A stretch of DNA of 64,000 nucleotides, from positions 1,005 to 65,004 of the forward strand of contig BJHT01000007.1 of assembly GCA_014193395.1 (NCBI GenBank), written 5' to 3'. The notes beneath the pieces are model-generated. The model did not search any database. It worked only from the letters and a program-made list of their open reading frames with translations, and was not told the origin of the DNA. Both the position numbers and the translations under genes were made by a program. The stretch is from Verrucomicrobiota bacterium. GTDB lineage: Bacteria; Verrucomicrobiota; Verrucomicrobiia; Limisphaerales; BJHT01. Numbering within the stretch: the stretch's first letter is position 1; every line of letters starts with the position of its first letter. Shown one piece after another: positions 1-64,000 of the stretch.

Positions 1-665
1 ATCAGCCGCACCAGCACGCGCGTGACGATGCCGAACATCCCCTCGCTGCCGATCACCACGCCGCGCAAATCGTAGCCTTCGACATCCTCGCCGCCGTCCG
101 GGCGCGTGCCGAGCCACACGATCTCGCCGTCGGGCAGCACCACTTCCACGCCGAGGACGTGATTGGTGGTGACGCCATATTTCAGCGTGTGCGGGCCGCC
201 GGAGTTCATGCCGACATTGCCGCCGATGGTGCAGGCGGACTGGCTCGAAGGATCGGGCGCGTAGAGCAGCCCGCGCGCTTTCACGGCATTGGTCACCCAC
301 GCGTTCACGCAGCCCGCTTCGAGCAGCGCGCGGCGATTGGCGTAATCAATCTCGAGAATGCGGTTCATCCGCGTCAGCGCGATCATCACGCCGCCGGTCA
401 CCGCGAGCACGCTGCCGCTGAGGCTGGTGCCCGCGCCGCGCGGGATGATCGGGAGCTGCGCCTCGGCGCACAGCTTCACCACGGCGGCGACTTCCGCGGT
501 GGTTTTGGGAAGCGCGACGACGCCGGGAAGCTGCTTCTCCAGCGTGTAGGCATCGCATTCGTACACGAGCAATTCATCGGCCCCGGCGATGACGCCGTCG
601 GCACCGAGCAACGCGCGGAGCCGCTCCACAAAGGCGCGTTCGACAGGTTTGGGGCGGTCAAGCAT
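1..665 (-). CDS. glcD: FAD-linked (PCMH-type) oxidase, glycolate oxidase GlcD-like; N-terminal ~221 codons only, gene continues past the window start
   Basis: Not in the ORF track because it is open to the window edge. Hand translation of the reverse strand from the ATG at 665..663 gives MLDRPKPVERAFVERLRALLGADGVIAGADELLVYECDAYTLEKQLPGVVALPKTTAEVAAVVKLCAEAQLPIIPRGAGTSLSG..., a typical GlcD/FAD-binding-4 N-terminus, with no stop down to position 1. Confidence 0.75.
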   Translation of the reverse strand, partial: MLDRPKPVERAFVERLRALLGADGVIAGADELLVYECDAYTLEKQLPGVVALPKTTAEVAAVVKLCAEAQLPIIPRGAGTSLSGSVLAVTGGVMIALTRMNRILEIDYANRRALLEAGCVNAWVTNAVKARGLLYAPDPSSQSACTIGGNVGMNSGGPHTLKYGVTTNHVLGVEVVLPDGEIVWLGTRPDGGEDVEGYDLRGVVIGSEGMFGIVTRVLVRL

Positions 666-728
666 CGGCGGAAACTAGAGAGCGCGCGGATGGGTGTCGA
701 GCAGGAGCGCGGGTGGGACGTGTGCCCT

Positions 729-820
729 GTAGGAGACGACGTGAGGAGATTCTCACCTCCTTTTTTCCAAGCGCGCTGCTCCCGCGGAAAAGGTCAGAGT
801 CTCCTTACGTCGTCTCCTAC
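729..820. repeat. Palindromic repeat family A, copy 1
   Basis: GTAGGAGACGACGTGAGGAGAttctcac...GTCAGAGTCTCCTTACGTCGTCTCCTAC. The arms are reverse complements. Confidence 0.85.
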
Positions 821-1097
821 AAGCGGCGCGCCGACGCTCGTTGGCGCGGCCCGCAATCTCACCACGGGTGTCGCTACTTGGGATACACCACAGACGACTG
901 ATTAAGCCGCGAAACCCGTCATCCATGAAATTTCGCCCGGCCAAAGCGAAACTTCATGGATGCCGCGCATCCCGCTGCCTGTGAGTCATTTGCCGACCGG
1001 AAGGAAACCGGTTTTGAAGGCAAAGGTTGGGGTCAAAGGGGATTTTTCCGAGTTCCCAGCCTGCTGCTCGACACGCGGCAGGCGACGCGTTTGCCTT

Positions 1098-1188
1098 GTA
1101 GGAGACGACGTGAGGAGACTCTCACCCCCTTTTTTCAACCGCGCTGCTCCCGTGGAAAAAGTCAGAGTCTCCTTACGTCGTCTCCTAC
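1098..1188. repeat. Palindromic repeat family A, copy 2
   Basis: Near-identical to 729..820 (GTAGGAGACGACGTGAGGAGACTCTCAC...GAGTCTCCTTACGTCGTCTCCTAC). Confidence 0.85.
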
Positions 1189-1225
1189 AAGCGGCGCGGC
1201 GGCGCTCACCAACGTGGCTCGCAAC

Positions 1226-2398
1226 TCACCACCGCCCGAGCCGGAACAATTCCAAATCCATGCGGCTGCGGCCAGTGAGCGCGAGGTCGGCGAGCACTTC
1301 GCCGACGGCGCTGGCGAACTTGAAACCGTGCCCGGAACACGGGCTGCCGAGCCACACCTGCGGATGTTCGGGATGCCGGTCGATGAGGAAATGCTGGTCG
1401 GGCGTGTCGGTGTAGAGACAGACGGCGAAGGATCGCACCGCCGGATTCAGGCCGGGCAGATGGCGACGCACGAGCGACTGCATTTTCCGTGTCTCGGCCG
1501 CGCCGAGCGTGCGGTCCACGGCGTCGGGCGAGACGGTCGGGCCTTCGTGATGCACGGCGAGCTTGGAGCCGGTGCCGACATCGGGCAGGCCGTAGAAATG
1601 TTTCCCCGGCTCGTATTCCCAGATGTGAACCGGACAGCGGTCGGGGCGGAAATCCGCGGGATTCGCGAGCGCATCGAACCAGAACAACACCTGCCGCTCG
1701 ACGCGCAACGGGAGGCGCAAGTCCGCCGCAAGCTGCCCGAGCCACGCGCCTGCGGTGATGACCAGCGCCCCGGCGGAATACTCGCCACGCGCCGTCCATA
1801 CGCGCACGCCGTCGCCGTCGGGTGCCCAGCGTTCGACTGGTTCGTTGACGTGCAATTCCGCGCCCCGCGCCGTTGCGCCGCGCAGTTGGGCCTCGACGCA
1901 GCGTTCGGGAAACAGCACGCCCGCGCGCGCTTCCCACACGGCGAGCCAGTCGTCCGGCGGCTGCAACGCCGGGAAGCGGCGGCGCACGTCGGGCGCGGCG
2001 AGGATTTCGTGCGGCAGCCGATGCTGCTCCGCGCTGTGCCGCGCGCCCGCGACGATCTCGCTGTCACGCGGGCCGATCATCAGGCCGCCGGTTGGCACGA
2101 AGAGGCGCGCGCCGGATTCACGTTCGAGTTCCGCCCATAATTCGTAGGCCCGCTGCACGAGCGGCACGTAGAGCGGGCTTTCAAAATAGGCCTCGCGGAT
2201 GATGCGGCTCTCGCCGTGCGTCGAACCTTGCGTGTGCGGCGGACTGAAGCGGTCGAAGCCCAGCACGCGGCAACCGCGCCGCGCCAGTTGCAGCGCCGTC
2301 GCGCTCCCCATCGCGCCGAGGCCGAGGACGATGACATCCCACGGGCGGGAGGTGGGGCGTGGGGTTGGGAGGGAGGTGGCGGGGGATGGAGTTGTCAT
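1226..2398 (-). CDS. FAD-dependent oxidoreductase, monomeric sarcosine oxidase / N-methyltryptophan oxidase (MSOX/SolA) family
   Basis: Track ORF 1226..2473. It has the dinucleotide-binding motif DVIVLGLGAMGSATALQLARRG and the C-terminal GSPCSGHGFKF motif (covalent-FAD Cys region of MSOX-type enzymes). Start moved to the internal Met (MTTPSP...) because the longer N-terminus is encoded by repeat family C. Confidence 0.75.
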   Translation of the reverse strand: MTTPSPATSLPTPRPTSRPWDVIVLGLGAMGSATALQLARRGCRVLGFDRFSPPHTQGSTHGESRIIREAYFESPLYVPLVQRAYELWAELERESGARLFVPTGGLMIGPRDSEIVAGARHSAEQHRLPHEILAAPDVRRRFPALQPPDDWLAVWEARAGVLFPERCVEAQLRGATARGAELHVNEPVERWAPDGDGVRVWTARGEYSAGALVITAGAWLGQLAADLRLPLRVERQVLFWFDALANPADFRPDRCPVHIWEYEPGKHFYGLPDVGTGSKLAVHHEGPTVSPDAVDRTLGAAETRKMQSLVRRHLPGLNPAVRSFAVCLYTDTPDQHFLIDRHPEHPQVWLGSPCSGHGFKFASAVGEVLADLALTGRSRMDLELFRLGRW

Positions 2399-2462
2399 TG
2401 GATTTTGCCAACGGTGGCTTGGGTATTGCGACGACTGGACCGCAGAGAACTCCGCACCGGCA

Positions 2463-2609
2463 GGGGAGCGCACGCGGCCCGCGTGCCGGTTTGGGCGGCC
2501 CGCCCAAACCGCCGTTCCCCAGTCTACCTTTCCTGCCGCCGGAAAAGGTTAGTGGAACGAGGTTTTCGGCGGGCCGCCGAAAACTGCACGCGGCCCGCGT
2601 GCGCTCCCC
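2463..2609. repeat. Palindromic repeat family C (~147 bp), copy 1
   Basis: GGGGAGCGCACGCGGCCCGCGTGCCGGTTTGGGCGGCCCGCCCAAACC...GGTTTTCGGCGGGCCGCCGAAAAC...GCGTGCGCTCCCC. Confidence 0.9.
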
Positions 2610-2703
2610 GGGAGGCGTTGGATTTTCCGAGCGGCATTGGTGTTTCCCCCGATATTTTCCAAAATCGTTGCTCCTGTCGAGCGGGGCAAATACGCTCCGC
2701 GCC

Positions 2704-3873
2704 ATGCAAATACCTGCGCCTTTTTTCCCACCCACCCGCTTATTGATGGGCCCCGGCCCGAGCAATGTTTCGCCCTCCGTACTCGAGGCGATGTCGCGTC
2801 CGCTGGTCGGGCATCTCGATCCCGTGTTCGTGAAGATGATGGAGGAGATCAAGGGGATGCTGCGCGCGGTGTTCCTCACGAAAAATGAAATGACCTTCCC
2901 CGTCAGCGGCACCGGCAGCGCGGGCATGGAGTTTTGCTGCGTGAACCTGATCGAGCCGGGCGACGATGTGGTCATCGGTGTCAACGGCGTGTTCGGCACG
3001 CGCATGGTCGATGTCGCGGAGCGCTGCGGGGCGCGCGTGATCAAGGTCGAGGCGCCGTGGGGCCGCATCATCGAGCCGGCGCAAATCGCCGCCGCGCTCG
3101 CAACGTGCAAACCGAAATTCGTCGCCGTGGTTCACGCCGAGACTTCGACCGGCGCGCTCACGCCCGTGGAGGAAATCTCACGGCTCGCGCACGACGCCGG
3201 CGCACTGATGGTGCTCGACACCGTGACCTCGCTCGCCGGCTGCCCGGTGCGCCTGGACGAGTGGGGCATCGACGCCGTGTACAGCGGCACGCAGAAATGC
3301 CTGAGCTGCCCGCCGGGATTGTCGCCCGTGTCGTTGAGTCCGCGCGCCCTGCAGGTCGCCACCAGCCGCAAAAAGAAAGTCCAGAGCTGGTATCTCGATG
3401 TGAATCTCCTCGCGTCCTACTGGGGCCAGGACCGTGTGTATCACCACACTGCGCCGATCACGATGAACTACGCGCTGCACGAAGCGCTGCGGCTCGTCCT
3501 CGTCGAGGGTTTGGAAAATCGCTGGGCGCGGCATCAGCGGAATCACAAGGCGCTCAAGGCCGGCCTCGCGGCGATGGGCCTCGAGATCGCCTCGCAGGAG
3601 GGTCATCAGCTCTGGCAGCTCAACGCCGTCCGCGTGCCCGAGGGCGTGGATGAAATGGCCACACGCAAACGCCTGCTCACGGATTTCAACATCGAGGTCG
3701 GCGCGGGTCTCGGACCGCTCAAGGGAAAAATCTGGCGCATCGGCTTGATGGGCGAGACGAGCAATCTGGCCAATGTTTGCGCGTGTCTCACGGCCTTCGG
3801 CCAGATTCTCAACGACGCCGGCCGCCGCACCGACACCGAGGCGGCGCTGGCGGCGATGGGGCAGAGCAACTGA
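2704..3873 (+). CDS. Class-V PLP aminotransferase, alanine-glyoxylate / serine-pyruvate aminotransferase family
   Basis: Distal part of track ORF 2359..3873, starting MQIPAPFFPPTRLLMGPGPSNVSP.... It has SGTQKCLSCPPGLSPV (PLP-Lys region) and the overall AGXT-like pattern. The upstream part of the ORF is repeat family C sequence. Confidence 0.8.
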   Translation: MQIPAPFFPPTRLLMGPGPSNVSPSVLEAMSRPLVGHLDPVFVKMMEEIKGMLRAVFLTKNEMTFPVSGTGSAGMEFCCVNLIEPGDDVVIGVNGVFGTRMVDVAERCGARVIKVEAPWGRIIEPAQIAAALATCKPKFVAVVHAETSTGALTPVEEISRLAHDAGALMVLDTVTSLAGCPVRLDEWGIDAVYSGTQKCLSCPPGLSPVSLSPRALQVATSRKKKVQSWYLDVNLLASYWGQDRVYHHTAPITMNYALHEALRLVLVEGLENRWARHQRNHKALKAGLAAMGLEIASQEGHQLWQLNAVRVPEGVDEMATRKRLLTDFNIEVGAGLGPLKGKIWRIGLMGETSNLANVCACLTAFGQILNDAGRRTDTEAALAAMGQSN

Positions 3874-3891
3874 GCGGCAGGGCAAAAACGG

Positions 3892-3997
3892 AAACCACTA
3901 ACCGGCACTAACCGGCGCTAATCGGAAACAAAGCAGGGCCGCATTCATTGGTCCGTTTTTTTCTGATTAGTGCCAGTTAGTGCCGGTTAGTGGTTTG
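3892..3997. repeat. Palindromic repeat family E, copy 1
   Basis: AAACCACTAACCGGCACTAACCGGCGCTAATCGG ... CTGATTAGTGCCAGTTAGTGCCGGTTAGTGGTTT, with a T-run in the loop. Possible bidirectional terminator. Confidence 0.85.
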
Positions 3998-4180
3998 AAC
4001 TTCCGAATCTGCGGACCAAGGTGCAGGCGTAAAATCCTCCGTCAGTTCGCGATTTCTCGCGCCACCTCCGCGGCGCAGTCCGATCTGGTCGGGGTCGTTC
4101 CGGTGGTTCCGCTGCGCTTCACCGCCGGCTAATTTCTCCGATCCCTCCGGGATCGTGGACCGCGATGCGGCGGCCTCGCC

Positions 4181-4317
4181 GTAGCGCAGGTTTCCAAACC
4201 TGCTGTGTCGCCGACTTCGAAGTCGGCGGGGCGTTGGCAAACGAGGGCGCGCGAAAATTTTCCACGCCGCGCAGGTTTGGAAACCTGCGATACAGCAGGC
4301 TTGGAAGCCTGCGGTAC
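4181..4317. repeat. Palindromic element F (GCAGGTTTCCAAACCTGC type)
   Basis: GTAGCGCAGGTTTCCAAACCTGCTGTGTCGCCGACTTCGAAGTCGGCG ... GCAGGTTTGGAAACCTGCGATACAGCAGGCTTGGAAGCCTGCGGTAC. Several local hairpins; single copy in the window. Confidence 0.7.
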
Positions 4318-4340
4318 AGGCCCGCCGCGCACCGCCCGCC

Positions 4341-7300
4341 TCACGCCTTCAGCCGCACCAGCAGGTCTTTGCTTTCCACGGTTTCGCCGAGATTGGCGGC
4401 GACTTCGGCCACCACGCCGTCGCACGGGGCGGAGACGGTGGTCTGCATTTTCATCGCTTCCATCATCAGCAGCTTGTCGCCTTTGGCGACTTTGTGGCCG
4501 ACGCTGACGGCGATGGCGGCGATGAGTCCGGGGATGGGCGCGCCGATCTGGAGCGGATCGTTGAGGTCGGCCTTCTGCCGGCTCTTGGTCTTGGGCGTGA
4601 CGCTGCGGTCCGTGATGAACGTCTCGCGGGTCATGCCGTTCAGCTCGTAAGTGAGCGTGCGGCGACCGTCCTTGTCGGGGTCGCTGACGTTGACGAGGCG
4701 GACGATCAGGGTCTTGCCTTCCTCGATGGGCACGCTGATTTCTTCGCCGCGTTTCAGACCGTAGAAAAACGCGGGTGTCGGGAGGACGCTGACATCGCTG
4801 AACTCGCGCAGGTGCCGCGCGAACTCGGCGAAAACCGGCGGATACATCAGGTGCGAGTAGAGGTCGTCCTCGGTGGCGTCACGCTTGAGTTTCTCAGTGA
4901 GTTCCTTGCGGAGCTTGTCGAGCTGGATGGGCGTGGCGCGGTTGCCGGCGCGGTTTTCACGGAACGCGGCCTGCGCTTCCTTGAAACGTTTTTCGCCGAG
5001 CACGACGCGCTGAACCGGTTCAGGGAAACCGCTGTCCGGCCAACCCAGTCCGCCGCTGAGCATGTCGATGACGCTCTCGGGGAAATCGGTGTTGCCGGGG
5101 TCGAGGTTGACGACGTCGGCGGGCTTGATGCCGCGGCTGAAGAGGAAGAGCGCCATGTCGCCGACGACCTTGCTGCTGGGCGTGACCTTCACGATGTCAC
5201 CGAAGAGCTGGTTGACCTCGGCGTAGGTGCGCGCGATCTCGGGCCAGCGATGCGAAACGCCCATGCTGGCGGCCTGTTCCTTGAGGTTGGTGTACTGACC
5301 GCCCGGCATTTCGTGGAGGAAAACTTCGGCGCTGCCGGTCTTTGGCGCGGTGTCGAACGGCGTGTAGAACTCGCGGACTTTTTCCCAGTAATCGGAAAAT
5401 TCGTTGAGCGCGTCGAGGTCCAGCTTGGTATCGCGCGGCGTGTGCTGCAGCGCGGCGACGACGCTGTTGAGGTTTGGCTGCGACGTGCTGCCGGACATCG
5501 CGGCGATGGCGAGATCGACAATGTCCACGCCCGCCTCGCTCGCCTGGAGGACGCTGGCCGAGTTGATGCCGCTGGTGTCGTGCGTGTGGAAGTGAATGGG
5601 GATGCCCACCTCATCCTTGAGCGCCTTGACGAGCTTCTTCGCCGCGAACGGGCGGCAGATGCCGGCCATGTCTTTGATCGCGAGGAAGTGCGCGCCCATT
5701 TTCTCCAGCTCCTTCGCGAGCTTCACGTAGTAGGCGAGGGAGAATTTGTCGCGGCGCGAATCAAGGATGTTGCCGGTGTAGCAGATGGCGGCCTCGCAAA
5801 TCGCATGGGTCTGGTTCACCGATTCCATCGCGACCTTCAGATTCGGCAGGTAGTTGAGCGAATCGAAGACGCGGAAAATATCCATGCCGGACGCGGCGGC
5901 GTGCTTCACAAAACCGGCGACGACGTTGTCCGGGTAGTTCGAGTAACCGACGGCGTTGGAGCCGCGGAAAAGCATCTGGAAACAGATGTTCGGAATCTTG
6001 GCGCGCAACTGGCGAAGACGTTCCCACGGGTCTTCGTTAAGGAAACGCATCGCGGTGTCGAAGGTCGCGCCGCCCCACATTTCCAGCGAGAACAGGCCGT
6101 GCTTCGCGTCGCCGAGCCGGTGCGCGAGGGCGTCGGCGCACGCGAGCATGTCGGCCGAGCGGACGCGCGTGGCCATGAGCGACTGGTGCGCGTCGCGGAA
6201 GGTGGTGTCGGTAACGAGCAGGCGTTTCTGCTTGAGGGTCCACTCGGCGAAGCCCTTCGCGCCGAGCTTGAGCAGCAGGTCGCGCGTGCCGGCGGGCGGC
6301 GGGGTTTTCTTGTCGTAGGCCGGGGCTTTTGCGGGCGCGAAGGCTTTCTCCGGGCGGTAGCCCTTGGCGTGGGGATTGCCGTTGACGATGACGTTGCCGA
6401 GGAAGTTGAGGAGCTTCGTCGCGCGGTCGCGCCGAGCGTGAAATGAGAAGAGTTCCGGCGTCGTGTCGATGAGCGTCGTGGTGGCCTGGCCGCTCTGGAA
6501 ATCGCGGTGGCGGATGACGTTTTCGAGGAACGGGATGTTGGTCTTGACGCCGCGGATGCGGAACTCGGAGAGCGCGCGGTGCATCCGGTGCATCGCGATT
6601 TCATAGGTCTGTGCGCTGGCGACGACCTTCACGAGCAGCGAGTCGTAGAAGGGCGTGATGACCGCGCCGCCGTAGCCCATGCCGCCATCGAGCCGGATGC
6701 CGAAGCCGCCGGGCGAGCGGTAGGCAAGAATCTTGCCGTAGTCCGGCATGAACTTGTTCTCGGGATCCTCGGTGGTGACGCGGCACTGGATGGCGTAGCC
6801 GTTGCGCGCGATCTGATTTTGCACGGGCATCCCGACTTCCTTGCTGTGCAGCGCGTGGCCTTGCGCGATGAGGATTTGCGCGCGCACGAGGTCGAGGCCG
6901 GTGATGACCTCGGTGACGGTGTGCTCGACCTGGATGCGCGGGTTCATCTCGATGAAGAACCACTCGTGGCGGTCGAGGTCGTAGAGGAACTCGATGGTGC
7001 CGGCGTTGTCGTACTTGATCTCGCGCGCGATGCGGGCGGCGGCGTCGCACAGCTCCTTGATGATGTGCTCGGGCAAACCAAAGCTCGGCGCGACCTCGAC
7101 GACCTTCTGGTGGCGGCGTTGCACCGAGCAATCGCGCTCGTGCAGATGCAGCACGTTGCCGTGCTGATCGCCGAGCACCTGCACCTCGATGTGCTTGGCG
7201 CGCGGGATGTATTTTTCGAGGAACACGGCGGCGTTGCCAAACGCGCGGCCCGCCTCGGCCTGCGCCTCGTCGAGCAACCCCGAGAGATCGCTCTCCTTTT

Positions 7301-7883
7301 TCACCACGCGCATTCCGCGACCGCCGCCACCGAACGCCGCCTTGATGATGAGCGGGAAGCCGATGGCCTTGGCGGCCTTGAGCGCGAGGTCGCGGTCGGC
7401 GATGGGGTCCTTGGTGCCGGGGAGCGTGGGAACATTGAGCCGCTCGGCGAGCGCGCGGGCGGCCGTTTTGTCGCCCATCATGTCGAGCAGGTCGGGCCGC
7501 GGGCCGACGAACGTGATGCCCGCGCGGGCGCAGGCACGAGCGAACTCGGCGTTCTCGGAGAGAAAACCATAGCCCGGGTGAATGAGGTCGATTCCCTTTT
7601 CCTTCGCAACAGCGACGATGCTCTCGATGTCGAGATACGCGGCGACGGGGCCTTTGCCGGTGCCGACAAGATAGGCTTCGTCGGCCTTGAAACGGTGCAT
7701 TCCGAAGCGGTCCTCCTGCGCGAAAATGGCGACGGTGCGGAGACCGAGTTCGGTGGCGGCGCGGAAGATGCGAATGGCGATCTCACTGCGGTTGGCGGCG
7801 AGCAATTTCTTGGGCGCGCTGCTCTTCCGCGAATCGGAAGTGCTCAGATTTGCGGGCGCTAAGCTGGGGCTGGGTTGGCTCAT
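4341..7883 (-). CDS. pyc: Pyruvate carboxylase (single-chain: biotin carboxylase + carboxyltransferase + BCCP)
   Basis: Track ORF 4341..7958 (1205 aa). It has an ATP-grasp biotin carboxylase N-terminus, a central HFHTHDTSG carboxyltransferase motif and the C-terminal biotinylation motif EAMKMQ. Start placed at MSQPSPS (ATG at 7883). Confidence 0.93.
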   Translation of the reverse strand: MSQPSPSLAPANLSTSDSRKSSAPKKLLAANRSEIAIRIFRAATELGLRTVAIFAQEDRFGMHRFKADEAYLVGTGKGPVAAYLDIESIVAVAKEKGIDLIHPGYGFLSENAEFARACARAGITFVGPRPDLLDMMGDKTAARALAERLNVPTLPGTKDPIADRDLALKAAKAIGFPLIIKAAFGGGGRGMRVVKKESDLSGLLDEAQAEAGRAFGNAAVFLEKYIPRAKHIEVQVLGDQHGNVLHLHERDCSVQRRHQKVVEVAPSFGLPEHIIKELCDAAARIAREIKYDNAGTIEFLYDLDRHEWFFIEMNPRIQVEHTVTEVITGLDLVRAQILIAQGHALHSKEVGMPVQNQIARNGYAIQCRVTTEDPENKFMPDYGKILAYRSPGGFGIRLDGGMGYGGAVITPFYDSLLVKVVASAQTYEIAMHRMHRALSEFRIRGVKTNIPFLENVIRHRDFQSGQATTTLIDTTPELFSFHARRDRATKLLNFLGNVIVNGNPHAKGYRPEKAFAPAKAPAYDKKTPPPAGTRDLLLKLGAKGFAEWTLKQKRLLVTDTTFRDAHQSLMATRVRSADMLACADALAHRLGDAKHGLFSLEMWGGATFDTAMRFLNEDPWERLRQLRAKIPNICFQMLFRGSNAVGYSNYPDNVVAGFVKHAAASGMDIFRVFDSLNYLPNLKVAMESVNQTHAICEAAICYTGNILDSRRDKFSLAYYVKLAKELEKMGAHFLAIKDMAGICRPFAAKKLVKALKDEVGIPIHFHTHDTSGINSASVLQASEAGVDIVDLAIAAMSGSTSQPNLNSVVAALQHTPRDTKLDLDALNEFSDYWEKVREFYTPFDTAPKTGSAEVFLHEMPGGQYTNLKEQAASMGVSHRWPEIARTYAEVNQLFGDIVKVTPSSKVVGDMALFLFSRGIKPADVVNLDPGNTDFPESVIDMLSGGLGWPDSGFPEPVQRVVLGEKRFKEAQAAFRENRAGNRATPIQLDKLRKELTEKLKRDATEDDLYSHLMYPPVFAEFARHLREFSDVSVLPTPAFFYGLKRGEEISVPIEEGKTLIVRLVNVSDPDKDGRRTLTYELNGMTRETFITDRSVTPKTKSRQKADLNDPLQIGAPIPGLIAAIAVSVGHKVAKGDKLLMMEAMKMQTTVSAPCDGVVAEVAANLGETVESKDLLVRLKA

Positions 7884-7947
7884 AAAGCGGGCGTGGTTAT
7901 ACGGGGCGCGGCGGGACGGGGTAAAGCTTTGGTTCCGCGATGCGCGG

Positions 7948-7998
7948 AAAAGCTCCAAGGCTAAAGCTCAAAGCTCAAGGGAAGCACCAAGGAACAAG
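7948..7998. repeat. Repeat family D (AAAGCTCAAAGCTCAAGG type), half copy
   Basis: AAAGCTCCAAGGCTAAAGCTCAAAGCTCAAGGGAAGCACCAAGGAACAAGG. No clear partner arm nearby. Confidence 0.7.
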
Positions 7999-8295
7999 GT
8001 GATCAAAGAGCGGTTTGGTGGTGGAGCAGCTCGCAACTGCACTCGCGGCCGGAGTGCGGCCGTCCCCGGCCGCGGCGGCGTTCGCACGCACCAGGGAGCA
8101 GGACGTTTGCCTGCGATTCTTTCCGTTTCACCCGGCGGCACCCGGGAGACCGGATCGCTCCGCAGAAACCTGTGGCCTGCGGCATCGCAGGCGGGTGCCG
8201 GAGCCAATTCCGCCGACATATTCGACATGCACGCCGCTGCACGGAATCCGGGATTCACGGATTGCGATCACCCGGCGTTGGGCTAACGCTCGCAC

Positions 8296-10890
8296 ATGGC
8301 ATTTTCACAGCTTCACCGGCGCCCGCTCATTTTCTGGAGCGGTTGCCTCCTCGCAATCATCGCGGCTTGGACATCGATGCCGGCCGTTTCAGGAGCAGTG
8401 CTGGACAAGCAAAAGGCGCTGGAAACGCAGACCTTCTGGGACAACCGCGATTGGGATTGGTTCAAGGCGACGATCCCGTTTTTCGAGTGTCCGGACGCGG
8501 AGTTGGTAACGACGTATTATTACCGGTGGGAGCTGGTGACGAAGCATCTCACGTATGGGTCGCCGAACAGCGGATACAGTTTTACGGAGTTCACCGACCG
8601 GCCGTTCTGGAGCGGGGCGTACGGGGCGATCAGTTGTCCGGCGGGGCATCAGCTTTACGAGGTGCGCTGGCTGCGGGACCCGCGGTATGCGCGGGATTAC
8701 GCGCGGTATTGGTTCCGAACGCCGGGTGCGCAGCCGCGCAACTACGGCTGCTGGCTCACGGACGGCGTGTGGGCGGCGCACGAGGTGCATCCGGACGCGG
8801 CGTTCGTGAAGGACTTGCTGCCGGACTTGAAGCGCAACTACGAGGCGTGGGAGAAGCGGCAATTCGTGCCGGAGGTCGGGCTGTTCTGGCAGAACGGGCA
8901 CGACGACGGAATGGAATTCAACATCAACAGCCGGCAAACGAAGGACATTCTGCGCGGCGCGAACGGCTACCGTCCGGGATTCAACGCCTACATGTATGCG
9001 GATGCGCTCGCGATCGCGCGGGTGGCGCGGCTGGCGGGCGACGACGCGACGGCACGGACGTATGAGGTGAAGGCGGCGGGGCTGAAGGAGAAAGTCCAGA
9101 AGCTGTTGTGGGATCCGAAGCGCGAGTTCTTTTTCCCGATGTCGATGCGGGACGAGACGGACAAGGAGGGGAACGTGGTGAAGAAACATACGCTCACGTA
9201 TCAATCGGGGAGGTTCGCAGGGAGTCCGCACGGGCGCGAATTGCACGCCTATATCCCCTGGCAGTTTAATCTGCCGGACGCGGGCTTTGAGTCGGCGTGG
9301 AAGTTCTTGATGGACCGCGATTTTTTCTTCGCCGACTTCGGGCCGACGACGGTGGAGCGCCATGATCCCCTGTTTTTGTTGAAGAACTCGTGCTGCTGGT
9401 GGAGCGGGCAGTCGTGGCCGTATGCGACGGCGCAGACGCTGAAGGCGCTGGCGAATCTGCTGCACAACTACCGGCAGAACGTGGTGACGCGGGCGGATTA
9501 CGTGAAGCAGTTGGGCATCTTCGCGCGGTCGCATCGGAAGCAGGGCAAGCCGTATCTGGCCGAGGCGTTGCATCCGGACACGGGGTTGTTCGAGGGGCAC
9601 GACGGCTACAATCACAGCGAGCATTATTTCCACAGCAGCTTCAACGATCTGGTGATCACGGGGCTGGTGGGCTTGAAGACGCGGGCGGATGACGTGGTGG
9701 AGATTGATCCGCTGGCACCGGCGGAGTGGGCGTTTTTCGCGCTGGACGACGTGCCGTATCGCGGCCGGCGGCTGAGCATTTTGTGGGACAAGGACGGGAC
9801 GCGGTATCAGCACGGGGCGGGCTTGCGCGTGCTGGCGGACGGGAAGGAAATCGCGTCGCTCCCGACGCTGGGGAAGATTTCCGCGACGCTCCCGACGGCG
9901 GCTGCCGCAGCGGTGGGAACGGCGAGCGCTGCGGGCGCGAGCGGGAAGACATTGCTGAACTACGCGGTGAACAACGACGGGGATTATTATCCGCGGTTCA
10001 CCGCATCGCATACCGATCCGAAGACGCCGCTGAACAAGGTCAACGACGGTCATGCGTGGTACACGGTGCATCCGCCGAATCGCTGGACGACGGCAGGCTC
10101 GACGAATGCAACGGACTGGCTGGCGGTGGATTTCGGCGCGGCGCGGCGCGTGAGCGAGGTGCGGCTGTATTGGCTCGACGACGGCACGAACGTGGTGGCG
10201 CCGAAGTCGTACACGTTGGAGCAGTGGGAAGGAGATGGCTGGAAGAAGATTCCAGGACAGCAGCGGAATCCCGAGGTCGCGGCGGGGCACCGGGCGAACG
10301 TCGTGCGCTTAGCGGCACTCGACACGCGGAAGCTGCGGGTCGTCTTCGCGCATGCGGCCAGCGGGCGGACGGGGTTGAGCGAGTTCGAGGCGTGGGGCGA
10401 GGGATCGCTGCCGTATGAGCCGGCACCGCCGCCGCCGGGGAATCTGGCGTTGAACATGAAGGGCGAGGGATTTCCCAAGGCGACGGCGTCGTTCAGCGAT
10501 CGTTACGGCGGAGTGGCGAAGTCGGCGATTGACGGGAAGGTCAATTACCGCCCGACACCGGTGAACCGCTGGACGAGCTACGGCTCGACCAACGCGACGG
10601 ACTGGCTGGAGGTGGATTTCGGCGCGGCGCGCGAGGTTGGGCGGGTGGAGTTATACATTTACGATGATCGCGGCGGAGTGCAGCCGCCGGCGAGTTACAC
10701 GGTGCAGGGCTGGTTTGATGGCGATTGGCGCGAGCTGGCGGCGCAGGTGAAGACACCCGCCAATCCCACGGGGAACATGATTAACACGGTCCGCTTCTCG
10801 CGCGTGACCACAACGAAGCTGCGGGTGGTGTTCACACACCGCGAGAAATCGCGGAGCGGTGTGACGGAACTGGAAGTCTGGAAAGAGTGA
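8296..10890 (+). CDS. Secreted (alpha/alpha)6-type glycoside hydrolase (GH63/MGH1-like) with two C-terminal F5/8 type C (discoidin/CBM32-like) domains
   Basis: 864-aa ORF with an N-terminal signal-like segment (LIFWSGCLLAIIAAWTSMPAVSG). Two repeats of NATDWL(A/E)VDFGAAR.VxxVxLY..DD...V..P.SYT carry the discoidin-domain signature. The GH family assignment is tentative. Confidence 0.7.
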   Translation: MAFSQLHRRPLIFWSGCLLAIIAAWTSMPAVSGAVLDKQKALETQTFWDNRDWDWFKATIPFFECPDAELVTTYYYRWELVTKHLTYGSPNSGYSFTEFTDRPFWSGAYGAISCPAGHQLYEVRWLRDPRYARDYARYWFRTPGAQPRNYGCWLTDGVWAAHEVHPDAAFVKDLLPDLKRNYEAWEKRQFVPEVGLFWQNGHDDGMEFNINSRQTKDILRGANGYRPGFNAYMYADALAIARVARLAGDDATARTYEVKAAGLKEKVQKLLWDPKREFFFPMSMRDETDKEGNVVKKHTLTYQSGRFAGSPHGRELHAYIPWQFNLPDAGFESAWKFLMDRDFFFADFGPTTVERHDPLFLLKNSCCWWSGQSWPYATAQTLKALANLLHNYRQNVVTRADYVKQLGIFARSHRKQGKPYLAEALHPDTGLFEGHDGYNHSEHYFHSSFNDLVITGLVGLKTRADDVVEIDPLAPAEWAFFALDDVPYRGRRLSILWDKDGTRYQHGAGLRVLADGKEIASLPTLGKISATLPTAAAAAVGTASAAGASGKTLLNYAVNNDGDYYPRFTASHTDPKTPLNKVNDGHAWYTVHPPNRWTTAGSTNATDWLAVDFGAARRVSEVRLYWLDDGTNVVAPKSYTLEQWEGDGWKKIPGQQRNPEVAAGHRANVVRLAALDTRKLRVVFAHAASGRTGLSEFEAWGEGSLPYEPAPPPPGNLALNMKGEGFPKATASFSDRYGGVAKSAIDGKVNYRPTPVNRWTSYGSTNATDWLEVDFGAAREVGRVELYIYDDRGGVQPPASYTVQGWFDGDWRELAAQVKTPANPTGNMINTVRFSRVTTTKLRVVFTHREKSRSGVTELEVWKE

Positions 10891-10971
10891 CCTGCCGCCC
10901 GCAGTTCGCGCCGGCCAGTCGCGCCGCAAACGCGGTTCGCGAGTTCGAGTTCAAAATGCAGGCGAATCCCG

Positions 10972-11068
10972 GCTTCTCTCCCCTGCCTCCTTGCCCCTGA
11001 TCCCTGAGTTCTGACTCCTGCCTCTTGTCCCCTGACTCCTGTCCCCTGCTTCCGGCCTCCTGTTCCCA
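10972..11068. repeat. Pyrimidine-rich degenerate tandem tract (CCCCTGAYTCCTG-like units)
   Basis: CTTCTCTCCCCTGCCTCCTTGCCCCTGATCCCTGAGTTCTGACTCCTGCCTCTTGTCCCCTGACTCCTGTCCCCTGCTTCC..., between the convergent GH and E2 genes. Confidence 0.65.
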
Positions 11069-11070
11069 GC

Positions 11071-12279
11071 TCAGAGCTTTTCCGGCTCCTGCAACAAAGC
11101 CGCGATGCGCGTGAGCAGCCGCCCCGCCGCGCCGCCGTCAAGCACGCGATGGTCGAAGCTGAGCGTGAGATTCGCCTCCATCACGGGCACGAACTGCTGC
11201 TTCGCCTCGTCCCAGAACGGCGTCTTGCGCCCCGCGCCGAGGCCGAGCACGAGCGTTTGTTCGGGCAACGGAATGGGCGTGGCCCACGTGAGTCCGAACG
11301 TGCCGAAGTTAGTGACGGTCGCGATGGAATTGCCGGTGGCGTTGGGCGGGAGACGGCGCTGGCGAGCGAGTTCGACGAGTTCATCGTAGCGCCCGACGAG
11401 TTCACCCAGCGGAGTCTGGTCCACCTTGCGCAACACCGGCACCAGCACGCCGTCCTCGGCCTCGACGGCGAATCCGAGATCGATGGCCAGCGGATGCACG
11501 ATCTTGTTGCCGACGAGCCGGCCGGCGGGCGCGCTGTTTTCCGCCAGTGCGAGCGCGAGCGCGCGCAACGCATACAACGCCGGGCCGGCCTTGCGCTCGC
11601 AGCGTTTGCGATGCGCCAGCAGGCGGTCCAGCGCCACCGGCAGGCCGACGGTCGCCAGCGGGCGCGTCCAGCTTCGCCGCATCGCATCGGCCACGGCCAC
11701 GCGCATCGAGGACGCCTGCGTGAGCCGGTGTTTCTCCAAACTGGAAACAAACAACTCGAAGTCCTGGATGGTCACGCGCCCCGCCGCGCCGCTGCCGGCC
11801 ACGCCTGCCAGATCGGCCGCGTGCAAGCCCAGCTCCTGCATCCGGGCCTTGAGCCGTGGCGACAAAAAGCTCGCGCCCGCCGCGTGTGCGGGCACGGGCA
11901 GGCCGCGCACGGTCGGCTCCACGCCCGCGCGCGCCGCCGGGGCCGGCGTGTTCGCGCCGTGGTTCGCGGGAAGTGACGAACTCTCCGTCGCCGAGGCAGG
12001 AGTGCGCGGATCAAGCCCGCGCCGCGCTGATTCTTCGGCCGTCGCCTCGATCTGCCCAAGCACCACGCCCACGGGATAGCTCTCATCCACCCGCGCGCTG
12101 ATGCTCGTGACGCGTCCCCGGCACGGCGCGGCCACCGTCATGGTCGCCTTGTTGGTCTCGACCTCGAACAGGTCCTGGTCTGCCTCCACGTCGTCGCCCG
12201 GCTGGACGAGCAATCGTACGATGGTGGCCTCGGCGATGGATTCGCCGAGCTGCGGCATGATGATGGGGATGTGCGGCAT
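11071..12279 (-). CDS. 2-oxoacid dehydrogenase complex E2, dihydrolipoamide acyltransferase
   Basis: Lipoyl domain (EVETNKATMTV), peripheral subunit-binding segment (SPRLKARMQELGL) and a C-terminal catalytic domain with the DHRVLDG motif. Confidence 0.9.
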   Translation of the reverse strand: MPHIPIIMPQLGESIAEATIVRLLVQPGDDVEADQDLFEVETNKATMTVAAPCRGRVTSISARVDESYPVGVVLGQIEATAEESARRGLDPRTPASATESSSLPANHGANTPAPAARAGVEPTVRGLPVPAHAAGASFLSPRLKARMQELGLHAADLAGVAGSGAAGRVTIQDFELFVSSLEKHRLTQASSMRVAVADAMRRSWTRPLATVGLPVALDRLLAHRKRCERKAGPALYALRALALALAENSAPAGRLVGNKIVHPLAIDLGFAVEAEDGVLVPVLRKVDQTPLGELVGRYDELVELARQRRLPPNATGNSIATVTNFGTFGLTWATPIPLPEQTLVLGLGAGRKTPFWDEAKQQFVPVMEANLTLSFDHRVLDGGAAGRLLTRIAALLQEPEKL

Positions 12280-12282
12280 GGG

Positions 12283-13248
12283 CTAAAGCTGGAGCAACCG
12301 CCGCACCGCCTCGCAGATGCTGCGGGCCGTGGGCCGGTGGCTGGTCCACAGATTCGGATGAAACGGCACCGGCGTGTCCTTCGCGTTCAGGCGCTGCGGC
12401 GGCGCGTCGAGCAGGCCGAAGCCCTCCGTCGCCACGCGCGCGATCACCTCGGCCGTCACGCCACCCCACGGCCACGCCTCGCTCACGCACAACAGCCGGC
12501 CCGTGCGCGCGACCGACGCGATCACGGTGTCCGTGTCGAGCGGCTTCACCGTGCGCAAATCCACGACCTCGACCTCCGTGCCTTCGCCGGCCAGTTCCGT
12601 CGCCACGGCGAGCGCCTCGTGAACCATCGCGCTGTAGGCCACGATGGTCACATCGCGCCCGGCCCGTGCGATGCGCGCCTTGCCGACCGGCAGCGCCTCC
12701 GTCGGCAGCGCCTCGGCCTTGAGGTGATAATAGAGATACTTGTGCTCGCAAAAAATCACCGGGTCATCAATCGCCACCGCCTCGAGCAACATGCTGTAGG
12801 CGTCCTCGACCGTCGCCGGCGTCATCACCACCAAGCCCGGATACAACGCGTACAAGCCCTCCAAACATTGGCTGTGAAACGGCCCGCTCCCGGTCGTCCC
12901 GCCCGACGGCAGCCGGATCGTGATCGGACACGGCACGCCCGTCCGCCAGTGAAACGCGCCCGCGTGATTCACAATCTGGTTGAAACCCACAGTCGAAAAA
13001 TCCGCGAACTGCATTTCAATAATCGGCCGCATCCCCTCGATCGCCGCGCCAATCGCCGAACCCACCATCGCGTCTTCGCTGATCGGCGCGTCGAGCACGC
13101 GGCCGGGAAATTCCTGCGCCAGATTTTTCGTCGCCTTGAACGCGCCCCCGAAGCTCCCGACATCCTGCCCGTAGATGAACACCCGCGGATCGTCCCGCAG
13201 CGCGCGCGCCTGCGCTTCGCGAATGGCCTCGAGGTACGTGATGCTCAT
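12283..13248 (-). CDS. 2-oxoacid dehydrogenase E1 component, beta subunit
   Basis: 321 aa with the transketolase-like pyrimidine-binding pattern (FGGAFKATKNL..FPGRVLDAPISEDAMVG). It lies in an operon with E1 alpha and E2. Confidence 0.9.
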   Translation of the reverse strand: MSITYLEAIREAQARALRDDPRVFIYGQDVGSFGGAFKATKNLAQEFPGRVLDAPISEDAMVGSAIGAAIEGMRPIIEMQFADFSTVGFNQIVNHAGAFHWRTGVPCPITIRLPSGGTTGSGPFHSQCLEGLYALYPGLVVMTPATVEDAYSMLLEAVAIDDPVIFCEHKYLYYHLKAEALPTEALPVGKARIARAGRDVTIVAYSAMVHEALAVATELAGEGTEVEVVDLRTVKPLDTDTVIASVARTGRLLCVSEAWPWGGVTAEVIARVATEGFGLLDAPPQRLNAKDTPVPFHPNLWTSHRPTARSICEAVRRLLQL

Positions 13249-14330
13249 GGCGCGGGCACCGTGGAACCCTGCGATGCGGGGAGCTGCTCGCGCGATGCCT
13301 CAGCGGGAAAGCCATCCTTCATCCGTGGCGTTGCCAGCGCGCACCACGTCTCCTGAAACGGATCGGGCGTCGGCTCGCGCTGCACCGAGTTCACCGCCTC
13401 CTCGACGCGCCGCACCGATTCACCGCGCCACGCCGCCAATTCCGCCTCCGTCGCCCAACCGTCCGCGCGCAACCGCTCCTCCGCCACCACCAGACAATCC
13501 CGCCCCAGCTCCGACTGCTTCAACCCGGGATCAATGTAGCTCGCGTCGTCGTGCTCGCCGTGCCCGCACAGGCGCAGCAGCCGCGCCACGACGAGCTGCG
13601 GTCCGCCGCCGGCCCGCGCATTGCGCACCGCCTTGCCGACCACCGCGAGACACTCGGCCACATCGGTGCCATCCAGCGCCGAGCCGGTGACGCCGTAGCC
13701 GATCGCGCGATCCACGAGCGAGCGACAGGCAAACTGCCGCGAACTGTGAGTCGAATACGCGTACTGATTATCCGCCACCACCAGCACCAACGGCAGCCGC
13801 TCGACGCCCGCCTGATTCAACGCCTCGTGAAACGCCCCCGTCGAAGTCGCGCCCTCGCCGATGCACGCCGCGCCCACTCCCTGCGGTTCGCCCTTGAACC
13901 GCCGCGCGAGCAGCATCCCGTTCACCACCGAAATCATCGCGCCGAGATGGCTCAACATCGGCAGATACCCATCACGCGGCCGGCCCCGATGAACATTGCC
14001 GTCGCGCCCGCGCATCGGCCCGAGCACCGACCCGAGATAAGTCCGCGCCGCCTCCACCAACGTCTCGCCAAACGCCAGCCGCCCAGCGCCATCGCGGATC
14101 AACGGTGCAAACACATCGCCCGGCCGCAGCGACATCCCGACCGCGGCGCTCAACGCTTCCTGCCCGCGCCCCAGGTAAACTCCCCCGTGAATTTTTCCCG
14201 CCCGGTAAAGACTCGCGAACTTCTCGTCCAACACCCGCGCCAGCAGCATCCACCGATACGCCGCAACGATGCTCTCGCGCAGTGACGACACCACGGACGC
14301 ACCCTGAACGCCGGCAACGGATTGAACCAT
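13245..14330 (-). CDS. 2-oxoacid dehydrogenase E1 component, alpha subunit (TPP-binding)
   Basis: Track ORF 13245..14513. It has the TPP motif GEGATSTGAFHEALNQA...VVADNQYA. Start moved to MVQSVAG (ATG at 14330) because the extension is intergenic repeat sequence. There is a 4-nt ATGA overlap with the E1 beta gene. Confidence 0.85.
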   Translation of the reverse strand: MVQSVAGVQGASVVSSLRESIVAAYRWMLLARVLDEKFASLYRAGKIHGGVYLGRGQEALSAAVGMSLRPGDVFAPLIRDGAGRLAFGETLVEAARTYLGSVLGPMRGRDGNVHRGRPRDGYLPMLSHLGAMISVVNGMLLARRFKGEPQGVGAACIGEGATSTGAFHEALNQAGVERLPLVLVVADNQYAYSTHSSRQFACRSLVDRAIGYGVTGSALDGTDVAECLAVVGKAVRNARAGGGPQLVVARLLRLCGHGEHDDASYIDPGLKQSELGRDCLVVAEERLRADGWATEAELAAWRGESVRRVEEAVNSVQREPTPDPFQETWCALATPRMKDGFPAEASREQLPASQGSTVPAP

Positions 14331-14442
14331 GTGGTGAAAATTATTCGGTTTCAGGCGGAGGGCGCAAACGTTTCCTTTCTTTTCAATGCGCGGCAGGTGC
14401 GGCGGCGGCGTTCGCGGTCCCCGCCCGCAGCGGCGCAGGTTG

Positions 14443-14476
14443 ATCTGAGATCTGAGATTTGAAATTTCAGATCTCC
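14443..14476. repeat. Short imperfect palindrome (GATCTGAGATCTGAGATTTGAAATTTCAGATCTC)
   Basis: Read directly. It lies between the E1 alpha start and the recD2 stop. Confidence 0.7.
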
Positions 14477-14522
14477 GACCAGCGCCCGGCGGCAATCGTT
14501 GCGGAGCGGACACAATCGCCGC

Positions 14523-16784
14523 TCACGCACCGGGAATGGGCAGTTCGCCCTGCGCTTTGAACTTCGCGTTGTGCGCTTCCTCCCGCGCGCTCTCGACTTC
14601 CATCTGGAGCCGCGCCAGCAGGCCCGAGTAGCGGTCCTCAACCTTGTGATTGCGGATGGCGATGCCGAGGGCTTTGCGCTGGCCGATGAGGAGGACGAGC
14701 TGTTTGCCGCGGGTGACGCCGGTGTAGAGGAGGTTGCGCTGGAGCAGCAGGTATTGCTGCGTGGCGAGCGGGATGACGACGACGGGAAATTCCGAGCCTT
14801 GGGATTTGTGAATGGTGATGGCGTAGGCGAGCGAGATTTCATCCAGCTCGCCGTATTCGTAGGCGACTTCGCGCTGGTCGAAGCGGATGAGGACTTCCTG
14901 CTCGACGGGATCGACGCGCGTGATCTGGCCGATGTCGCCGTTGAAGACCTCTTTATCGTAGTTGTTGCGCATCTGCATGACCTTGTCGCGCAGGCGAAAT
15001 TGCCAGCCGAACTTTTCGACGAGCGGATCGTCGGGGATCGCCGGATTGAGGGCGAGTTGGAGGCGCGCGTTGAGTTCGCGGATGCCGAGCGAACCGCGGT
15101 TCATCGGACAGAGAATCTGCACGTCGCGGATGGGATCGAGGCCGAAGCGTTTGGGCACGCGCTGCTGCACCATTTCGATGAGCGTGAGCGCGATCTGCTC
15201 GGGTTCGTCGCGTTCGATGAAATAGAAATCAGTGTCCGTGCCGCGCGGCGCGAGTTCGGGCATGAGGCCGCGATTGATGCGGTGGGCATTGGTGATGATG
15301 CGGCTGCCGGCGGCCTGGCGGAAGACTTCGGTGAGCCGCACGACCGGCACCACGCCGCTGGCGATGATGTGGCTCAGCACGAGGCCGGGGCCGACGGAGG
15401 GAAGCTGATCGACATCGCCGACGAGCAGCAGCGCGGTGCGGTCGGGCAGCGCGCGCAGGAGGTGATTCATCAACGGGACATCGACCATCGAGCATTCGTC
15501 GGCGACGAGCAGGTCGCAGTCGAGCGGGTTGCCGGGATGATGCGCGAAGCCCGCCGCGCCCGCCTGCACGCCGAGCAGGCGATGGATGGTTTGCGCGTCG
15601 CAGCCGGTGGTTTCGGACAGGCGCTTGGCGGCACGGCCGGTCGGGGCGCAGAGGCGGACCTTGATCTGCTTGGCACGGAGGATGAGCAGCAGCGCGTTGA
15701 CGAGCGTGGTTTTGCCGACGCCGGGGCCGCCGGTGATGACGAGCACGCGGCTGGTGAGCGCGGTTTTCAACGCCGCCCGCTGGCTCGGCGCGAGGTCCTT
15801 GCCGGTTTTCTGTTCACACCACGCGAGCGCCTTGTCGAGATCGATGGCCGGATAATTCGGCGGTGCGGCGGCGAGGGCGCGCAGGCGGGTGGCGATCTCG
15901 CCCTCGGCCTGGAGAAGCTGCGGCAGGAAAATCATCGGCACGCCGGCGGGCGAATCCCACACGACGTCGCGATGGCTGATGGCGCGTTCGAGGGCCTGCG
16001 TGACGATGGGTTCCTGCACGAGCAGGAGTTTGCCGGCTTCGTCTTTCAACAGGTCGAGCGGGAGCGCGCAGTGGCCGTTGTTCGTGGCTTCGAGCAGAAC
16101 GTGTTGCAGGCCGGCGTTGGCGCGCAGCAACGAGTCGTGGGGAATGCCGAGCTTCTGCGCGATTTGATCGGCGGTCTTGAAACCGATGCCGGTGATGTCG
16201 CGCGCGAGCAGGTAGGGATTCTGCCGGACCTTGTCGATCGCGTCGTCGCCGTAAGTCTTGTAGATGCGCACAGCGCGGCTGGTGCTGACGCCGTTGGTGT
16301 GCAGGAAGAGCATGATTTCGCGGACGATCTTCTGCTCGGCCCAGGCGTCCTTGATGCGGCGGCGGCGCTTGGGACCGATGCCGTCGATCTCCTCGAGGCG
16401 CGCGGAGGTGTGCTCGATGGTGTTAAAAATCTGGTCGCCGAATTTCGCCACGAGCTTCTTGGCATAGACCGGGCCGATGCCTTTCACCATGCCGCTGCCG
16501 AGATATTTCTCGATGCCCTCGATGGTCGTGGGCGGCGTGCTGGCGAGCTGCGCGGCCTTGAACTGCGCGCCGAACTGCCGGTCCTGCACCCAGTGGCCCT
16601 GCGCCGTGACCCACTCGCCGGGGCTGACGGACGGCAGACTGCCGACGATGGTGACCGGCTCGCGATGGCCGCGGACCTTGACCTTGAGCACCGCGTAGCC
16701 GGTGTCCTCGTTGAAGTAGGTCACGCGCTCGATCAGGCCGGAGAGGGACTCGGGCGGGCGGTTGGTTGGGCTGGCATCGGTCAC
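14523..16784 (-). CDS. recD2: RecD2/YrrC-type ATP-dependent 5'-3' DNA helicase (SF1B)
   Basis: 753 aa with Walker A (ITGGPGVGKTT), the LLVGDVDQLPSVGPG motif, HhH-like repeats in the N-terminal half, and AITIHKSQGSEF near the C-terminus. Confidence 0.88.
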   Translation of the reverse strand: MTDASPTNRPPESLSGLIERVTYFNEDTGYAVLKVKVRGHREPVTIVGSLPSVSPGEWVTAQGHWVQDRQFGAQFKAAQLASTPPTTIEGIEKYLGSGMVKGIGPVYAKKLVAKFGDQIFNTIEHTSARLEEIDGIGPKRRRRIKDAWAEQKIVREIMLFLHTNGVSTSRAVRIYKTYGDDAIDKVRQNPYLLARDITGIGFKTADQIAQKLGIPHDSLLRANAGLQHVLLEATNNGHCALPLDLLKDEAGKLLLVQEPIVTQALERAISHRDVVWDSPAGVPMIFLPQLLQAEGEIATRLRALAAAPPNYPAIDLDKALAWCEQKTGKDLAPSQRAALKTALTSRVLVITGGPGVGKTTLVNALLLILRAKQIKVRLCAPTGRAAKRLSETTGCDAQTIHRLLGVQAGAAGFAHHPGNPLDCDLLVADECSMVDVPLMNHLLRALPDRTALLLVGDVDQLPSVGPGLVLSHIIASGVVPVVRLTEVFRQAAGSRIITNAHRINRGLMPELAPRGTDTDFYFIERDEPEQIALTLIEMVQQRVPKRFGLDPIRDVQILCPMNRGSLGIRELNARLQLALNPAIPDDPLVEKFGWQFRLRDKVMQMRNNYDKEVFNGDIGQITRVDPVEQEVLIRFDQREVAYEYGELDEISLAYAITIHKSQGSEFPVVVIPLATQQYLLLQRNLLYTGVTRGKQLVLLIGQRKALGIAIRNHKVEDRYSGLLARLQMEVESAREEAHNAKFKAQGELPIPGA

Positions 16785-16870
16785 GGCGGCGGCATCATTT
16801 GGGAAGAGCGCCGGGGGCGGGAAGCTTCATTTTCAAAGCGGGCGGCAAGCCGAGAGGGGAACGATGGAAA

Positions 16871-17060
16871 GGTCAAAGGATAAAGCTCAAAGCTCAAGGA
16901 AAGGACCAAGCACCAAGCACCACCGGGCACCGTCATAAAGCGAAGCCGTGTGGCCGGATCGGCGCCGCTGACCACGCTGACCGCCAGTTTTCGACTCCGC
17001 CAAATCGAGCTTGGACCTTGGCGCTTGGTGTTTCCCTTGAGCTTTGAACTTTGAGCTTCC
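16871..17060. repeat. Repeat family D, full palindromic copy
   Basis: The left arm ...ATAAAGCTCAAAGCTCAAGGAAAGGACCAAGCACCAAG pairs with the right arm CTTGGCGCTTGGTGTTTCCCTTGAGCTTTGAACTTTGAGC. Confidence 0.85.
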
Positions 17061-17159
17061 TCCCCGTCCGCCACCGCCATTCTCGCACAGCGCGGTGATA
17101 CGCGCACAAACCGGGAATTCACTCGACACGCCCCCCGATCTTCCTACCTTCCCGCACCT

Positions 17160-18164
17160 GTGAAAAAAGTATTAGTCACCGGCGGCGCCGGCTACAAAGG
17201 TTGCGTCCTCGTTCCCAAGCTGCTCGCGGCAGGCCACGAGGTGGTTGTCTATGATTTGATGCTCTTCGGCTCGGCCGGCCTGACGCCGCATCCGCGGCTC
17301 ACGGTCGTCACCGGCGACATCCGCGACACCGCGAAATATGCGGCGGCACTGAAGGGGTGCGACGCCGTCATCCACATGGCCGCCATTTCCAACGACCCGA
17401 GCTTCGACCTCGACCCGTCGTTGAGCCGCACGATGAACTACGAGTGCTTCGAGCCACTCATGCAGGCGACGGCTGCGGCGGGCACCGTCGAGCGCTTCAT
17501 CAACGTTTCCTCCAGTTCCGTGTATGGCGTGAGCGACGCGCCCGAAGTCACCGAAGAGCATCCGCTCGTCCCGCTCACCGACTACAACAAATACAAGGGC
17601 CTCTGCGAACCCATCGCCTTCAAATACCAGTCGCCGAAGCTCACCGTCGTCACCTTCCGCCCCGCGACCGTGTGCGGTTACTCGCCGCGGATGCGCTTCG
17701 ATCTCACGGTCAACATCCTCACCAACCACGCCTATCACCGCGGCGTCATCACCGTCTTCGGCGGCGACCAGCAGCGGCCGAACATCCACATCGAGGACGT
17801 GACCGACCTCTACGCCGCCGCGCTCACGATGCCGAAGGAAAAGCTCGCCGGCCAAATCTTCAACGCCGGCTACCAGAACCAGACCGTCAACGAATTGGCC
17901 GAGATCACGAAGAAAATCGTCGGCGAAGAATTCCCCGAACGCCCGCCCATCCGCATCGAACGCACGACTACGAACGACCCGCGCTCGTATCGCATCACCT
18001 CGCGCAAGATCGAACAGATCCTCGGCTGGCGGCCCAAGCGCACGATCGAAGACGCCGTGCGCGACCTCTGCCGCGCGTTCAAGGCCGGAAAATTCCCCGG
18101 CAACACGCTGACCGACGAATCCTTCGTCAACGTGAAGAGCGTGAAAAGACTCGGACTGAAGTAG
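17160..18164 (+). CDS. NAD-dependent sugar epimerase/dehydratase (extended SDR)
   Basis: GTG start. It has VTGGAGYKG (Rossmann) and YNKYK (YxxxK). Confidence 0.8.
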   Translation: MKKVLVTGGAGYKGCVLVPKLLAAGHEVVVYDLMLFGSAGLTPHPRLTVVTGDIRDTAKYAAALKGCDAVIHMAAISNDPSFDLDPSLSRTMNYECFEPLMQATAAAGTVERFINVSSSSVYGVSDAPEVTEEHPLVPLTDYNKYKGLCEPIAFKYQSPKLTVVTFRPATVCGYSPRMRFDLTVNILTNHAYHRGVITVFGGDQQRPNIHIEDVTDLYAAALTMPKEKLAGQIFNAGYQNQTVNELAEITKKIVGEEFPERPPIRIERTTTNDPRSYRITSRKIEQILGWRPKRTIEDAVRDLCRAFKAGKFPGNTLTDESFVNVKSVKRLGLK

Positions 18165-18246
18165 CCGGCCGCGACTTTGTGAGCGACGGCAGGACCACAG
18201 ACGACGCCCGGCGCACTCGAGCCGCCGCCGAACCGGCGCGAGCTGT

Positions 18247-18433
18247 GGAGTGCGGGGACTTGTCGCCGCTTTCCCAAGGCGACTTGTCGCCGTCGAATGT
18301 GGGGGAGTGTCATTTTGTAACGGGGGCGTTCACCGCTCGCGCCAGCGGTGGCGTGCGCTCCTGTTCGAACGCGCACGGAACGGAGACGGCGACAAGTCGC
18401 CCGCGCAAAAGCGGTGACAAGTCACCGCACTCC
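18247..18433. repeat. Nested-palindrome repeat family B (~186 bp), copy 1
   Basis: The outer arms are GGAGTGCGGGGACTTGTCGCCGCTTT / AAAGCGGTGACAAGTCACCGCACTCC. The inner arms are GGCGACTTGTCGCCGTC / GACGGCGACAAGTCGCC. The core is GCTCGCGCCAGCGGTGGCGTGCGC. Confidence 0.9.
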
Positions 18434-18453
18434 AAAGCCAGAGGAGCCTTCCT

Positions 18454-19458
18454 ATGATTTCCAAACCCATCGCCGTCGTCACCGGAGGCGCCGGCTTCAT
18501 CGGCAGCCACATGGTGGACCTGCTCCTCGCCGAGGGCCACCGCGTCCACGTCATCGACAGCCTCGTCGGCGGCCGGCTCGAGAATCTCCACCACCACAAG
18601 GGCAATCCCGACCTCGTCGTCGAGGTCCGCGACATCCGCGACCTCGCCGCGAACGACCCGCTCTTCGCCGGCGCGAGCCATGTCATTCATTTCGGCGGCA
18701 TCGGCGACATCGTGCCGTCCATCGAGCATCCGGTGGATTATCTGAGCACGAATGTAATGGGCACCGTGAAGGTGCTCGAGTGCGCCCGGCACGCGCAGAT
18801 CAAGAAATTCGTCTATGCCGCCTCGTCCTCCTGTTACGGCCTCGCCGCCGTGCCCACGCGCGAGGACGCGCCCATCGCGTGCGAGCATCCCTACGCGTTG
18901 AGCAAATACCTGGGGGAAGAGGCCGTGCTGCACTGGAGCCGCGCCTACAAGCTCCCGGTCAACTGCATCCGCATTTTCAACGCCTACGGCACGCGCTCGA
19001 AAACCTCCGGCGCTTACGGCGCGGTCTTCGGCGTTTTCCTCGCGCAAAAACTCGCGGGCAAGCCCTTCACCGTCGTCGGCGACGGCACGCAGCGGCGCGA
19101 TTTTCTCTACGTGACCGACGTGGCGCGTGCGTTCTATCTCGCGGCGATGACGGACAAGGTGAACCACATTTGGAACCTCGGTGCCGGCAATCCGCAGCCC
19201 GTCAACCGCCTCGTCGAACTGCTCGGCGGACCCGTCATCCACCTCCCCAAACGCCCCGGCGAACCCGATTGCACCTGGGCCGACATCACAAAAATAACCC
19301 GCGACCTCGGCTGGAAACAGCTCGTCCCCTTCGAGCAGGGCGTGGCCAATCTGCTCGCGAACATCGAGTACTGGCGGCAGGCCCCCGTGTGGGACCAGGC
19401 CTCCATCGCGCAGGCGACGAAGACGTGGTTCGCGTTTTTGGGCGGTGAGAAAAAGTGA
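18454..19458 (+). CDS. NAD-dependent nucleotide-sugar epimerase/dehydratase (extended SDR, UDP-hexose 4-epimerase / UXS-like)
   Basis: VTGGAGFIGSH, YALSK catalytic pair and GDGTQRRDFLYV motif. Confidence 0.82.
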   Translation: MISKPIAVVTGGAGFIGSHMVDLLLAEGHRVHVIDSLVGGRLENLHHHKGNPDLVVEVRDIRDLAANDPLFAGASHVIHFGGIGDIVPSIEHPVDYLSTNVMGTVKVLECARHAQIKKFVYAASSSCYGLAAVPTREDAPIACEHPYALSKYLGEEAVLHWSRAYKLPVNCIRIFNAYGTRSKTSGAYGAVFGVFLAQKLAGKPFTVVGDGTQRRDFLYVTDVARAFYLAAMTDKVNHIWNLGAGNPQPVNRLVELLGGPVIHLPKRPGEPDCTWADITKITRDLGWKQLVPFEQGVANLLANIEYWRQAPVWDQASIAQATKTWFAFLGGEKK

Positions 19459-19473
19459 GGCGGGCGGCCGAGA

Positions 19474-19626
19474 GGCGCAGTTCAGTTTCTTGCGACGATC
19501 GCTGCGAGTTGACTCAGTCCCGCAGGGACGACCGAAAATAGTCCAGCACTGAAGTGCTGGGCTATTTTCTTTCGCCCGCTGGGCTGGCACGGCGAACCAG
19601 TCCGAGTGGAAGAAACTGAACTGCCC
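19474..19626. repeat. Palindromic element J
   Basis: GGCGCAGTTCAGTTTCTTGCG ... GGAAGAAACTGAACTGCCCC, with a central hairpin GAAAATAGTCCAGCACtgaaGTGCTGGGCTATTTTC. A third copy of the terminal 20-mer lies at 20581..20602. Confidence 0.85.
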
Positions 19627-19690
19627 CCAATGCGATTGCTTGCCCATCCAGGGCATTGATGCCCGCAGAACCGCTGCCTAAGTTGGCACC

Positions 19691-20248
19691 GTGAAATTCA
19701 CCTTCAACCCCAAGAAAACGGCGCAGGCGGCCGCGATCCTGCTTCAGCGCAGTGGCGGGGACATGGACAATTTCTTGTTCATCAAAATGCTCTATCTGGC
19801 CGACCGCAAAGCCATTGAGAAATGGGAGGAACCCATCACCGGAGATACGGCGGCGTCGATGGAATGCGGCCCCGTCCTGCGCAATGTCTATGACCTCACC
19901 AAAGGCGATTGCCCCGGCGGCCGCCCGCATTGGGAACCGTTCATCGGGGACGCCGATGAGCCAACCAACCGGGTGGTGCTCCGGTCCAACCCCGGCGTGG
20001 ATGAACTTTCCAAAGCCGAGATCGCCATTTTGGAAACCATGCACGACCACTTCCGCGACTACACCTGGAAGCAGATGTGCCACTACTGCCACGCCCTGCC
20101 GGAGTATGAAGATGTGGGCCGCGGCTCCCAACCGATCCCGACCAAGACCATTCTCAAGGCCGTGGGCCGGACCGATGCCGAAGTGGCGGACGCCGCTCGA
20201 CGGCACTGGGAAATCTCCGTGGCGGACGCCCTCCTCACCAACTGGTGA
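19691..20248 (+). CDS. DUF4065 / Panacea-domain (SocA/GepA-like) antitoxin-type protein, orphan
   Basis: 185 aa. The pattern FIKMLYLADRKAIEKWEEPITGD...ECGPVLRNVYD and the later LSKAEIAILETMHDHF match the DUF4065 layout as I remember it. It sits inside an inverted-repeat-bounded insert. Confidence 0.65.
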   Translation: MKFTFNPKKTAQAAAILLQRSGGDMDNFLFIKMLYLADRKAIEKWEEPITGDTAASMECGPVLRNVYDLTKGDCPGGRPHWEPFIGDADEPTNRVVLRSNPGVDELSKAEIAILETMHDHFRDYTWKQMCHYCHALPEYEDVGRGSQPIPTKTILKAVGRTDAEVADAARRHWEISVADALLTNW

Positions 20249-20402
20249 TGCCAAAACCGGGAACAGTTTTTCAGTTGCGACTGGACGGAGGAAGCCAGAG
20301 TCGCCGATGACTTCGACCTCCGCCGGCTCGACGATTTGCGGTGCGTCGCTTTTCCTCCGGAGCAGAACCAAACACAGGGCGCACCTCGGTTTCTTGCACA
20401 TC

Positions 20403-20568
20403 TCATTAGCACCCGGCTTCAGCCGGGTGTTACGCACGAATAGAATCGGGCAGCCGTTTCAACGGCTTTGGCGGATGTTCCAACGACGGCGATCAGACCG
20501 AAAAACCGCTGAAGCGGTCGCGCCGATTTCCCGCTCCAGACACCCGGCTGAAGCCGGGTGCTAATGAG
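20403..20568. repeat. Palindromic element I
   Basis: TCATTAGCACCCGGCTTCAGCCGGGTG ... CACCCGGCTGAAGCCGGGTGCTAATGA, with internal hairpins (CAGCCGTTTCAACGGCTTTGG; ACCGCTGAAGCGGT). Confidence 0.85.
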
Positions 20569-20580
20569 ATGGGGAATCGG

Positions 20581-20602
20581 CTGCAAGAAACTGAAATGCG
20601 CC
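20581..20602. repeat. Isolated terminal arm of element J (inverted relative to 19474..19494)
   Basis: The reverse complement of CTGCAAGAAACTGAAATGCGCC is GGCGCATTTCAGTTTCTTGCAG. Compare GGCGCAGTTCAGTTTCTTGCGA at 19474. Confidence 0.8.
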
Positions 20603-20670
20603 ACCACTTCGCCTCGCCTTTTGCCGCGCGCCCTCCAGTATCCGCGCCCAACGACTGACATTTCCATTGC

Positions 20671-22221
20671 ATGAGCGCTCCTGAAAAACAAAACGACTAC
20701 CGCCGCAAAATCATGACGCGCGAGCAATTGCGCGCCGCCATCGGCCCGCGGCCACGCACCCACAGCGTCATCATGTGCCACGGCACGTTTGACCTCGTGC
20801 ATCCGGGGCACATCCGCCACCTGATGTATGCGAAGAGCAAGGCCGACCGCCTCATTGCCAGCCTCACCAGCGACTCGCACATCAACAAGGCCAACTTCCG
20901 CCCGTTCGTTCCGCAGGACCTGCGGGCGATGAATCTCGCCGCCCTCGAGTGCGTGGACTACGTGATCGTGGACGACAACGCCACGCCGCTCGAAAACCTC
21001 CGCTTCATCCAGCCCGACTATTTCGCCAAGGGTTACGAGTACTCCGCCGAGGGCATCCACCCGAAAACCCAGGAGGAAATCGCCGTGATTGAAAGCTACG
21101 GCGGCGAAGTCGTGTTCACGCCCGGCGACCTCATCATGTCCTCGTCGGCGATCATCACCATGACGCCGCCGAACCTCGCCGTGGACAAGCTCCTGGCGCT
21201 GCTGGAATCCGAGGGCCTCGGCTTTGATGATCTCCGCACCGCCATCGAGAAGCTCCGCGGCGTGCGCGTTCACGTCGTCGGCGACACCATTGTGGACGGC
21301 TACACTTACTGCACGCTCATCGGCGGCACGGCCAAAACGCCGACGTTCAGCGTGAAATATGAGCGGGCCGAGGACTACTCCGGCGGCGCCGCCGTGGTCG
21401 CCAAACACATGCGGGCCGCGGGTGCGGACGTGGTTTTCTCCACCGTGCTCGGCAACGACGCGCTCAAGGATTTCGTGGTGAACGACCTCAAATCCGCCGG
21501 CATCCACGTCGAGGCGATCGTCGATCCGACCCGCCCCACGACGCACAAAAATTCCTTCATCACCAACGGCTACCGGATGCTCAAGGTGGACAAACTCGAC
21601 AACCGCCCCATCTCCGAAAAAATCCTCGAGAAACTCAAGGCCCAGCTCACCGCGCACACGGTCGATGTCGCGGTGTTCAGCGATTTCCGCCACGGCCTCT
21701 TCAACAAGCACACCATCCCGCCGCTCACCGCCGCGCTGCCCGCGGGCGTGATGCGCGTGGCCGACAGCCAAGTCTCCAACCGCTGGGGCAACATCCTCGA
21801 GTTCCAGGGCTTCGACCTGATCACGCCCAACGAACGCGAGGCGCGCTTCGCCCTCGGTGACCAGGACTCGACCGTGCGCCCGCTCGCGCTCGACCTCTAC
21901 ACCAAGGCGCGTTGCAAGGCCCTCATTCTCAAACTCGGTGAGCGCGGCATCATCACCTATCGCGCCCCGGACAGCGAAGTGCGCTCGTTCTTCACCGTGG
22001 ACAGCTTCGCCGACCGCGTCGTGGACGCCGTCGGCGCGGGCGACGCCCTGCTCGCCTACGCGACGCTCTCGCTGAAAACGACCGGCTCGAATGTCATCGC
22101 GAGCATCCTCGGTTCCCTCGCCGCCGCCGTGGCCTGCGAGCACGACGGCAATCACCCCGTCGCGCCCGCCGAGGTCTTGAAGAAACTCGACGCCGTCGAA
22201 AAAAAATCGCGCTACGAATGA
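20671..22221 (+). CDS. Bifunctional sugar-phosphate nucleotidyltransferase (cytidylyltransferase-like, N-terminal) / PfkB-family sugar kinase (C-terminal); HldE/RfaE-like with reversed domain order
   Basis: The N-terminus has CHGTFDLVHPGHIRHL (HxGH nucleotidyltransferase motif). The C-terminal half has the PfkB signature DAVGAGDALLA and a ribokinase-like body. Met15 is an alternative start. Confidence 0.8.
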   Translation: MSAPEKQNDYRRKIMTREQLRAAIGPRPRTHSVIMCHGTFDLVHPGHIRHLMYAKSKADRLIASLTSDSHINKANFRPFVPQDLRAMNLAALECVDYVIVDDNATPLENLRFIQPDYFAKGYEYSAEGIHPKTQEEIAVIESYGGEVVFTPGDLIMSSSAIITMTPPNLAVDKLLALLESEGLGFDDLRTAIEKLRGVRVHVVGDTIVDGYTYCTLIGGTAKTPTFSVKYERAEDYSGGAAVVAKHMRAAGADVVFSTVLGNDALKDFVVNDLKSAGIHVEAIVDPTRPTTHKNSFITNGYRMLKVDKLDNRPISEKILEKLKAQLTAHTVDVAVFSDFRHGLFNKHTIPPLTAALPAGVMRVADSQVSNRWGNILEFQGFDLITPNEREARFALGDQDSTVRPLALDLYTKARCKALILKLGERGIITYRAPDSEVRSFFTVDSFADRVVDAVGAGDALLAYATLSLKTTGSNVIASILGSLAAAVACEHDGNHPVAPAEVLKKLDAVEKKSRYE

Positions 22222-23132
22222 GGCTCGTCGTCATCGGGCTCGGCGTGCAGGGCCGCAAACGCCGCGCCCTCGCGGGCGACCACGTCGTCGCGGTCGTCGA
22301 TCCCGTCGCCCCCGGCGTGGATTGCAAGGCCATCGAGGAAATCCCGCTCGATCGCTACGACGCCGCCTGCGTCTGCGTGCCCGACGGCGCGAAGCTTCCG
22401 ATTCTCCGGCACCTCGTCGGCAACGGAAAACACGTCCTGGTCGAGAAACCGCTGGTCGGCGCGGCCGCCGAAATCCGCGAGCTGCTCGCCCTCGCGCGCC
22501 GCACCGGCGCGACGGCTTACACGGCTTACAACCACCGCTTCGAACCGCACATCGCGCGGCTCAAACAAGTGCTCGACACCGGCGCGCTCGGCCGGATTTA
22601 TCTCACGCGCATTTTCTACGGCAACGGCACCGCCCGCGACGTGCGCAATTCGCCGTGGCGCGACAAAGGAGCTGGCGTCCTGCCCGACCTCGGTTCGCAC
22701 ATGCTCGACATGGCGCATTTTCTCTTCGGCCCGCGCGCCGACACCGGCCGCGTCTGGAGCGTCAATCGTTTCGAGAACCAGTCGCCCGATCACGTCACGT
22801 TCGGCTTCGGCGGCCCGGCGGTCTGGGAAATGGAAGCGACGCTGCTCTCGTGGCGGAACACCTTCACGCTCGACGTCTTTGGCGAACTCGGCAGCGCGCA
22901 CATCCACTGCCTCTGCAAATGGGGGCCGAGCACGCTCACCGTCCGCAAACGCATCTTCCCCAGCGGCCGCCCCGAGGAAACCGTCACGACCCTCGAACAG
23001 CCCGACCCGACGTGGAGATTGGAATACGACCACTTCCTCGCGCTCTGCCGCACCGGCGCGAGCAACTGGGAAAACGACCTGTGGATTGGGGAAAAGCTCG
23101 CCGGTCTTGCCACCAGCGCGGGCCTAGCGTGA
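22218..23132 (+). CDS. Gfo/Idh/MocA-family NAD(P)-dependent oxidoreductase
   Basis: MRLVVIGLGVQGRKR Rossmann start and the EKPL motif (VLVEKPLV). ATGA overlap with the upstream gene. Confidence 0.75.
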   Translation: MRLVVIGLGVQGRKRRALAGDHVVAVVDPVAPGVDCKAIEEIPLDRYDAACVCVPDGAKLPILRHLVGNGKHVLVEKPLVGAAAEIRELLALARRTGATAYTAYNHRFEPHIARLKQVLDTGALGRIYLTRIFYGNGTARDVRNSPWRDKGAGVLPDLGSHMLDMAHFLFGPRADTGRVWSVNRFENQSPDHVTFGFGGPAVWEMEATLLSWRNTFTLDVFGELGSAHIHCLCKWGPSTLTVRKRIFPSGRPEETVTTLEQPDPTWRLEYDHFLALCRTGASNWENDLWIGEKLAGLATSAGLA

Positions 23133-23223
23133 GGCGCGCATGCAAACCGCTTACGCCGACATCGAACTGATCATCGCAACAGATGAAATGAACGGCTCCC
23201 GCAGCGCTCCTCCCTCCATGAAC

Positions 23224-23289
23224 TTCCCGCAGATTCAAGACGGCCACAGATTCCATTCCCCATCTGTGGTCGCCCTGAATCTGCGGGAA
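23224..23289. repeat. Palindromic element G
   Basis: TTCCCGCAGATTCAAGACGGCCACAGAT tccattcccc ATCTGTGGTCGCCCTGAATCTGCGGGAA. Confidence 0.8.
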
Positions 23290-23429
23290 AACCTCGGCGG
23301 CAAATCGTCCCGACTGGCCATGCTGCAGGGGCGGGGACAGCTTGTCCCCGCAACCGCAGAGCGAAAGGCCACGCTCTCAACCAAGTGGCGACATGCTGTC
23401 GCCGCCCCTGGCGCAGATATTTTTCCGCC

Positions 23430-24821
23430 ATGATCGGCTTCGTCGGCCTCTCCCATCTCGGCATCGTTTACGGCCTCGCCACGGCGGCGAAAGGCTTTGC
23501 GGTCGTCGGTTTCGACCGCGACGCCGCGCTGTGCGGACGGCTCGCGCAGGGACAATTTCCAGTCTCCGAACCGGGCCTGAACGAACTCTTCGCTGGGAAC
23601 CAAGCCCGCCTCACCTTCACCGCCGACGCCAACGCGCTGGCGCAATGCCGCGTCATCTTCTATTCGCTCGATGTCCCCACCGACGACGACGGTCACAGCG
23701 ACCTCGCGCCGCTGCGCGAACTCCTCGCCCGCACCGCCCCGTACCTCGCGCCCGACGCCACCGCGGTGATTCTCTGCCAGGTGCCGCCCGGCTTCACCCG
23801 CTCGCTGAAAACCTCGCTGGCGACCACCGCCCAGACCCTCGGCGGGCACCTGCATTACCAGGTCGAAACCCTCGTCTTCGGCAACGCCGTCGCGCGTGCG
23901 CTCCAACCCGAGCGCTACATCGTGGGCTGCGACGACCCGCGCGCCGCGCTGCCCGCCGCCTACGCGCAGTGGCTCGGCGCGTTCGGCTGCCCCGTGCTCC
24001 CGATGCACTACGAGAGCGCGGAACTCGCGAAAATCGCCATCAACTTCTTCCTCGTCTCGAGCGTGGCCACCACGAACACGCTCGCCGAAGTCTGCGAAGG
24101 CATCGGCGCCGATTGGTCCGAGATCGCCCCCGCGCTCCGACTCGACGCACGCATCGGTCCCAAGGCCTATCTCACGCCCGGCCTTGGCATCTCCGGCGGA
24201 AATCTCGAACGCGACCTCGTCACCGTGCAGCACCTCGCCGCTCCGGAGCGCGGGCGGCCCGCCCGCGAGAGCCTGTCCGCCCCGAGCACGACCGACAGCC
24301 CCGCCGCCCCGCTCGCCGACACCAGCATCATCACCGCCTGGCAACACAACAGCGCCCATCGCAAAGACTGGCTGGCGCGCACCCTCCGCTCCGCCTTCGC
24401 CCGCCGCGGCCTCGCGCTCGACGGCGCGACCCTTGGCATCTGGGGTCTCGCCTACAAAGAGAACACCCACTCGACGAAAAACTCGCCCTCGCTCCAATTC
24501 ATCGCCGCCCTGCCCGCGTGCCGCAAACAGGCCTTCGATCCCGTGGTGAAAATTTCCGCCGACGCGTTCCCGCTTTTCACGCAGTGCGCCACGCCGCTCG
24601 CCTGCTGCCGCGATGCGCACGCGCTGGTGATTCCCACACCGTGGCCTGAATTCCGCGGCGCGGACCTCGAAACCATCCCCGCCGCCATGCCCGGCCGCAT
24701 TCTCCTCGACCCATTCGGCCTGCTGGACGGTGAGCGCGCCGCCGCGTTGGGCTTCGATTATTACCGCCTCGGAGCGCCCCCACTCCCCGGAGCGCCGAAC
24801 TCCAGTCCGGCGCAAATCTGA
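23430..24821 (+). CDS. UDP-glucose/GDP-mannose dehydrogenase-family protein, atypical (catalytic Cys position is Asn)
   Basis: Track ORF 23385..24821, start at MIGFVGLSHLG. It has family landmarks (ESAELAKIAINFF; GLAYKENT). The expected GGxC(L/F)PKD motif reads GISGGNLERD, followed by a ~30-aa Pro/Ala/Ser-rich insert. Confidence 0.7.
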   Translation: MIGFVGLSHLGIVYGLATAAKGFAVVGFDRDAALCGRLAQGQFPVSEPGLNELFAGNQARLTFTADANALAQCRVIFYSLDVPTDDDGHSDLAPLRELLARTAPYLAPDATAVILCQVPPGFTRSLKTSLATTAQTLGGHLHYQVETLVFGNAVARALQPERYIVGCDDPRAALPAAYAQWLGAFGCPVLPMHYESAELAKIAINFFLVSSVATTNTLAEVCEGIGADWSEIAPALRLDARIGPKAYLTPGLGISGGNLERDLVTVQHLAAPERGRPARESLSAPSTTDSPAAPLADTSIITAWQHNSAHRKDWLARTLRSAFARRGLALDGATLGIWGLAYKENTHSTKNSPSLQFIAALPACRKQAFDPVVKISADAFPLFTQCATPLACCRDAHALVIPTPWPEFRGADLETIPAAMPGRILLDPFGLLDGERAAALGFDYYRLGAPPLPGAPNSSPAQI

Positions 24822-24859
24822 ACCGCACCGATCTGGAGATCGGCGCTCCGCTTCCAACC

Positions 24860-25747
24860 ATGCTTACCCTTCACCAACCCACTCCCACCAATACCCCGCG
24901 CGTCGTCGTCATGGGCGCGGGCGGCTTCGTCGGCCGCGCCACCTGCACCCGGCTCGCGGCAGACGGCGCAGACGTCGTCGCGCTCACCCGCAAAGAAGTG
25001 GACCTGCTCGCCGCCGACGCCGCCCCGAAACTCGCGGCGCACCTCACACCCGAGTCCACGCTCGTCGTCACCTCCGCCCTCGCGCCCGTGAAGAACACCG
25101 CGATGCTCCTCGACAACCTGCGCATGATGCAGGCCGTCATCGCCGCCGTAAGATCGCAGCCCGTCCCGCACCTGCTCTACGTCAGCTCCGACGCCGTCTA
25201 TGCCGACTCGCGCGCCCCAATGACCGAAGCCTCGCCCGCTGAACCCGGCTCGCTCCACGGCGTCATGCACCTCGCGCGCGAAGTGATGCTGAAATGCGAT
25301 CTGCCCGCCATCCCGCTCGCCCTCGTGCGACCGACGCTCATCTTCGGCCCCGGCGATCCGCACAATGGCTACGGCCCCAATCGCTTCATGCGTCTCGCGC
25401 AAGCCCGCCAGGACATCACGCTCTTCGGCGAAGGCGAGGAACAGCGCGACCACATCTTCATCACCGACGTGGCGGAAATTATCCGCCGGTGCGTGCGCCA
25501 CCGCGCGACCGGCGTGGTGAACGCCGTCAGCGGCACCGTCACGTCCTTCCGCGCCATTGCCGAACAAGCCGCCGCCCGCTTCGAGCCGCGCGTGAAAGTC
25601 CTCGGCTCCCCGCGCACCGGCCCCATGCCCCACGGCGGCTACCGCGCCTTCGACCCCGCACTGCTGCGCCAGCTTTTCCCCGACTTCGCACCCGTGAGCC
25701 TCGCCACCGGCCTGGACCGGATGCGCGCGGCACTCTCCCCCGCATGA
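24860..25747 (+). CDS. NAD(P)-binding SDR-fold protein, atypical (YxxxK position reads HGVMH)
   Basis: VMGAGGFVGRA Rossmann motif and RmlD/GDP-fucose-synthase-like length. The usual Y-x-x-x-K is replaced by H-G-V-M-H. Confidence 0.65.
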   Translation: MLTLHQPTPTNTPRVVVMGAGGFVGRATCTRLAADGADVVALTRKEVDLLAADAAPKLAAHLTPESTLVVTSALAPVKNTAMLLDNLRMMQAVIAAVRSQPVPHLLYVSSDAVYADSRAPMTEASPAEPGSLHGVMHLAREVMLKCDLPAIPLALVRPTLIFGPGDPHNGYGPNRFMRLAQARQDITLFGEGEEQRDHIFITDVAEIIRRCVRHRATGVVNAVSGTVTSFRAIAEQAAARFEPRVKVLGSPRTGPMPHGGYRAFDPALLRQLFPDFAPVSLATGLDRMRAALSPA

Positions 25748-26238
25748 GCACCAGCGCATCGCCCACGCCCGCGCCAGACCCCGCCCCCGTTCCGGAGCCG
25801 CTCCCCGATTCCATGCCGCGCATCGCCGGCGTCGTGCTGCTCCGAGCCGACGGCGCGGCCCTGCTCCAGCACCGCGATGACAAGCCCGGCCTGCCCGCGC
25901 GGGCGCTCTGGGTCTTCCCCGGCGGTCATTGCGAACCGGGCGAATCGTGCCGCGCCGCTGCCCGTCGCGAGTTTCTCGAGGAAACCGGCTACGACTGCGG
26001 GGACGCCGATTTGCTCACCGAATTCGTCTATGTCTCGCCCGACAACGGCCGCCCCCATTGGATGAGCTACTGCTGGGCGGAGTACGATGGCGTCACCGAA
26101 ACCCATTGTTACGAAGGGCAGGCCGTGACCTTCGTTCCGCGCGAACAGGCGGCCCAACTTCCCGCGCCCGACTACGTGCTGGCGGTCTGGGATCTCGCGC
26201 TGGCCGCGCGCCGGGAAAAGGCTTTACGCACCGGGTGA
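25744..26238 (+). CDS. NUDIX hydrolase
   Basis: Distal part of track ORF 25294..26238 from MSTSASP. It has the Nudix box GGHCEPGESCRAAARREFLEETG. ATGA overlap with the upstream SDR gene. Confidence 0.85.
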   Translation: MSTSASPTPAPDPAPVPEPLPDSMPRIAGVVLLRADGAALLQHRDDKPGLPARALWVFPGGHCEPGESCRAAARREFLEETGYDCGDADLLTEFVYVSPDNGRPHWMSYCWAEYDGVTETHCYEGQAVTFVPREQAAQLPAPDYVLAVWDLALAARREKALRTG

Positions 26239-26269
26239 TTGCGTTTAATCACGCGGCTCCAAAAGCGAC

Positions 26270-27262
26270 ATGAAAACCTACGTAATCCTCGGCGGCGGCG
26301 GTTCCTTCGGCGTTCACACGGCGAAGTATCTGCTGGCGAACACCGACGCCAAAAAGGTCATCTCCGTGGGCCGCAATCCCGAGAAGCCCGAGGCGTTTTC
26401 ACTCAATGTGGGCAAGGGCGACAAACGCTACGCCTACCACCAGATTCACCTCACCCACGAGCAGGACCGGCTCTTCGAATTGTTCGATGCCGAGAAGCCC
26501 GAGGTCATCATCAGCTACGCCGCGCAGGGCGAAGGCGCGGTGTCGTGGAAAAAATCATGGCGCTTCTTCGAGACCAACTGCGTTGCGCTCACGATGATGT
26601 GCGAGGAGTTGATGAAACGTGACTACATGGAGCGCTTCATCCAGATCGGCACCAGCGAGCTGTACGGCTCGGTGAATTTTGCCGCCAAGGAAACCACGCC
26701 CATCCAGCCCACCAGTCCCTACGCGGCGAGCAAGGCGGCCTTCGACATGTATCTCCTGAGCGTGGCCAACGTGCTCAAATTCCGGATGAACATCATCCGC
26801 CCCTCCAATGCCTACTGCCCCGGCCAGCTCCTGCACCGCGTCATCCCGCGCGCGGTCGTCTGCGGCCTCACTGGACAGAAGCTCCCGTTGCAAGGCGGCG
26901 GGCGCGCCGAAAAGTCCTACATTCACGCCCGCGATCTGGCCCGCGCGATCCTGCTGGTTTCCGAGAAAGCGCCGCTCGGCCGGGTTTACAACGCCGGTCC
27001 GCCGCTGCCGATTTCGATCCGCAATCTCGTGGCGAAGGTGGCCGAGGGCTTCCCGATGCCCTTCGAGCAGCTCTGTGAAGTGGTGCCCGACCGGCTTGGC
27101 CAGGACAGCCGCTACTGGCTGGACAGCAGCGCCATCAAAGCGGACGTCGGCTGGGAAACGCAGATCAGCCTCGAAGAAGGCATCCAGGAAATGATCGCGT
27201 GGGGCCGGCAATATCGCGACTTCCTCAAGGACTATCCCACCGCCTACGTGCTGCGGACCTAA
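26270..27262 (+). CDS. NAD-dependent nucleotide-sugar 4,6-dehydratase-like extended SDR
   Basis: ILGGGGSFG, GTSELYG and YAASK motifs typical of RmlB-like dehydratases. Confidence 0.75.
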   Translation: MKTYVILGGGGSFGVHTAKYLLANTDAKKVISVGRNPEKPEAFSLNVGKGDKRYAYHQIHLTHEQDRLFELFDAEKPEVIISYAAQGEGAVSWKKSWRFFETNCVALTMMCEELMKRDYMERFIQIGTSELYGSVNFAAKETTPIQPTSPYAASKAAFDMYLLSVANVLKFRMNIIRPSNAYCPGQLLHRVIPRAVVCGLTGQKLPLQGGGRAEKSYIHARDLARAILLVSEKAPLGRVYNAGPPLPISIRNLVAKVAEGFPMPFEQLCEVVPDRLGQDSRYWLDSSAIKADVGWETQISLEEGIQEMIAWGRQYRDFLKDYPTAYVLRT

Positions 27263-27272
27263 CCCCCTCCTC

Positions 27273-28094
27273 ATGGCCAAATCTGCTTTCGACGCTGCGG
27301 CCGTCCGCACCCGCTGCCAGGGCTATCGCCGCCGCATCTTGGACATTTCCCAGACCGTCGGTGCCTTGCATATCGCGCCGTCCTTCTCGTGTCTGGAACT
27401 CGTCGCGACGGCCTATTTCGGCCTGCTGAACCGCACCGGCGACGTGGCGACGGAGGACACGTTCATTCTCTCCAAAGGCCACGGCTCGCTCGCGCAATTC
27501 GTCGCGCTCGAGGAACTCGGCGTCATCCCCCGCGCCTGGCTGGAGAATTACTGCAAGCCCGGTTTCCCCCTCGCCACGCATCCCGACTACGGCACGCCCG
27601 GCGTCGCCGCTTCGACCGGCTCGCTCGGCCACGGACTGGGCCTCGCCGTCGGCATGGCCTACGCCGACAAATTGCACGGCAAGGACCGCGACATCTATCT
27701 CGTGATGAGCGACGGCGAATTGCAGGAAGGCTCCGTGTGGGAAGCCCTGATGACCGCACCGTCCTTCGGTCTCACCCGCATCGTGGCGATGGTGGACCTG
27801 AACGATTTCCAGTCGCTCGGCCGCACGAGCAAGACGCTTCCCAATTTTTATCCCATGCTCGACAAACTCCGCGCCTTCGGCTGGGAAGCCGCCGAGGTGG
27901 ACGGCCACGACCCGCAGGCCATCCACGACGCTGTCACCGCGCGCTCGGGCAGCAAGCCGTTCATCCTGCTCGGCCGCACCACCAAGGGCAAAGGCGTGAC
28001 CTTCATGGAAAACGTCCCCATCTGGCATTACCGCTCGCCCAACGCCGAGGAATACAAAATCGCCATCCAGCAGGTAGAGGGCTGCGGCCTGTGA
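27273..28094 (+). CDS. Transketolase, N-terminal (TPP-binding) subunit of a split transketolase
   Basis: 273 aa with SKGHGSLA, GSLGHGLGLAVGMA and SDGELQEGSVWEA (TPP motif). Confidence 0.88.
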   Translation: MAKSAFDAAAVRTRCQGYRRRILDISQTVGALHIAPSFSCLELVATAYFGLLNRTGDVATEDTFILSKGHGSLAQFVALEELGVIPRAWLENYCKPGFPLATHPDYGTPGVAASTGSLGHGLGLAVGMAYADKLHGKDRDIYLVMSDGELQEGSVWEALMTAPSFGLTRIVAMVDLNDFQSLGRTSKTLPNFYPMLDKLRAFGWEAAEVDGHDPQAIHDAVTARSGSKPFILLGRTTKGKGVTFMENVPIWHYRSPNAEEYKIAIQQVEGCGL

Positions 28095-29020
28095 GAAATT
28101 CCTTCGCCAACGCCTTCTACGAACTCGCCAAGAGCGACAAACGCATTTGTCTGGTCGTCGCGGACATCACCGCCGCGGCCGGGGTCGCCTCGTTTCAAAA
28201 AGAATCGCCCGAACGCTTCATCAACGTCGGCGTGGCCGAGCAGATGATGGTCGGCATGTGTGCCGGTCTCGCGCTGCGCGGCTGCATTCCCTTCGCCTAC
28301 ACCATCGCGACCTTCACGATTTACCGGCCCTTCGAGCAGGTACGCGTGGATTGCTGCTACCAAAACCTGCCGGTGAAACTCGTCGGCGTCGGCGGCGGCG
28401 TGAGCTACTCGACCCTCGGCGGCACGCATCACGCGCAGGAGGACGTCGCCCTCATGAGCGCCATCCCGAACATGACCGTGCTCGCGCCGTGCGATCCCGC
28501 CGAGGCCGCCGCCTGCACGCGCGCATGCGTCATCGACATTCCCGGCCCGGTTTATCTCCGCCTCGGCAAGGCGGGCGAACCCGACCTCACGGCCGGCGCG
28601 CCGGACCCGTTCCTATTGGGCAAAGTCCGTTGCATCCGCGCCGGCACCGACGTGTGTCTGCTTGCCTACGGCCCGATCACCAAGATGGCCTGTGAAATTG
28701 CCGCGCGGTTGGAAAAGGAAAAGGGCCTGTCCACTGCCGTCGTGGCCGTTCACAGCCTCAAGCCGCTGGACGAAGCCGGCATCGCGGCCCTGCTCGCGCG
28801 GTTCAAGACCGTGGCGGTCATTGAAGAACACGCGCCCTTCGGCGGCCTCGGCCCGCAGGTGAAAGCCATCGCGTGGGACAGCGGCGCCCGCTGCAAGCTG
28901 CGCACCTACTCGCTCAAGGATGAGTTCATCCACGTCTATGGCACGCACGCCGAGCTGCTCAAGGCGCACGGGCTGGACCCGGAACTGATCTTCCACGAAC
29001 TGGCCGCCCTCGCCGGCTAG
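28091..29020 (+). CDS. Transketolase, C-terminal (pyrimidine-binding) subunit of a split transketolase
   Basis: Distal part of track ORF 27389..29020. GTG start overlaps the upstream stop. It has FINVGVAEQMMVGMCAGLA and GGTHHAQEDVALM motifs. Confidence 0.85.
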   Translation: MRNSFANAFYELAKSDKRICLVVADITAAAGVASFQKESPERFINVGVAEQMMVGMCAGLALRGCIPFAYTIATFTIYRPFEQVRVDCCYQNLPVKLVGVGGGVSYSTLGGTHHAQEDVALMSAIPNMTVLAPCDPAEAAACTRACVIDIPGPVYLRLGKAGEPDLTAGAPDPFLLGKVRCIRAGTDVCLLAYGPITKMACEIAARLEKEKGLSTAVVAVHSLKPLDEAGIAALLARFKTVAVIEEHAPFGGLGPQVKAIAWDSGARCKLRTYSLKDEFIHVYGTHAELLKAHGLDPELIFHELAALAG

Positions 29021-29032
29021 CCCGCCCCGCGC

Positions 29033-29695
29033 ATGGCCAAACTCGATTTCATTTCCGGCATCCACAACGCCACCAAACGCAACTACGTCCAGCGCGTGGT
29101 CGAGTTCGACAAGGCCGAGTGCGCCGCGGTCTCGAAAAAGTTCGGCCAGGAATATTTCGATGGGGATCGCAAATACGGCTACGGAGGCTTCCGCTACGAC
29201 GGCCGCTGGAAATCGTTCGCCGAAAAACTCATCGCGCACTACCGCCTGAAACCGGGGATGCGCGTGCTGGACATCGGCTGCGCCAAAGGCTTCGTGCTGC
29301 ACGAACTCAAGCAGTTGATCCCCGAACTGGAGGTCGCCGGCCTGGACATTTCGGAATATGCCATCGCCAACGGTATGGAATCCGTGAAGCCATTCCTGCG
29401 CGTGGGCAACGCGATGGCACTCCCCTACCCCGACCAACACTTCGACCTCGTACTGTGTGTCAACACACTGCACAACCTCTATCTCCCCGGTCTCTTTCAG
29501 GCGCTGCGCGAGATCCAACGCGTCGGCCGTGGTGGCAAATTCATCGTGATGGATTCCTACCGGAACGAGCGCGAGAAGGTGAACCTGATGTATTGGCAGC
29601 TCACTTGTGAGTGCTTCTTCACGCCGACCGAGTGGGAATGGATTTTCCAGCAGACCGGCTACACCGGCGACTGGGACTTCGTCTGCTTCGAGTAG
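29033..29695 (+). CDS. Class I SAM-dependent methyltransferase
   Basis: Motif I VLDIGCAKG, plus DLVLCVNTLHNL. Confidence 0.8.
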   Translation: MAKLDFISGIHNATKRNYVQRVVEFDKAECAAVSKKFGQEYFDGDRKYGYGGFRYDGRWKSFAEKLIAHYRLKPGMRVLDIGCAKGFVLHELKQLIPELEVAGLDISEYAIANGMESVKPFLRVGNAMALPYPDQHFDLVLCVNTLHNLYLPGLFQALREIQRVGRGGKFIVMDSYRNEREKVNLMYWQLTCECFFTPTEWEWIFQQTGYTGDWDFVCFE

Positions 29696-29811
29696 GAGTC
29701 AAGCTATGAGACGCGGCACCAGTCATCTGACCCTTCACCGGCAACCGGAAATGCGAAACCCGCTGTCAAGGGCTGCAGGGTGAAGCGGGATAACTCATCG
29801 GTGCTGGAACT

Positions 29812-30396
29812 ATGAACTTAGGCGGACGCTATCTGACCGAAGAAGACCTGCGGAATGCCGGGTTCAAACACCTCGGGCGAAATGTTAGGATCCATGAGCG
29901 GGCCAGTGTCTATGGCGCCGAGAACATCTCGCTGGGCAATCATGTGCGCATTGATGACTTCTCCATTCTGATCGCCACCGGTCAACTGATCATCGGTGAT
30001 CATGTCAGCATCCCGAACTTTTGTTTTCTGGGCGCCAAGTTTGGTCTCACCATGGAGGACTTCGTCACGCTTGCTCCGGGGGTCAAAATTTTTACCGCGA
30101 GCGATGATTACTCCGGTGAACGGCTTACCGGACCAACGGTGCCGACTGAGTGGACCGGGGGACGCAAGGGAGCGGTGGTGCTCCGGAGGCACGTCATTCT
30201 TGGGGCAGGCAGCGTCGTACTACCGGGATGCACGCTGGGGGAGGGAGCGGCCGTGGGGGCCTTGTCACTGGTCAAGGAGGATCTGGAGCCTTGGGGTGTT
30301 TATGCGGGCACGCCCGTCCGACGCCTGCACGCCCGCCAGCGAGAGTTATTGAAATTGGAAATGGAACTACGCAAAGTCGAAACCCATGAACATTGA
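29812..30396 (+). CDS. Hexapeptide-repeat (LbH) acetyl/acyltransferase
   Basis: Repeated [LIV]-G-x4 hexapeptides (ISLGNHVRIDDFSIL, ILGAGSVVLPGCTLGEGAAVGA). Confidence 0.8.
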   Translation: MNLGGRYLTEEDLRNAGFKHLGRNVRIHERASVYGAENISLGNHVRIDDFSILIATGQLIIGDHVSIPNFCFLGAKFGLTMEDFVTLAPGVKIFTASDDYSGERLTGPTVPTEWTGGRKGAVVLRRHVILGAGSVVLPGCTLGEGAAVGALSLVKEDLEPWGVYAGTPVRRLHARQRELLKLEMELRKVETHEH

Positions 30397-31090
30397 CATT
30401 GGTCAGTACAACGCCAACCCAGACCTCTATCAGTCACTGATCAATGATCTCTACGCCGCCCACCCGCCAATAACCCTGCCGCCGGAATACGCCTCTTTCT
30501 TCAAGAATGACCTGCTGCGGCTGCTCATCCGTCTGGCGCGTTACAAATTCGTGGCGCGACTGGTCAAGAAGACTGACCGCGTGTTGGAAGTCGGTTCCGG
30601 TTCCGGCGTCGGCTGCACCTTCCTGGCGCAGCATTGCGCGCACGCCACCGGGATTGATGTCAAGACCACCGAGGTCGAGGAGGCGCGATCCATCAACCGG
30701 CGGGAGAATGTGGCTTTTGTCTGCGGCGATCTTTTCAAGCAACCGGCGGAACGCATTTATGATGTCGTCCTGGCGCTCGATGTCATCGAACACATGCCGG
30801 TGGAACAGGGTGACAAGCTGCTCGCTGCCATGACGGCGCGCCTCAAGCCCGACGGCATGCTCGTGATCGGCACGCCCAGTCTCTACTCTTATCCCTATCA
30901 GAGCGCGTTGAGCCAGGCCTCCCATGTCAAATGCTACGACCAGCAGGAACTGGTCTCCTTGATCGAACGCCACGTCGGCCGGGCGCTGCCTTTCTCCATG
31001 AATGACGAAGTGGTCCACACCGGCTACTCCAAAATGGCTTGGTATTACTTCGTGCTCGGCTTTGGGCCCAAGACCGCCCCGCCCCTATGA
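30386..31090 (+). CDS. Class I SAM-dependent methyltransferase
   Basis: Motif I VLEVGSGSGVG, plus DVVLALDVIEHM. 11-nt overlap with the upstream gene. Confidence 0.8.
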   Translation: MNIDIGQYNANPDLYQSLINDLYAAHPPITLPPEYASFFKNDLLRLLIRLARYKFVARLVKKTDRVLEVGSGSGVGCTFLAQHCAHATGIDVKTTEVEEARSINRRENVAFVCGDLFKQPAERIYDVVLALDVIEHMPVEQGDKLLAAMTARLKPDGMLVIGTPSLYSYPYQSALSQASHVKCYDQQELVSLIERHVGRALPFSMNDEVVHTGYSKMAWYYFVLGFGPKTAPPL

Positions 31091-31106
31091 ACCCACGAGA
31101 CTACCT

Positions 31107-32222
31107 ATGAACCGGCGAGTTTCTTTCCTCGATCTGCGCGTCACTGACGAGCAGGAACGGCGTGAACTGTTGGCGGCCGCCGAGGCCGTTCTGTGTCACG
31201 GACGGATCGTCATGGGACCGGAGATGCAGGAATTTGAAACCCGGATCGCGGCGCATCTGGGCCGCCGCTTTGCCGTCGCCGTCAATTCCGGCACCGATGC
31301 GCTCTTCTTTGGCATCCGCGCCCTGGGCCTCGGTCCCGGCGACGAAGTCATCACTACCTCGCTGTCCTGGATCGCGACGGCCAACGCCATCGCCCTCAAC
31401 GGCGCTACTCCCGTGTTTGCCGACATCCGGGAGGATCTGAATATGGACCCGGAGAGTGTCCGCCGGCTCCTTACCCCGCGTACCAAGGCTATCTTGCCTG
31501 TTCATTATACCGGCAAAGTGTGTGAGATGGAGGCCCTGCTGAAACTCGCCGCCAGCCACGGCGTGCCGCTGGTGGAAGACGGTTCCCAGTCGTTCGACGC
31601 GCGGCATCATGGCCGCGTCTCGGGGGCCTTTGGCACCCTCGGGTGCATCAGCCTCAACCCGATGAAAGTCTATGCGGCGTGCGGCGAGGCTGGCGTGATC
31701 GTGCTGGATGACGAGAAGCTCCACGAACGCCTGATCGCCCTGCGTTACAACGGCACAGTGAACCGCGAGACCTGCATCGAGCCGAGTCTCAATGGACGGC
31801 TGGATACCATGCAGGCCGCATTCCTCCTCTGTCGCCTGCCGCGGGTTGCCGAAATAATCCGCCGCCGCCGCGAGCACGCCGCGCTGTATTCCAAACTGCT
31901 CGCCGGCTTGGTGGGGACGCCGTTGGAACGCGAGGGTGAGTCCGATGTCTATTACACTTACACCATCCGTTCTTCACGCCGCGACGAATTGAAGGCGTTC
32001 CTCGAGGCCCGGGGCGTCGAGACAAAAATCCAACATCCCCTGTTGATGCCCGAGCAGCCCGCTTATCGAGAAACGGTGCGGGGTGAGTTCACCAACGCCC
32101 GGCGGCTGGTGAAGGAGATACTCTGCCTGCCGGTCCACGAAAAGCTGACTCCCTCGGACATCGAATACGTGGCGGCATGCATTGCCGAACACGGTCCCTC
32201 CGTCCCCTCATGGCCGCGGTAA
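31107..32222 (+). CDS. DegT/DnrJ/EryC1/StrS-family PLP-dependent sugar aminotransferase
   Basis: Distal part of track ORF 31002..32222 from MNRRVSFLDL. It has the family pattern (VNSGTDALFF..; ISLNPMKVY with the PLP-Lys). Confidence 0.85.
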   Translation: MNRRVSFLDLRVTDEQERRELLAAAEAVLCHGRIVMGPEMQEFETRIAAHLGRRFAVAVNSGTDALFFGIRALGLGPGDEVITTSLSWIATANAIALNGATPVFADIREDLNMDPESVRRLLTPRTKAILPVHYTGKVCEMEALLKLAASHGVPLVEDGSQSFDARHHGRVSGAFGTLGCISLNPMKVYAACGEAGVIVLDDEKLHERLIALRYNGTVNRETCIEPSLNGRLDTMQAAFLLCRLPRVAEIIRRRREHAALYSKLLAGLVGTPLEREGESDVYYTYTIRSSRRDELKAFLEARGVETKIQHPLLMPEQPAYRETVRGEFTNARRLVKEILCLPVHEKLTPSDIEYVAACIAEHGPSVPSWPR

Positions 32223-32701
32223 CCTACTTCCCCGGAGCCGACCTTATCGTCATCACTCCGGCTCTGCTGGCACAGGTCAAACAGGCCGCCGCTGAGGAAC
32301 CCCTCCGTCGCGCCCGCCTCTGCCTGCATCCGGGACCGGCCGACCCTTTGCACGAGATGGTCGTCGCCTTCTGCCGCGATGCCTATCTGCGCCCGCACCG
32401 GCATCGGGGGAAGAGCGAGTCCTTCCATATCATCGAGGGCGAATTGGACGTGATTTTCTTCGATGACTCCGGGCGGATCACCCGCCGGCTCGAACTGGGT
32501 CCGGTCGGTTCCGGCCGGGCCTTTTTCTACCGCCTGGCAAGCCATGCCTGGCACACGATCGTCCTGCGCACCGAAACTGCCGTGATTCATGAGACCACCA
32601 ACGGTCCGTTCAATCCTGCGGACTGTGAATTCGCACCATGGAGTCCTGCTCCGGGGGACCGCGCCGCCGTGGCCGCGTTCATGCAGCGACTGACACAGTA
32701 A
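32210..32701 (+). CDS. wbuC: WbuC-family cupin-fold protein
   Basis: Track ORF 32177..32701, start at MAAVTYF. It has RARLCLHP...YLRPHRH..KSESFHIIEGEL, as in WbuC cupins of O-antigen clusters. Confidence 0.7.
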   Translation: MAAVTYFPGADLIVITPALLAQVKQAAAEEPLRRARLCLHPGPADPLHEMVVAFCRDAYLRPHRHRGKSESFHIIEGELDVIFFDDSGRITRRLELGPVGSGRAFFYRLASHAWHTIVLRTETAVIHETTNGPFNPADCEFAPWSPAPGDRAAVAAFMQRLTQ

Positions 32702-32721
32702 CCCGTTTCCGCACCTGACCC

Positions 32722-33687
32722 ATGGAACGGCCCAAGCTCTCCGTCCTGCTCCCGAACTATAATCACGCCCAGTTCCTCCCGCGTTCGCTGGCCGCGGTGG
32801 GCGCGCAATCCGCTCATCTCTTCGAAGTCATCGTGATTGATGACGGTTCCACGGACAACAGCGTGGAGATTATCAAGCAGTTCGCCGCGAAGTTCCCGGT
32901 CATCAAACTATTCGAGAACGGGAAAAACCTCGGCATCCATGCCAGCGTGGACCGCGCCATCCGGGTCGCCCAGGGCGACTATCTCTACTTCGGCGCGGCG
33001 GATGATGAGATCGCACCCGGACTGTTTGAGAAGTCCATGGCTTTGCTCGCCAAACATCCACAGGCCGGTCTCTGCTGCACCATTGGTGACTTTCACGAAG
33101 AAGCCACGGGCTTGCGCTGGCTGTGGGGTGGCGACATTGCCCGGCAGGCCTGCTACCTGTCGCCGGCGGAACTGCTGGAGATAGACAAACGGGGCGATCT
33201 CTACATCCCGCCGCACAGTGTCATCATGAAGCGCCGCGCGCTTTTGGAGGTCGGCTTTCACCTCGAACTAAAGTCCGCCTGTGACTGGTATCTCATGCAG
33301 GTGGTCGCATTCCGCCATGGCATGTGCTTTGTGCCGGAGCCGCTGGCGGTGTTCTATATCCAACCCAATTCCTATTACAAACGCGTGCTCCGCGACCCGG
33401 CCGAGCATCGCAAGCTGCTCGCCGAACTGCTCCGCCGCCTCCATCTCCCCGAGAATCAGGATGTCCTCCCGCTCCTGCGCGAAGGCGGGTCACTCTATCT
33501 CTATGTCACTCCGATGTTCCGCCTCATTCTGAGCCGGCCAGAATATCGGCACCTCATTACCTTCCGCTACCTGCGCAAGATGCTGGTCCACGCCACCAAG
33601 CTGTTTTTCAAAAAGCACGCGCCCAAGTCACTGATCAGTCTCTATCTCAGGTTCTCTCCCTACCGCGTCCAGAACCCGCCCGCGTGA
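32722..33687 (+). CDS. Family 2 glycosyltransferase (GT-A)
   Basis: LSVLLPNYNHAQFL...VIVIDDGSTDNS...GAADDE (DxD-type) motifs. Confidence 0.85.
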   Translation: MERPKLSVLLPNYNHAQFLPRSLAAVGAQSAHLFEVIVIDDGSTDNSVEIIKQFAAKFPVIKLFENGKNLGIHASVDRAIRVAQGDYLYFGAADDEIAPGLFEKSMALLAKHPQAGLCCTIGDFHEEATGLRWLWGGDIARQACYLSPAELLEIDKRGDLYIPPHSVIMKRRALLEVGFHLELKSACDWYLMQVVAFRHGMCFVPEPLAVFYIQPNSYYKRVLRDPAEHRKLLAELLRRLHLPENQDVLPLLREGGSLYLYVTPMFRLILSRPEYRHLITFRYLRKMLVHATKLFFKKHAPKSLISLYLRFSPYRVQNPPA

Positions 33688-33697
33688 ATCCGTCCAC

Positions 33698-34798
33698 TCA
33701 CTGCCCGCGCTGCGCCTGCGCCTCCAGCCAGGCGCAGGCTTGGGGTAGGACGACATCCCAGTGGAAAGTTTTGGCCCGTTCCCACGCGGCTTTCCGATAG
33801 CTCTGGTACTTATCAGGTTGGAGTAATATCTCCTGTAGTCTCACCGCCAGTGACTCGGGGGTTTCTTCCGCGGACACCAAGCCCGTCTGGTCATGCAAGG
33901 TGGACTCCACCAGTCCCTCTACCGGATAAACTAATCCGGGAGTTCCCATGGCGTTGGCTTCGATAACATTGAGACCCCAGCCTTCCCGCAGCGAGGTGTG
34001 AACCAGGAAATGCGCGCGTCGGAGTATCTCATTCTTCTCGGTCTCGGAGACTTGACCGGTGAGAGTGACTCGATCTTGGAGACTCTCGGCAGCGACTAAT
34101 CCCCGCAAGCGCATCTCTTCCTCGCCACCACCGACAATGGTGAGTTGCGCCGTCACACCTGCCGCCGCGAGACACTTCATCAAGCGCACGGCGTGTTCGA
34201 CGCGCTTGTTCGGAGCGAGCCGGCAGACAGTCACGAGCCGGAGCGGCGGGGTCAGTGGCTTGGCTTCCAGTTCCGGCAGCGCACGGGTGTGAACGCCGTA
34301 GGGAATCAAGGTGATGTCGCGGACTCCATGCGCGCGGAGACAGTCGCGGGTGGCCTGACACGCGGTCCAGAAAGGTACTTTCCGATAACCCCAATGAGTC
34401 CACCGCTCCTGCCAGCGACCGATGGCGCTGAGCGGCCACGGATAGAAGGCGCTCCAGATCGGTCCGAGGACTTCGTGGATGTAGGCGACACAGCGGGTCC
34501 GGCACCACCACGGCGCATACCAAGGAATGCCGTGGTGTTGGTCGATCACGAGGTCAAAGGGGGCCTGTCGCCGATACCAGCGGACCGCGTGCAGGATGGA
34601 AGTGCCCATGCCACCGCCCCGAACGATATGAACGCCGCCAAGGTTCGCGGTCGGGGCTGCGCCGGGGAAGTCATTGGCAAACCACCACGCCTCGTGCCCG
34701 CGTTGCACGAGGGCTTCGAGATAGGCTTGCGTCACCCGCTCGGCGCCACCGGCGAGCGGATTTTGCGGGTCCCGCCAATTCAGCATCAAAAAGCGCAT
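33698..34798 (-). CDS. Family 4 (GT-B, GT1-superfamily) glycosyltransferase
   Basis: Track ORF 33698..34846, start at MRFLMLNW. It has the C-terminal EGWGLNVIEANAMGTP (E-x7-E region). Confidence 0.82.
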   Translation of the reverse strand: MRFLMLNWRDPQNPLAGGAERVTQAYLEALVQRGHEAWWFANDFPGAAPTANLGGVHIVRGGGMGTSILHAVRWYRRQAPFDLVIDQHHGIPWYAPWWCRTRCVAYIHEVLGPIWSAFYPWPLSAIGRWQERWTHWGYRKVPFWTACQATRDCLRAHGVRDITLIPYGVHTRALPELEAKPLTPPLRLVTVCRLAPNKRVEHAVRLMKCLAAAGVTAQLTIVGGGEEEMRLRGLVAAESLQDRVTLTGQVSETEKNEILRRAHFLVHTSLREGWGLNVIEANAMGTPGLVYPVEGLVESTLHDQTGLVSAEETPESLAVRLQEILLQPDKYQSYRKAAWERAKTFHWDVVLPQACAWLEAQAQRGQ

Positions 34799-34985
34799 AG
34801 GGGCCAAGGGCGACGGTTTATGCGGGCAAAGCCGTCGTGCTGACAATCACAAAACCTGAAAACTGCGCCGGGGATGGAACCAAACAGGGCGCGAAACAGG
34901 CGACCTCCGAGAGGGAACGTGACGGTGGCAGGGACTGGCGGACTTAGTGAAACAAACACTTATGCTGCTGAGCTACTAAGAAACT

Positions 34986-35097
34986 AAAACCACTAACCGG
35001 CACTAACTGGCACTAATAGGGAGGGCAGGATGTTACTTAATATCCGGCTACTCACTGGCTTTTTTCGATTAGTGCGAGTTAGTGCCGGTTAGTGGTT
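34986..35097. repeat. Palindromic repeat family E, copy 2
   Basis: AAACCACTAACCGGCACTAACTGGCACTAATAGG ... CGATTAGTGCGAGTTAGTGCCGGTTAGTGGTTT. It lies at the end of the glycan cluster. Confidence 0.85.
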
Positions 35098-35168
35098 TGA
35101 GAATCCCGCCGAGGACAGTACCGGTGTTGGGTGGACCAACTTTACCCGACCAATTGAAACGTCACTGC

Positions 35169-35987
35169 TCAGGGCATGAGGAAGACGGCGGCACCGGGGC
35201 CGGGACTGGAGGGAGTACCCCAGCCGTAGGATTTTCCGGCGTTCACGAGCGATGTTTGCAGAGTGGTGGCGGTGGCCTGTTGCACACTGCCATCCGCAAA
35301 GGCCACGTTACCTTGCGAGTCGTGAAGCATGGAACCGGAACCCATCACCCAGCGAACGGAGTTTGCGGCCGGCTCATCGGTGATGACGAAACGGGAACCG
35401 CCCGGCCAGGCCGTGGTGGTTGGAGCGTTGCTGGCGCTGGAGAAATTGATGTTGCGGTCCACGTTCAGGACGGCGAGCGGGTTGATCTCTTCGGCGAGTG
35501 CCTGCGGGGCGTAGCTGATGGCACGGTTTTGATTGCCGGGATGGCCGAGGCTGGCGGTGGAGCTAAGCCCGGGCGCACGGGCAAGCGCCGCGAAATCGGT
35601 GACGCGGTTGTAGGTCGCACGGAAGCGGTCAGAGGGACAAAGGAGAACCTTGGGTGACTGGAGTTCGTTCCACATTGCTTGGAAAACCTGCCAGGCGAAG
35701 GCGGTGGTGGTGGGTGTTGCGCCGGGAGCGGTTCCGATCTCACTGGGTTGGTAGAGGTAGGGATGGTTGGTGGCCTGGAGGGGGAATTTATCGCCATTGT
35801 CGGTGGCGAAGACGCGAAACGCAGTGCCGATCTGTTTCTGGTTGTTGACGCATTTGATGCGGGGGTGTTTTCGACTTCCGCCACGAGAAGGAAGGAGCAT
35901 CGAAGCCAATAGCCCCAGGGTGACGAGGACGACCAACAGTTCGATGAGAGTGAAGGCGCCAGTGTTTGGGCAGGTGGGGAGTTTCAT
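35169..35987 (-). CDS. Prepilin-type N-terminal cleavage/methylation-domain protein, DUF1559-like
   Basis: N-terminal GAFTLIELLVVLV motif and C-terminal H-x9-DG-like NVAFADGSV, typical of the expanded PVC-superphylum family. Confidence 0.8.
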   Translation of the reverse strand: MKLPTCPNTGAFTLIELLVVLVTLGLLASMLLPSRGGSRKHPRIKCVNNQKQIGTAFRVFATDNGDKFPLQATNHPYLYQPSEIGTAPGATPTTTAFAWQVFQAMWNELQSPKVLLCPSDRFRATYNRVTDFAALARAPGLSSTASLGHPGNQNRAISYAPQALAEEINPLAVLNVDRNINFSSASNAPTTTAWPGGSRFVITDEPAANSVRWVMGSGSMLHDSQGNVAFADGSVQQATATTLQTSLVNAGKSYGWGTPSSPGPGAAVFLMP

Positions 35988-36278
35988 AGAGTCTCAGGCT
36001 TTGGTCTGAGTTAGGCATCCATTCGAGTGCTTCGGGATAGTTGCCGCAGTCTCGTGTCTTAACCGAAGCACCACCCATGCCAGCGGCGCTGGGGCGGAGG
36101 TATAAGGGGATTGGCCCGGTAAACTTCGTTCAGTCGGGAATATCTCACGCATATTGCGTGAACTGCCCGTTCCGGGTCGGAAGCTGCCGCACCTCAAGCA
36201 AACCCTACTTGACTCTCTGCGCCGTAGTCCCACCCGGAACGGGCTTGTCCTCTGCGTTGCTCGCCGCGCGCCGCCGGG

Positions 36279-37247
36279 TCACTGCCGCTCGAGCTGCTGT
36301 TTCACGAAGGCGAAGGCCTGGCGGTGGGCTTCCTCGATTACCGCCGGGTCGCCGCCGCCGAGGCCGTGTTCGCCGCGCGGGATGGGATGAAATTGGAAGG
36401 GGATTTTCTGGCGCTCAAATTCTTTGACCATGAGCTGGGATTGCTCGAAGGGCACGTCGGTGTCGGCGGTGCCGTGGATGAGAACGGTGGGCGGGAAGCC
36501 GGCGCGGACGTTTTTCAGCGGCATGTAAGGGAAGAATTTTTCCGGCTCGCGATGCGGGTCCCAGGTGGTGACGGACTTGGGCCACGCACCGGTCTGGCGG
36601 CAGAAATTGTAGAAGATGCCGCCGTCGCCTGTGCGCTCGCGCGCGTCCGAGACGGGCGGGCCGGCGACCTGGCGCAGGGCTTCGTCGGCGGTGAATTTTT
36701 TCTGGTTATGGCGCGGATGCGGGCTGGGGGTGGAATACCAATCGCCGACGAGATCGCCGTAGCCCCAGAAGGCGAGGAGCACCCGCGGGCGCGGTTCGAC
36801 GCGGTGGCCGGTGACGAGCGTGAGATAGCCGCCCGCGGAACCACCGGTCACGGCCACGCGGTCGGGGTCGGTGTGGAAGCGTGCCGGGCCTTCGCGGCGC
36901 AGCCAGCGGAAGGCGTCCTCGAGGTCTTCGATGATGCCGGGGAGTTTGGTCTCGGGCGCGAGGCGGTAGTCGAAGGAGACGAGGACGTAGCCGTTGGTGA
37001 GGGCGAAATTGCGGACGCGCTGGCTCACGCTCTCGCGGTGGCCGTTGATGAGCGCGCCGCCGTGGAGCCACACGACGACGGGGCGGACCTTGGTGTCGGC
37101 GTAGGCATACACGTCGGCCTTGATGGCGAGCGGGCCGGCTTGTTTGTAGATGACGGTTTGTTTTTCAGGGGCGTCGGCGGCGCGGGATGGGGTGATGCTG
37201 GGTGAGAGCATGAGGAGGGAGAGCGCGGCGAGGAGGGGCGTTTTCAT
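36279..37247 (-). CDS. Secreted alpha/beta-hydrolase (esterase/lipase, HGG-type)
   Basis: Proximal part of track ORF 36279..37967, starting at MKTPLLAALSLLML (signal peptide). It has HGGALING, the nucleophile elbow GGSAGG and a late HGTADTDVP. Confidence 0.8.
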   Translation of the reverse strand: MKTPLLAALSLLMLSPSITPSRAADAPEKQTVIYKQAGPLAIKADVYAYADTKVRPVVVWLHGGALINGHRESVSQRVRNFALTNGYVLVSFDYRLAPETKLPGIIEDLEDAFRWLRREGPARFHTDPDRVAVTGGSAGGYLTLVTGHRVEPRPRVLLAFWGYGDLVGDWYSTPSPHPRHNQKKFTADEALRQVAGPPVSDARERTGDGGIFYNFCRQTGAWPKSVTTWDPHREPEKFFPYMPLKNVRAGFPPTVLIHGTADTDVPFEQSQLMVKEFERQKIPFQFHPIPRGEHGLGGGDPAVIEEAHRQAFAFVKQQLERQ

Positions 37248-37347
37248 TTTTTGGCGGAGGGGGAGATGGCAGAAAAATAGGGGGCAGAAAAATGGGACGG
37301 AACGGGAAGTTTTCGAGAGGGACGCGTCTGAGTTCGTCGCCTCAATA

Positions 37348-38724
37348 TCAGAACAGCTCGCGAATTGGGGTGCCGTCGGAGAGGGCGGTGGGGCGGCCGT
37401 CGGAGGCGAGATACTGGAGGTTTTGCGAATCGTAGCCGAGCGCGGCGAAGATGCTGGCGTGGAGGTCGGCGGGCGTGGTCGGGCGTTCGAGCGGATAGGC
37501 GCCGAGGTTGTCGGAGGCGCCGATGACTTGTCCGCCGCGGACGCCGCCGCCGGCGAGCAGCACGCTGAAGCAGCCCGGCCAATGGTCGCGTCCGGCCTCG
37601 GCGTTGATCTTGGGCGTGCGGCCGAATTCGCCCATCCACACGACAAGTGTGGAGTCGAGGAGGCCGCGTTCTTCGAGGTCGTCGAGCAGGGCGGCGTAGG
37701 CTTGTTCCATCGGGGGCACGAGGCGGTTTTTGAGCGTGTTGAAATTATCCTTGTGCGTGTCCCACTGGATGCTCGGGCCGTTGACGGTGGTGATGAAGCG
37801 CGTGCCGGCTTCGACGAGGCGGCGCGCGAGCAGGTGGGATTGGCCCCAACTGTGGCGGCCGTAGCGCTCGCGGACGGCGGCGGGTTCGCGCGACAAATCG
37901 AACGCGTCGGCGGCGCGGCCGGTTTGGAGAAGGGTGGCGGCCTGCTGGTTGAACGTGTCGATCTCACTCGTGAGCGGCGAGAGGATGCGCGGCGCGGTGA
38001 TGGCGAGATCGCGCGAGAGGCCGAGGCGTTCGGTCAGGCGTGCGGCGGAGAGATCGGCTTCGAGGCTGAGATTGCGGACTTTGAAATCGGCGCGGTTCGG
38101 GTCGTCGTCGAGCACGAAGGGATCGAAGCGCGAACCGAGGCAGCCGCCGTATTGGCCGGGCGTGATGTACACCTTGCTATCACAATGCGGGAACGGCGTG
38201 ATGACATAGGGCGGCACGCCGCGGCTGAAGCCATCGCGCTGCGCCAGCCAGCCCACGAGGGTGCCCACGCACGGCAAGTCGGTGCGACCGGGCGTGATGA
38301 GCGTGCTGTCCACCGCGTAAGGTTTGCCGACCGTCGCCCAGTGCATTCCGCCATTGTGGCTGTTGTGGCCGTGATACACCGAGCGTATCAAGGCCAGCTT
38401 GTCCATGCGCTTGGCCATGCGCGGCAGCAGTTCGGAAATGTGGATGCCAGGGGCGTTCGTCTTGATCGGCGCGAAGGGACCACGCACTTCGGAGGGCGCG
38501 TCGGGCTTGGGATCCCACAGGTCGATGTGACTCGGCGCGCCGCCGTTGAAAATCAGGATGACGGCCCTCGCTCTGCCTGCGCCCGGCACCGCCGGCACGG
38601 CGGCGCGGGTGAAATTCGTGACGAGTGGCAACATGGCCAGTCCCAGTCCGTGCAGTGCCGTGCGGCGCGAGAGCGGGCGGGAGAACACGCCGGGCGGGAA
38701 TGCGGCTGCGAGGGATTTTTTCAT
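37348..38724 (-). CDS. DUF1501-domain protein (sulfatase-fold, Tat-like signal)
   Basis: Part of track ORF 37348..39171 from MKKSLAAAF. It has SRRTALHGLG (Tat-like), APSHIDLWDPKP and GRDHWPGCFSVLLAGGG. Confidence 0.8.
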   Translation of the reverse strand: MKKSLAAAFPPGVFSRPLSRRTALHGLGLAMLPLVTNFTRAAVPAVPGAGRARAVILIFNGGAPSHIDLWDPKPDAPSEVRGPFAPIKTNAPGIHISELLPRMAKRMDKLALIRSVYHGHNSHNGGMHWATVGKPYAVDSTLITPGRTDLPCVGTLVGWLAQRDGFSRGVPPYVITPFPHCDSKVYITPGQYGGCLGSRFDPFVLDDDPNRADFKVRNLSLEADLSAARLTERLGLSRDLAITAPRILSPLTSEIDTFNQQAATLLQTGRAADAFDLSREPAAVRERYGRHSWGQSHLLARRLVEAGTRFITTVNGPSIQWDTHKDNFNTLKNRLVPPMEQAYAALLDDLEERGLLDSTLVVWMGEFGRTPKINAEAGRDHWPGCFSVLLAGGGVRGGQVIGASDNLGAYPLERPTTPADLHASIFAALGYDSQNLQYLASDGRPTALSDGTPIRELF

Positions 38725-39018
38725 GCTCACATCACCGGCGCATCGCGTGCGTGCGATGCGGCGAATGCGTGCAAGTGCTCTCGAAGCGACACGCCACGGC
38801 GGCGGGAACGCGGCGCGGCGGCACGCCGAGAACGCTGAGGAAGTGTGAAAGCATGCGGCCTCAGACCACGCGCCGCGGGTGGGGAATTCATTCGCGCGGG
38901 CCGGGCCACACCCCATTCCGGCCCGACCGACGGCAGAACTTTCTGGTGCAGTTGCAGAATCCCAATTCAAGCGTGCCCGCTGCGCATGGGATTGCGAGCT
39001 CCCCACTCGCCTGCCCCG

Positions 39019-39134
39019 CTTCTCTGCGTTCCTTCCGATCTCTGCGGTGTACTCGGTTTTCTTCCCTGTCGCCGTCCGGCGACGGGAAGGGCGCGGATTA
39101 GAACGCCGCAGAGATGGGAAGGAACGCAGAGAAG
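39019..39134. repeat. Palindromic element H with nested hairpin
   Basis: The outer arms are CTTCTCTGCGTTCCTTCCGATCTCTGCGG ... CCGCAGAGATGGGAAGGAACGCAGAGAAG. The inner hairpin is CTTCCCTGTCGCCGTCCGGCGACGGGAAG. Confidence 0.8.
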
Positions 39135-39272
39135 CGCGGGCGGCAGTCCTGACCAAGAGCGGCCTGACCACCCAGTGGTCCTTCCGGCCCGCGTGCTACA
39201 TCCATCTCCTTGCTGCCAGCATTCCACGTCCCAACGACCCTCGCCTTCTCCCGCTTCCGCCGCCGCAAAAGC

Positions 39273-39286
39273 CTGATCCAAGTCAA
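39273..39286 (+). promoter_or_regulatory. Candidate FNR/DNR/NnrR-type box upstream of nirK
   Basis: CTGATccaaGTCAA matches TTGAT-N4-ATCAA at 8 of 10 positions and lies ~100 nt upstream of the nirK ATG. Confidence 0.25.
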
Positions 39287-39384
39287 CGCCGCCCAGGGTG
39301 AGATTCCGCCAAGATTGGCCGACTGAAATGGCTCGAAACGCGCCGCCTGCGAGCGGTACTTTCGTTGCTTTGGAACCGTTAACT

Positions 39385-40929
39385 ATGAACACAAATCCAA
39401 CCGCCCTGCCCTCCCGTCGCATCGGCCTCTGCGCCGCCGCGCTGTTCTTCGCCCACACCCACTTCGCCGCGTTCGCGGCCGATCCCGCCCCGGCCGCCAA
39501 GGCCACCGATCCCACCATCATTGGCGAAGAAACCGCCGTCCTCACCCAGGCGCCCGCCGTGCCGCCGCCCATCAAGCGCAAACACGCGACCAAGGTCATC
39601 GTCCGGCTCGAGGTCAAGGAGGTCGTGAAAAAAATGGCCGACGGCGTCGAGTATCTCTACTGGACCTTCGGCGGCGACGTGCCCGGCAGCTTCATCCGCA
39701 TCCGCGAGGGCGATTTCGTCGAGTTCCATCTCAACAATCATCCGAGCAGCAAGATGCCGCACAACATCGACCTGCACGCCGTCACCGGCCCCGGCGGCGG
39801 CGCGGCGGCGTCCTTCACTGCGCCCGGGCATTCCTCGCAGTTCTCGTTCAAGGCCCTGAATCCGGGCCTCTACGTGTATCACTGCGCCACCGCGCCCGTC
39901 GGCATGCACGTCGCCAACGGCATGTACGGTCTCATCCTCGTCGAGCCGAAAAGCGGCCTGCCGCCGGTGGACAAGGAGTATTACGTCATGCAGGGCGACT
40001 TCTACACCGTGGGAAAATTCGGCGAGGAAGGACTGCAACCGTTCGATCAAAACAAGGCCGTGGACGAACGCCCCACCTACGTGCTTTTCAACGGCGCTGT
40101 CGGCGCGCTCGTCGGCGACAAGGCCCTGCGCGCCAGCGTCGGCGAGAAGGTCCGCCTCTACGTCGGCAACGGCGGGCCGAACCTCGTCTCCTCCTTCCAC
40201 GTCATCGGTGAAATTTTCGACGAGGTCTATCAGGAAGGCGGCGTAATCCCGACCCAGAAACACGTGCAGACCACGCTCATTCCCGCGGGCGGCTCGGCCA
40301 TCGTGGACTTCACGGTCGAAGTCCCCGGCACCTACATTCTCGTCGATCACTCGCTCTTCCGCGCGTTCAACAAAGGCGCGCTGGGCATGTTGAAAGTGGA
40401 CGGCCCGCCGAATCTGCTCGCCTACACCGGCAAGGAAGTGGACGCCGTGTATCTGGGCCAGCAGGCCACCGCCGGTTCCGAGGCGGAAAAGCGCGTCGCC
40501 GAACTCCAGGCGCAGATGAAAGAAGCGCTCAAATCCAACCCGCAGATCGCCACGCTCACCAAGGAAATCCAGATTGAGAAAGGCAAACAGGTTTACATGC
40601 AGACCTGCTTTGTCTGCCACCAAGTCGATGGCCAGGGCGTCGCCGGGCAGATTCCGCCGCTCGTGAAATCCGACTATCTCATGGCCGACAAAGCGCGTTC
40701 CATTCGCGGCGTGCTCCAGGGCCAGTCCGGCGAGATCGTCGTCAACGGCAAGCCCTACAACGGCATCATGATCCCGCTCAATTATCTGAACGATGAACAG
40801 GTCGCCAACGTGCTCACCTACGTCCGCAACTCCTTCGGCAACTCCGGCGAAGCCGTGACCATCGAGGAGGTGCGCCGCATCCGCGCCGAAACCCCCAAGG
40901 CCCCGTCGCCCACCGAGAAGTTCGAGTAG
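39385..40929 (+). CDS. nirK: Copper-containing nitrite reductase NirK with a C-terminal class I cytochrome c domain
   Basis: Track ORF 39298..40929, start at MNTNPTAL. It has type-2 Cu HNIDLH, type-1 Cu [18 protein letters not shown], and C-terminal CFVCH (CxxCH) with a downstream Met. Confidence 0.9.
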
Positions 40930-40969
40930 CTGGATCAACGTCTCGCTCCGCGCCCGCGCCTGAACCGCC

Positions 40970-41779
40970 ATGAATCGCCCGCTCCACTGCTCGCTCGTTT
41001 TTGCATGGATGCTGGCCTTCTGGTCTCAGGCCGCCGAGACCAAGCCGGTCTCAACCCCAACCCCGGCGGGCATGGCCACCGTGCCCGCCGGGATTTACCG
41101 CCCGCTTTTCCGCAGTGATCGCGATGCCAAAGAGGTCGCCGTGAAATCCTTCCACCTCGATGTCACGCCCGTCACCAACGCCGATTTTCTCGAATTCGTC
41201 CGCGCCCATCCCCGCTGGCAGCGCTCGCAGGTCAAACGCATCTTCGCCGACGAATCCTATCTCACCCACTGGGCCGGCGACCTTGATCTCGGCCCGAATG
41301 CCGCGCTCCTCGCGCGCCAACCTGTGACGCAGATTTCGTGGTTCGCGGCCAAAGCCTACGCCGCGTGGAAAGGCAAACGCCTCCCCACCACCGAGGAATG
41401 GGAACTCGCCGCCGCCGCCGGCTTCACGCAAATCGACGGCACCAAAGACCCTGAATTCCAGCGCGCCGTGAACCGCTGGTACTCGACCCCCACGCCCGCC
41501 ACGCTCCCCGCGGTCGCCACCGGCCGCACCAACTGCTTCGGCCTCCACGACCTCCACGGCCTCATCTGGGAATGGACCAGCGACTTCAACTCCACCCTCG
41601 TCACCGGCGACGCCCGCGGCGACAGCGGCCTCGAACGCCAGCTCTTCTGCGGCAATGGATCGTTCGGCGCGACCGACCGCGCCAACTACACGGCCTTCAT
41701 GCGCTTCGGTTTCCGCAGCAGCCTCAAGGCCGGGTACACGGTTCACAACCTCGGGTTTCGGTGCGCGAAGGACCTATGA
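40970..41779 (+). CDS. nirV: Formylglycine-generating-enzyme (FGE-sulfatase/SUMF1) fold protein, NirV-type nirK accessory protein
   Basis: 269 aa with a signal peptide. It has RLPTTEEWELAA, HGLIWEWTSD and GFRCA motifs, and lies directly downstream of nirK as in known nirK-nirV pairs. Confidence 0.8.
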   Translation: MNRPLHCSLVFAWMLAFWSQAAETKPVSTPTPAGMATVPAGIYRPLFRSDRDAKEVAVKSFHLDVTPVTNADFLEFVRAHPRWQRSQVKRIFADESYLTHWAGDLDLGPNAALLARQPVTQISWFAAKAYAAWKGKRLPTTEEWELAAAAGFTQIDGTKDPEFQRAVNRWYSTPTPATLPAVATGRTNCFGLHDLHGLIWEWTSDFNSTLVTGDARGDSGLERQLFCGNGSFGATDRANYTAFMRFGFRSSLKAGYTVHNLGFRCAKDL

Positions 41780-42146
41780 AAAGCTCAAAGCTCAAAGCTC
41801 AAAGCTCAAGGGAAGCACCAGCGTTCAAGCTCCAGCGGGGAGCGGATCGCGCCACCATTGTTCTCGAGCCACCAGCTCCATCGCCCCGTGGTTCCACGCC
41901 TTTTCGTCACTCCCATTTCCCCAGCCTTGAGAAAAAAATTGGAACCACGAAAGGCACGAAAGAAAAATTCTCGGACAAAATCCACCCGCCCACCCGGCGA
42001 GCAGAGATTCCGGTTGGCTCCCAACATCGTCTTCACCCTTTGTTTTCGAGGCTTTCGTGTCTTTCGTGGTTCACCTCCTCAGCCGCAGCCAAGTGCAGTT
42101 TCCTCGCCCTCTTCCTTTGTGCTTGGAGCTTTGCCCTTGGAGCTTC
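41779..42146. repeat. Repeat family D composite copy enclosing a second nested palindrome (41941..42072)
   Basis: The left arm is (AAAGCTC)x4 AAGGGAAGCACCAG and the right arm is GTGCTTGGAGCTTTGCCCTTGGAGCTTC. The inner palindrome is GGAACCACGAAAGGCACGAAAG / CTTTCGTGTCTTTCGTGGTTC. Confidence 0.8.
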
Positions 42147-42762
42147 TGCCGCCGAGGCAGCGCTTCCTCCGTGTTGCCGCGCCCTGGCCCCGAGCGCGCC
42201 GCTCACCGACAAATCCCTCTACCAACTCGACTCCCGCTGGACCTCCCACCACGACAAACAAATCCAACTCCGCGTCCTTCAGGGACGCCCCCAGGTCCTC
42301 ACGCTTTTCTTCACCCACTGCGAATTCGCCTGTCCCATCATCATCCACGACCTCCAGCGCCTCGAAGCCGCGCTCCCGGCGAATCTCCGCGGCCAGGTGG
42401 ATTTCCTCCTCGTCAGCCTCGACCCCGAGCGCGACACCGTCGCCGCCCTGCGCGCCTTCCGTGAACAACGCAAACTCCCGCTCGCCAACTGGACCCTCCT
42501 GCGCGGCGCGAACGACGACGTCCGCGAACTCGCCGCCCTCCTCGGCGTGAACTACCAAAAAGACGCCCGCGGCCAGTTCGCCCACTCGAATCTCATCACC
42601 GTCCTCAACGCCGCCGGGGAAATCATCCACCAACAAATCGGCCTCAACCAAGACCCCGCCGCGACCATCAAAGCCCTGACCAAAGCCACCGCCCCGCCTG
42701 CCCCGGTCGCGCCCGTCCCTTCCCTCGCGCCGCCCGCACCGCCCCGGCGCAATAAATCCTGA
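42040..42762 (+). CDS. SCO1/SenC-family copper chaperone (thioredoxin fold); start uncertain
   Basis: Distal part of track ORF 41572..42762. It has the CxxxC motif FTHCEFACP and a later conserved His (FAHSNL). The TTG at 42040 gives a signal-like N-terminus. An in-frame ATG at 41776 overlaps the nirV stop, but the intervening 264 nt are repeat sequence. Confidence 0.7.
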   Translation: MFSRLSCLSWFTSSAAAKCSFLALFLCAWSFALGASAAEAALPPCCRALAPSAPLTDKSLYQLDSRWTSHHDKQIQLRVLQGRPQVLTLFFTHCEFACPIIIHDLQRLEAALPANLRGQVDFLLVSLDPERDTVAALRAFREQRKLPLANWTLLRGANDDVRELAALLGVNYQKDARGQFAHSNLITVLNAAGEIIHQQIGLNQDPAATIKALTKATAPPAPVAPVPSLAPPAPPRRNKS

Positions 42763-43010
42763 GTCCAAAAAATAATCGCAGCGAAGAACGCCGGCAGGCG
42801 CGGTTGGCGCGCGGTGTTCCCGCCGCCTCGCCGTCCGCTCGACGCCGCGCGTTCGCACCCGCCCGGCGCAAGCCCCGCTGCAAGGGCACACATGCCGCGC
42901 GCCCCGCCCGCCCAGCCGAACCATTCACCCACAGCCCCGCGCTGCACCTTCGAATCCGCCGCCCGCCTTTTCCGCTTTTCTTTCCCCGCCCCACTGGCAG
43001 CGTCCGGCCC

Positions 43011-43832
43011 ATGCAATTTTGGAAATCGCTCACCCTCCTTCTCGGCCTCACCCTCGGTGCCAACACGTTCGCCGCACCCAGCCTCAAGACTGTCGGAATC
43101 TACGTCGGCAACAATAATTTCCCCGGGTTGCAGGGCAGCGATCTGCGCGGGTGCATCAATGACGCCAACCAATACGCCGACGCGTTTCAACTGATCCTTG
43201 GCAACGTCGAGGAACACCGGCTGACCAATGCCACGCTGGGAACTTTCACCGCTGAATTCCAGCAGGCCATTCGCCGCTGCCGCAGCGGAGAAATCGGCCG
43301 GCTCATCCTCACCATCGCCAGCCACGGCACCTCCTCGCCCGCGGCGGACGGCAAATCGGCCGTGCAGGCGATTGTCTTTTCCGACGTCAACGCGGCGATG
43401 ACCGTCGGGCTGCTCGAAGACACAAAGTTTCGCAGTCTGCTCGATCAGATTCCCACCAGCGTGGGTGTCGAGCTGATCCTGGACACCTGCTTTTCGGGCG
43501 GAGCCACGCGGGACCTGGCGGCCACGCGTTCAATTTTCAAATGGAACCCGCGTTACGTTGCCCATCCGCGTTTCCGCCCCGGCCTCCAACGCATTGTCCC
43601 GCGGGCCGTGCGCAGCGTCGGGCCCGAACATCGGGCCGAATGGGCGGCCTGCTCCGAGAAAGAGACTTCCGCCGACGCGCTCCTCGGTGGCGAGTGGCAC
43701 GGGGCGTTTACTTATGCGTGGGTGCGCAATTTCCGGCTCCATCGCGACCAGAAGCGCAGCGCGTTGCTCCAGGCGGTGCAGAACGAAATCACCCAGTTTT
43801 ACGGCCAAACCCCGCAATTGTTGACCCAATGA
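43011..43832 (+). CDS. Secreted peptidase C14 (caspase/metacaspase-like) protein
   Basis: Part of track ORF 42804..43832 from MQFWKSLTLLLGLTLGANTFA (signal peptide). It has the His-Cys dyad context IASHGTS and LDTCFSGG. Confidence 0.75.
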   Translation: MQFWKSLTLLLGLTLGANTFAAPSLKTVGIYVGNNNFPGLQGSDLRGCINDANQYADAFQLILGNVEEHRLTNATLGTFTAEFQQAIRRCRSGEIGRLILTIASHGTSSPAADGKSAVQAIVFSDVNAAMTVGLLEDTKFRSLLDQIPTSVGVELILDTCFSGGATRDLAATRSIFKWNPRYVAHPRFRPGLQRIVPRAVRSVGPEHRAEWAACSEKETSADALLGGEWHGAFTYAWVRNFRLHRDQKRSALLQAVQNEITQFYGQTPQLLTQ

Positions 43833-43984
43833 AAAAACTCCTGTCGCTCGCCGCACTTCTCGGCTTCCTCGTGGGTTGCGCCACCAACCACGGCCCGACG
43901 CCGCCCAGTCCGACGCCGGACACCAATCCCCCGCCCGCATCGCTGTTACGCGAACTTCCGGTCGGCCAGTTTGGCGGCCAGTGA
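43829..43984 (+). CDS. 51-aa Pro-rich lipoprotein, translationally coupled to the caspase-like gene
   Basis: The ATG overlaps the upstream TGA (ATGA). MKKLLSLAALLGFLVGCATNHG carries a lipobox (LVGC). The rest is Pro-rich (PTPPSPTPDTNPPP). Confidence 0.5.
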   Translation: MKKLLSLAALLGFLVGCATNHGPTPPSPTPDTNPPPASLLRELPVGQFGGQ

Positions 43985-44161
43985 CCGCGGTCGCAGCGGG
44001 TGGAATGCGAAACGCCGGCACGTCGCAACGGCGCACACCCCAACACCGGAGCGCGGCTGTGTCGAAGATCAGCCGCCGCGCCGCCCACTTGGGCGCAGCA
44101 GCGTGACGGCAAGATCGAGGGACTCGAACGTTTCGCCGCCGCGCGGAGGCCGACGACCTTT

Positions 44162-44336
44162 GTAGGAGTCGAGGTCACGAGACTCTAACCACGTTCCGCG
44201 CGCCGCCCGGCCAAGACCACTCCAAGCCACGTTCCTGAAACCAAGTTTCGATCCCCCGGCCCGCCCCGAGTCATCCCCCGAGACTCAGTCCGCTCCCGCG
44301 CAGAAAAGGTCAGAGCCTCGTCACCTCGACTCCTAC
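44162..44336. repeat. Palindromic repeat family A, diverged long copy 3
   Basis: GTAGGAGTCGAGGTCACGAGACTC ... GTCAGAGCCTCGTCACCTCGACTCCTAC. Confidence 0.7.
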
Positions 44337-44451
44337 CAGCGTGCGCGGCCTGCCCGCAGCGGCAGCGCACTCGCGACGGTGCGCGAATGTTCCGCATCAC
44401 CCGCTCGTTTACGCACGCGCCGCGCCCACGGACCGGCCGCGCGCCGGGCCG

Positions 44452-45591
44452 TCACGCCGCGCTGCCGCCGCGGTAGATGCGGGGGACGCGGTGGGTGATG
44501 GCGGTGAGCACTTCCCACGGAATCGTGCCAAACCACGTCGCCAACTCAGTTGCCGAGATTTCTTCCGCGCCCTGCCGGCCGATGAGCGTGGCGACATCGC
44601 CGGGCTGGGTGGCGGGGACGCGGGTCACATCGACGAGCATCTGGTCCATCGTCACGCGGCCGAGCACGGTGCAGCGGTGGCCGTGTAGCAGCACGGCGCT
44701 GCGGTCGCTGCCGGCGCGGAGGTAGCCGTCACCGTAGCCCGCGGTGAGGGTCGCCACGCGCATCCGTCGCGGTGCGGTGAAGGTGTGGCCGTAGCTGAGC
44801 GGCGTGCCTTTGGGGATCTCTTTCACGAGCGCGACGCGGCAGTGCCACGACAACGCGGGCCGCAGTTCGGGCAGCGGCGGCGCGAGGCGGCGACGACCGG
44901 TGGGGAGGATTCCGTAAACGAGCAGGCCGGGGCGCACCAGGTCGAACGTGGTCGCCGGCTCGTGAAGAATGGCCGCACTGTTGTTGGCGTGAATCGTGGG
45001 CGGCGTAATTCCGGCGGCGGCGAGCTGGCCGATGATGGAGTGAAATTGCGCGGCCTGTTGCGCGGAAAATTCCGCGTCGTCCTCGGCGCTGGAGAAATGC
45101 GTAAAGAGGCCTTCCAGCTTCAGTGCTTCCGAGGAAGCGATGGCGTGCGCGATGGACAGTACGTCCGACGGCGCGGCCCCGAGCCGGCCCATGCCGGTGT
45201 CCACCTTGAGATGCACCTCGACGCTGCGGCGGAGCTTCTGCGCGGCGGCGGCGAAGGACTGCGCCTCGGCGAGGGTGGAAATCGTGGGCATGACATGGTC
45301 TTTCACGCAGGTCTCGATTTCGTCGGGCAGGCACGCGCCGAGCATCAGAATCGGCCAGCCGCGGCCGACGCTGCGGATGGCGCGGGCTTCGGCGAGATTG
45401 GCGACGCCGAAGATGTCAGTGCCGCTCTGCATGAGCAGCGCGGCGATTTGCTTGAGGCCGTGGCCGTAGGCGTCGGCTTTCACCACGGTCATGATTTTCA
45501 CGCGCGGGCCGACGCGATGACGCAACCACGCGAGATTCGTGCGCAACGCGTCGAGATCCACCTCGGCCCAGCAGCGATACGGGGTGCTCAT
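44452..45591 (-). CDS. alr: Alanine racemase
   Basis: 379 aa with the PLP-site motif VVKADAYGHG and the C-terminal beta domain pattern (YGDGY). Confidence 0.92.
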   Translation of the reverse strand: MSTPYRCWAEVDLDALRTNLAWLRHRVGPRVKIMTVVKADAYGHGLKQIAALLMQSGTDIFGVANLAEARAIRSVGRGWPILMLGACLPDEIETCVKDHVMPTISTLAEAQSFAAAAQKLRRSVEVHLKVDTGMGRLGAAPSDVLSIAHAIASSEALKLEGLFTHFSSAEDDAEFSAQQAAQFHSIIGQLAAAGITPPTIHANNSAAILHEPATTFDLVRPGLLVYGILPTGRRRLAPPLPELRPALSWHCRVALVKEIPKGTPLSYGHTFTAPRRMRVATLTAGYGDGYLRAGSDRSAVLLHGHRCTVLGRVTMDQMLVDVTRVPATQPGDVATLIGRQGAEEISATELATWFGTIPWEVLTAITHRVPRIYRGGSAA

Positions 45592-45651
45592 GCGAAAAAA
45601 AGGTGATGCCCCCGAATCAGGCCGAGCGGCAGCGAATGGCGGGCGGCCTTT

Positions 45652-45837
45652 GGAGTGCGGTGACTTGTCACCGCTTTCCCGAGGCGACTTGTCGCCGTCA
45701 AACTGCGGGACGCGTTGGTGGGGAGAGGGGCGCTCACGGCTCGCGCCAGCGCCAGCGCGCCCGCCGGTTCGGATGCGCGCCGAACTGCGACGGCGACAAG
45801 TCGCCTGCGCAAAAGCGGTGACAAGTCACCGCACTCC
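45652..45837. repeat. Repeat family B, copy 2
   Basis: Same architecture and arms as 18247..18433, located between alr and tsaB. Confidence 0.9.
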
Positions 45838-45961
45838 AAACCGCGGCGGGGCACGGCGGTGGACAGGCCGCCAAAACACAGGATCCTGGCGGCGAGACGC
45901 CGCCAGAGCTCGCAGGCGGGGACGCCTGCGGTACCGGGGAGCGGTCGGGACGCGCGCGTAG

Positions 45962-46633
45962 TCATGGCTCGGTGGGCAGGACGCGTGGGGGCGGGGCTTT
46001 CACGAACTCGACCGCGCGCAGATACACCGGCTCCAACTGGGCGGCGGGGGTGAAATCGGTGCGGCCCGCCGCGAGCGTGGCGACGGTCGCGGCGGCGGCG
46101 TGGAGGACACGGCCGCGTGGAAACCACTTGGTCGCCTCGGGGCCAATCCAGTGATCGACGCGGCTGTCCAGCGCAGCGGCCTCGTCGATGGGGACAATGC
46201 GCAGCGGCTCGGCGACGCGCCAACCGGCGGTGTCGAGGTCGTAAAGGCCGAGGTAAATCTCGTGGCGCTGCGCATCGACGACCACCGCCACGCGGCCGAG
46301 CCAGCCCGCGCAATGCGCCTGCGCCGCGAGACAATCCGCGCTGTTGACGCCGAGCACGGGCGTGCCGAGCGCGAGCTGCCAGCCTTGCGCAAGCGAGATG
46401 GAAATGCGGACGCCCATGTTCGAGCCGGGCCCGAGCGCGACGGCGAGGTGGTCGATTTGTTCGCGCTCAAGCTGCGCGACTCGCAGCGCACGCTGGACCA
46501 TTCCCAGCGCGCTGATCGAGCGGCCGCCGATTTCGCTTTCGGTCGCGAGTACGCGCACAAGGCCTGTCGCGTCGGTCGTCGCGACGGCGACGCTGCGGTG
46601 GGTGGAGGAGAACTCGAGGGCGAGCAGGTTCAC
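45962..46633 (-). CDS. tsaB: tRNA t6A37 biosynthesis protein TsaB (YeaZ)
   Basis: 223 aa with a GTG start. It has LALEFSS and VALGPGSNMGVRISISLAQG, typical of TsaB. Confidence 0.85.
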   Translation of the reverse strand: MNLLALEFSSTHRSVAVATTDATGLVRVLATESEIGGRSISALGMVQRALRVAQLEREQIDHLAVALGPGSNMGVRISISLAQGWQLALGTPVLGVNSADCLAAQAHCAGWLGRVAVVVDAQRHEIYLGLYDLDTAGWRVAEPLRIVPIDEAAALDSRVDHWIGPEATKWFPRGRVLHAAAATVATLAAGRTDFTPAAQLEPVYLRAVEFVKAPPPRVLPTEP

Positions 46634-46652
46634 GCGGAGAAGATTTCTTTAA

Positions 46653-46682
46653 CCACGGATGGACACGGATGGACACGGATGG
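46653..46682. repeat. Tandem 10-mer (GGACACGGAT x ~3)
   Basis: CCACGGATGGACACGGATGGACACGGATGG, ~20 nt upstream of the tsaB GTG start. A related CACGGATC cluster lies at 49818..49850. Confidence 0.7.
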
Positions 46683-46711
46683 GAAAGACGCGGCCGAAGT
46701 GTGGCGGATTT

Positions 46712-46897
46712 GGAGTGCGGTGACTTGTCACCGCTTTACCGAGGCGACTTGTCGCCGTCGGGTTGCGGGAGGCGTGGGTGAGCAATGGGGCGTTCCCGGC
46801 TCGCGCCAGCGGTGGCGTGCGCGCGGGTTCGGACGCGCGCCGAACTTCGACGGCGACAAGTCGCCTGCGCGAAAGCGGTGACAAGTCACCGCACTCC
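46712..46897. repeat. Repeat family B, copy 3
   Basis: Same architecture, located between tsaB and tsaE and abutting family C copy 2. Confidence 0.9.
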
Positions 46898-46922
46898 AAA
46901 CCGCCGCGGCGCGCAGCGCGAT

Positions 46923-47069
46923 GGGGAGCGCACGCGGCCCGCGTGCCGGTTTGGGCGGCCCGCCCAAACCGTCGTTCCCCGGTCTGCCTTCCCTCCGGTG
47001 GGGAAAAGTTAGTGGGACGAGGTTTTCGGCGGGCCGCCGAAAACGGCACGCCAGCGGCGTGCGCTCCCC
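46923..47069. repeat. Repeat family C, copy 2
   Basis: Near-identical to 2463..2609. Confidence 0.9.
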
Positions 47070-47110
47070 GGGGCTTCGGGCTGCGCCCGGGGCGGCTGCG
47101 GCGCATCGCT

Positions 47111-47560
47111 TCAGAGATCCTCATACGTGATGCGGCGCTCGGTTTCGCTGAGCGTTTCGAGGCGGACATGGCGGAGACGCAGGCCCGTCGCAGGCGCACC
47201 GGCGTTGCCGGCGAGGGCGGGCAGCCAGCGCTCGATCCATTCCACCACGGCGACGCCGGCGGGCGCGTAAAGGTATTCGTCCAGCCCCGCCCCGGCGATC
47301 TGCGCGGGCGTGTCGAGGCGGTAGAGGTCGAGATGGAAGAGCGGCAGGCGTCCGCCGCGATAGTGATTCACGAGCGCGAAGGTCGGCGAATGGACGCGTC
47401 CGGCGAAGCCGAGTCCGCGTGCGAGGCCCTTCACGAGCTGCGTCTTGCCGGCGCCGAGATCGCCTTGCAGGCCGAGCACCCAGCCGCCCTGCGCCGCGCG
47501 TCCCCACACCTCGCCAAGAGCCTCGGTTTCGGCAGGGCTATGCGAAATGAACGTATCCAT
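47111..47560 (-). CDS. tsaE: tRNA t6A37 biosynthesis ATPase TsaE (YjeE)
   Basis: 149 aa with the P-loop LQGDLGAGKTQLVKG, SPTFALVN and HLDLYRL. Confidence 0.9.
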   Translation of the reverse strand: MDTFISHSPAETEALGEVWGRAAQGGWVLGLQGDLGAGKTQLVKGLARGLGFAGRVHSPTFALVNHYRGGRLPLFHLDLYRLDTPAQIAGAGLDEYLYAPAGVAVVEWIERWLPALAGNAGAPATGLRLRHVRLETLSETERRITYEDL

Positions 47561-48518
47561 GCGCTTGGAGTTCGTGAACGCCGTGCTCGGTTTTGATCTT
47601 CAGGCCGGAGCCGGCGGTGATGCGCCCGATGCAGGTCAGCGGCACGTCGGGGAATTGCGCGCGCCACGCGTCGAGCAGCGGCACGGCGTCGCGGCTGGCG
47701 ACGGTGAGGAGCAGTTCAAAATCTTCGCCGTCGGTCAGCGCGGCGAGCAGGCGGGATTTGCGCGGGCCGGGGGGCAGTGGCAGTGCGCTCGAGGGCTGGC
47801 CTTCCGCAGCGGCGCTGAGGTCGCGGGTGCGTTCCTTGGCGGCGCGGCTGATGGGAATGGATTTGCCGAGCAACACCGCGCCGACGCCGCTGGCATTCAG
47901 GATATGGCGCAGATCGCCCGCGAGGCCGTCGCTGACATCCATCATCGCGTGAATCGGAAAATGCGCCGCTAGCCAGCGGGCCTCGGCGAGGCGCGGCTCG
48001 AAGTCGAGATGGCGTCCCGCGAGCGAGCCGCCGAGCTGGCCGGTGACGAAGATCGCGTCGCCGACTTTCGCACCGGAGCGAAGCGTGGCTTTTCCGCGCG
48101 GCGCCCAGCCGACGAGCGCGATCGACAGCAGCATCCGCTCGGGATTGGTCGTGGTCTCACCGCCGCTGATGGCGACATCGTGGCGGCGGGCGAGCGCGCT
48201 CAGGCCGCGGTAAATGCCCTCGAGGACTTCGACTTGGAAATCGCGCGGCAAGGCGATGGTGACGAGCGCGCACGTCGGCGTGCCGGCCATTGCGGCGATG
48301 TCGCTTAGGCAGCGAGCGAGGGCTTTGTGGCCGATTTTTTCCGGCGGCGTGTCGGCGGTGAAGTGGATGCCCTCGACGACGGCGTCAGTTTTGAACAGGA
48401 GCACGCGGTCTTTCATTCCGAGATCCAGCACGGCGCAATCGTCGCCGGGGCCGACGAGGACGGAGTCGTTCGTCGGGAGTGCGCGGGTGAGATGGGCGAT
48501 GAGTTCGAACTCGTTCAT
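47538..48518 (-). CDS. thiL: Thiamine-monophosphate kinase
   Basis: Part of track ORF 47538..49427 from MNEFELIAHL. It has the AIR-synthase-like pattern (GDDCAVL, KTDAVVEGIHF, LSDIAAMAG, GGETT). It overlaps tsaE by 23 nt. Confidence 0.88.
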   Translation of the reverse strand: MNEFELIAHLTRALPTNDSVLVGPGDDCAVLDLGMKDRVLLFKTDAVVEGIHFTADTPPEKIGHKALARCLSDIAAMAGTPTCALVTIALPRDFQVEVLEGIYRGLSALARRHDVAISGGETTTNPERMLLSIALVGWAPRGKATLRSGAKVGDAIFVTGQLGGSLAGRHLDFEPRLAEARWLAAHFPIHAMMDVSDGLAGDLRHILNASGVGAVLLGKSIPISRAAKERTRDLSAAAEGQPSSALPLPPGPRKSRLLAALTDGEDFELLLTVASRDAVPLLDAWRAQFPDVPLTCIGRITAGSGLKIKTEHGVHELQAHGYVHFA

Positions 48519-49237
48519 GACGGCCAGAAGATGGGCAGGCGGATGCGCTGCTCGAGAATGAGCCAGAGAAAGTTGGTCAGGTTGAACGTGGCGTGGGTGA
48601 GGATGGGCGTGAGCAGATTGCCGGTGCGTTCGTAGAGCCAGGTGAGCAACAGCGCGAGCAGGACGAGCGGGAGGAAGGTCATGGTGTTCGCGTGACTCAG
48701 CGCGAAGAGAATGGCGGTGAGCCACAGGGCGGTCTGCGGGAAGCCGAGCCGCTTGATCGCCGGATAGAGGATGCCGCGGAACAGGATTTCCTCGACCACC
48801 GGCGCGCACACGATGGCGATGAGGCCGAACACGGCACGCTCGGAACTCGAGACGGAGGTTTGCAGCGCCTGCACGGTGGCCTGCTGGACCGGCTCGGTTT
48901 TGAAGCTGGTCATCACCTGTGCGGACACGCCGGCGAGCATCCAGGAAAGCGGGAGAATGCCCGCGGTCGCGAGCAGCGCCGGGACGACGACGCGGCGGGG
49001 ACTCCAATCGCGCCAGCCAAAGGCCTCGTGCCAGGTCAGGCCGTGTTCGCGCACAAAGACGCCGGTGATGATCAGCACGCCGAGATGGAAGGTGAGCGTG
49101 TTGACGACCAGCGTCGGCAGGCGCGCGTGGGGATCGGGCAGCAGCCGGAGCGCCAGCGAGCCGATCATCATGAAGGCAACAACGCCCAGCAGGAAGCGCA
49201 TCAGGGCTTCGAGTTTCCAGGGCTTTTCCGACAACAT
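48515..49237 (-). CDS. CPBP-family intramembrane glutamic endopeptidase (CAAX protease-like)
   Basis: Multi-TM protein with EEILFRG, FALSH and HATFN motifs. ATGA overlap with thiL. Confidence 0.82.
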   Translation of the reverse strand: MLSEKPWKLEALMRFLLGVVAFMMIGSLALRLLPDPHARLPTLVVNTLTFHLGVLIITGVFVREHGLTWHEAFGWRDWSPRRVVVPALLATAGILPLSWMLAGVSAQVMTSFKTEPVQQATVQALQTSVSSSERAVFGLIAIVCAPVVEEILFRGILYPAIKRLGFPQTALWLTAILFALSHANTMTFLPLVLLALLLTWLYERTGNLLTPILTHATFNLTNFLWLILEQRIRLPIFWPS

Positions 49238-49498
49238 CGCCGCGGAACGTAACGCAGCCGGCGGCGAGGTGACGACGGAAAAACCGGGTGCGACGACGAA
49301 GCGAGGCGTCCCGATGAGGGTGATGGGGACGAGAGCTTGGTCGGTAGAGGCGCATCTGGGCCACGGAGATCCGGATTTTTGGCAGACGAAGAGGGGCCGA
49401 CGGATGCCAGCCCGGTTCGGCTGACATCCGTTCGGTCAGTTCGGGGGAAATCTTTGCCGCAACTTACGGACACGCGTCTGGGAATGAATTGCGGGGAT

Positions 49499-49533
49499 CT
49501 CCCGCAGATTCAGGGCGACCACCGATGGGGAAT
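49499..49533. repeat. Element G half copy
   Basis: CTCCCGCAGATTCAGGGCGACCACCGATGGGGAAT matches the reverse complement of the right arm of 23224..23289 with one mismatch in the core. Confidence 0.7.
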
Positions 49534-49848
49534 TGGGTTGGCGGGAGGTTTTTGAGGCGATCCCGCCACCGGTGTCACACGCGTTTCGTGGCGGGGAAAA
49601 CTGTGGTCGCTGACGGAAGGAAGCCGGTGCCGATGGTGCTCCTCAGCATCGAGGGATCGACTGCTTGCCGCACCCGCCGGGCGTCTCTCTCGCTCCGACA
49701 ACTGGGCGGAAGCGCAGCGGAAACGGGCCGGGGGTGGGCTCAGCTTGTTCCCATCGAGCAGGTGACGACGAGCCGTCGCCACCCCGATTCCGCCATTCCC
49801 CGCGCGCACCTTCTCACGGATCGCGGATCACGGATCATCCGTCACCCC

Positions 49849-51234
49849 TCACACATCCGTCTGTATCTCGATCATCAATGTGCCGATCTCCAGCTTGTTC
49901 CCTCCGCGCAGGGTGTGCGTGGATTTCGTGAGCTTGTTTTCCATTTCCACCTTGCCGTCGCGGAAGGTGACGATGGCGGTCACGGGCGGAAAGCCCTTCT
50001 CTTTTGGCAAATACAGGTGCGCTTCGGGCGAGCTGCCGAGGATCACCGGCTCCGCGCCTAGCGAGATGACCGTGCGTTCGTTCGGATCCCAATGCACTAC
50101 GAGCGCCGCCTCGCGCGCGAGCTTCTCGACGAGCGCGACCATCAAGCCGATGGCTCCGCCGAGGATGAGCGCGCCGAGCAATCGTCCGCCGATCTCGCCG
50201 GCGCCTTGGATCGCCACGAGAAACGCCACCGCGCCGAGCAGTCCGCCGATCATTCCGCCGAGGCTGGCCCGGCCGCGCGGCAGGTTGGGAATGAAACCGC
50301 CGAGGCCCGCGCCGAGCAGCGCGCCCAGCAGCATCCAGCCGAAGACCTGGCCGAGTTTCACAAGCCACAGCGCGTCGGGAAATTTCTCCGCGAGCGTCGG
50401 TGCGACGAGCGCGAACAGGTATTGGCTGGCCGAGCCGGCGAGGAGTCCCGCGAGCACGCCGCCGCCCGCGAGCTTGAGCGCTTCCTTGCGATTCCACGGC
50501 GGACGGCGCAGGAGCAGGTTTTGTCCGGCCACAATGAGCAGCGCGAGGAACGTGGCCAGCAGCGCGGTCCACAGACCGATGGCGAGCGTGATTTTCAGCG
50601 GGACTTTGGCGTAGATCGCGTTGGTTTTCCGCTCGGGCGTGGCGGAAGGCGACGGGACCTCGAAGGTGTGAACCGTCTCCGCCGGCTCGCCGGGGATGGC
50701 GGTGCCCTTGAATTCCTGCACGCGGCCGTTCGCCTTCAACCCGACGGTGAAGGGCGTCGGTCCCACTTTTTCGTGGCGCTCGTAATGATGCACCTGGATG
50801 ACGTAGCGGCCGGGCGGCGCGCCGCCCGCGGGCCAGTAGATGTTCTCGACGGGCTTGTCGGAGTATGGCTCGCGGGCGTTCATGTCCACGTCCAGTTCGC
50901 CACCGGATTTGACCCGCTTCTGGTTGAAATAAATGTGCTCCTTGAGCGGGGTGAGGCAGTGCAGGTCGATGTCGTTGCGATTGTCCCACATCAGCGAAAT
51001 CTGCACGTCGCCGGACTTGGCGGATTCGCGTTCGAGGCGCTTGGTCAGTTCGTTGTTGAAGACCAACACGGGCGCGGCCCCGCCACCCCCAGCGCGGGTT
51101 TCGGCCGACTTCGACGACGGTTTGACCAAAAACAGCAGCGGCTCGCCCAACGCCCAGCCGAGGCCGCAACCGAGCGCGCCGAGCAAGGCGAAGAGAACGG
51201 GCTTCGGGAGCAGATGAACGAGTTTGGTGCTCAT
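49849..51234 (-). CDS. Polytopic membrane protein: TM1, periplasmic DUF2135(YfaP)-like beta-sandwich, 5 Gly-rich TM helices, cytoplasmic FHA-like C-terminal domain (tentative)
   Basis: 461 aa. The ectodomain motif string is ISLMWDNRNDIDLHCLTP..GGELDVDMN..PVENIYW..GRYVIQVHHY. The hydrophobic Gly-rich segments span roughly residues 215-385. The C-terminal ~75 aa (VISLGAEPVILGSS...GNKLEIGTLMIEI) have an FHA-like beta pattern but lack canonical pThr-binding residues. Confidence 0.6.
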   Translation of the reverse strand: MSTKLVHLLPKPVLFALLGALGCGLGWALGEPLLFLVKPSSKSAETRAGGGGAAPVLVFNNELTKRLERESAKSGDVQISLMWDNRNDIDLHCLTPLKEHIYFNQKRVKSGGELDVDMNAREPYSDKPVENIYWPAGGAPPGRYVIQVHHYERHEKVGPTPFTVGLKANGRVQEFKGTAIPGEPAETVHTFEVPSPSATPERKTNAIYAKVPLKITLAIGLWTALLATFLALLIVAGQNLLLRRPPWNRKEALKLAGGGVLAGLLAGSASQYLFALVAPTLAEKFPDALWLVKLGQVFGWMLLGALLGAGLGGFIPNLPRGRASLGGMIGGLLGAVAFLVAIQGAGEIGGRLLGALILGGAIGLMVALVEKLAREAALVVHWDPNERTVISLGAEPVILGSSPEAHLYLPKEKGFPPVTAIVTFRDGKVEMENKLTKSTHTLRGGNKLEIGTLMIEIQTDV

Positions 51235-51261
51235 GGTGCGTTGCGGTGATTAGTCGAGGGC

Positions 51262-51473
51262 AAGTTCAAAGAATAAAGCTCAAAGCTCAAGGGAAGAACC
51301 AAGGAACAAGCGGTTCCAAGGGGACGCGGCCGACGTGTTTGAAAACGGACTGTGCTCCGGGGTGCGGCAGAAACCGGCGGGCAGGTTGATTGCAGAACCG
51401 CCGTCCTCACCGCGCCAGCCGTGGTGCTTGGCGCTTGGTGTTTCCATTGAGCTTTGGGCTTTGGGCTTTGAGC
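51262..51473. repeat. Repeat family D, full palindromic copy in the divergent promoter region of the membrane-protein/vWA locus
   Basis: AAGTTCAAAGAATAAAGCTCAAAGCTCAAGGGAAGAACCAAGGAAC ... GGTGCTTGGCGCTTGGTGTTTCCATTGAGCTTTGGGCTTTGGGCTTTGAGC. Confidence 0.85.
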
Positions 51474-51603
51474 TGCATCCCAACCTCCGCGGCACGCACG
51501 CCGGCAATCCCCCCATCCGCAAAATTTTCTTTGCTCCACCGGAGGCTTCGACAACTCTCCGCGCCGACAGCACAACCACCAACCACTCCAAAAAGGATTC
51601 GCC

Positions 51604-52248
51604 ATGTCAGTGAGAAGATTGCCGGTTTACATTTTGGCCGATTGCTCCGGGTCCATGTCGGGCAACCCCATCGAGTCCGTGAAATCGGGCATCCGCGCCC
51701 TGCACAGCGAGTTGATGGGCGACCCCTCCGCCGTCGAGTGCGCCTACCTTTCGGTCATCACCTTCGACGCCAACGCGCAGCAGCTCGTGCCGCTCACCGA
51801 GCTGTCGCTGTTCGCGCCGCCGGACTTGAAGGCCGCGGGCACGACGGCGTTTGGCGCGGCGCTCAAGCTCCTCATGGAGTGCATCGAGCGCGAAGTGCAG
51901 AAGACCACCGCCGAGCAAAAGGGCGACTGGAAGCCGCTCGTCTTCATCTTCACTGACGGCTCGCCGACCGACCGCTGGGACACCTTCGCCGATGAACTCA
52001 AGGCCAAGCGCCCCGGCAACATCATCGCCGTCGCGTGCGGTGACGCGGCCGATCCCGAGGTGCTCAAGCGCGTCACCGGCACCGTGCTCATCATGAAGGA
52101 AATGTCGCCCGACGCCTTCAAGCAGTTCTTCAAATGGGTCAGCGCCTCGATCAAGCAGACCAGCGCGAAGATCGGTGCCGCGGCCGCCGCACCCACCGAG
52201 GGCATCGCGCTTCCGCCGCCGCCGCCGCAGATCGTCATCCATCCGTGA
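51604..52248 (+). CDS. TerY-type von Willebrand factor A (vWA) domain protein
   Basis: 214 aa. MIDAS residues are present (ILADCSGSMSG ... AGTTAFG ... FTDGSPTD). Size and sequence style match TerY-like vWA proteins. Confidence 0.8.
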   Translation: MSVRRLPVYILADCSGSMSGNPIESVKSGIRALHSELMGDPSAVECAYLSVITFDANAQQLVPLTELSLFAPPDLKAAGTTAFGAALKLLMECIEREVQKTTAEQKGDWKPLVFIFTDGSPTDRWDTFADELKAKRPGNIIAVACGDAADPEVLKRVTGTVLIMKEMSPDAFKQFFKWVSASIKQTSAKIGAAAAAPTEGIALPPPPPQIVIHP

Positions 52249-52340
52249 AGCATCGCTCGGTGCTGCGGCGCGATTTGGCAGGCGTCCACGCGGCGGGGCG
52301 CGGCGTGTCAGCAGGGCGCGGGGTTGCCTGACCTTCGAGC

Positions 52341-54008
52341 ATGTTCGACAAATTCTTCAATCGTCCGCCCGGCGGCAAAGCGATCAAAAAAGCCGCCGCC
52401 AACCCCGCTGCAGACGCGCCGAAAACCGGAGCCGCCCCGGCGGCGGCGACGCCGCCAGCTCCCGACGTCGCGAAGCTTCCGACGGCTCCGGCACCCGCTC
52501 CCAGCCCGCCCGCCGCTGTTTCCTCCGCGCCAGCCAAGGTTGAGGAAAAGCCCGATTCCAAAGGGCCGAACGAGGCCATCCCCGACATCAAGACGTTGAA
52601 GATCGACCGGAGTCTGCCGCGGGAAAAACCAAAGATGCCGGACGGTTCCGCAGCGCCCGAGGCTGCTCGCGAGGCCGCGAAATCACCCGCCGATTCCGCG
52701 CTGAAAACGCCTTCGCCCAACACACTGACGCCGCTCAACCGGCCCGCAGAATCCGCCACGCCCGCCGCCGCGCCATCGCGCCCGGCCTCGGTACCGCAGG
52801 CGTCCCCGCCTGCGAGTTCGGGCGGCGTCTCGCCGCCAGAACCCATTTCCGCCGCGCGTCCGCCCTCTCCGCTCGCGTCCGAGAAAACCGATTCCACATC
52901 AGCCCAAGACCCCGTAAAACCCAGCCCGCTGCCCGCTCCCACCGCGCCTGTCGCCTTGCTCACTGCCCCGAAAAAAGCAGACGCACCGGCATCCACGCTG
53001 CCGCCGGTGCCCGCCCCCAAACCCACCGAGCCGCCCGCGCCCAAGGCCGCGCAATTTCAAAATCTCCCCGCCACCGACGCTTGGTGCCCGCCCGCCATCG
53101 CCGAGCATTATCCCGAATTGCGTGCGCACATTTACGAGGACAACGCCGCCACCGAACGCGTGCTGCCCGGCGGCTGGCGCATCGTCGGTGCGACCAAGCG
53201 CGGACGTCAGCACGCGCACAAGGCCACGCATCGCGAGGACGCGCTGGCGTTCAACGTCGGTGCGCAGTTCACTATCCTCTGCGTGTCCGACGGCGCGGGG
53301 AGCTGCCCGCTCAGCCGCCTCGGTTCGCACGTCGCGTCACACACCGTCGCTGCGCGACTGATGGAGCAATTGCCGAAGCTGGAGAAGGCCGTCACGGACG
53401 ACGCGGACAAATTGAAAACCGAATTGAGCGCGCAGCTCACCGCCGCGCTCGTGGCCGCGTGCCAGGCGCTGGTGGACATGGCGGCGAAAACCAAGACCAG
53501 CGCGAAAGATTACCGCTGCACGCTGCTCACGCTGCTGCATTGGCGCGGCGAGAAACACGAACTGCTGATCGCCAATCAGATCGGCGACGGCGCGATCCTC
53601 GTGCTGAACCAGGACAAATCCACGCGCCGCATCGGCGAGGCGGACTCGGGGCAATTCTCCGGCGAGGTGAGCTGCTTCGTCCCCGACGACAATGCGCGCG
53701 ACAAGGCGAAGAAGATTGATTTCATCGCGCCCGCCGACGCGGTCGAGTGCGTGCTGCTCTGCACCGACGGCCTCGAGGACCCGTTCTTTCCCATCGCGAA
53801 AAAGGCCGGGGATTTGTTCCGCCAGCTCTACGCCGGCGTGAGCGAGCCGCTGAAGGATTTCAAGGCGCAGCCGCCGCAGCCGCCGATCCTGCCGCAGGAA
53901 AGCGCGGCGGGCGCGCTCGGGCAGTGGCTCGAGTTCGAGAAGCGCGGCGAGAACGACGACCGCACCGTGCTCCTGTTGCACCGCCGCCCGCCGACGGTGA
54001 CGTTCTGA
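52341..54008 (+). CDS. PP2C-family Ser/Thr phosphatase with a ~245-aa Pro/Ala-rich N-terminal low-complexity region
   Basis: 555 aa. The C-terminal ~300 aa carry PP2C-like metal-binding motifs (HREDA, CVSDGAGS, LCTDGLEDP). The N-terminus is PAxP-rich. Confidence 0.72.
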   Translation: MFDKFFNRPPGGKAIKKAAANPAADAPKTGAAPAAATPPAPDVAKLPTAPAPAPSPPAAVSSAPAKVEEKPDSKGPNEAIPDIKTLKIDRSLPREKPKMPDGSAAPEAAREAAKSPADSALKTPSPNTLTPLNRPAESATPAAAPSRPASVPQASPPASSGGVSPPEPISAARPPSPLASEKTDSTSAQDPVKPSPLPAPTAPVALLTAPKKADAPASTLPPVPAPKPTEPPAPKAAQFQNLPATDAWCPPAIAEHYPELRAHIYEDNAATERVLPGGWRIVGATKRGRQHAHKATHREDALAFNVGAQFTILCVSDGAGSCPLSRLGSHVASHTVAARLMEQLPKLEKAVTDDADKLKTELSAQLTAALVAACQALVDMAAKTKTSAKDYRCTLLTLLHWRGEKHELLIANQIGDGAILVLNQDKSTRRIGEADSGQFSGEVSCFVPDDNARDKAKKIDFIAPADAVECVLLCTDGLEDPFFPIAKKAGDLFRQLYAGVSEPLKDFKAQPPQPPILPQESAAGALGQWLEFEKRGENDDRTVLLLHRRPPTVTF

Positions 54009-54036
54009 GCGATGAAGGCGATGGAGAATCCGATGC

Positions 54037-54118
54037 GTAGCCGCCGACGTGAGGAGGCGGATTCGGGCGTGTGCCAGCGCTCGTGCCAGCCAATCCGCCT
54101 CCTCACGTCGGCGGCTAC
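54037..54118. repeat. Family A-like mini-palindrome between the PP2C and kinase genes
   Basis: GTAGCCGCCGACGTGAGGAGGCGGATT ... AATCCGCCTCCTCACGTCGGCGGCTAC (27-nt arms, 28-nt spacer). Confidence 0.8.
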
Positions 54119-54130
54119 AAGGATTTGCCC

Positions 54131-55579
54131 ATGAGCCACGGCCCGTTCATCAAGGCGCGGATGCACGGCGGGGGCGAGATCGTCTTCCACAGCGAGCCGC
54201 TCGCGTCGGGCGGCGAGAAGGTCGTGTTCAAATCGCAGGAGGGAAAACACGTCGTCGGCTTTTTCTTCGGCCAGCTCGATGACCGCCCCGAGCGTCTGCG
54301 CCGGCTCGAGAAAATCATCGGCTCCTACAATCCCACCACCGGCGGCGCGCAGGCCGAGCACTGGCTGAAACATTTCTGCTGGCCCGTCGGCGTCGTGGAC
54401 GGCACGCAAAACAAGCTGCCCGCCGAATGGCTGCGCCGGAACAATCTCCACGCGCCCGTGCTCGGCGTGGTCGCGCCGGTCTATCGGGCGAACTTTTTCT
54501 TCCGCGACCGCACTGGCGAGCTGCGCGAGAAAAAAGGCAAGTGGTTCACCGGCGTGAAGGCGCGCAAGCTCCTGCCCGATTCCGAGAAGGGCGATTTTCT
54601 CCGCTATTTGCAGGTCTGTTCCGTGATGGCCAGCGCGGTGCGGCGGCTGCATTACGCGGGCCTCGCGCACGCCGACCTCTCGCACAACAACGTGCTCATC
54701 GACCCCAAGGGCGGCGACGCGTGCGTGATCGACATCGACTCGCTCGTCGTGCCCGGCCTCGCGCCGCCGACCGTGCTGGGCACGCCCGGCTACATCGCGC
54801 CCGAAGTCGTCGCGGGTAAAAAACTGCCGTCCATCGAGACCGACCAACACGCGCTCGCCGTGCTCCTCTACGAAACGCTGCTCCAGCGCCATCCCCTCCA
54901 CGGTCCAAAAATCCATACGACGCGCTCCGCCGAAGAAGACGATCTGTTGATGATGGGCGCGCGCGCCCTCTACATCGAGCATCCCACGGACTTTTCGAAT
55001 CATCCCAAGACGCCGCCCGCCATTTCCGTGCGCCGGCTCGGGCCGTATCTGGAAAAACTTTTTCTCAAAACGTTCGCGGAGGGCCTGCACCAGCCCGCAC
55101 GCCGCGCCACGGCGACCGAGTGGGAAAAGGCTTTGTCGAAAACCTTCGACCTCCTGCACCCGTCGCCTGCGGGCGGCGAATGGTTCGTGCTCGACCGCAA
55201 CCTGCCGATGATCTGCCCGCACAGCGGCCAGCGCCTCACGCAGCCGGTGCCGTATGTGGATTTTTATCGCGAGACGAGCACCGGGGCTTACTCCGATGAA
55301 AACCACTCGCTGACCCTGTGGAACGGCCTGCATCTCTACAAGTGGCACACCCTCGCCAACGTCTCGCCCCACGACGCCGAGCGCACGTCACAGGGCTACT
55401 TCACCTTCCACAACCGGCGCTGGTATCTCGTGAACCAGAGCGGTGCCGACATGTGGCTGCCCGACGCCCAGCGCTTCGTCCCGCACGGCGCGGCCGAGCC
55501 GATCACGCAGGGATTGAAGGTGCTGTTCTCCCTCGAAGAAGGCCGCCGGCTGGGCATCTTCAACTTCATGAAACCGTAG
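54131..55579 (+). CDS. Ser/Thr protein kinase-like protein with a C-terminal ~135-aa uncharacterised beta-rich domain
   Basis: Track ORF 54071..55579. Start moved to MSHGPF because the first 20 codons lie in a palindromic repeat. It has the catalytic loop HADLSHNNVLID, VIDIDS (DFG equivalent) and GTPGYIAPE. Confidence 0.75.
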   Translation: MSHGPFIKARMHGGGEIVFHSEPLASGGEKVVFKSQEGKHVVGFFFGQLDDRPERLRRLEKIIGSYNPTTGGAQAEHWLKHFCWPVGVVDGTQNKLPAEWLRRNNLHAPVLGVVAPVYRANFFFRDRTGELREKKGKWFTGVKARKLLPDSEKGDFLRYLQVCSVMASAVRRLHYAGLAHADLSHNNVLIDPKGGDACVIDIDSLVVPGLAPPTVLGTPGYIAPEVVAGKKLPSIETDQHALAVLLYETLLQRHPLHGPKIHTTRSAEEDDLLMMGARALYIEHPTDFSNHPKTPPAISVRRLGPYLEKLFLKTFAEGLHQPARRATATEWEKALSKTFDLLHPSPAGGEWFVLDRNLPMICPHSGQRLTQPVPYVDFYRETSTGAYSDENHSLTLWNGLHLYKWHTLANVSPHDAERTSQGYFTFHNRRWYLVNQSGADMWLPDAQRFVPHGAAEPITQGLKVLFSLEEGRRLGIFNFMKP

Positions 55580-55864
55580 TCCGCCGCAGCCCACCCGAAG
55601 GCGCGGCCGGAGCGATCGCACCGATTCCAGGCGAGGTCCACGGGCGGCGGCTGAGGTTGCACACTCCAACGTGTTCCGGGGCAGCGCCGGGCTGGCTCCC
55701 GCGCCGTTTCATTCTCGGAGGGCAGTGTCGGCCAAGCACCCGCGATGGATAGAAAGGGTTGCCGTTGCCAACCGAATGGAGCGCCGGGGGCCGACAAATT
55801 AAGGCGTGTGTTTGACAAGCAATGGCGAGCGGGGCGGGCGGGCTGTGGTTACAAAAGTACGCAA

Positions 55865-56800
55865 ATGCCAGCAGCAACTATCAACCACCACCCCCTGCCG
55901 GAGTCCGGCTCGGTCCCGGCCGCCGCGAGGGGCGGGGCCGCGCTCGCGGGCGCCGCCACGGTGGCGGGACCGTTGAGCGTTCCGTTGGATTTCGTCGGCA
56001 ACGGTCTGGTCAGTCTCTACATGTCGTCGCGCGCGGGCGGCCTGGCGATTGATGTGAATCTGAATCCCGACGGGCGGTGCAATTTCAACTGCGCCTATTG
56101 TGCCGTGGATCGCTCGCAGTTGTCGCGCGAGCCGGTGGTGGACGTGGACCGGCTCGCTCGGGAATTGCGGGAGTTGCTCGCCTTGGTGCATTCCGACCGG
56201 ATTCAGCAGCAGGCCGGTTTTCAAAATCTGCCGCCGGAGTTGCGCCGGCTGCGGATGGTGGCGTTGTCGGGGGATGGCGAGCCGACGTTGTCGCCGGTGT
56301 TCTGCGAGGCGGTCGAGACGGTGGTGCATGTGCGCGCGCTCGGGGGCTGGCCGTTCTTCAAACTGGTGCTCGTGACCAACGCCTCGGCGCTGGACCAGCC
56401 GCGCGTCCAGCAGGGCCTCCAGCATTTCACGCGGCAGGATGAAATCTGGGCCAAGCTCGACGCCGGCACGCAGGCGTTTTTCGAACGCTTCAATCGCGCG
56501 TCCGACACGCTCGAACATGTGCTGCGCAACATCCTGCTCGTGGCGAAGGAGCGGCCGGTGGTCATCCAATCGCTCTTCGCCCGGATGCGCGGGCAGAACC
56601 CGCCCGCCTCCGAGGTGCTGGAATACATCGCCCGCCTCCAGGAGTTGCAGGCGGCGGGCGCGCAGATTTCATCCGTCCAGATCTATTCGGCGAACCAGCC
56701 GACGCCGAATGCGGAATGCACGCATCTCTCGCTGCCCGCGCTCTCCGGTATCGCGCGACAGGTCCGCACGGCGACGGGTCTGCGGGTGACGGTGCATTGA
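55865..56800 (+). CDS. Radical SAM protein (subfamily not recognised)
   Basis: Track ORF 55745..56800. It has the CxxxCxxC cluster motif CNFNCAYC and the SAM-binding-like LSGDGEPTL. The start at 55865 (MPAATINHH) is uncertain. Confidence 0.7.
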   Translation: MPAATINHHPLPESGSVPAAARGGAALAGAATVAGPLSVPLDFVGNGLVSLYMSSRAGGLAIDVNLNPDGRCNFNCAYCAVDRSQLSREPVVDVDRLARELRELLALVHSDRIQQQAGFQNLPPELRRLRMVALSGDGEPTLSPVFCEAVETVVHVRALGGWPFFKLVLVTNASALDQPRVQQGLQHFTRQDEIWAKLDAGTQAFFERFNRASDTLEHVLRNILLVAKERPVVIQSLFARMRGQNPPASEVLEYIARLQELQAAGAQISSVQIYSANQPTPNAECTHLSLPALSGIARQVRTATGLRVTVH

Positions 56801-56920
56801 GTGCGGGTCTCGCGGTGATGCGGCGCGGTGGAGTTTTGCGCACGCAGGTCTGGCCCAAAATCAAGCGGCTGGCGCTGGAAATACCACCTGTCAGCTCGTC
56901 ATCCGACTTGAGAAGTTGAT

Positions 56921-56988
56921 GGTAAAAAATGAGGGGTAAAAGATGGGAACTACCTGCTGACTTTTTCTTTTACCCACCGTCTTTTACC
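56921..56988. repeat. AT-rich inverted repeat (GGTAAAAAATGAGGGGTAAAAG / CTTTTACCCACCGTCTTTTACC)
   Basis: 22-nt imperfect arms separated by 24 nt. Locally much more AT-rich than the surroundings. It lies between the radical SAM stop and the clpC terminator. Confidence 0.6.
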
Positions 56989-57045
56989 AAAGCTGCCTTC
57001 ATCCCCCACCATCGGGGGCAAACGCGGAACTGCCTCCTCCCCGCC

Positions 57046-57084
57046 AGAAACAAAAAAGGCCGGTTGCCAGAGCGGCAACCGGCC
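57046..57084 (-). terminator. Rho-independent terminator of clpC
   Basis: Twenty nt after the clpC stop, the reverse strand reads GGCCGGTTGCC-gctct-GGCAACCGGCC followed by TTTTTTGTTT (11-bp GC stem plus T-run). Confidence 0.65.
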
Positions 57085-57104
57085 GGAAGTCCCGCAAATA
57101 AACC

Positions 57105-59600
57105 TCAGGTCAACACCGCGCCCTCGGCGGCGGCGGCCTTCTGTTTGAAGACCAGCTTGCCGTCCGCGACCGTGACCTCGATCGGGTCGTTGTCGTGGAG
57201 GCTGCCGCGCAGAATTTCCTCGGCCAGCGGGTCTTCGAGGTAACGTTCGACCGCGCGCCGCATCGGTCGCGCGCCGTAAACGGGGTCGTTGCCCTTCTCG
57301 ACGAGGAAGTCTTTGGCCTTGGCATCGAGCACAAGGACGATCTTCCGGGACTTGAGGCGCTGGGTGACCTTCTCCACCTCGAGCACGAGGATCTGTTCGA
57401 GTTCCGGCTTGGCCAGTGAATGGAACACGAGGATGTCGTCGAGGCGGTTGAGGAACTCGGGCCGGAACGCCTTCTTGGCTTCGTCGAGAATCTTCTCGCG
57501 CATCCGTTCGTAGCCGCCTTCGTCACGCGAGGAACCGAAACCGATCGTGGAATTTTTGCGGATCGTTTCAGCGCCGACGTTGGAGGTGAGCAGGATGACG
57601 GTGTTACGGAAGTCGATCACGCGGCCCATGCTGTCGGTGAGTTTCCCGTCTTCGAGAATCTGCAGGAGCATGTTCATCACGTCGGGATGGGCCTTCTCGA
57701 TTTCGTCGAAGAGCACGACGGAATAGGGCTTGCGGCGCACCTGTTCGGTGAGCTGCCCACCGTCCTCGAAACCGACATAGCCGGGCGGGGAACCGATCAG
57801 GCGCGAGACGGTGAACTTTTCCATGTACTCGCTCATGTCGAGCTGGATGAGCGACTTGGAGTCGCCGAACATGGATTCGGCCAGCGTCTTGGCGAGGAGC
57901 GTTTTGCCGACGCCGGTGGGTCCGAGCAGGGCGAAGGTGCCGATGGGGCGCTTGGGATCCTTGAGGTCGGCGCGCGAGCGGCGCAGCGCCTTGCAGAGCG
58001 CGACGACGGCGTCTTTCTGGCCGATGACCACGCGCTCCAACTCGGTTTCCATCGCGAGGAGCCGGCTGATTTCGTCCTTCTCCATGCGCTTGAGCGGAAT
58101 GCCGGTCCACTTGGCGACGACCTGGAGAATTTCCTCCTCGTCCACGGTCACGCGTTTTTCGTCGCGCGAGGTTTTCCACGCGGCGAGCACGGCTTCGAGT
58201 TTGTCCTTGGCCTGTTTTTCCAAGTCGCGCATCGCGGCCGCGCCCTCGAAATCCTGCTCGCGGATCGAGCGTTCCTTGCGGGTTTTGATGTCCTCGATTT
58301 CCGCCTCGATGGTTTTCACATCCGGCGGGCGGGTCATGGCGTTGATGCGCGCGCGGGCACCGGCTTCGTCCAGCACGTCGATGGCCTTGTCGGGCAGGAA
58401 GCGATTGGTGATGTAACGGTCGGAAAGGCGCACGGCGGAATCGACCGCCTTGTCGGTGAACTCGGCCTTGTGGTGGTCTTCGTATTTTGACCGCAGACCT
58501 TTCAAAATCTGGATCGCCTCCTCGATGGTCGGCGCTTCGACTTTCACCGTCTGGAAGCGGCGTTCGAGGGCGGCGTCCTTCTCGATGTATTTGCGATACT
58601 CGTTGAGCGTCGTCGCGCCAATGCACTGCATTTCGCCACGGCTGAGCGCAGGCTTGATGATGTTCGAGGCGTCCATCGTGCCCTCGGCCGAGCCGGCGCC
58701 GACGATGGTGTGCAACTCGTCGATGAAGAGGAGGATGTTCTTGGCGCGGCGGATTTCATCCATCACCGCCTTGATCCGTTCCTCGAACTGTCCGCGGTAC
58801 TTGGTGCCGGCGACCATCAGCGCGAGGTCGAGCGTGATCACGCGTTTTTCGCGGAGAATCTCGGGGACGTTGCCGCGGGCGATTTCCTGCGCGAGACCTT
58901 CGACGATGGCCGTCTTGCCCACACCCGCTTCGCCGAGCAACACGGGGTTGTTCTTGGTGCGGCGGCAAAGGATTTGGATGACCCGCTCGATCTCGTTCTT
59001 GCGGCCGATGACGGGGTCCATCTCGCCTTTGCGGGCGATCTCGGTGAGGTCGCGGCCGAAGGCCTTGAGCGCGGGCGTTTTGGTTTCGCCCTTCTTGTCG
59101 GCGGGCTTGTCGCCGGATTCGCCGGCGGGTTGCTCCTCCTGGCTGTTAAAATTGGGATCGAGTTCCTTCAGGATTTCCTGCCGGGCCTGCTCGATGTCCA
59201 CGTCGAGATTCTTGAGCACGCGCGCGGCGACGCCTTCGCCCTCGCGCAAGAGACCGAGCAGAATGTGCTCGGTGCCGACGTAGGTGTGGTTGAGCGCCTT
59301 GGCTTCCTTGGCGGCGAGATTGAGCACTTTCTTGACGCGCGGCGTGTAGGGGATGTTGCCGACCTGCTTCTGATCGGGGCCGGTGCCGACCTGCTTCTCG
59401 ACCTCGAGACGCACGGTGTCGAGGTCCATGCCGAGGCGTTGGAGGACGTTCACGGCGACGCCCTGCCCCAGCTTGATCAGGCCCAGCAACAGGTGCTCGG
59501 TGCCGACAAAATTATGGTTGAAACGGTCGGCCTCTTTCCGCGCCAGTGCCAAAACTTGTTGGGCACGCGGGGTGAAGTTGCTCATTGATTCTTCGCTCAT
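57105..59600 (-). CDS. clpC: ATP-dependent Clp protease ATP-binding subunit ClpC (class I AAA+)
   Basis: Track ORF 57105..59702. It has Clp_N repeats, two Walker A motifs ([16 protein letters not shown]) and a UVR-like middle domain. Start at 59600 ([15 protein letters not shown]) or 59585. Confidence 0.92.
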
Positions 59601-59612
59601 AGATCGAAATTG

Positions 59613-59634
59613 CTTTTGTCCCGTAGTTTTGTCC
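59613..59634 (-). promoter_or_regulatory. Direct repeat GGACAAAA-N5-GGACAAAA immediately upstream of clpC (CtsR-operator look-alike)
   Basis: The reverse strand reads GGACAAAActacgGGACAAAAg, 14-35 nt upstream of the ATG at 59600. Confidence 0.25.
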
Positions 59635-59942
59635 AGCACCCGTCCGCGAAAAGATTTTTCGTTGTCTCGCCACGACTCGCCCCACCGCGCCGCGAGACCC
59701 AAAAGGGGTTCGATTCACTATCGTACCTTTGCGTGGGGAGATTAAGGAATAACCCGCGCCGGACGCGATTCTGTGGGCATCCGCACCGGAGCTCCGGCGC
59801 GCGGCCTTCAGGCCGCAGAGACGTCCGCTCAACAAAGAAGCCAACACGATAAGCCCAAAGCTTCGGTGCCGACGCACGCGTCTGCGCGTTAACGCCGCGC
59901 TCCGGGGGCGGCGCGCTCCGCGCGGCCATGCTCACCCGCCGC

Positions 59943-61040
59943 TCACTCCGTCATCGGCGGCGGCGCGACGTTTTTGTAGTTGGGCCGTTTCACGTCCTGC
60001 AGACGCTCGCGCAGCATGTCGGCGCGCCGGAGGTCGCGTTCCTCGGGGGCCAGTTTGTCCCCGAACAGCTTCTGCAAATGGAACGGCTGCGTGGTCAGGA
60101 ACAGTTCATCGACGAGCGCGCGCTCGACGCCGGGGAAGAGCGAAAGATCAATGCCCAGCCGCATCAGCGAAAGGAGATTCATCGTCTCCTTCGAGGAAAT
60201 GCTGTGCGCGTTGGCGAGGATGCCGTAGGCGCGGCCGATGTGATTGAACATCACCTTGGGCTTCTTCTCGACCAGCATGGCGCGGGCGTTTTCCTCGTGC
60301 TCGATGATCTGCTGCAGGACCTTGTTGATGCGGTCGAGAATGTCCGTCTCGGACTCACCGAGGGTCATCTGATTCGAGACCTGGAAGATGTTCCCCAGCG
60401 CCTCAGTACCTTCACCATACAGGCCGCGCACGGCGTGGCCGAGCTTGGTGACGGCGGTGATGATCTGGTTGATCTGCTCGGACAGCACGAGGCCCGGCAG
60501 ATGTAACATCGCGCTGACACGAATGCCCGTGCCGAGATTGGTCGGGCAGGCGGTGAGATAGCCGAGTTCCTGCGAGTAAGCGTAGGGCAGCGTTTTTTCG
60601 AGCTGGCTGTCCACTTCGTCAATCGCCTGCCAGGCGTGCTTGAGCTGGAGGCCGGGCCGCAGCGCCTGCATGCGCAGATGATCCTCTTCATTGATCATAA
60701 CCGAGATCGTCTCCTCACGATTGAGCACCAAGCCGCTGCCCGCGCTCTTGGCCGCGTGCTCGCGGCTGATGAGATGCCGCTCGACGAGAATCTGCTTCTC
60801 GAGCTGGCTGAGATTATCCATCGCGTCGGCAAAGTGATCAGCCATCTGCGGCAGGGTCTCGACCGCGGGGCGGATGATGCCGAGGGACTTGACGCGCTCG
60901 GTTTTCTTGGCCCAACCGGGAAACGCCAGCCCCGTGAGATTGCGCGCCAGCCGGACGCGGCTCGACATCACGATGCGGTCGTGCGGGCCGGTGCGTTTGC
61001 TCGCTTCGGCGGGGGAAATCAAAAAGTCGTGAATGCTCAT
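59943..61040 (-). CDS. mcsB: Protein arginine kinase McsB (ATP:guanido phosphotransferase)
   Basis: Part of track ORF 59943..61340 from MSIHDFL. It has SSRVRLARN, NEEDHLRMQ and CPTNLGTG motifs. Confidence 0.88.
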   Translation of the reverse strand: MSIHDFLISPAEASKRTGPHDRIVMSSRVRLARNLTGLAFPGWAKKTERVKSLGIIRPAVETLPQMADHFADAMDNLSQLEKQILVERHLISREHAAKSAGSGLVLNREETISVMINEEDHLRMQALRPGLQLKHAWQAIDEVDSQLEKTLPYAYSQELGYLTACPTNLGTGIRVSAMLHLPGLVLSEQINQIITAVTKLGHAVRGLYGEGTEALGNIFQVSNQMTLGESETDILDRINKVLQQIIEHEENARAMLVEKKPKVMFNHIGRAYGILANAHSISSKETMNLLSLMRLGIDLSLFPGVERALVDELFLTTQPFHLQKLFGDKLAPEERDLRRADMLRERLQDVKRPNYKNVAPPPMTE

Positions 61041-61045
61041 GGGCG

Positions 61046-61561
61046 TCAGGAGGGGGCGTTTTCGCTGAGCTTGTGTTTGGCCATCTTGATCTCGTCGCGC
61101 AGGATGGCGGCCTGCTCGAAGTTTTCCGCGGCGATGGCCTGGTCGAGCTTCTGGTGCAGCGCCTTGAGCTGCGCCGAATAATCCCGCGTTTGCTTCTGCG
61201 CCTGCGGCACCTTGCCGACATGACGCACACCCTTGTGCATCGACTTGAGCAGTGATCCCAGACTGTCCGCGAAGGTTTCGTAACACGCCGCGCAGCCGAG
61301 CCGGCCGGATTTCTTGAAGTCCGCGTGCGAGAAACCGCACTGCGGGCAGGTCACCTGCGACGTCTCCTCCGCCACCGCCGGCGTGGCGTCCTGCGCTGCG
61401 CCGAGGCCGAGCAGCAAATCCGCCAGCGAAAACCCCGTGGGATCATCGACGCCCTTGGCCTTCGAGCACGCCTCGCACAGGTCGATCTTCTTCGTGACCC
61501 CTTCCACGATCTGCGTCAGGTGGACCTTCGCCTCAATCTGCTTGCACACGTCACACAGCAT
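61046..61561 (-). CDS. mcsA: McsA-like activator of protein arginine kinase (Cys-rich zinc-binding repeats + UVR motif)
   Basis: 171 aa. It has two CxxC...CxxC pairs (CDVC..CEAC; CPQC..CAAC) and a C-terminal UVR-like segment ENFEQAAILRDEI. Confidence 0.82.
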   Translation of the reverse strand: MLCDVCKQIEAKVHLTQIVEGVTKKIDLCEACSKAKGVDDPTGFSLADLLLGLGAAQDATPAVAEETSQVTCPQCGFSHADFKKSGRLGCAACYETFADSLGSLLKSMHKGVRHVGKVPQAQKQTRDYSAQLKALHQKLDQAIAAENFEQAAILRDEIKMAKHKLSENAPS

Positions 61562-61570
61562 ACTCGCGCC

Positions 61571-62437
61571 TTATATCGGTTCGCCGGACACCTGCGTCAA
61601 CGCGTGGTACCGGGTGATCAAATCTTTCGTCACCGGCCCCGGCGTGCCGGTCCCGATCACGCGCCCGTCGATCTTCACCACGGGAATCACCTCCGCGCCC
61701 GTGCCCGTGAGAAAGCACTCGTCGGCATTGAACAAATCATACCGCGTCAGGTTCGGCTCGCTGACCGTCAACCCGGCGTCGCGCGCCAGATCCATGCACA
61801 CGCCGCGCGTGATGCCATACAACGCGCCCGCCGACAGCGGCGGCGTCTGGAGTGTCTTGCCCTTCACGATGAACAAATTGTCGCCCGTGCATTCCGCCAC
61901 GTAGCCCTCGGAGTTGAGCATGATGGCCTCTTCGACCCCCGCGTTGTTCGCTTCGATCTTCGCCAGAATGTTGTTCAGATAATTCAGCGACTTGATCGCG
62001 GGATTCACCGCGTTGTGCAGATTGCGCGTCGTCGCCACCGTCACGATGTCCATTCCCTTCGCGTACAACTCCGCCGGATAAAGCTGAATCTTCCCGGCGA
62101 TGATGATCACCGTCGGGTTTTTGCAGCGGTTCGGGTTGAGGCCCAGCGTGCCGATGCCGCGCGTGACCACCAGCCGGATGTAGCCGTCGCGCAGCCCGTT
62201 CTCGCGGCACGTCTCGACCGTCGCGCGCATGATGTCCGCGTGCGACATCGGCAGCGTCAGCAGAATCGCCTTGGCGGAATAGAACAGCCGGTCGATGTGC
62301 TCCTTGAGCCGGAAGACGCGGCCGTTGTAAATCCGGATCCCCTCGAACACGCCGTCGCCGTAGAGCAGGCCGTGATCGAACACGGAGATCTTGGCCGCGT
62401 GTTCGTCGTAAAATTTTCCGTCGATATAGACTTTCAT
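61571..62437 (-). CDS. ilvE: Branched-chain amino acid aminotransferase (class IV PLP)
   Basis: 288 aa with FDHGLLYGDGVFEGIR and the class IV pattern throughout. Confidence 0.88.
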   Translation of the reverse strand: MKVYIDGKFYDEHAAKISVFDHGLLYGDGVFEGIRIYNGRVFRLKEHIDRLFYSAKAILLTLPMSHADIMRATVETCRENGLRDGYIRLVVTRGIGTLGLNPNRCKNPTVIIIAGKIQLYPAELYAKGMDIVTVATTRNLHNAVNPAIKSLNYLNNILAKIEANNAGVEEAIMLNSEGYVAECTGDNLFIVKGKTLQTPPLSAGALYGITRGVCMDLARDAGLTVSEPNLTRYDLFNADECFLTGTGAEVIPVVKIDGRVIGTGTPGPVTKDLITRYHALTQVSGEPI

Positions 62438-62550
62438 TCCAGTAAAGGCCGCGAACAGTAAGGGAACGTTTCCGGTGAGTGCAACAAGTTAGAAAAAACG
62501 ACCGCCGCTGTGGAGAGCGCGATGTTTTTGGAGGCGAAGCGCAGCGGGCG

Positions 62551-62745
62551 AAGAGCTCAAAGTTCAAAGCTCAAAGCTCAAAGAAAATTCCAAGCGCCAA
62601 GCTCCAGCGGAAGCACACGGTTCCCGTCTCCAATTCAGCATCGGCACCTTGTCCAAGGGATCTCCAGACACACGGCGACTACGGCCAATTGATCCTTGAT
62701 CCTTGGCCATTCCCTTGAGCTTTGCGCTTTATCCTTGGAGCTTCC
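62551..62745. repeat. Repeat family D, full palindromic copy
   Basis: AAGAGCTCAAAGTTCAAAGCTCAAAGCTCAAAG ... CCCTTGAGCTTTGCGCTTTATCCTTGGAGCTTCC. Confidence 0.85.
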
Positions 62746-62753
62746 CCCCCGGG

Positions 62754-63353
62754 TCAGTGCTCGCGCACCGACTTGATGAACACCGCCACCGCCTGCGCCT
62801 CCGAACCGCTGAGCTTGGCCTTCCCGCGCATGCTGCCGAAGATCGAGTCCCACTGCTTCTCGTCGTAGATCGACGGGTCGTACAGATGATGGCAGTCGTA
62901 GCACTTGCGATTAAACACCTCGCGCCCCTCGCGAATCTGCGCCGCCGACAGCCCCGCCTGAAACGCCCCCACCAGCGGCACCACCAGCTTCCCTGCAGTC
63001 TCCTCAACCCGCTCCGGCGCACTGCTTTTGACCGCCTTGGCTGCCGCCGCCCGCGCCTCCGCGACGACCGGTTTGCCGCCCTTCTGCTTGATGTAAAACG
63101 CCGCCCCCGCGCCCGCGACCGACAGCACGAGCACCACCGCCGCCGCGACCAGCAGCACCTTGCGCGAACGCCCGCCCTTCGGCCCGCCACCACTCCCGTC
63201 CGCGTCGTCCGCTGCGACCGCCGCTGCGCCCGCACGCAAGACCGTGGTCTTCTGACACAACGGACACTCGACCTCCGCGCCCGCATCCGTCGCGGCGAAC
63301 TCGAGCAACCCACCGCACTGCGAACACGGGCCTTTTAGATTCGTTTCCATCAT
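62754..63353 (-). CDS. Membrane-anchored protein: N-terminal zinc-ribbon, one TM, C-terminal CxxCH (c-type heme-binding) domain
   Basis: 199 aa with CSQC..x17..CPLC, the TM VLLVAAAVVLVLSVAGAGAAFYI, and CYDCHH in the C-terminal ~70 aa. Confidence 0.6.
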   Translation of the reverse strand: MMETNLKGPCSQCGGLLEFAATDAGAEVECPLCQKTTVLRAGAAAVAADDADGSGGGPKGGRSRKVLLVAAAVVLVLSVAGAGAAFYIKQKGGKPVVAEARAAAAKAVKSSAPERVEETAGKLVVPLVGAFQAGLSAAQIREGREVFNRKCYDCHHLYDPSIYDEKQWDSIFGSMRGKAKLSGSEAQAVAVFIKSVREH

Positions 63354-63505
63354 TCAACTTTCCTTCACATCTCACCGACCCGCACCGGGGTGGCGACAGC
63401 TTGTCGCCACGGCCTGCCATTTTTCCTTCAAGAGTTACCGCACCGACCCACACCGTGCCGAGCAATGCTCGGCGCTCCAATTTATGTGCAGCCTTCCCGC
63501 ACCGC

Positions 63506-64000
63506 TCACCGCCCGTCGCCGGGTTCCAACACGCAGCGAAAACCATACAGGCCGCTGCGCGCGCCCGGCAAATTTATATGCCGCCGCCCCGTCGCCAGGC
63601 TCTTCGGACTCCAGTAAATCCACGAAGCCCCGCGCAGCACCTTGTAGCGCCGTCCGCCGCCGTCATCCTCCAGCTTCTTATCATCCGCGCGCAGCGACGG
63701 GTCGTTCATCAGCTTCTGATACCAATCCTCGCACCACTCCGCCACGTTGCCGCCGAGATCGTAAATCCCGAACTGATTCGGCGCATAGCTCCCCACCGGC
63801 GCGGTGTTGTCCCCGGTCGAAGGCTTGTAACCCGGCAGGTTCGGCCAGTCCTTTTCCCCCGGCCATTTCTTCCCCCACGGAAACGGGTCCGGGCCGACCG
63901 CCGCGTCCCATTCCTTGTCCGTCGGCAGCCGATACCGATCCTTCGGACCGAGCCGGCCCTCCTTGCGTTCCTTCTCCGTCAGCCACCGGCAAAACGCGCT
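63506..64000 (-). CDS. FGE-sulfatase (SUMF1) domain protein, C-terminal part only; gene continues past the window end
   Basis: The reverse-strand frame is open from 64000: [36 protein letters not shown]...NVAEWCEDW...LRGASW...YGFRCV. The track only lists 63506..63796. Confidence 0.75.

Follow-up and report, generated by a model that had tools for sequence, protein, structure and literature searches.

Do the five adjacent genes in this stretch of DNA encode a single phospho-signalling system, and which of them belong to it? The window, by which we mean the whole 64,000-nucleotide stretch of Verrucomicrobiota contig BJHT01000007.1 that was analyzed, gave rise to the original prediction that a polytopic membrane protein, a vWA-PP2C-kinase trio, and a radical SAM (rSAM) enzyme may act together. 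An ORF check of the window found all five genes, with every motif quoted for them, where they had been placed. The membrane protein is referred to as MEM herein.

49849-51234, (-) strand: gene of the membrane protein MEM, an ORF of 461 aa
51235-51603, no strand: intergenic stretch separating the divergent MEM and vWA genes, with one copy of a purine-rich motif
51604-52248, (+) strand: vWA (TerY-type) ORF, with DCSGSMSG and TDGSPTD
52341-54008, (+) strand: PP2C ORF, with DGAGS and TDGLED
54071-55579, (+) strand: kinase ORF, with HADLSHNN, DIDS, and GTPGYIAPE
54131-55579, (+) strand: likely span of the kinase gene, with the start Met at 54131
55745-56800, (+) strand: rSAM ORF, with CNFNCAYC

The kinase probably starts at the Met at 54131 since its homologues are 476-485 aa long. 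For PP2C, the catalytic domain occupies approximately aa 287-555 (∼53200-54008), and the N-terminal ∼250 codons of the ORF are Pro/Ala-rich. Their codon periodicity is weak, with GC1/2/3 of 0.68/0.64/0.73 versus 0.67/0.45/0.89 in the catalytic part, and a dispersed 73-nt repeat has one of its copies there. Where PP2C truly starts is therefore uncertain, as is the coding status of the N-terminal ∼250 aa judged from the sequence. MEM is divergent from the triad and not co-transcribed with it. The intergenic region between them carries a copy of a purine-rich motif of ∼50 nt at 51255-51311, and at least five intergenic regions of the window carry one. A promoter scan found no sigma-70-like promoter between MEM and vWA. 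Promoter and terminator scans of the locus yielded nothing informative, the sole strong terminator being that of clpC, and Rfam had no match in the locus.

To identify the trio, we compared its members with Pfam families and with the proteins of tellurite-resistance (ter) clusters. All of them fell into the anticipated families, with E-values of 2e-11 for VWA, 3e-31 for PP2C_2, and 4e-13 for Pkinase (the rSAM protein matched Radical_SAM at 1e-7), so the kinase and PP2C did not land in unrelated families; had they done so, this would have told against the original prediction by its own standard. The vWA protein is 52-56% identical to annotated plasmid TerY. Its MIDAS (D-x-S-G-S, T, D) is intact, with residues at least 95% conserved across 39 family members, and it is a separate, stand-alone TerY-type protein that is predicted to be cytoplasmic. 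The PP2C has DGAGS/GDG/TDG conserved and shares 29% identity over 305 aa with the PP2C of the ter cluster on plasmid pC127_NDM1. The kinase is a Hanks-type Ser/Thr kinase of the TerY-P family with conserved catalytic residues, and along its whole length (482 aa) it shares 38% identity with the kinase of the ter cluster on the same plasmid. Its AF2 model (pLDDT 92.3) has a kinase fold and a beta-rich C-terminal domain. The zinc ribbon of the kinase is degenerate: one of four Cys ligands is left in the window and its clade, with the strands still modelled, while all four are kept in the classical and cyanobacterial clades, making the loss clade-specific. Kinase-domain matches dominated the output of the fold search, and the C-terminal domain may or may not be OB-like.

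The gene order vWA-PP2C-kinase is kept in essentially all of ∼39-40 family loci, and the kinase tree tracks broad taxonomy. These comparisons establish what the triad is and that it has been conserved as a fixed unit, and the trio is, as read from the sequences, a genuine TerY-P triad as was proposed. The absence of ter genes nearby also held: a TerD profile and phmmer searches with TerA, TerB, TerC, and TerW found no homologue in the whole 64-kb window.

The rSAM gene behaved differently. Because its homologues have ∼305 aa, it probably starts at 55865, which places it on the same strand as the kinase and 285 bp downstream. This physical proximity is what speaks for a five-gene system with the rSAM enzyme as effector or modifier. 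However, no rSAM homologue was found in ∼45 other triad loci or 80 MEM loci. The family is large and widespread (more than 6,000 matches, ∼57% identity across Verrucomicrobia, COG0731-like), and elsewhere its members adjoin adk/patatin or follow the nuo operon. A system of all five genes is consequently highly improbable. Without linkage of the rSAM gene to any triad there is no five-gene system to explain; the locus consists of four genes, and by gene neighborhood the rSAM gene is an unrelated neighbor.

We then asked what kind of protein MEM is. It comprises an N-terminal transmembrane (TM) helix, a DUF2135-type beta-sandwich at approximately aa 58-200, a TM bundle at aa 213-372, and an FHA-fold domain at aa 375-461, and its AF2 model has a pLDDT of 89.8. 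Family alignments showed that D88, D90, D115, D117, N119, and E130 of the sandwich are invariant and that the TM bundle is rich in glycine zippers, whose motifs are invariant in the TM helices. The window protein itself matches DUF2135 (PF09906) at E=0.005 and 17.3 bits, below the gathering cut-off of 22, and 33 of 69 MEM homologues match it, the best at E=3.7e-5; one source names the cyanobacterial homologues "YfaP family." Foldseek matched the C-terminal tail to the FHA domains of Rv0020c, GarA, Ki67, and YscD (prob 1.0, TMt 0.65-0.72). Neither the window protein nor the family gave a PF00498 match in the tail with the Pfam profile, and a profile search of the PDB found no FHA there. At the positions of the phosphothreonine-binding Gly-Arg and Ser-x-x-His, mapped by inspection, the family consensus reads G-S-S and P-P-V-(T/A)-A. 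Hence the architecture first proposed for MEM, polytopic with a DUF2135-type sandwich and an FHA-like tail, is supported by the model, the fold matches, and the family profile matches, but its suggested role as a phospho-Thr reader is not, the tail appearing from its sequence to be devoid of the canonical Arg/Ser/His residues.

The topology of MEM is unsettled between two predictions. Charge analysis favors the sandwich outside and the FHA domain inside, whereas AF2 draws residues 320-372 as one helix, which would put both on one side of the membrane. The sandwich bears a motif resemblance to TerD (LxW..DLDL...IFF) that is real and statistically weak: Foldseek returned 2qz7/2qng at E=0.03-0.05 and TMt ∼0.4, hhalign gave a probability of 9.6% over 43 columns, and no PDB sequence match was obtained. 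Separately, the sandwich shows a PPC-like "DLDLYLYDP" resemblance.

Does MEM belong with the triad? Within one kinase clade, MEM adjoins the triad in eight of 12 loci (the window, L002, L022, L025, L089, L168, L169, and L170), and it does so in three different gene arrangements, establishing that it recurs beside this clade of triads. The association appears again in cyanobacteria, where a Microcystis operon contains a kinase, vWA, PP2C, a DUF1036 protein, FHA-PrsW, and MEM. In Microcystis the kinase, PrsW, MEM, and MEM-short, a short MEM paralogue, have a common C-terminal domain of ∼95 aa. Such sharing was seen only there; in the window, the kinase C-terminal domain has no sequence similarity to the MEM tail. 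The two parts of MEM have also been joined to vWA domains repeatedly: in three loci (L044, L057, and L067) TerY-like vWA proteins contain the sandwich as an insertion, and in P0054, P0361, P0374, P0398, and P0400 the TM-FHA module carries an inserted or fused vWA. In Armatimonadota, MEM-like genes adjoin a vWA in 15 loci. Loci of larger relatives add MEM-short, a PrsW protease, extra vWAs, and a GYF_2 membrane protein. MEM-short and PrsW genes are absent from the window, which on gene content is the minimal version of these extended loci.

This pattern has to be weighed against the possibility that the triad is self-contained and MEM independent, their adjacency being a vestige of ancestral synteny and the two not being coupled directly at the biochemical level in this organism. 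Most MEM genes lie by themselves amid unrelated housekeeping genes (PfkB, M20 peptidase, FAA hydrolase), and for 23 of the 26 MEM loci from Verrucomicrobia no triad lies within 10 kb. The nearly identical MEM gene of L001 (92% in DNA) is located elsewhere in its genome in a wholly different context. Conversely, triads L081, L087, L088, and L090 of the same clade have no MEM nearby, and all Gemmatimonadota and classical triad clades are without it. The divergent orientation in the window and its lack of the extended genes fit independence as well. Against it, adjacency recurs in the clade and again in cyanobacteria, the fusions with vWA domains are repeated, and we infer that the two would come to lie within 10 kb of each other by chance in ∼0.4% of genomes of ∼5 Mb. 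We therefore regard an independent MEM as unlikely, though it keeps appreciable weight. Since most MEM homologues are not beside a triad, the link is, by gene neighborhood, facultative; the check for neighborhood conservation was thus positive in the window's kinase clade and in cyanobacteria and negative for most MEM homologues. Full-text literature searches returned nothing for DUF2135 or TerY with PrsW in this connection; the 2012 TerY-P paper lies outside that coverage and may mention such partners. The cassette is of a known kind, and MEM is its candidate membrane partner, facultative and apparently undescribed.

Another explanation is that the locus is an abortive-infection-type anti-phage TerY-P system in which the kinase/phosphatase switch senses infection and the glycine-zipper TM bundle of MEM permeabilizes the membrane as effector. 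The invariance of the zipper motifs agrees with such a role, as does the genomic context of the triad, which differs from lineage to lineage. According to Gao 2020, as cited in PMC7699616 and PMC11090510, a TerY-P-like module protects against T7-like phages, and triads accompany restriction-type systems (PMC7699616, PMC11090510, PMC4978471). The initial statement that the triad lacks an experimentally defined function is therefore out of date, the more so with the Deinococcus operon study described below. In PADLOC, the kinase matched PD-T4-6 and Mad6 only, both defence kinases and both weakly, and vWA, PP2C, and MEM were unmatched, although the TerY model (PDLC02224) that misses the window vWA misses classical TerY too. 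Enrichment in a defence island had been proposed as a check, but the locus is bordered by housekeeping genes, with alr, tsaB, tsaE, thiL, and CPBP to one side and clpC-like, mcsB, mcsA, and ilvE to the other. Moreover, MEM persists as a lone gene with 55-65% identity in many Verrucomicrobia, a pattern that does not resemble that of a toxic effector, and triads of the sister clade have a stable place within the photosynthesis gene cluster of Gemmatimonadota. An anti-phage function of this kind is accordingly improbable. The CPBP protease gene in the flank (48515-49237) was considered separately as a PrsW analogue; it is nowhere conserved beside MEM or the triad and was treated as an unrelated neighbor.

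Taken as a whole, the locus may encode a chromosomal, ter-independent TerY-P phosphorylation switch with MEM as its clade-specific membrane partner, a reading to which we give about even chances. Three cytoplasmic parts would make up the switch: a TerY vWA with a metal-dependent MIDAS, a PP2C, and a Ser/Thr kinase. MEM would serve as a receptor-like scaffold whose sandwich, with its invariant acidic cluster, would face outward and probably bind metal. The TM bundle would couple the sandwich to the cytoplasmic FHA-fold domain, a putative protein-docking module that would not read phosphothreonine in the canonical manner and could recruit the kinase and TerY to the membrane. Kinase and PP2C might then control how far TerY and/or MEM are phosphorylated, upon which the TerY MIDAS would bind or release a partner. 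The most likely output would be a response to stress at the membrane or envelope, not a function of the defence-island kind. The window may represent a reduced form of a larger ancestral operon that held the triad, extra vWAs, MEM, MEM-short, PrsW, and the GYF_2 protein.

More tentatively, TerY-P in cyanobacteria and in the clade of Verrucomicrobiota and relatives could be the cytoplasmic control module of an undescribed membrane apparatus, with MEM/MEM-short (DUF2135-TM-FHA-fold), a PrsW-type intramembrane protease, the GYF_2 protein, and extra TerY_C vWAs, and with the window as its minimal form of triad plus MEM. We consider this broader proposal conceivable but somewhat doubtful. If true, MEM would be the first candidate for a physical input or output of TerY-P signalling, for example by regulated intramembrane proteolysis or membrane gating.

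How, then, does the locus compare with known systems? The TerY-P triad of ter clusters was reportedly defined by Anantharaman, Iyer and Aravind in 2012. Like the classical triads of IncHI-type plasmids such as pC127_NDM1, the window has the same three families in the same order, keeps the MIDAS and catalytic motifs, and has the kinase catalytic loop H-x-D-L-S-x-x-N. Unlike them, it has neither TerZABCDE/W nor biosynthetic ter genes, one TerY rather than three, a kinase zinc ribbon minus three of four Cys, and MEM instead of TerD/TerC partners.

As its closest mechanistic analogue the original prediction had named PpkA/PppA/Fha1, the threonine-phosphorylation pathway of the Pseudomonas H1-T6SS. 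There, the kinase PpkA has its own vWA in the form of a periplasmic domain, and Fha1, a soluble protein, reads pThr in the canonical way. The logic is similar, a membrane apparatus being surrounded by kinase, PP2C, vWA, and FHA modules, and this much of the comparison stands as analogy only. The T6SS linkage and the kinase-borne periplasmic vWA do not carry over, since the window vWA is a separate cytoplasmic protein and the housekeeping flanks contain no T6SS genes. The YscD/PscD/EscD proteins of the type III secretion inner-membrane ring resemble MEM in having an FHA fold on a membrane protein and are among its best fold matches (4a0e, 4d9v, and 6uid). Their cytoplasmic FHA domains likewise are without canonical pThr-binding residues. 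The remainder of MEM is unrelated to them, and the locus has no secretion system.

The anti-phage TerY-P system (Gao et al. 2020) also combines vWA, PP2C, and Ser/Thr kinase, and its kinase, for which PMC11090510 describes fusion to an OB fold, carries a beta-rich C-terminal domain, as does ours; unlike it, the window shows no match to the PADLOC TerY model and no defence-island context, as detailed above. Type II/III-A CoCoNuT (McrBC-like; PMC11090510) and the H. pylori island (PMC4978471) also have this triad, its kinase bearing a zinc ribbon at the C-terminus. In the window, this ribbon is degenerate, the associated genes encode membrane proteins, and no McrBC, helicase, HEPN, or T7SS-like genes were found at the locus. 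The operon DRA0331-DRA0334 of Deinococcus radiodurans (bioRxiv 10.64898/2026.01.23.701218) encodes a vWA, an STK, an FHA protein, and a PP2C, and the push-pull model proposed for it has FHA docking modules. Its FHA domains are canonical and soluble, one being fused to PP2C, whereas that of the window is the non-canonical tail of a polytopic protein; the likeness described here is one of composition.

TerY-P triads are widespread: ter clusters have them, as do CoCoNuT/McrBC systems and an anti-phage system that has been validated. That they also occur outside defence and tellurite contexts, as within the photosynthesis gene cluster of Gemmatimonadota, speaks for a broader role in signalling. 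For the window, the narrower result is a four-gene locus of a known kind. Its recurrent membrane partner, which has an FHA fold of the docking type and is accompanied by PrsW in larger relatives, provides concrete, testable candidates for what the TerY-P switch receives as input or delivers as output.

Upon checking the ORFs, we found all five that the original prediction had claimed, with every motif it quoted, at the positions below (E values from Pfam).

Genes of the locus
49849-51234, minus strand, membrane protein (MEM); DUF2135 match below threshold, E=0.005
51604-52248, plus strand, vWA protein; VWA, E=2e-11
52341-54008, plus strand, phosphatase ORF; PP2C_2, E=3e-31
54071-55579, plus strand, kinase ORF; Pkinase, E=4e-13
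55745-56800, plus strand, radical SAM (rSAM) ORF; Radical_SAM, E=1e-7

Since kinase homologues are 476-485 aa long, the kinase probably starts at 54131 and not at the GTG at 54071. Because rSAM homologues are ∼305 aa, the rSAM start is probably at 55865, which leaves a 285-bp gap. Ordinary housekeeping genes flank the locus: alr, tsaB, tsaE, thiL, and a CPBP protease gene to one side, and genes for a ClpC-like ATPase, mcsB, mcsA, and ilvE to the other. The closest homologues carry source names of Verrucomicrobiota (Limisphaerales/Pedosphaera-like). Inside the PP2C ORF we observed a copy of a 48-73-nt dispersed repeat (52769-52839), which also occurs between genes on the opposite strand (45886-45958) and at 18684-18730 of L001, a locus from another Verrucomicrobial MAG. 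This copy falls in the Pro/Ala-rich N-terminal part of the ORF, where codon periodicity is weak; this part may therefore be a non-coding spacer or a fast-evolving linker.

As predicted, the vWA, PP2C, and kinase genes are a genuine TerY-P triad, homologous to ter-cluster proteins and with gene order kept. TerY of IncHI-type plasmids, present in 2,334 plasmid records, shares 52-56% identity with the vWA protein. From end to end, C-terminal region included, the kinase shares 38% identity with that of the pC127_NDM1 ter cluster, and the PP2C shares 29% over 305 aa with the 577-aa PP2C of the same cluster. The order vWA(s)-PP2C-kinase was found in essentially all of ∼39 related metagenome loci and in three further loci that we looked up. 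The MIDAS residues of the vWA across its family, the PP2C motifs DGAGS/GDG/TDG, and the kinase catalytic Lys, Asp, Asn, and DxD/APE residues are all invariant or nearly so, and AlphaFold models the kinase with confidence (pLDDT 92.3), showing β-rich C-terminal elements after a protein-kinase fold. The triad is an already known kind of cassette. No relatives of TerD, TerA, TerB, TerC, or TerW were found within the 64-kb window, in agreement with the prediction that tellurite genes are not nearby. Sister-clade triads on Gemmatimonadota-like contigs (L082, L083, L091, and L093-L095) have a fixed place in the photosynthesis gene cluster, following the puf reaction-center/cytochrome genes and preceding puhC, and a clade-specific single-pass membrane protein comes after them.

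AlphaFold gave a confident model of MEM (pLDDT 89.8, pTM 0.81), with an N-terminal TM helix, a β-sandwich (aa 77-193), long glycine-rich helices (aa 213-372), and a C-terminal β domain. The DUF2135 model is matched by 33 of 69 MEM homologues; in family alignments the sandwich has invariant acidic residues (D88, D90, D115, D117, N119, and E130), and it weakly resembles TerD. Foldseek matched the C-terminal domain to the FHA domains of Rv0020c, GarA, Ki67, and YscD (probability 1.0, TM 0.65-0.72), a relationship undetected by sequence profiles (Pfam, profile search). Mapping by inspection, we found G-S-S and P-P-V-T/A-A in the MEM family where the pThr-binding Gly-Arg and Ser-x-x-His are expected. 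Hence the predicted sandwich and FHA fold stood, but with the binding residues replaced this fold is probably not a canonical phosphothreonine reader. Family-wide charge counts of short loops favor a topology in which both the N-terminus and the FHA fold are inside and the sandwich is outside; the single helix that AlphaFold models at residues 320-372 conflicts with this topology and would alter it.

We scanned MEM loci, taking one genome per species (80 loci). Among 26 full-length MEM genes from Verrucomicrobia, a triad lies no more than 10 kb away in only three (L002, L022, and L025); the remainder have varied housekeeping neighbors. The L001 MEM gene, with 92% DNA identity, has altogether different surroundings; it is followed (10318-18633) by the gene for a 2,771-aa protein that combines PPC, TSP3, and InlB B-repeat domains. 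With loci grouped by a neighbor-joining kinase tree, MEM adjoined the triad at 8 of the 12 loci of the window's kinase clade, among them L002 and L022, whose kinases are truncated, and was absent beside it in L081, L087, L088, and L090. Three arrangements occur: MEM divergent upstream (window, L002), MEM upstream with a short paralogue in between (L022, L025, L089), and MEM downstream within one long operon (L168, L169, L170). No MEM was found in the classical and Gemmatimonadota triad clades of the tree. An operon on the Microcystis sp. BLCC-F210 chromosome (L027, 3100-13720) encodes kinase, vWA, PP2C, a DUF1036 protein, FHA-PrsW, and MEM, along with other membrane proteins. Its kinase, FHA-PrsW, and MEM, together with a MEM-short-like protein, end in homologous C-terminal domains of ∼95 aa (E 1e-14 to 1e-40), suggesting that they dock homotypically or bind the same ligand. 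Thus the predicted linkage of the membrane protein held within the kinase clade and in Microcystis but not for most Verrucomicrobial MEM genes, and the MEM-triad link is facultative. Relic synteny, with MEM beside the triad but uncoupled from it, is a conceivable though rather doubtful account of this pattern.

Domain fusions agree with the linkage. Sandwiches 50-55% identical to that of MEM are inserted into TM-less TerY-like vWA proteins whose genes adjoin vWA, PP2C, or kinase genes (L044, L057, L067), and conversely some MEM homologues (P0054, L016, L021) have a sandwich interrupted by a vWA domain. An N-terminal vWA is found in 4 of 10 long proteins carrying the TM-FHA module, and in Armatimonadota a vWA gene adjoins a MEM-like gene in 15 loci. 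Both modules recur in many architectures: an exhaustive search gave 326 clusters at E<=1e-30, rising to 2,838 at E<=1e-10. This search also returned giant proteins of about 2,400-2,500 aa with ∼12 tandem DUF2135-type sandwich copies (P0450, P0461); single copies occur in MG-II archaea and Planctomycetota, adjoining MotA/ExbB-like and FtsX-like genes.

The L168-L170 systems comprise the triad, MEM, MEM-short (a ∼272-aa paralogue without the sandwich, which also separates MEM from the triad in L022, L025, and L089), a GYF_2/DUF805 membrane protein, a PrsW-family intramembrane protease, and one or two extra vWA proteins, of which one bears a TerY_C domain. None of these extra genes is in the window, whose locus looks, by gene content, like a reduced version.

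The rSAM gene, which lies downstream of the kinase and was proposed as a fifth member, does not belong to the system. Its family is very large (>6,000 matches, ∼57% identity across Verrucomicrobia) and is labeled wyosine-synthetase-like rSAM by JGI. The two homologue contexts examined were unrelated, one adjoining adk and patatin genes and one following the nuo operon, and no relative was found in any other triad or MEM locus compared. A five-gene system that includes rSAM is accordingly highly improbable.

Repeats are also found between the genes of the window. A ∼50-nt purine-rich motif (AAGCTCAAAGGATAAAGCTCAAAGCTCAAGGGAAG.ACCAAGGA.CAAG), without an Rfam match, occurs in at least five intergenic regions, including the MEM/vWA divergent region, where the copy is 20 nt away from the start codon of MEM. 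Two families of dispersed repeats, 150-200 bp long and partly palindromic, flank tsaB and tsaE, and one is common to L001. At 19516-19585, both strands match the Rfam sRNA Acido-Lenti-1 (45.5 and 40 bits), which is consistent with a palindromic element.

Intergenic repeats
51255-51311, 7950-8006, 16862-16918, 41778-41820, plus strand, purine-rich motif
62689-62743, minus strand, purine-rich motif
18243-18436, 45642-45849, 46703-46909, dispersed repeat
2463-2612 / 46923-47072, also L001 841-994, dispersed repeat

As summarized in PMC4978471 and PMC11090510, TerY-P is defined as TerY, PP2C, and kinase, and a role as a metal-sensing phosphorylation switch tied to DNA-processing systems has been proposed for it. 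The original view that it has no experimentally defined function is outdated: protection from T7-like phages has been demonstrated for a TerY-P-like module whose kinase is fused to an OB fold (Gao 2020, cited by PMC7699616 and PMC11090510), and a Deinococcus vWA-STK-FHA-PP2C operon has been studied biochemically (bioRxiv 10.64898/2026.01.23.701218). We judge it improbable that the locus is an abortive-infection system with MEM as pore-forming effector. Several observations speak against a defence role: the flanks are housekeeping genes, PADLOC matches are absent, lone MEM genes are widely conserved, and the sister-clade triads sit stably within the Gemmatimonadota photosynthesis gene cluster. 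Since the PADLOC 'TerY' model matches neither the window vWA nor classical TerY, it gives no support for placing the triad in the validated defence family.

Taken together, with homology, architecture, and linkage pattern established, the locus is best read as a TerY-P switch that is independent of ter genes and has a membrane partner both facultative and specific to the clade; it probably functions in signaling of membrane or envelope stress. The FHA fold would serve docking and the sandwich would bind metal; the direction of signaling between MEM and triad is one that we infer. The locus offers candidates, amenable to testing, for what is connected to TerY-P switches, within a reach limited by the facultative link, the minimal form in the window, and the exclusion of one of the five proposed genes. 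Association of the triad with DUF2135-TM-FHA-fold proteins and PrsW did not turn up in the searchable literature, a scope outside which the founding 2012 paper lies, and appears to be new; the triad itself is known. Lastly, classical and cyanobacterial TerY-P kinases carry a four-Cys zinc ribbon, whereas three of these Cys are lost in the window's kinase clade, as in its Gemmatimonadota sister clade.

Follow-up and report, generated by a model that had tools for sequence, protein, structure and literature searches.

The window analysed here is a stretch of 64,000 nucleotides from a Verrucomicrobiota bacterium (contig BJHT01000007.1). It harbors a complete gene for a membrane protein of 461 amino acids at positions 49849..51234 on the minus strand, as defined by the ORF list and its translation, with an ATG start codon and the stop codon at 49849-51. 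The sequence-only reading had delimited this ORF correctly but left its strand unstated; the plus strand of the same interval is riddled with stops. At E<=1e-3, 252 homologues were found, the best of them 94% identical over the full length, and invariant residues occur in all three parts of the protein. This indicates a genuine gene rather than a chance ORF. All motifs that had been quoted for it were located in the translation of the minus-strand ORF at about the residues given: ISLMWDNRNDIDLH (residues 79-92), GGELDVDMN (111-119), PVENIYW (128-134), GRYVIQVHHY (142-151), GGGVLAGLLAG (257-267), LGALLGAGLGG (303-313), LGGMIGGLLGA (325-335), LGALILGGAIG (353-363), VISLGAEPVILGSSPEAHLYLP (388-409) and GNKLEIGTLMIEI (445-457). 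The AF2 model of the protein has a pLDDT of 88.9 and a pTM of 0.77. NCBIfam and PADLOC models gave no match to the protein, and searches of PDB sequences with the whole protein, the TM block and a profile of the tail yielded nothing meaningful.

A divergent intergenic spacer of 369 bp (51235..51603, no strand), delimited by the ORF coordinates, separates the gene from a vWA gene, the first of a triad of genes transcribed divergently from it, and is presumed to be a shared regulatory region. No sigma-70 consensus was found in this spacer, and scans of the surroundings of the gene for promoters, terminators and Rfam families were uninformative. The triad encodes a TerY-type vWA protein of 214 amino acids with the MIDAS motif DCSGS and without signal peptide or TM segment (51604..52248, plus strand; Pfam VWA, 2.2e-11), a PP2C phosphatase of 555 amino acids (52341..54008, plus strand; Pfam PP2C_2, 3.4e-31, residues 287-495) with a Pro/Ala-rich N-terminal region of ~260 amino acids, and a Ser/Thr kinase of the TerY-P type of 502 amino acids (54071..55579, plus strand; Pfam Pkinase, 3.6e-13), whose C-terminal Zn ribbon has lost its Cys residues. 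The kinase and phosphatase invoked as neighbours in the sequence-only reading, and the vWA protein with them, are thus real (Pfam 4e-13, 3e-31 and 2e-11, respectively). The vWA protein is 52% identical to TerY of a TerC-TerD-TerY operon, and the ter cluster in L061 encodes a PP2C with 32% identity to that of the window and a kinase with 37% identity over the full length. Judged by these identities, the window triad is orthologous to the triad of the TerC-TerD-TerY cluster. PADLOC models did not match the vWA protein or the PP2C, and the kinase was recognised solely by models built for other systems (PD-T4-6, mad6, MkoA). On the other side of the membrane-protein gene, a gene for an Rce1/CPBP-type intramembrane protease is located at 48515..49237 on the minus strand (Pfam Rce1-like, 1.3e-22).

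Six hydrophobic segments were detected by Kyte-Doolittle hydropathy, in agreement with the six TM helices previously counted by eye. TM1 (residues 12-37; 51124..51201, minus strand), identified by hydropathy, conservation and AF2, is Gly-rich and highly conserved: F15, G19 and G22 are invariant, C23, G26, G30 and E31 are present in at least 90%, and AF2 places a helix at residues 11-35 with a pLDDT of 97-98. The remaining segments form a block at residues 215-369 (50128..50592, minus strand), defined by hydropathy, conservation and coevolution and consisting of TM2 (215-241), TM3 (254-276), TM4 (294-315), TM5 (325-342) and TM6 (352-369). Of the five Gly-rich helices that had been described behind the sandwich domain, four are indeed Gly-rich, whereas TM2 is not. 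The block contains GxxxG-type runs and the invariant residues Q238, N239, W300, N317, L318, R351 and G354, with E370 and R374 just past TM6; position 347 is Asp or Glu in 67 of 71 sequences. Searches of Pfam, NCBIfam and the PDB sequences with this block found nothing.

The arrangement proposed earlier, with the sandwich in the periplasm and the tail in the cytoplasm, is favoured by several lines of evidence. In 71 sequences the loops assigned to the inside carry a net charge of +2.4, +2.6 and +2.0, those outside of about 0, and the residues before TM1 have a net charge of +2.4 across the family. Coevolution recovers the hairpins TM2-3, TM4-5 and TM5-6 and links residues 363-379 with loops 2-3 and 4-5. 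Of the ten top coevolving pairs that are informative for TM6, the six-TM model places eight at matching depths in the membrane, among them 243-375, 242-377, 248-366, 318-367, 331-362 and 326-365, compared to a background of 37%. A run including TM1 comprised only 60 effective sequences, too few to derive the orientation of TM1 from coevolution. Relatives provide further indications: Armatimonadota members without the FHA domain have Arg-rich C-tails, one relative carries a Zn ribbon at the C-terminus (P0120), another a GYF domain at the N-terminus (P0088), and single-pass relatives show a Zn ribbon-TM-YfaP-like or a type-II-anchor layout. However, AF2 merges TM5 and TM6 into one kinked helix (residues 320-372), and in the model of the homologue P0093 the TM5-TM6 helix has a single-residue break. 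Thus, the last hairpin is not proven, and if TM5 and TM6 were truly one helix, the tail would be outside. Based on loop charges, coevolution, Arg-rich C-tails and the fusions in relatives, we favour an N-in/C-in topology with a periplasmic sandwich and a cytoplasmic FHA-like domain.

The domain between TM1 and TM2 (residues ~59-195; 50650..51060, minus strand) is a YfaP_C/DUF2135-like beta-sandwich, as indicated by hhalign to YfaP and by AF2 strands at residues 77-193, which are preceded by a helix at 61-69. A profile of residues 56-200 aligned to residues 141-225 of E. coli YfaP with a probability of 97.4% (E 1.1e-11, 84 columns), and both share the motifs LxWxxxNxDLDLH, GxLDxD and GxYxVxxxYY. 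By this profile alignment, the middle domain and the C-terminal domain of E. coli YfaP are homologous. The Pfam model DUF2135 (PF09906), which comprises just 48 positions, scored 17.3 bits on the window protein (E 0.0053, residues 139-166 only), below its gathering threshold of 22 bits, but it matched 37 of 71 family members at E<=0.1 with a best E-value of 8.7e-6. The DUF2135-like assignment of the sequence-only reading therefore holds, in spite of the sub-threshold score of the protein itself. Residues D88, D90, D115, D117, N119 and E130 of the sandwich are invariant, and this Asp/Asn/Glu cluster is a putative metal site. The sandwich also matched PHROG 1735 (1.2e-24). YfaP-like domains are present in phage proteins, which showed no Pfam, vWA, PP2C or kinase signal, and in TerY proteins without TM segments. 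Because the domain also occurs in proteins lacking a TM segment, its identity does not fix the compartment: a periplasmic position is favoured for the 461-residue protein, but the YfaP-like domain is not always extracytoplasmic. E. coli YfaP differs in architecture, as it is a soluble protein of 258 amino acids with a signal-peptide-like N-terminus (judged by eye) that lacks both the TM bundle and an FHA-like domain. A literature search yielded no text on DUF2135 and nothing useful on YfaP. Among PDB sequences, the ectodomain profile gave only a marginal match to the beta-jelly-roll C-domain of a subtilisin (3afg, E 0.36), which is taken as no more than a hint of a pre-peptidase-C-terminal-like sandwich.

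The C-terminal residues 376-459 (49858..50109, minus strand) form an FHA-fold domain according to AF2 and Foldseek. The pLDDT is 90-94 over residues 371-460, and the ten best Foldseek matches in the PDB are exclusively FHA domains (TM-score 0.47-0.73, probability 1.00, E 2.5e-3 to 5e-2). The FHA matches include GarA, Rv0020c, CT664, YscD and Ki67. The same fold was obtained for P0093, a cyanobacterial homologue with 44% identity, so that the FHA-like tail suggested earlier is recovered in two family members. The earlier reading had named the absence of a DUF2135-like or FHA-like fold as the outcome that would speak against it; instead, hhalign detected YfaP and Foldseek detected FHA. Its second outcome of this kind, a C-terminus predicted outside the cell, was not obtained either, as judged by loop charges, coevolution and the relatives. 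At the sequence level, Pfam searches of the protein and 71 relatives gave no match to FHA (PF00498) or Yop-YscD_cpl, the tail profile found no FHA among PDB sequences, and hhalign against true FHA proteins was weak (probabilities of 6% and 26%). As had also been claimed, the canonical G-R, S-x-x-H and N-G residues are absent. In the family alignment G-R is replaced by G400-S401 and S-x-x-H by P416-V-T-A, and N-G is lacking, the positional equivalences being those given by sequence pattern and hhalign. G400 is invariant in the family and is not followed by Arg, and the motif G-x-K-L-x-I-G (GNKLEIG) is retained. The tail is thus predicted to adopt an FHA fold, and by the alignment it has lost the phosphothreonine pocket. 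Because every phosphothreonine-binding residue is missing, the tail does not fit the classical kinase-FHA logic.

The combination of these parts had been considered unusual, which was not borne out. The module of TM2-6 and tail comprises at least 928 clusters at 50% identity and is therefore not rare; it is covered by no Pfam or NCBIfam model, and a large family without such a model is now defined. The heads attached to it differ and include YfaP-like, vWA and prenyltransferase-like domains as well as Ig-like repeats (read by eye). The vWA domain was the commonest head found in the wider family, with four of ten sampled members. In P0054 and P0121 a vWA domain is inserted within the YfaP-like domain, and conversely TM-less TerY vWA proteins of triad operons carry a YfaP-like insert (L038, L048 and L058). 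Headed and headless paralogues occur as pairs in the loci of relatives. NCBI names the cyanobacterial homologues 'YfaP family protein'.

Members of the family recur beside genes for TerY-type vWA, PP2C and kinase proteins. L009, an 80% relative, has the same divergent arrangement of gene and triad as the window. In Cylindrospermopsis a single operon encodes kinase, VWA, PP2C and the homologue, in Microcystis the triad lies upstream of the homologue on the same strand, and in Lamprocystis the order is TerC-TerD-TerY(x3, one with TerY_C)-PP2C-kinase-homologue. L091 and L092 harbor kinase-VWA-PAS-PP2C-kinase-homologue-headless paralogue-PrsW. Linkage to the triad within one operon thus recurs in cyanobacteria, in a gammaproteobacterial ter cluster and in L091/L092. 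Due to this recurrence, the protein may be the membrane end of a TerY-P switch. As such neighbourhoods are conserved in four or more further lineages, it is plausible that the tail faces the kinase and phosphatase, as was proposed from the sequence. Our tentative reading, to which we assign a probability of roughly 0.45, is that this polytopic inner-membrane protein serves as membrane sensor, docking subunit or scaffold of the adjacent TerY-P phospho-switch. The periplasmic sandwich would bind either an envelope ligand or a metal, for example Ca2+, and the Gly-zipper bundle would oligomerise, in other lineages probably by pairing with the headless paralogue. By analogy with YscD and PrgH of type III secretion systems (T3SS), the FHA-like domain could act as a phospho-independent protein-protein module, which would hold the three soluble proteins (TerY, kinase and PP2C) at the membrane or regulate them there. 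In this way, events outside the cell might be converted into Ser/Thr phosphorylation inside.

The triad is not a constant neighbour. No vWA, PP2C or kinase gene was found within 10 kb in ~17 other verrucomicrobial orthologue loci, and no triad within 10 kb in several planctomycete loci. In one of the verrucomicrobial loci, L008, the DNA of the gene shows 92% identity while the flanks are unrelated to the window, so that the two have only the gene in common, and it appears to have been transferred between genomes by itself. Thus, the adjacency to the triad in the window could be recent or incidental. Verrucomicrobial orthologues showed no conserved neighbours beyond local synteny, and the downstream genes (~440 and ~370 amino acids) have no Pfam match. 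These observations would suit an envelope protein whose function does not involve the triad, either as a periplasmic anchor for a ligand or metal or as a scaffold with another FHA partner, and so would the position of E. coli yfaP, which adjoins yfaQ and the alpha-2-macroglobulin-family pseudogene yfaS rather than kinase genes. However, this explanation leaves the same-operon linkage described above unaccounted for, and the nesting of YfaP-like and TerY vWA domains in both directions would be difficult to account for if the two were not functionally connected. In addition, genomes with solitary orthologues may carry a triad beyond the 10-kb flanks. We consider an independent role unlikely.

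The bundle could alternatively be an effector, namely an oligomeric Gly-zipper pore or channel that is opened via the FHA-like domain when the triad is triggered, for instance by phage or chemical stress, leading to depolarisation in the manner of abortive infection. The GxxxG-rich helices and the polar or charged residues at their boundaries (Q238, N239, D/E347, R351, E370 and R374) are consistent with this, as are the apparent transfer of the gene on its own and the headed and headless paralogue pairs, which suggest hetero-oligomers. Stand-alone anti-phage TerY-P-like modules and glycine-zipper proteins beside TerY-like vWA genes have also been described (PMC11090510). However, most orthologues are located among housekeeping genes outside defence islands, the large and variable outer heads resemble ligand-binding inputs rather than parts of a toxin, PADLOC gave no match, and glycine-zipper families (e.g. 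PF13488, Gly-zipper_Omp) matched only one of the 71 members in Pfam (E 0.036). A pore is an improbable explanation.

Regulated intramembrane proteolysis was considered as well. A CPBP or PrsW protease, both of which presumably belong to one superfamily, would cut the protein upon an envelope signal and release the tail or the head, resembling the anti-sigma factor RsiW and PrsW. The Rce1/CPBP gene of the window is located 611 bp downstream of the membrane-protein gene on the same strand, in Microcystis an FHA+PrsW gene and the homologue overlap by 4 nt and are thereby translationally coupled, and PrsW is encoded two genes downstream of the homologue in L091/L092. Furthermore, the cyanobacterial homologue, its headless paralogue and FHA-PrsW have an extra C-terminal domain in common. 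However, these are three cases only, no protease gene lies beside the homologue in Cylindrospermopsis, Lamprocystis or most verrucomicrobial loci, and the 611-bp gap argues against tight coupling. Proteolysis as the main function is very unlikely, although it could coexist with a membrane sensor, and a partnership of the Rce1/CPBP protease with the membrane protein is only possible.

A bolder extension of the sensor reading is doubtful. The TM2-6 bundle and the phosphothreonine-blind FHA domain would be the chassis of a new, widespread receptor class with swappable outer heads, coupled to TerY-P, assembled as headed/headless hetero-oligomers and tuned by PrsW/CPBP proteases. Such receptors would supply the membrane component, be it input or output, that is missing from the Ter/TerY-P systems of stress response and phage defence.

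Among known systems, the inner-ring proteins of T3SS (YscD/PscD/PrgH/MxiG, PF16697) likewise combine a cytoplasmic FHA-fold domain, a membrane anchor and a domain across the membrane, and their FHA-fold domains also lack a phosphothreonine pocket. Inner-ring structures were among the top Foldseek matches of the tail (4a0e, 4d9v, 6uid, 4a4y and 4g2s). However, these proteins have a single TM segment and an N-terminal FHA-like domain, whereas that of the window protein is C-terminal to six TM segments; secretion genes are absent nearby and PF16697 gave no sequence match. The protein thus represents a bacterial FHA fold predicted to lack the phosphothreonine pocket on a polytopic membrane protein, away from secretion genes.

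In the threonine-phosphorylation pathway of type VI secretion systems (T6SS), the kinase PpkA with a periplasmic vWA domain acts together with the PP2C PppA and Fha1; PpkA is itself a transmembrane protein, and Fha1 recognises phosphothreonine in the canonical manner. Kinase, PP2C, vWA and FHA domains, by which this pathway transmits a signal across the inner membrane, are also the four domain types of the window locus. In the window, by contrast, the kinase is soluble, and the FHA-like domain is degenerate and belongs to a polytopic protein of its own. T6SS genes were not observed.

TerY-P triads are widespread. They have been described as three soluble proteins, including a kinase with a Zn ribbon or OB fold, and this membrane protein is absent from the triad components listed there (PMC11090510), the list used for the present comparison. 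The triads are linked to tellurite resistance and phage defence, and a role in signalling has been put forward only as a hypothesis (PMC11090510). Homologues of the membrane protein are encoded in such operons. The window locus differs from this description in that its kinase lacks the Zn-ribbon cysteines. With a domain predicted on each side of the membrane and triad operons in several phyla, the protein is a concrete candidate for the missing membrane link of TerY-P systems, and its outer YfaP-like domain also occurs fused into TerY itself. The orphan YfaP/DUF2135 domain would thereby obtain its first functional context.

A relationship of the sandwich to TerD (PF02342) was also considered. 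The TerD-family structure 2qz7 was among the weak Foldseek matches (E 0.12, rmsd 11.9), and hhalign gave a probability of 0.2% with one TerD and of 15% (E 0.0018) with a four-sequence profile. As both hhalign comparisons were non-significant, no such relationship is claimed. TerD and TerC offer a parallel in concept, a membrane protein combined with an acidic, possibly Ca2+-binding beta-sandwich. The window protein has no similarity to TerC, but the order of motifs in its sandwich resembles that of TerD, which serves as a lead only.

The target gene (49849-51234, minus strand) is, judged from its sequence, a real gene. The ORF listing gives it an ATG start and 461 codons, and the plus-strand frame of the same interval is full of stops. 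Homologues at E<=1e-3 number 252, and the top match is 94% identical over the full length. Conservation was read from an alignment of 71 sequences, in which invariant residues are spread across all parts of the protein: F15, G19 and G22 in TM1, W83, D88, D90, D115, D117, N119 and E130 in the middle domain (the sandwich), Q238, N239, W300, N317, R351, E370 and R374 within or close to the TM block, and G393 and G400 in the C-terminal tail. The motifs quoted in the sequence-only reading were all found in the translation at about the residues it had named. Kyte-Doolittle hydropathy gave six hydrophobic segments (12-37, 215-241, 254-276, 294-315, 325-342 and 352-369), the number of TMs it had counted. 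However, of the five glycine-rich helices proposed to follow the ectodomain, only TM3-TM6 are Gly-rich, whereas TM2 is not; TM1 is Gly-rich as well. Each part is of a known kind (YfaP_C, FHA fold, glycine-rich TM helices).

Pfam DUF2135 reached 17.3 bits on the target, below the cut-off of 22 bits, and covered only residues 139-166 because the model is 48 positions long. The same model matched 37 of the 71 relatives (best E 8.7e-6), and a profile of residues 56-200 aligned by hhalign with E. coli K-12 YfaP (its residues 141-225; Prob 97.4%, E 1.1e-11). These matches bear out the proposed DUF2135-like ectodomain and identify it, by profile comparison, as a YfaP_C homologue. Cyanobacterial relatives already carry the NCBI name 'YfaP family protein', and E. 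coli YfaP starts with a signal-peptide-like sequence. Among PDB sequences the sole, marginal match of the sandwich profile was the Ca2+-binding beta-jelly-roll of a subtilisin; the invariant acidic/amide cluster suggests a putative metal site. Weak Foldseek matches to sandwich folds included one TerD-family structure for the window model and TTHA1873 for the model of P0093, the Cylindrospermopsis homologue; direct profile comparison with TerD was not significant. By itself the YfaP-like domain has a much wider distribution: 549 matches were confirmed in species-representative genomes, among them genomes of Planctomycetota, Bacteroidota and Poseidoniales archaea. It matches PHROG 1735 (E 1.2e-24) and occurs in 32 IMG/VR phage loci (L093-L124, e.g. 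L093 4744-6843), mostly in TM-less proteins of about 680 aa that match no Pfam model and show no further recognisable domain. Phage contigs with the domain (PHROG 1735 and 23228) include some of >250 kb.

The AF2 model of the target, built on the 71-sequence alignment, was confident (pLDDT 88.9, pTM 0.77). Its ten best Foldseek PDB matches were FHA domains throughout (prob 1.00, E 2.5e-3 to 5e-2, TM-score 0.47-0.73 on the target), from GarA, Rv0020c, T3SS proteins (4d9v, YscD), CT664, Ki67, Mb1858 and an Arabidopsis protein. The model of P0093, which is 44% identical to the target, likewise retrieved YscD, PscD, GarA, OdhI, Rv1747 and ArnA. At the sequence level no FHA domain was detected in the tail by Pfam on the target and 71 relatives or by a profile search of PDB sequences, and hhalign against two true FHA proteins gave Prob 6% and 26%. 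In the family alignment G-S replaces the FHA G-R, P-V-T-A replaces S-x-x-H, and N-G is absent, as the sequence-only reading had stated; G-x-K-L-x-I-G is kept. These FHA matches together with the lost residues identify the tail, in the predicted structure, as an FHA fold that lacks the phosphothreonine pocket.

A search with TM2-6 and the tail (residues 205-461) against 1.84 billion cluster representatives gave 928 matches at E<=1e-3, 607 at <=1e-10 and 130 at <=1e-30, with the module C-terminal in nearly all. In ten varied members the head was vWA in four, prenyltransferase/SQHop-cyclase-like in one and without Pfam match in five. Neither Pfam (target and 71 relatives) nor NCBIfam (target) has a model over the TM block or tail. 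Planctomycete members carry repeat regions, Ig-like by eye, between sandwich and TM2, and cyanobacterial members an additional C-terminal beta domain of about 95 aa. This domain ('...NPKDPSILGLQNCS...GRSIKLA.GTKI.FG...'), which may be a second FHA-like module, ends the cyanobacterial headed protein (P0093 residues 458-550), a headless paralogue (L001 9626-10855) and an FHA-PrsW protease (L026 8349-9980). Headless paralogues, in which TM1 joins TM2-6 and the tail directly, adjoin the headed gene in Cylindrospermopsis, Microcystis and L091/L092 (L001 9626-10855, minus strand; L026 12509-13720; L091 8445-9269), which suggests that the two form hetero-oligomers.

Five lines favour the proposed N-in/C-in topology with the sandwich outside, and the C-terminus is probably inside. 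Across the 71 sequences the presumed inside segments carry net positive charge (+2.4 ahead of TM1, +2.6 for loop 2-3, +2.0 for loop 4-5), whereas the presumed outside loops are near neutral (-0.1 for loop 3-4, +0.2 for loop 5-6). Mean-field DCA on 255 sequences (172 effective; weak statistics) recovered the TM2-3 hairpin (five pairs with i+j = 482-494), the TM4-5 hairpin, parallel TM3/TM5 and antiparallel TM5-TM6 pairs (331-362, 326-365). It also coupled residues 363-379 to the inside ends of TM2/TM3 and to loops 2-3 and 4-5 (234-363, 243-375, 242-377, 248-366, 318-367). In the six-TM model, eight of the ten best TM6-informative pairs match in depth to within 10 Å, compared with a 37% background; with 320-372 as a straight helix none of the ten does. 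A second run gave the same picture, though it is not independent of the first. Armatimonadota homologues without FHA have an Arg-rich tail directly after TM6, P0120 is fused to a C-terminal Zn ribbon and P0088 to an N-terminal GYF domain, and single-pass relatives show Zn ribbon-TM-YfaP-like or type-II anchor-linker-YfaP-like layouts. Against this topology, AF2 gives residues 320-372 of the window protein as one helix, and in P0093 the TM5-TM6 helix is interrupted by no more than a single residue, the Gly that corresponds to G346.

Divergent from the target lie three plus-strand genes, which encode a vWA protein (51604-52248), a PP2C phosphatase (52341-54008) and a kinase (54071-55579). Compared with a Lamprocystis cluster, their products are 52% identical to its TerY, 32% to its PP2C and, over the full length, 37% to its kinase, which identifies them, by homology, as a genuine TerY-P triad. 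That cluster reads TerC/DUF475-TerD-TerY-TerY-TerY+TerY_C-PP2C-kinase-target homologue. An 80% relative (L009) has the layout of the window, and homologues also follow kinase-VWA-PP2C in Cylindrospermopsis, kinase-VWA-PP2C-DUF1036-(FHA+PrsW) in Microcystis, where one further gene and a headless paralogue come next, and kinase-VWA-PAS-PP2C-kinase in L091/L092, where a headless paralogue and PrsW come next. At one planctomycete locus, the nearby genes include those for a vWA protein, a kinase, a CHAT and an FHA protein. Domain fusions support the linkage independently: in triad operons, TM-less vWA proteins of the TerY type (L038, L048, L058) have a YfaP-like domain inserted in vWA, and in the relatives P0054 and P0121 the YfaP-like domain holds a vWA insert. 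At about 17 further verrucomicrobial loci with an orthologue, however, the triad is missing within 10 kb and no neighbour is conserved. In addition, L008 8744-10153 matches window 49842-51251 at 92% DNA identity over the target gene alone, with unrelated flanks on both sides, which suggests that the gene moved recently by single-gene transfer or recombination. Both observations argue against a fixed link, and an envelope protein unrelated to the triad is a conceivable but unlikely alternative given the recurrent operons.

The best-supported reading, with a probability of roughly 0.45, is that the target is a candidate transmembrane sensor or scaffold of the TerY-P switch. The sandwich, possibly metal-binding, would lie outside the cell, a Gly-zipper bundle would span the membrane and probably oligomerise, and the FHA-like domain would serve inside as a phospho-independent docking module. 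Such logic would resemble that of YscD-type scaffolds and the PpkA/PppA/Fha1 pathway. The membrane bundle could instead belong to a gated pore effector, which we doubt. Intramembrane metalloproteases recur beside target homologues in three lineages, as Rce1/CPBP in the window (48515-49237) and as PrsW or FHA+PrsW elsewhere (L091 9273-10319; L026 8349-9980). That the target is a substrate or regulator of this neighbouring CPBP/PrsW-type protease is quite improbable, and would be compatible with a sensor or scaffold. In the accessible databases and literature, which did not include the 2012 paper defining the triad, we found no description of the TM2-6 and degenerate-FHA module, of its combination with YfaP-like or vWA heads, or of its recurrence in TerY-P operons; earlier mention is possible.

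Further observations concern the surrounding genes. The window kinase has lost its Zn-ribbon cysteines at residues about 370-390 (…CPHSG…), and the ter-cluster kinase aligned with it over the full length has a four-Cys ribbon (C..C...CPFC). Residues 1-270 of the window PP2C (52341-53150) form a Pro/Ala/Ser-rich low-complexity region before the PP2C_2 domain, which could be a kinase substrate or flexible tether. Directly downstream of the kinase lies a radical-SAM gene (55745-56800, plus strand) whose product weakly matches prokaryotic viperin models (PADLOC pVip, 1.2e-6). Cyanobacterial triad clusters (L026 692-14853; L001 3091-4068) encode several paralogous membrane proteins with a common N-terminal domain of ~100 aa ('MNDLPRQKLKEII..G..L.D.PQRCEGLL.D.CG'), one of which also carries DUF1036. 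Palindromic GC-rich REP-like repeats of 50-190 bp occur in intergenic DNA of the window (2463-2612, 18246-18436, 45642-45858, 46703-47120) and produce false ORFs in which peptides such as 'ECGDLSPL...KAVTSHRTP' recur. A further copy lies at 841-994 of L008, an unrelated 131-kb contig of a verrucomicrobial MAG that bears the wrong label Akkermansia.
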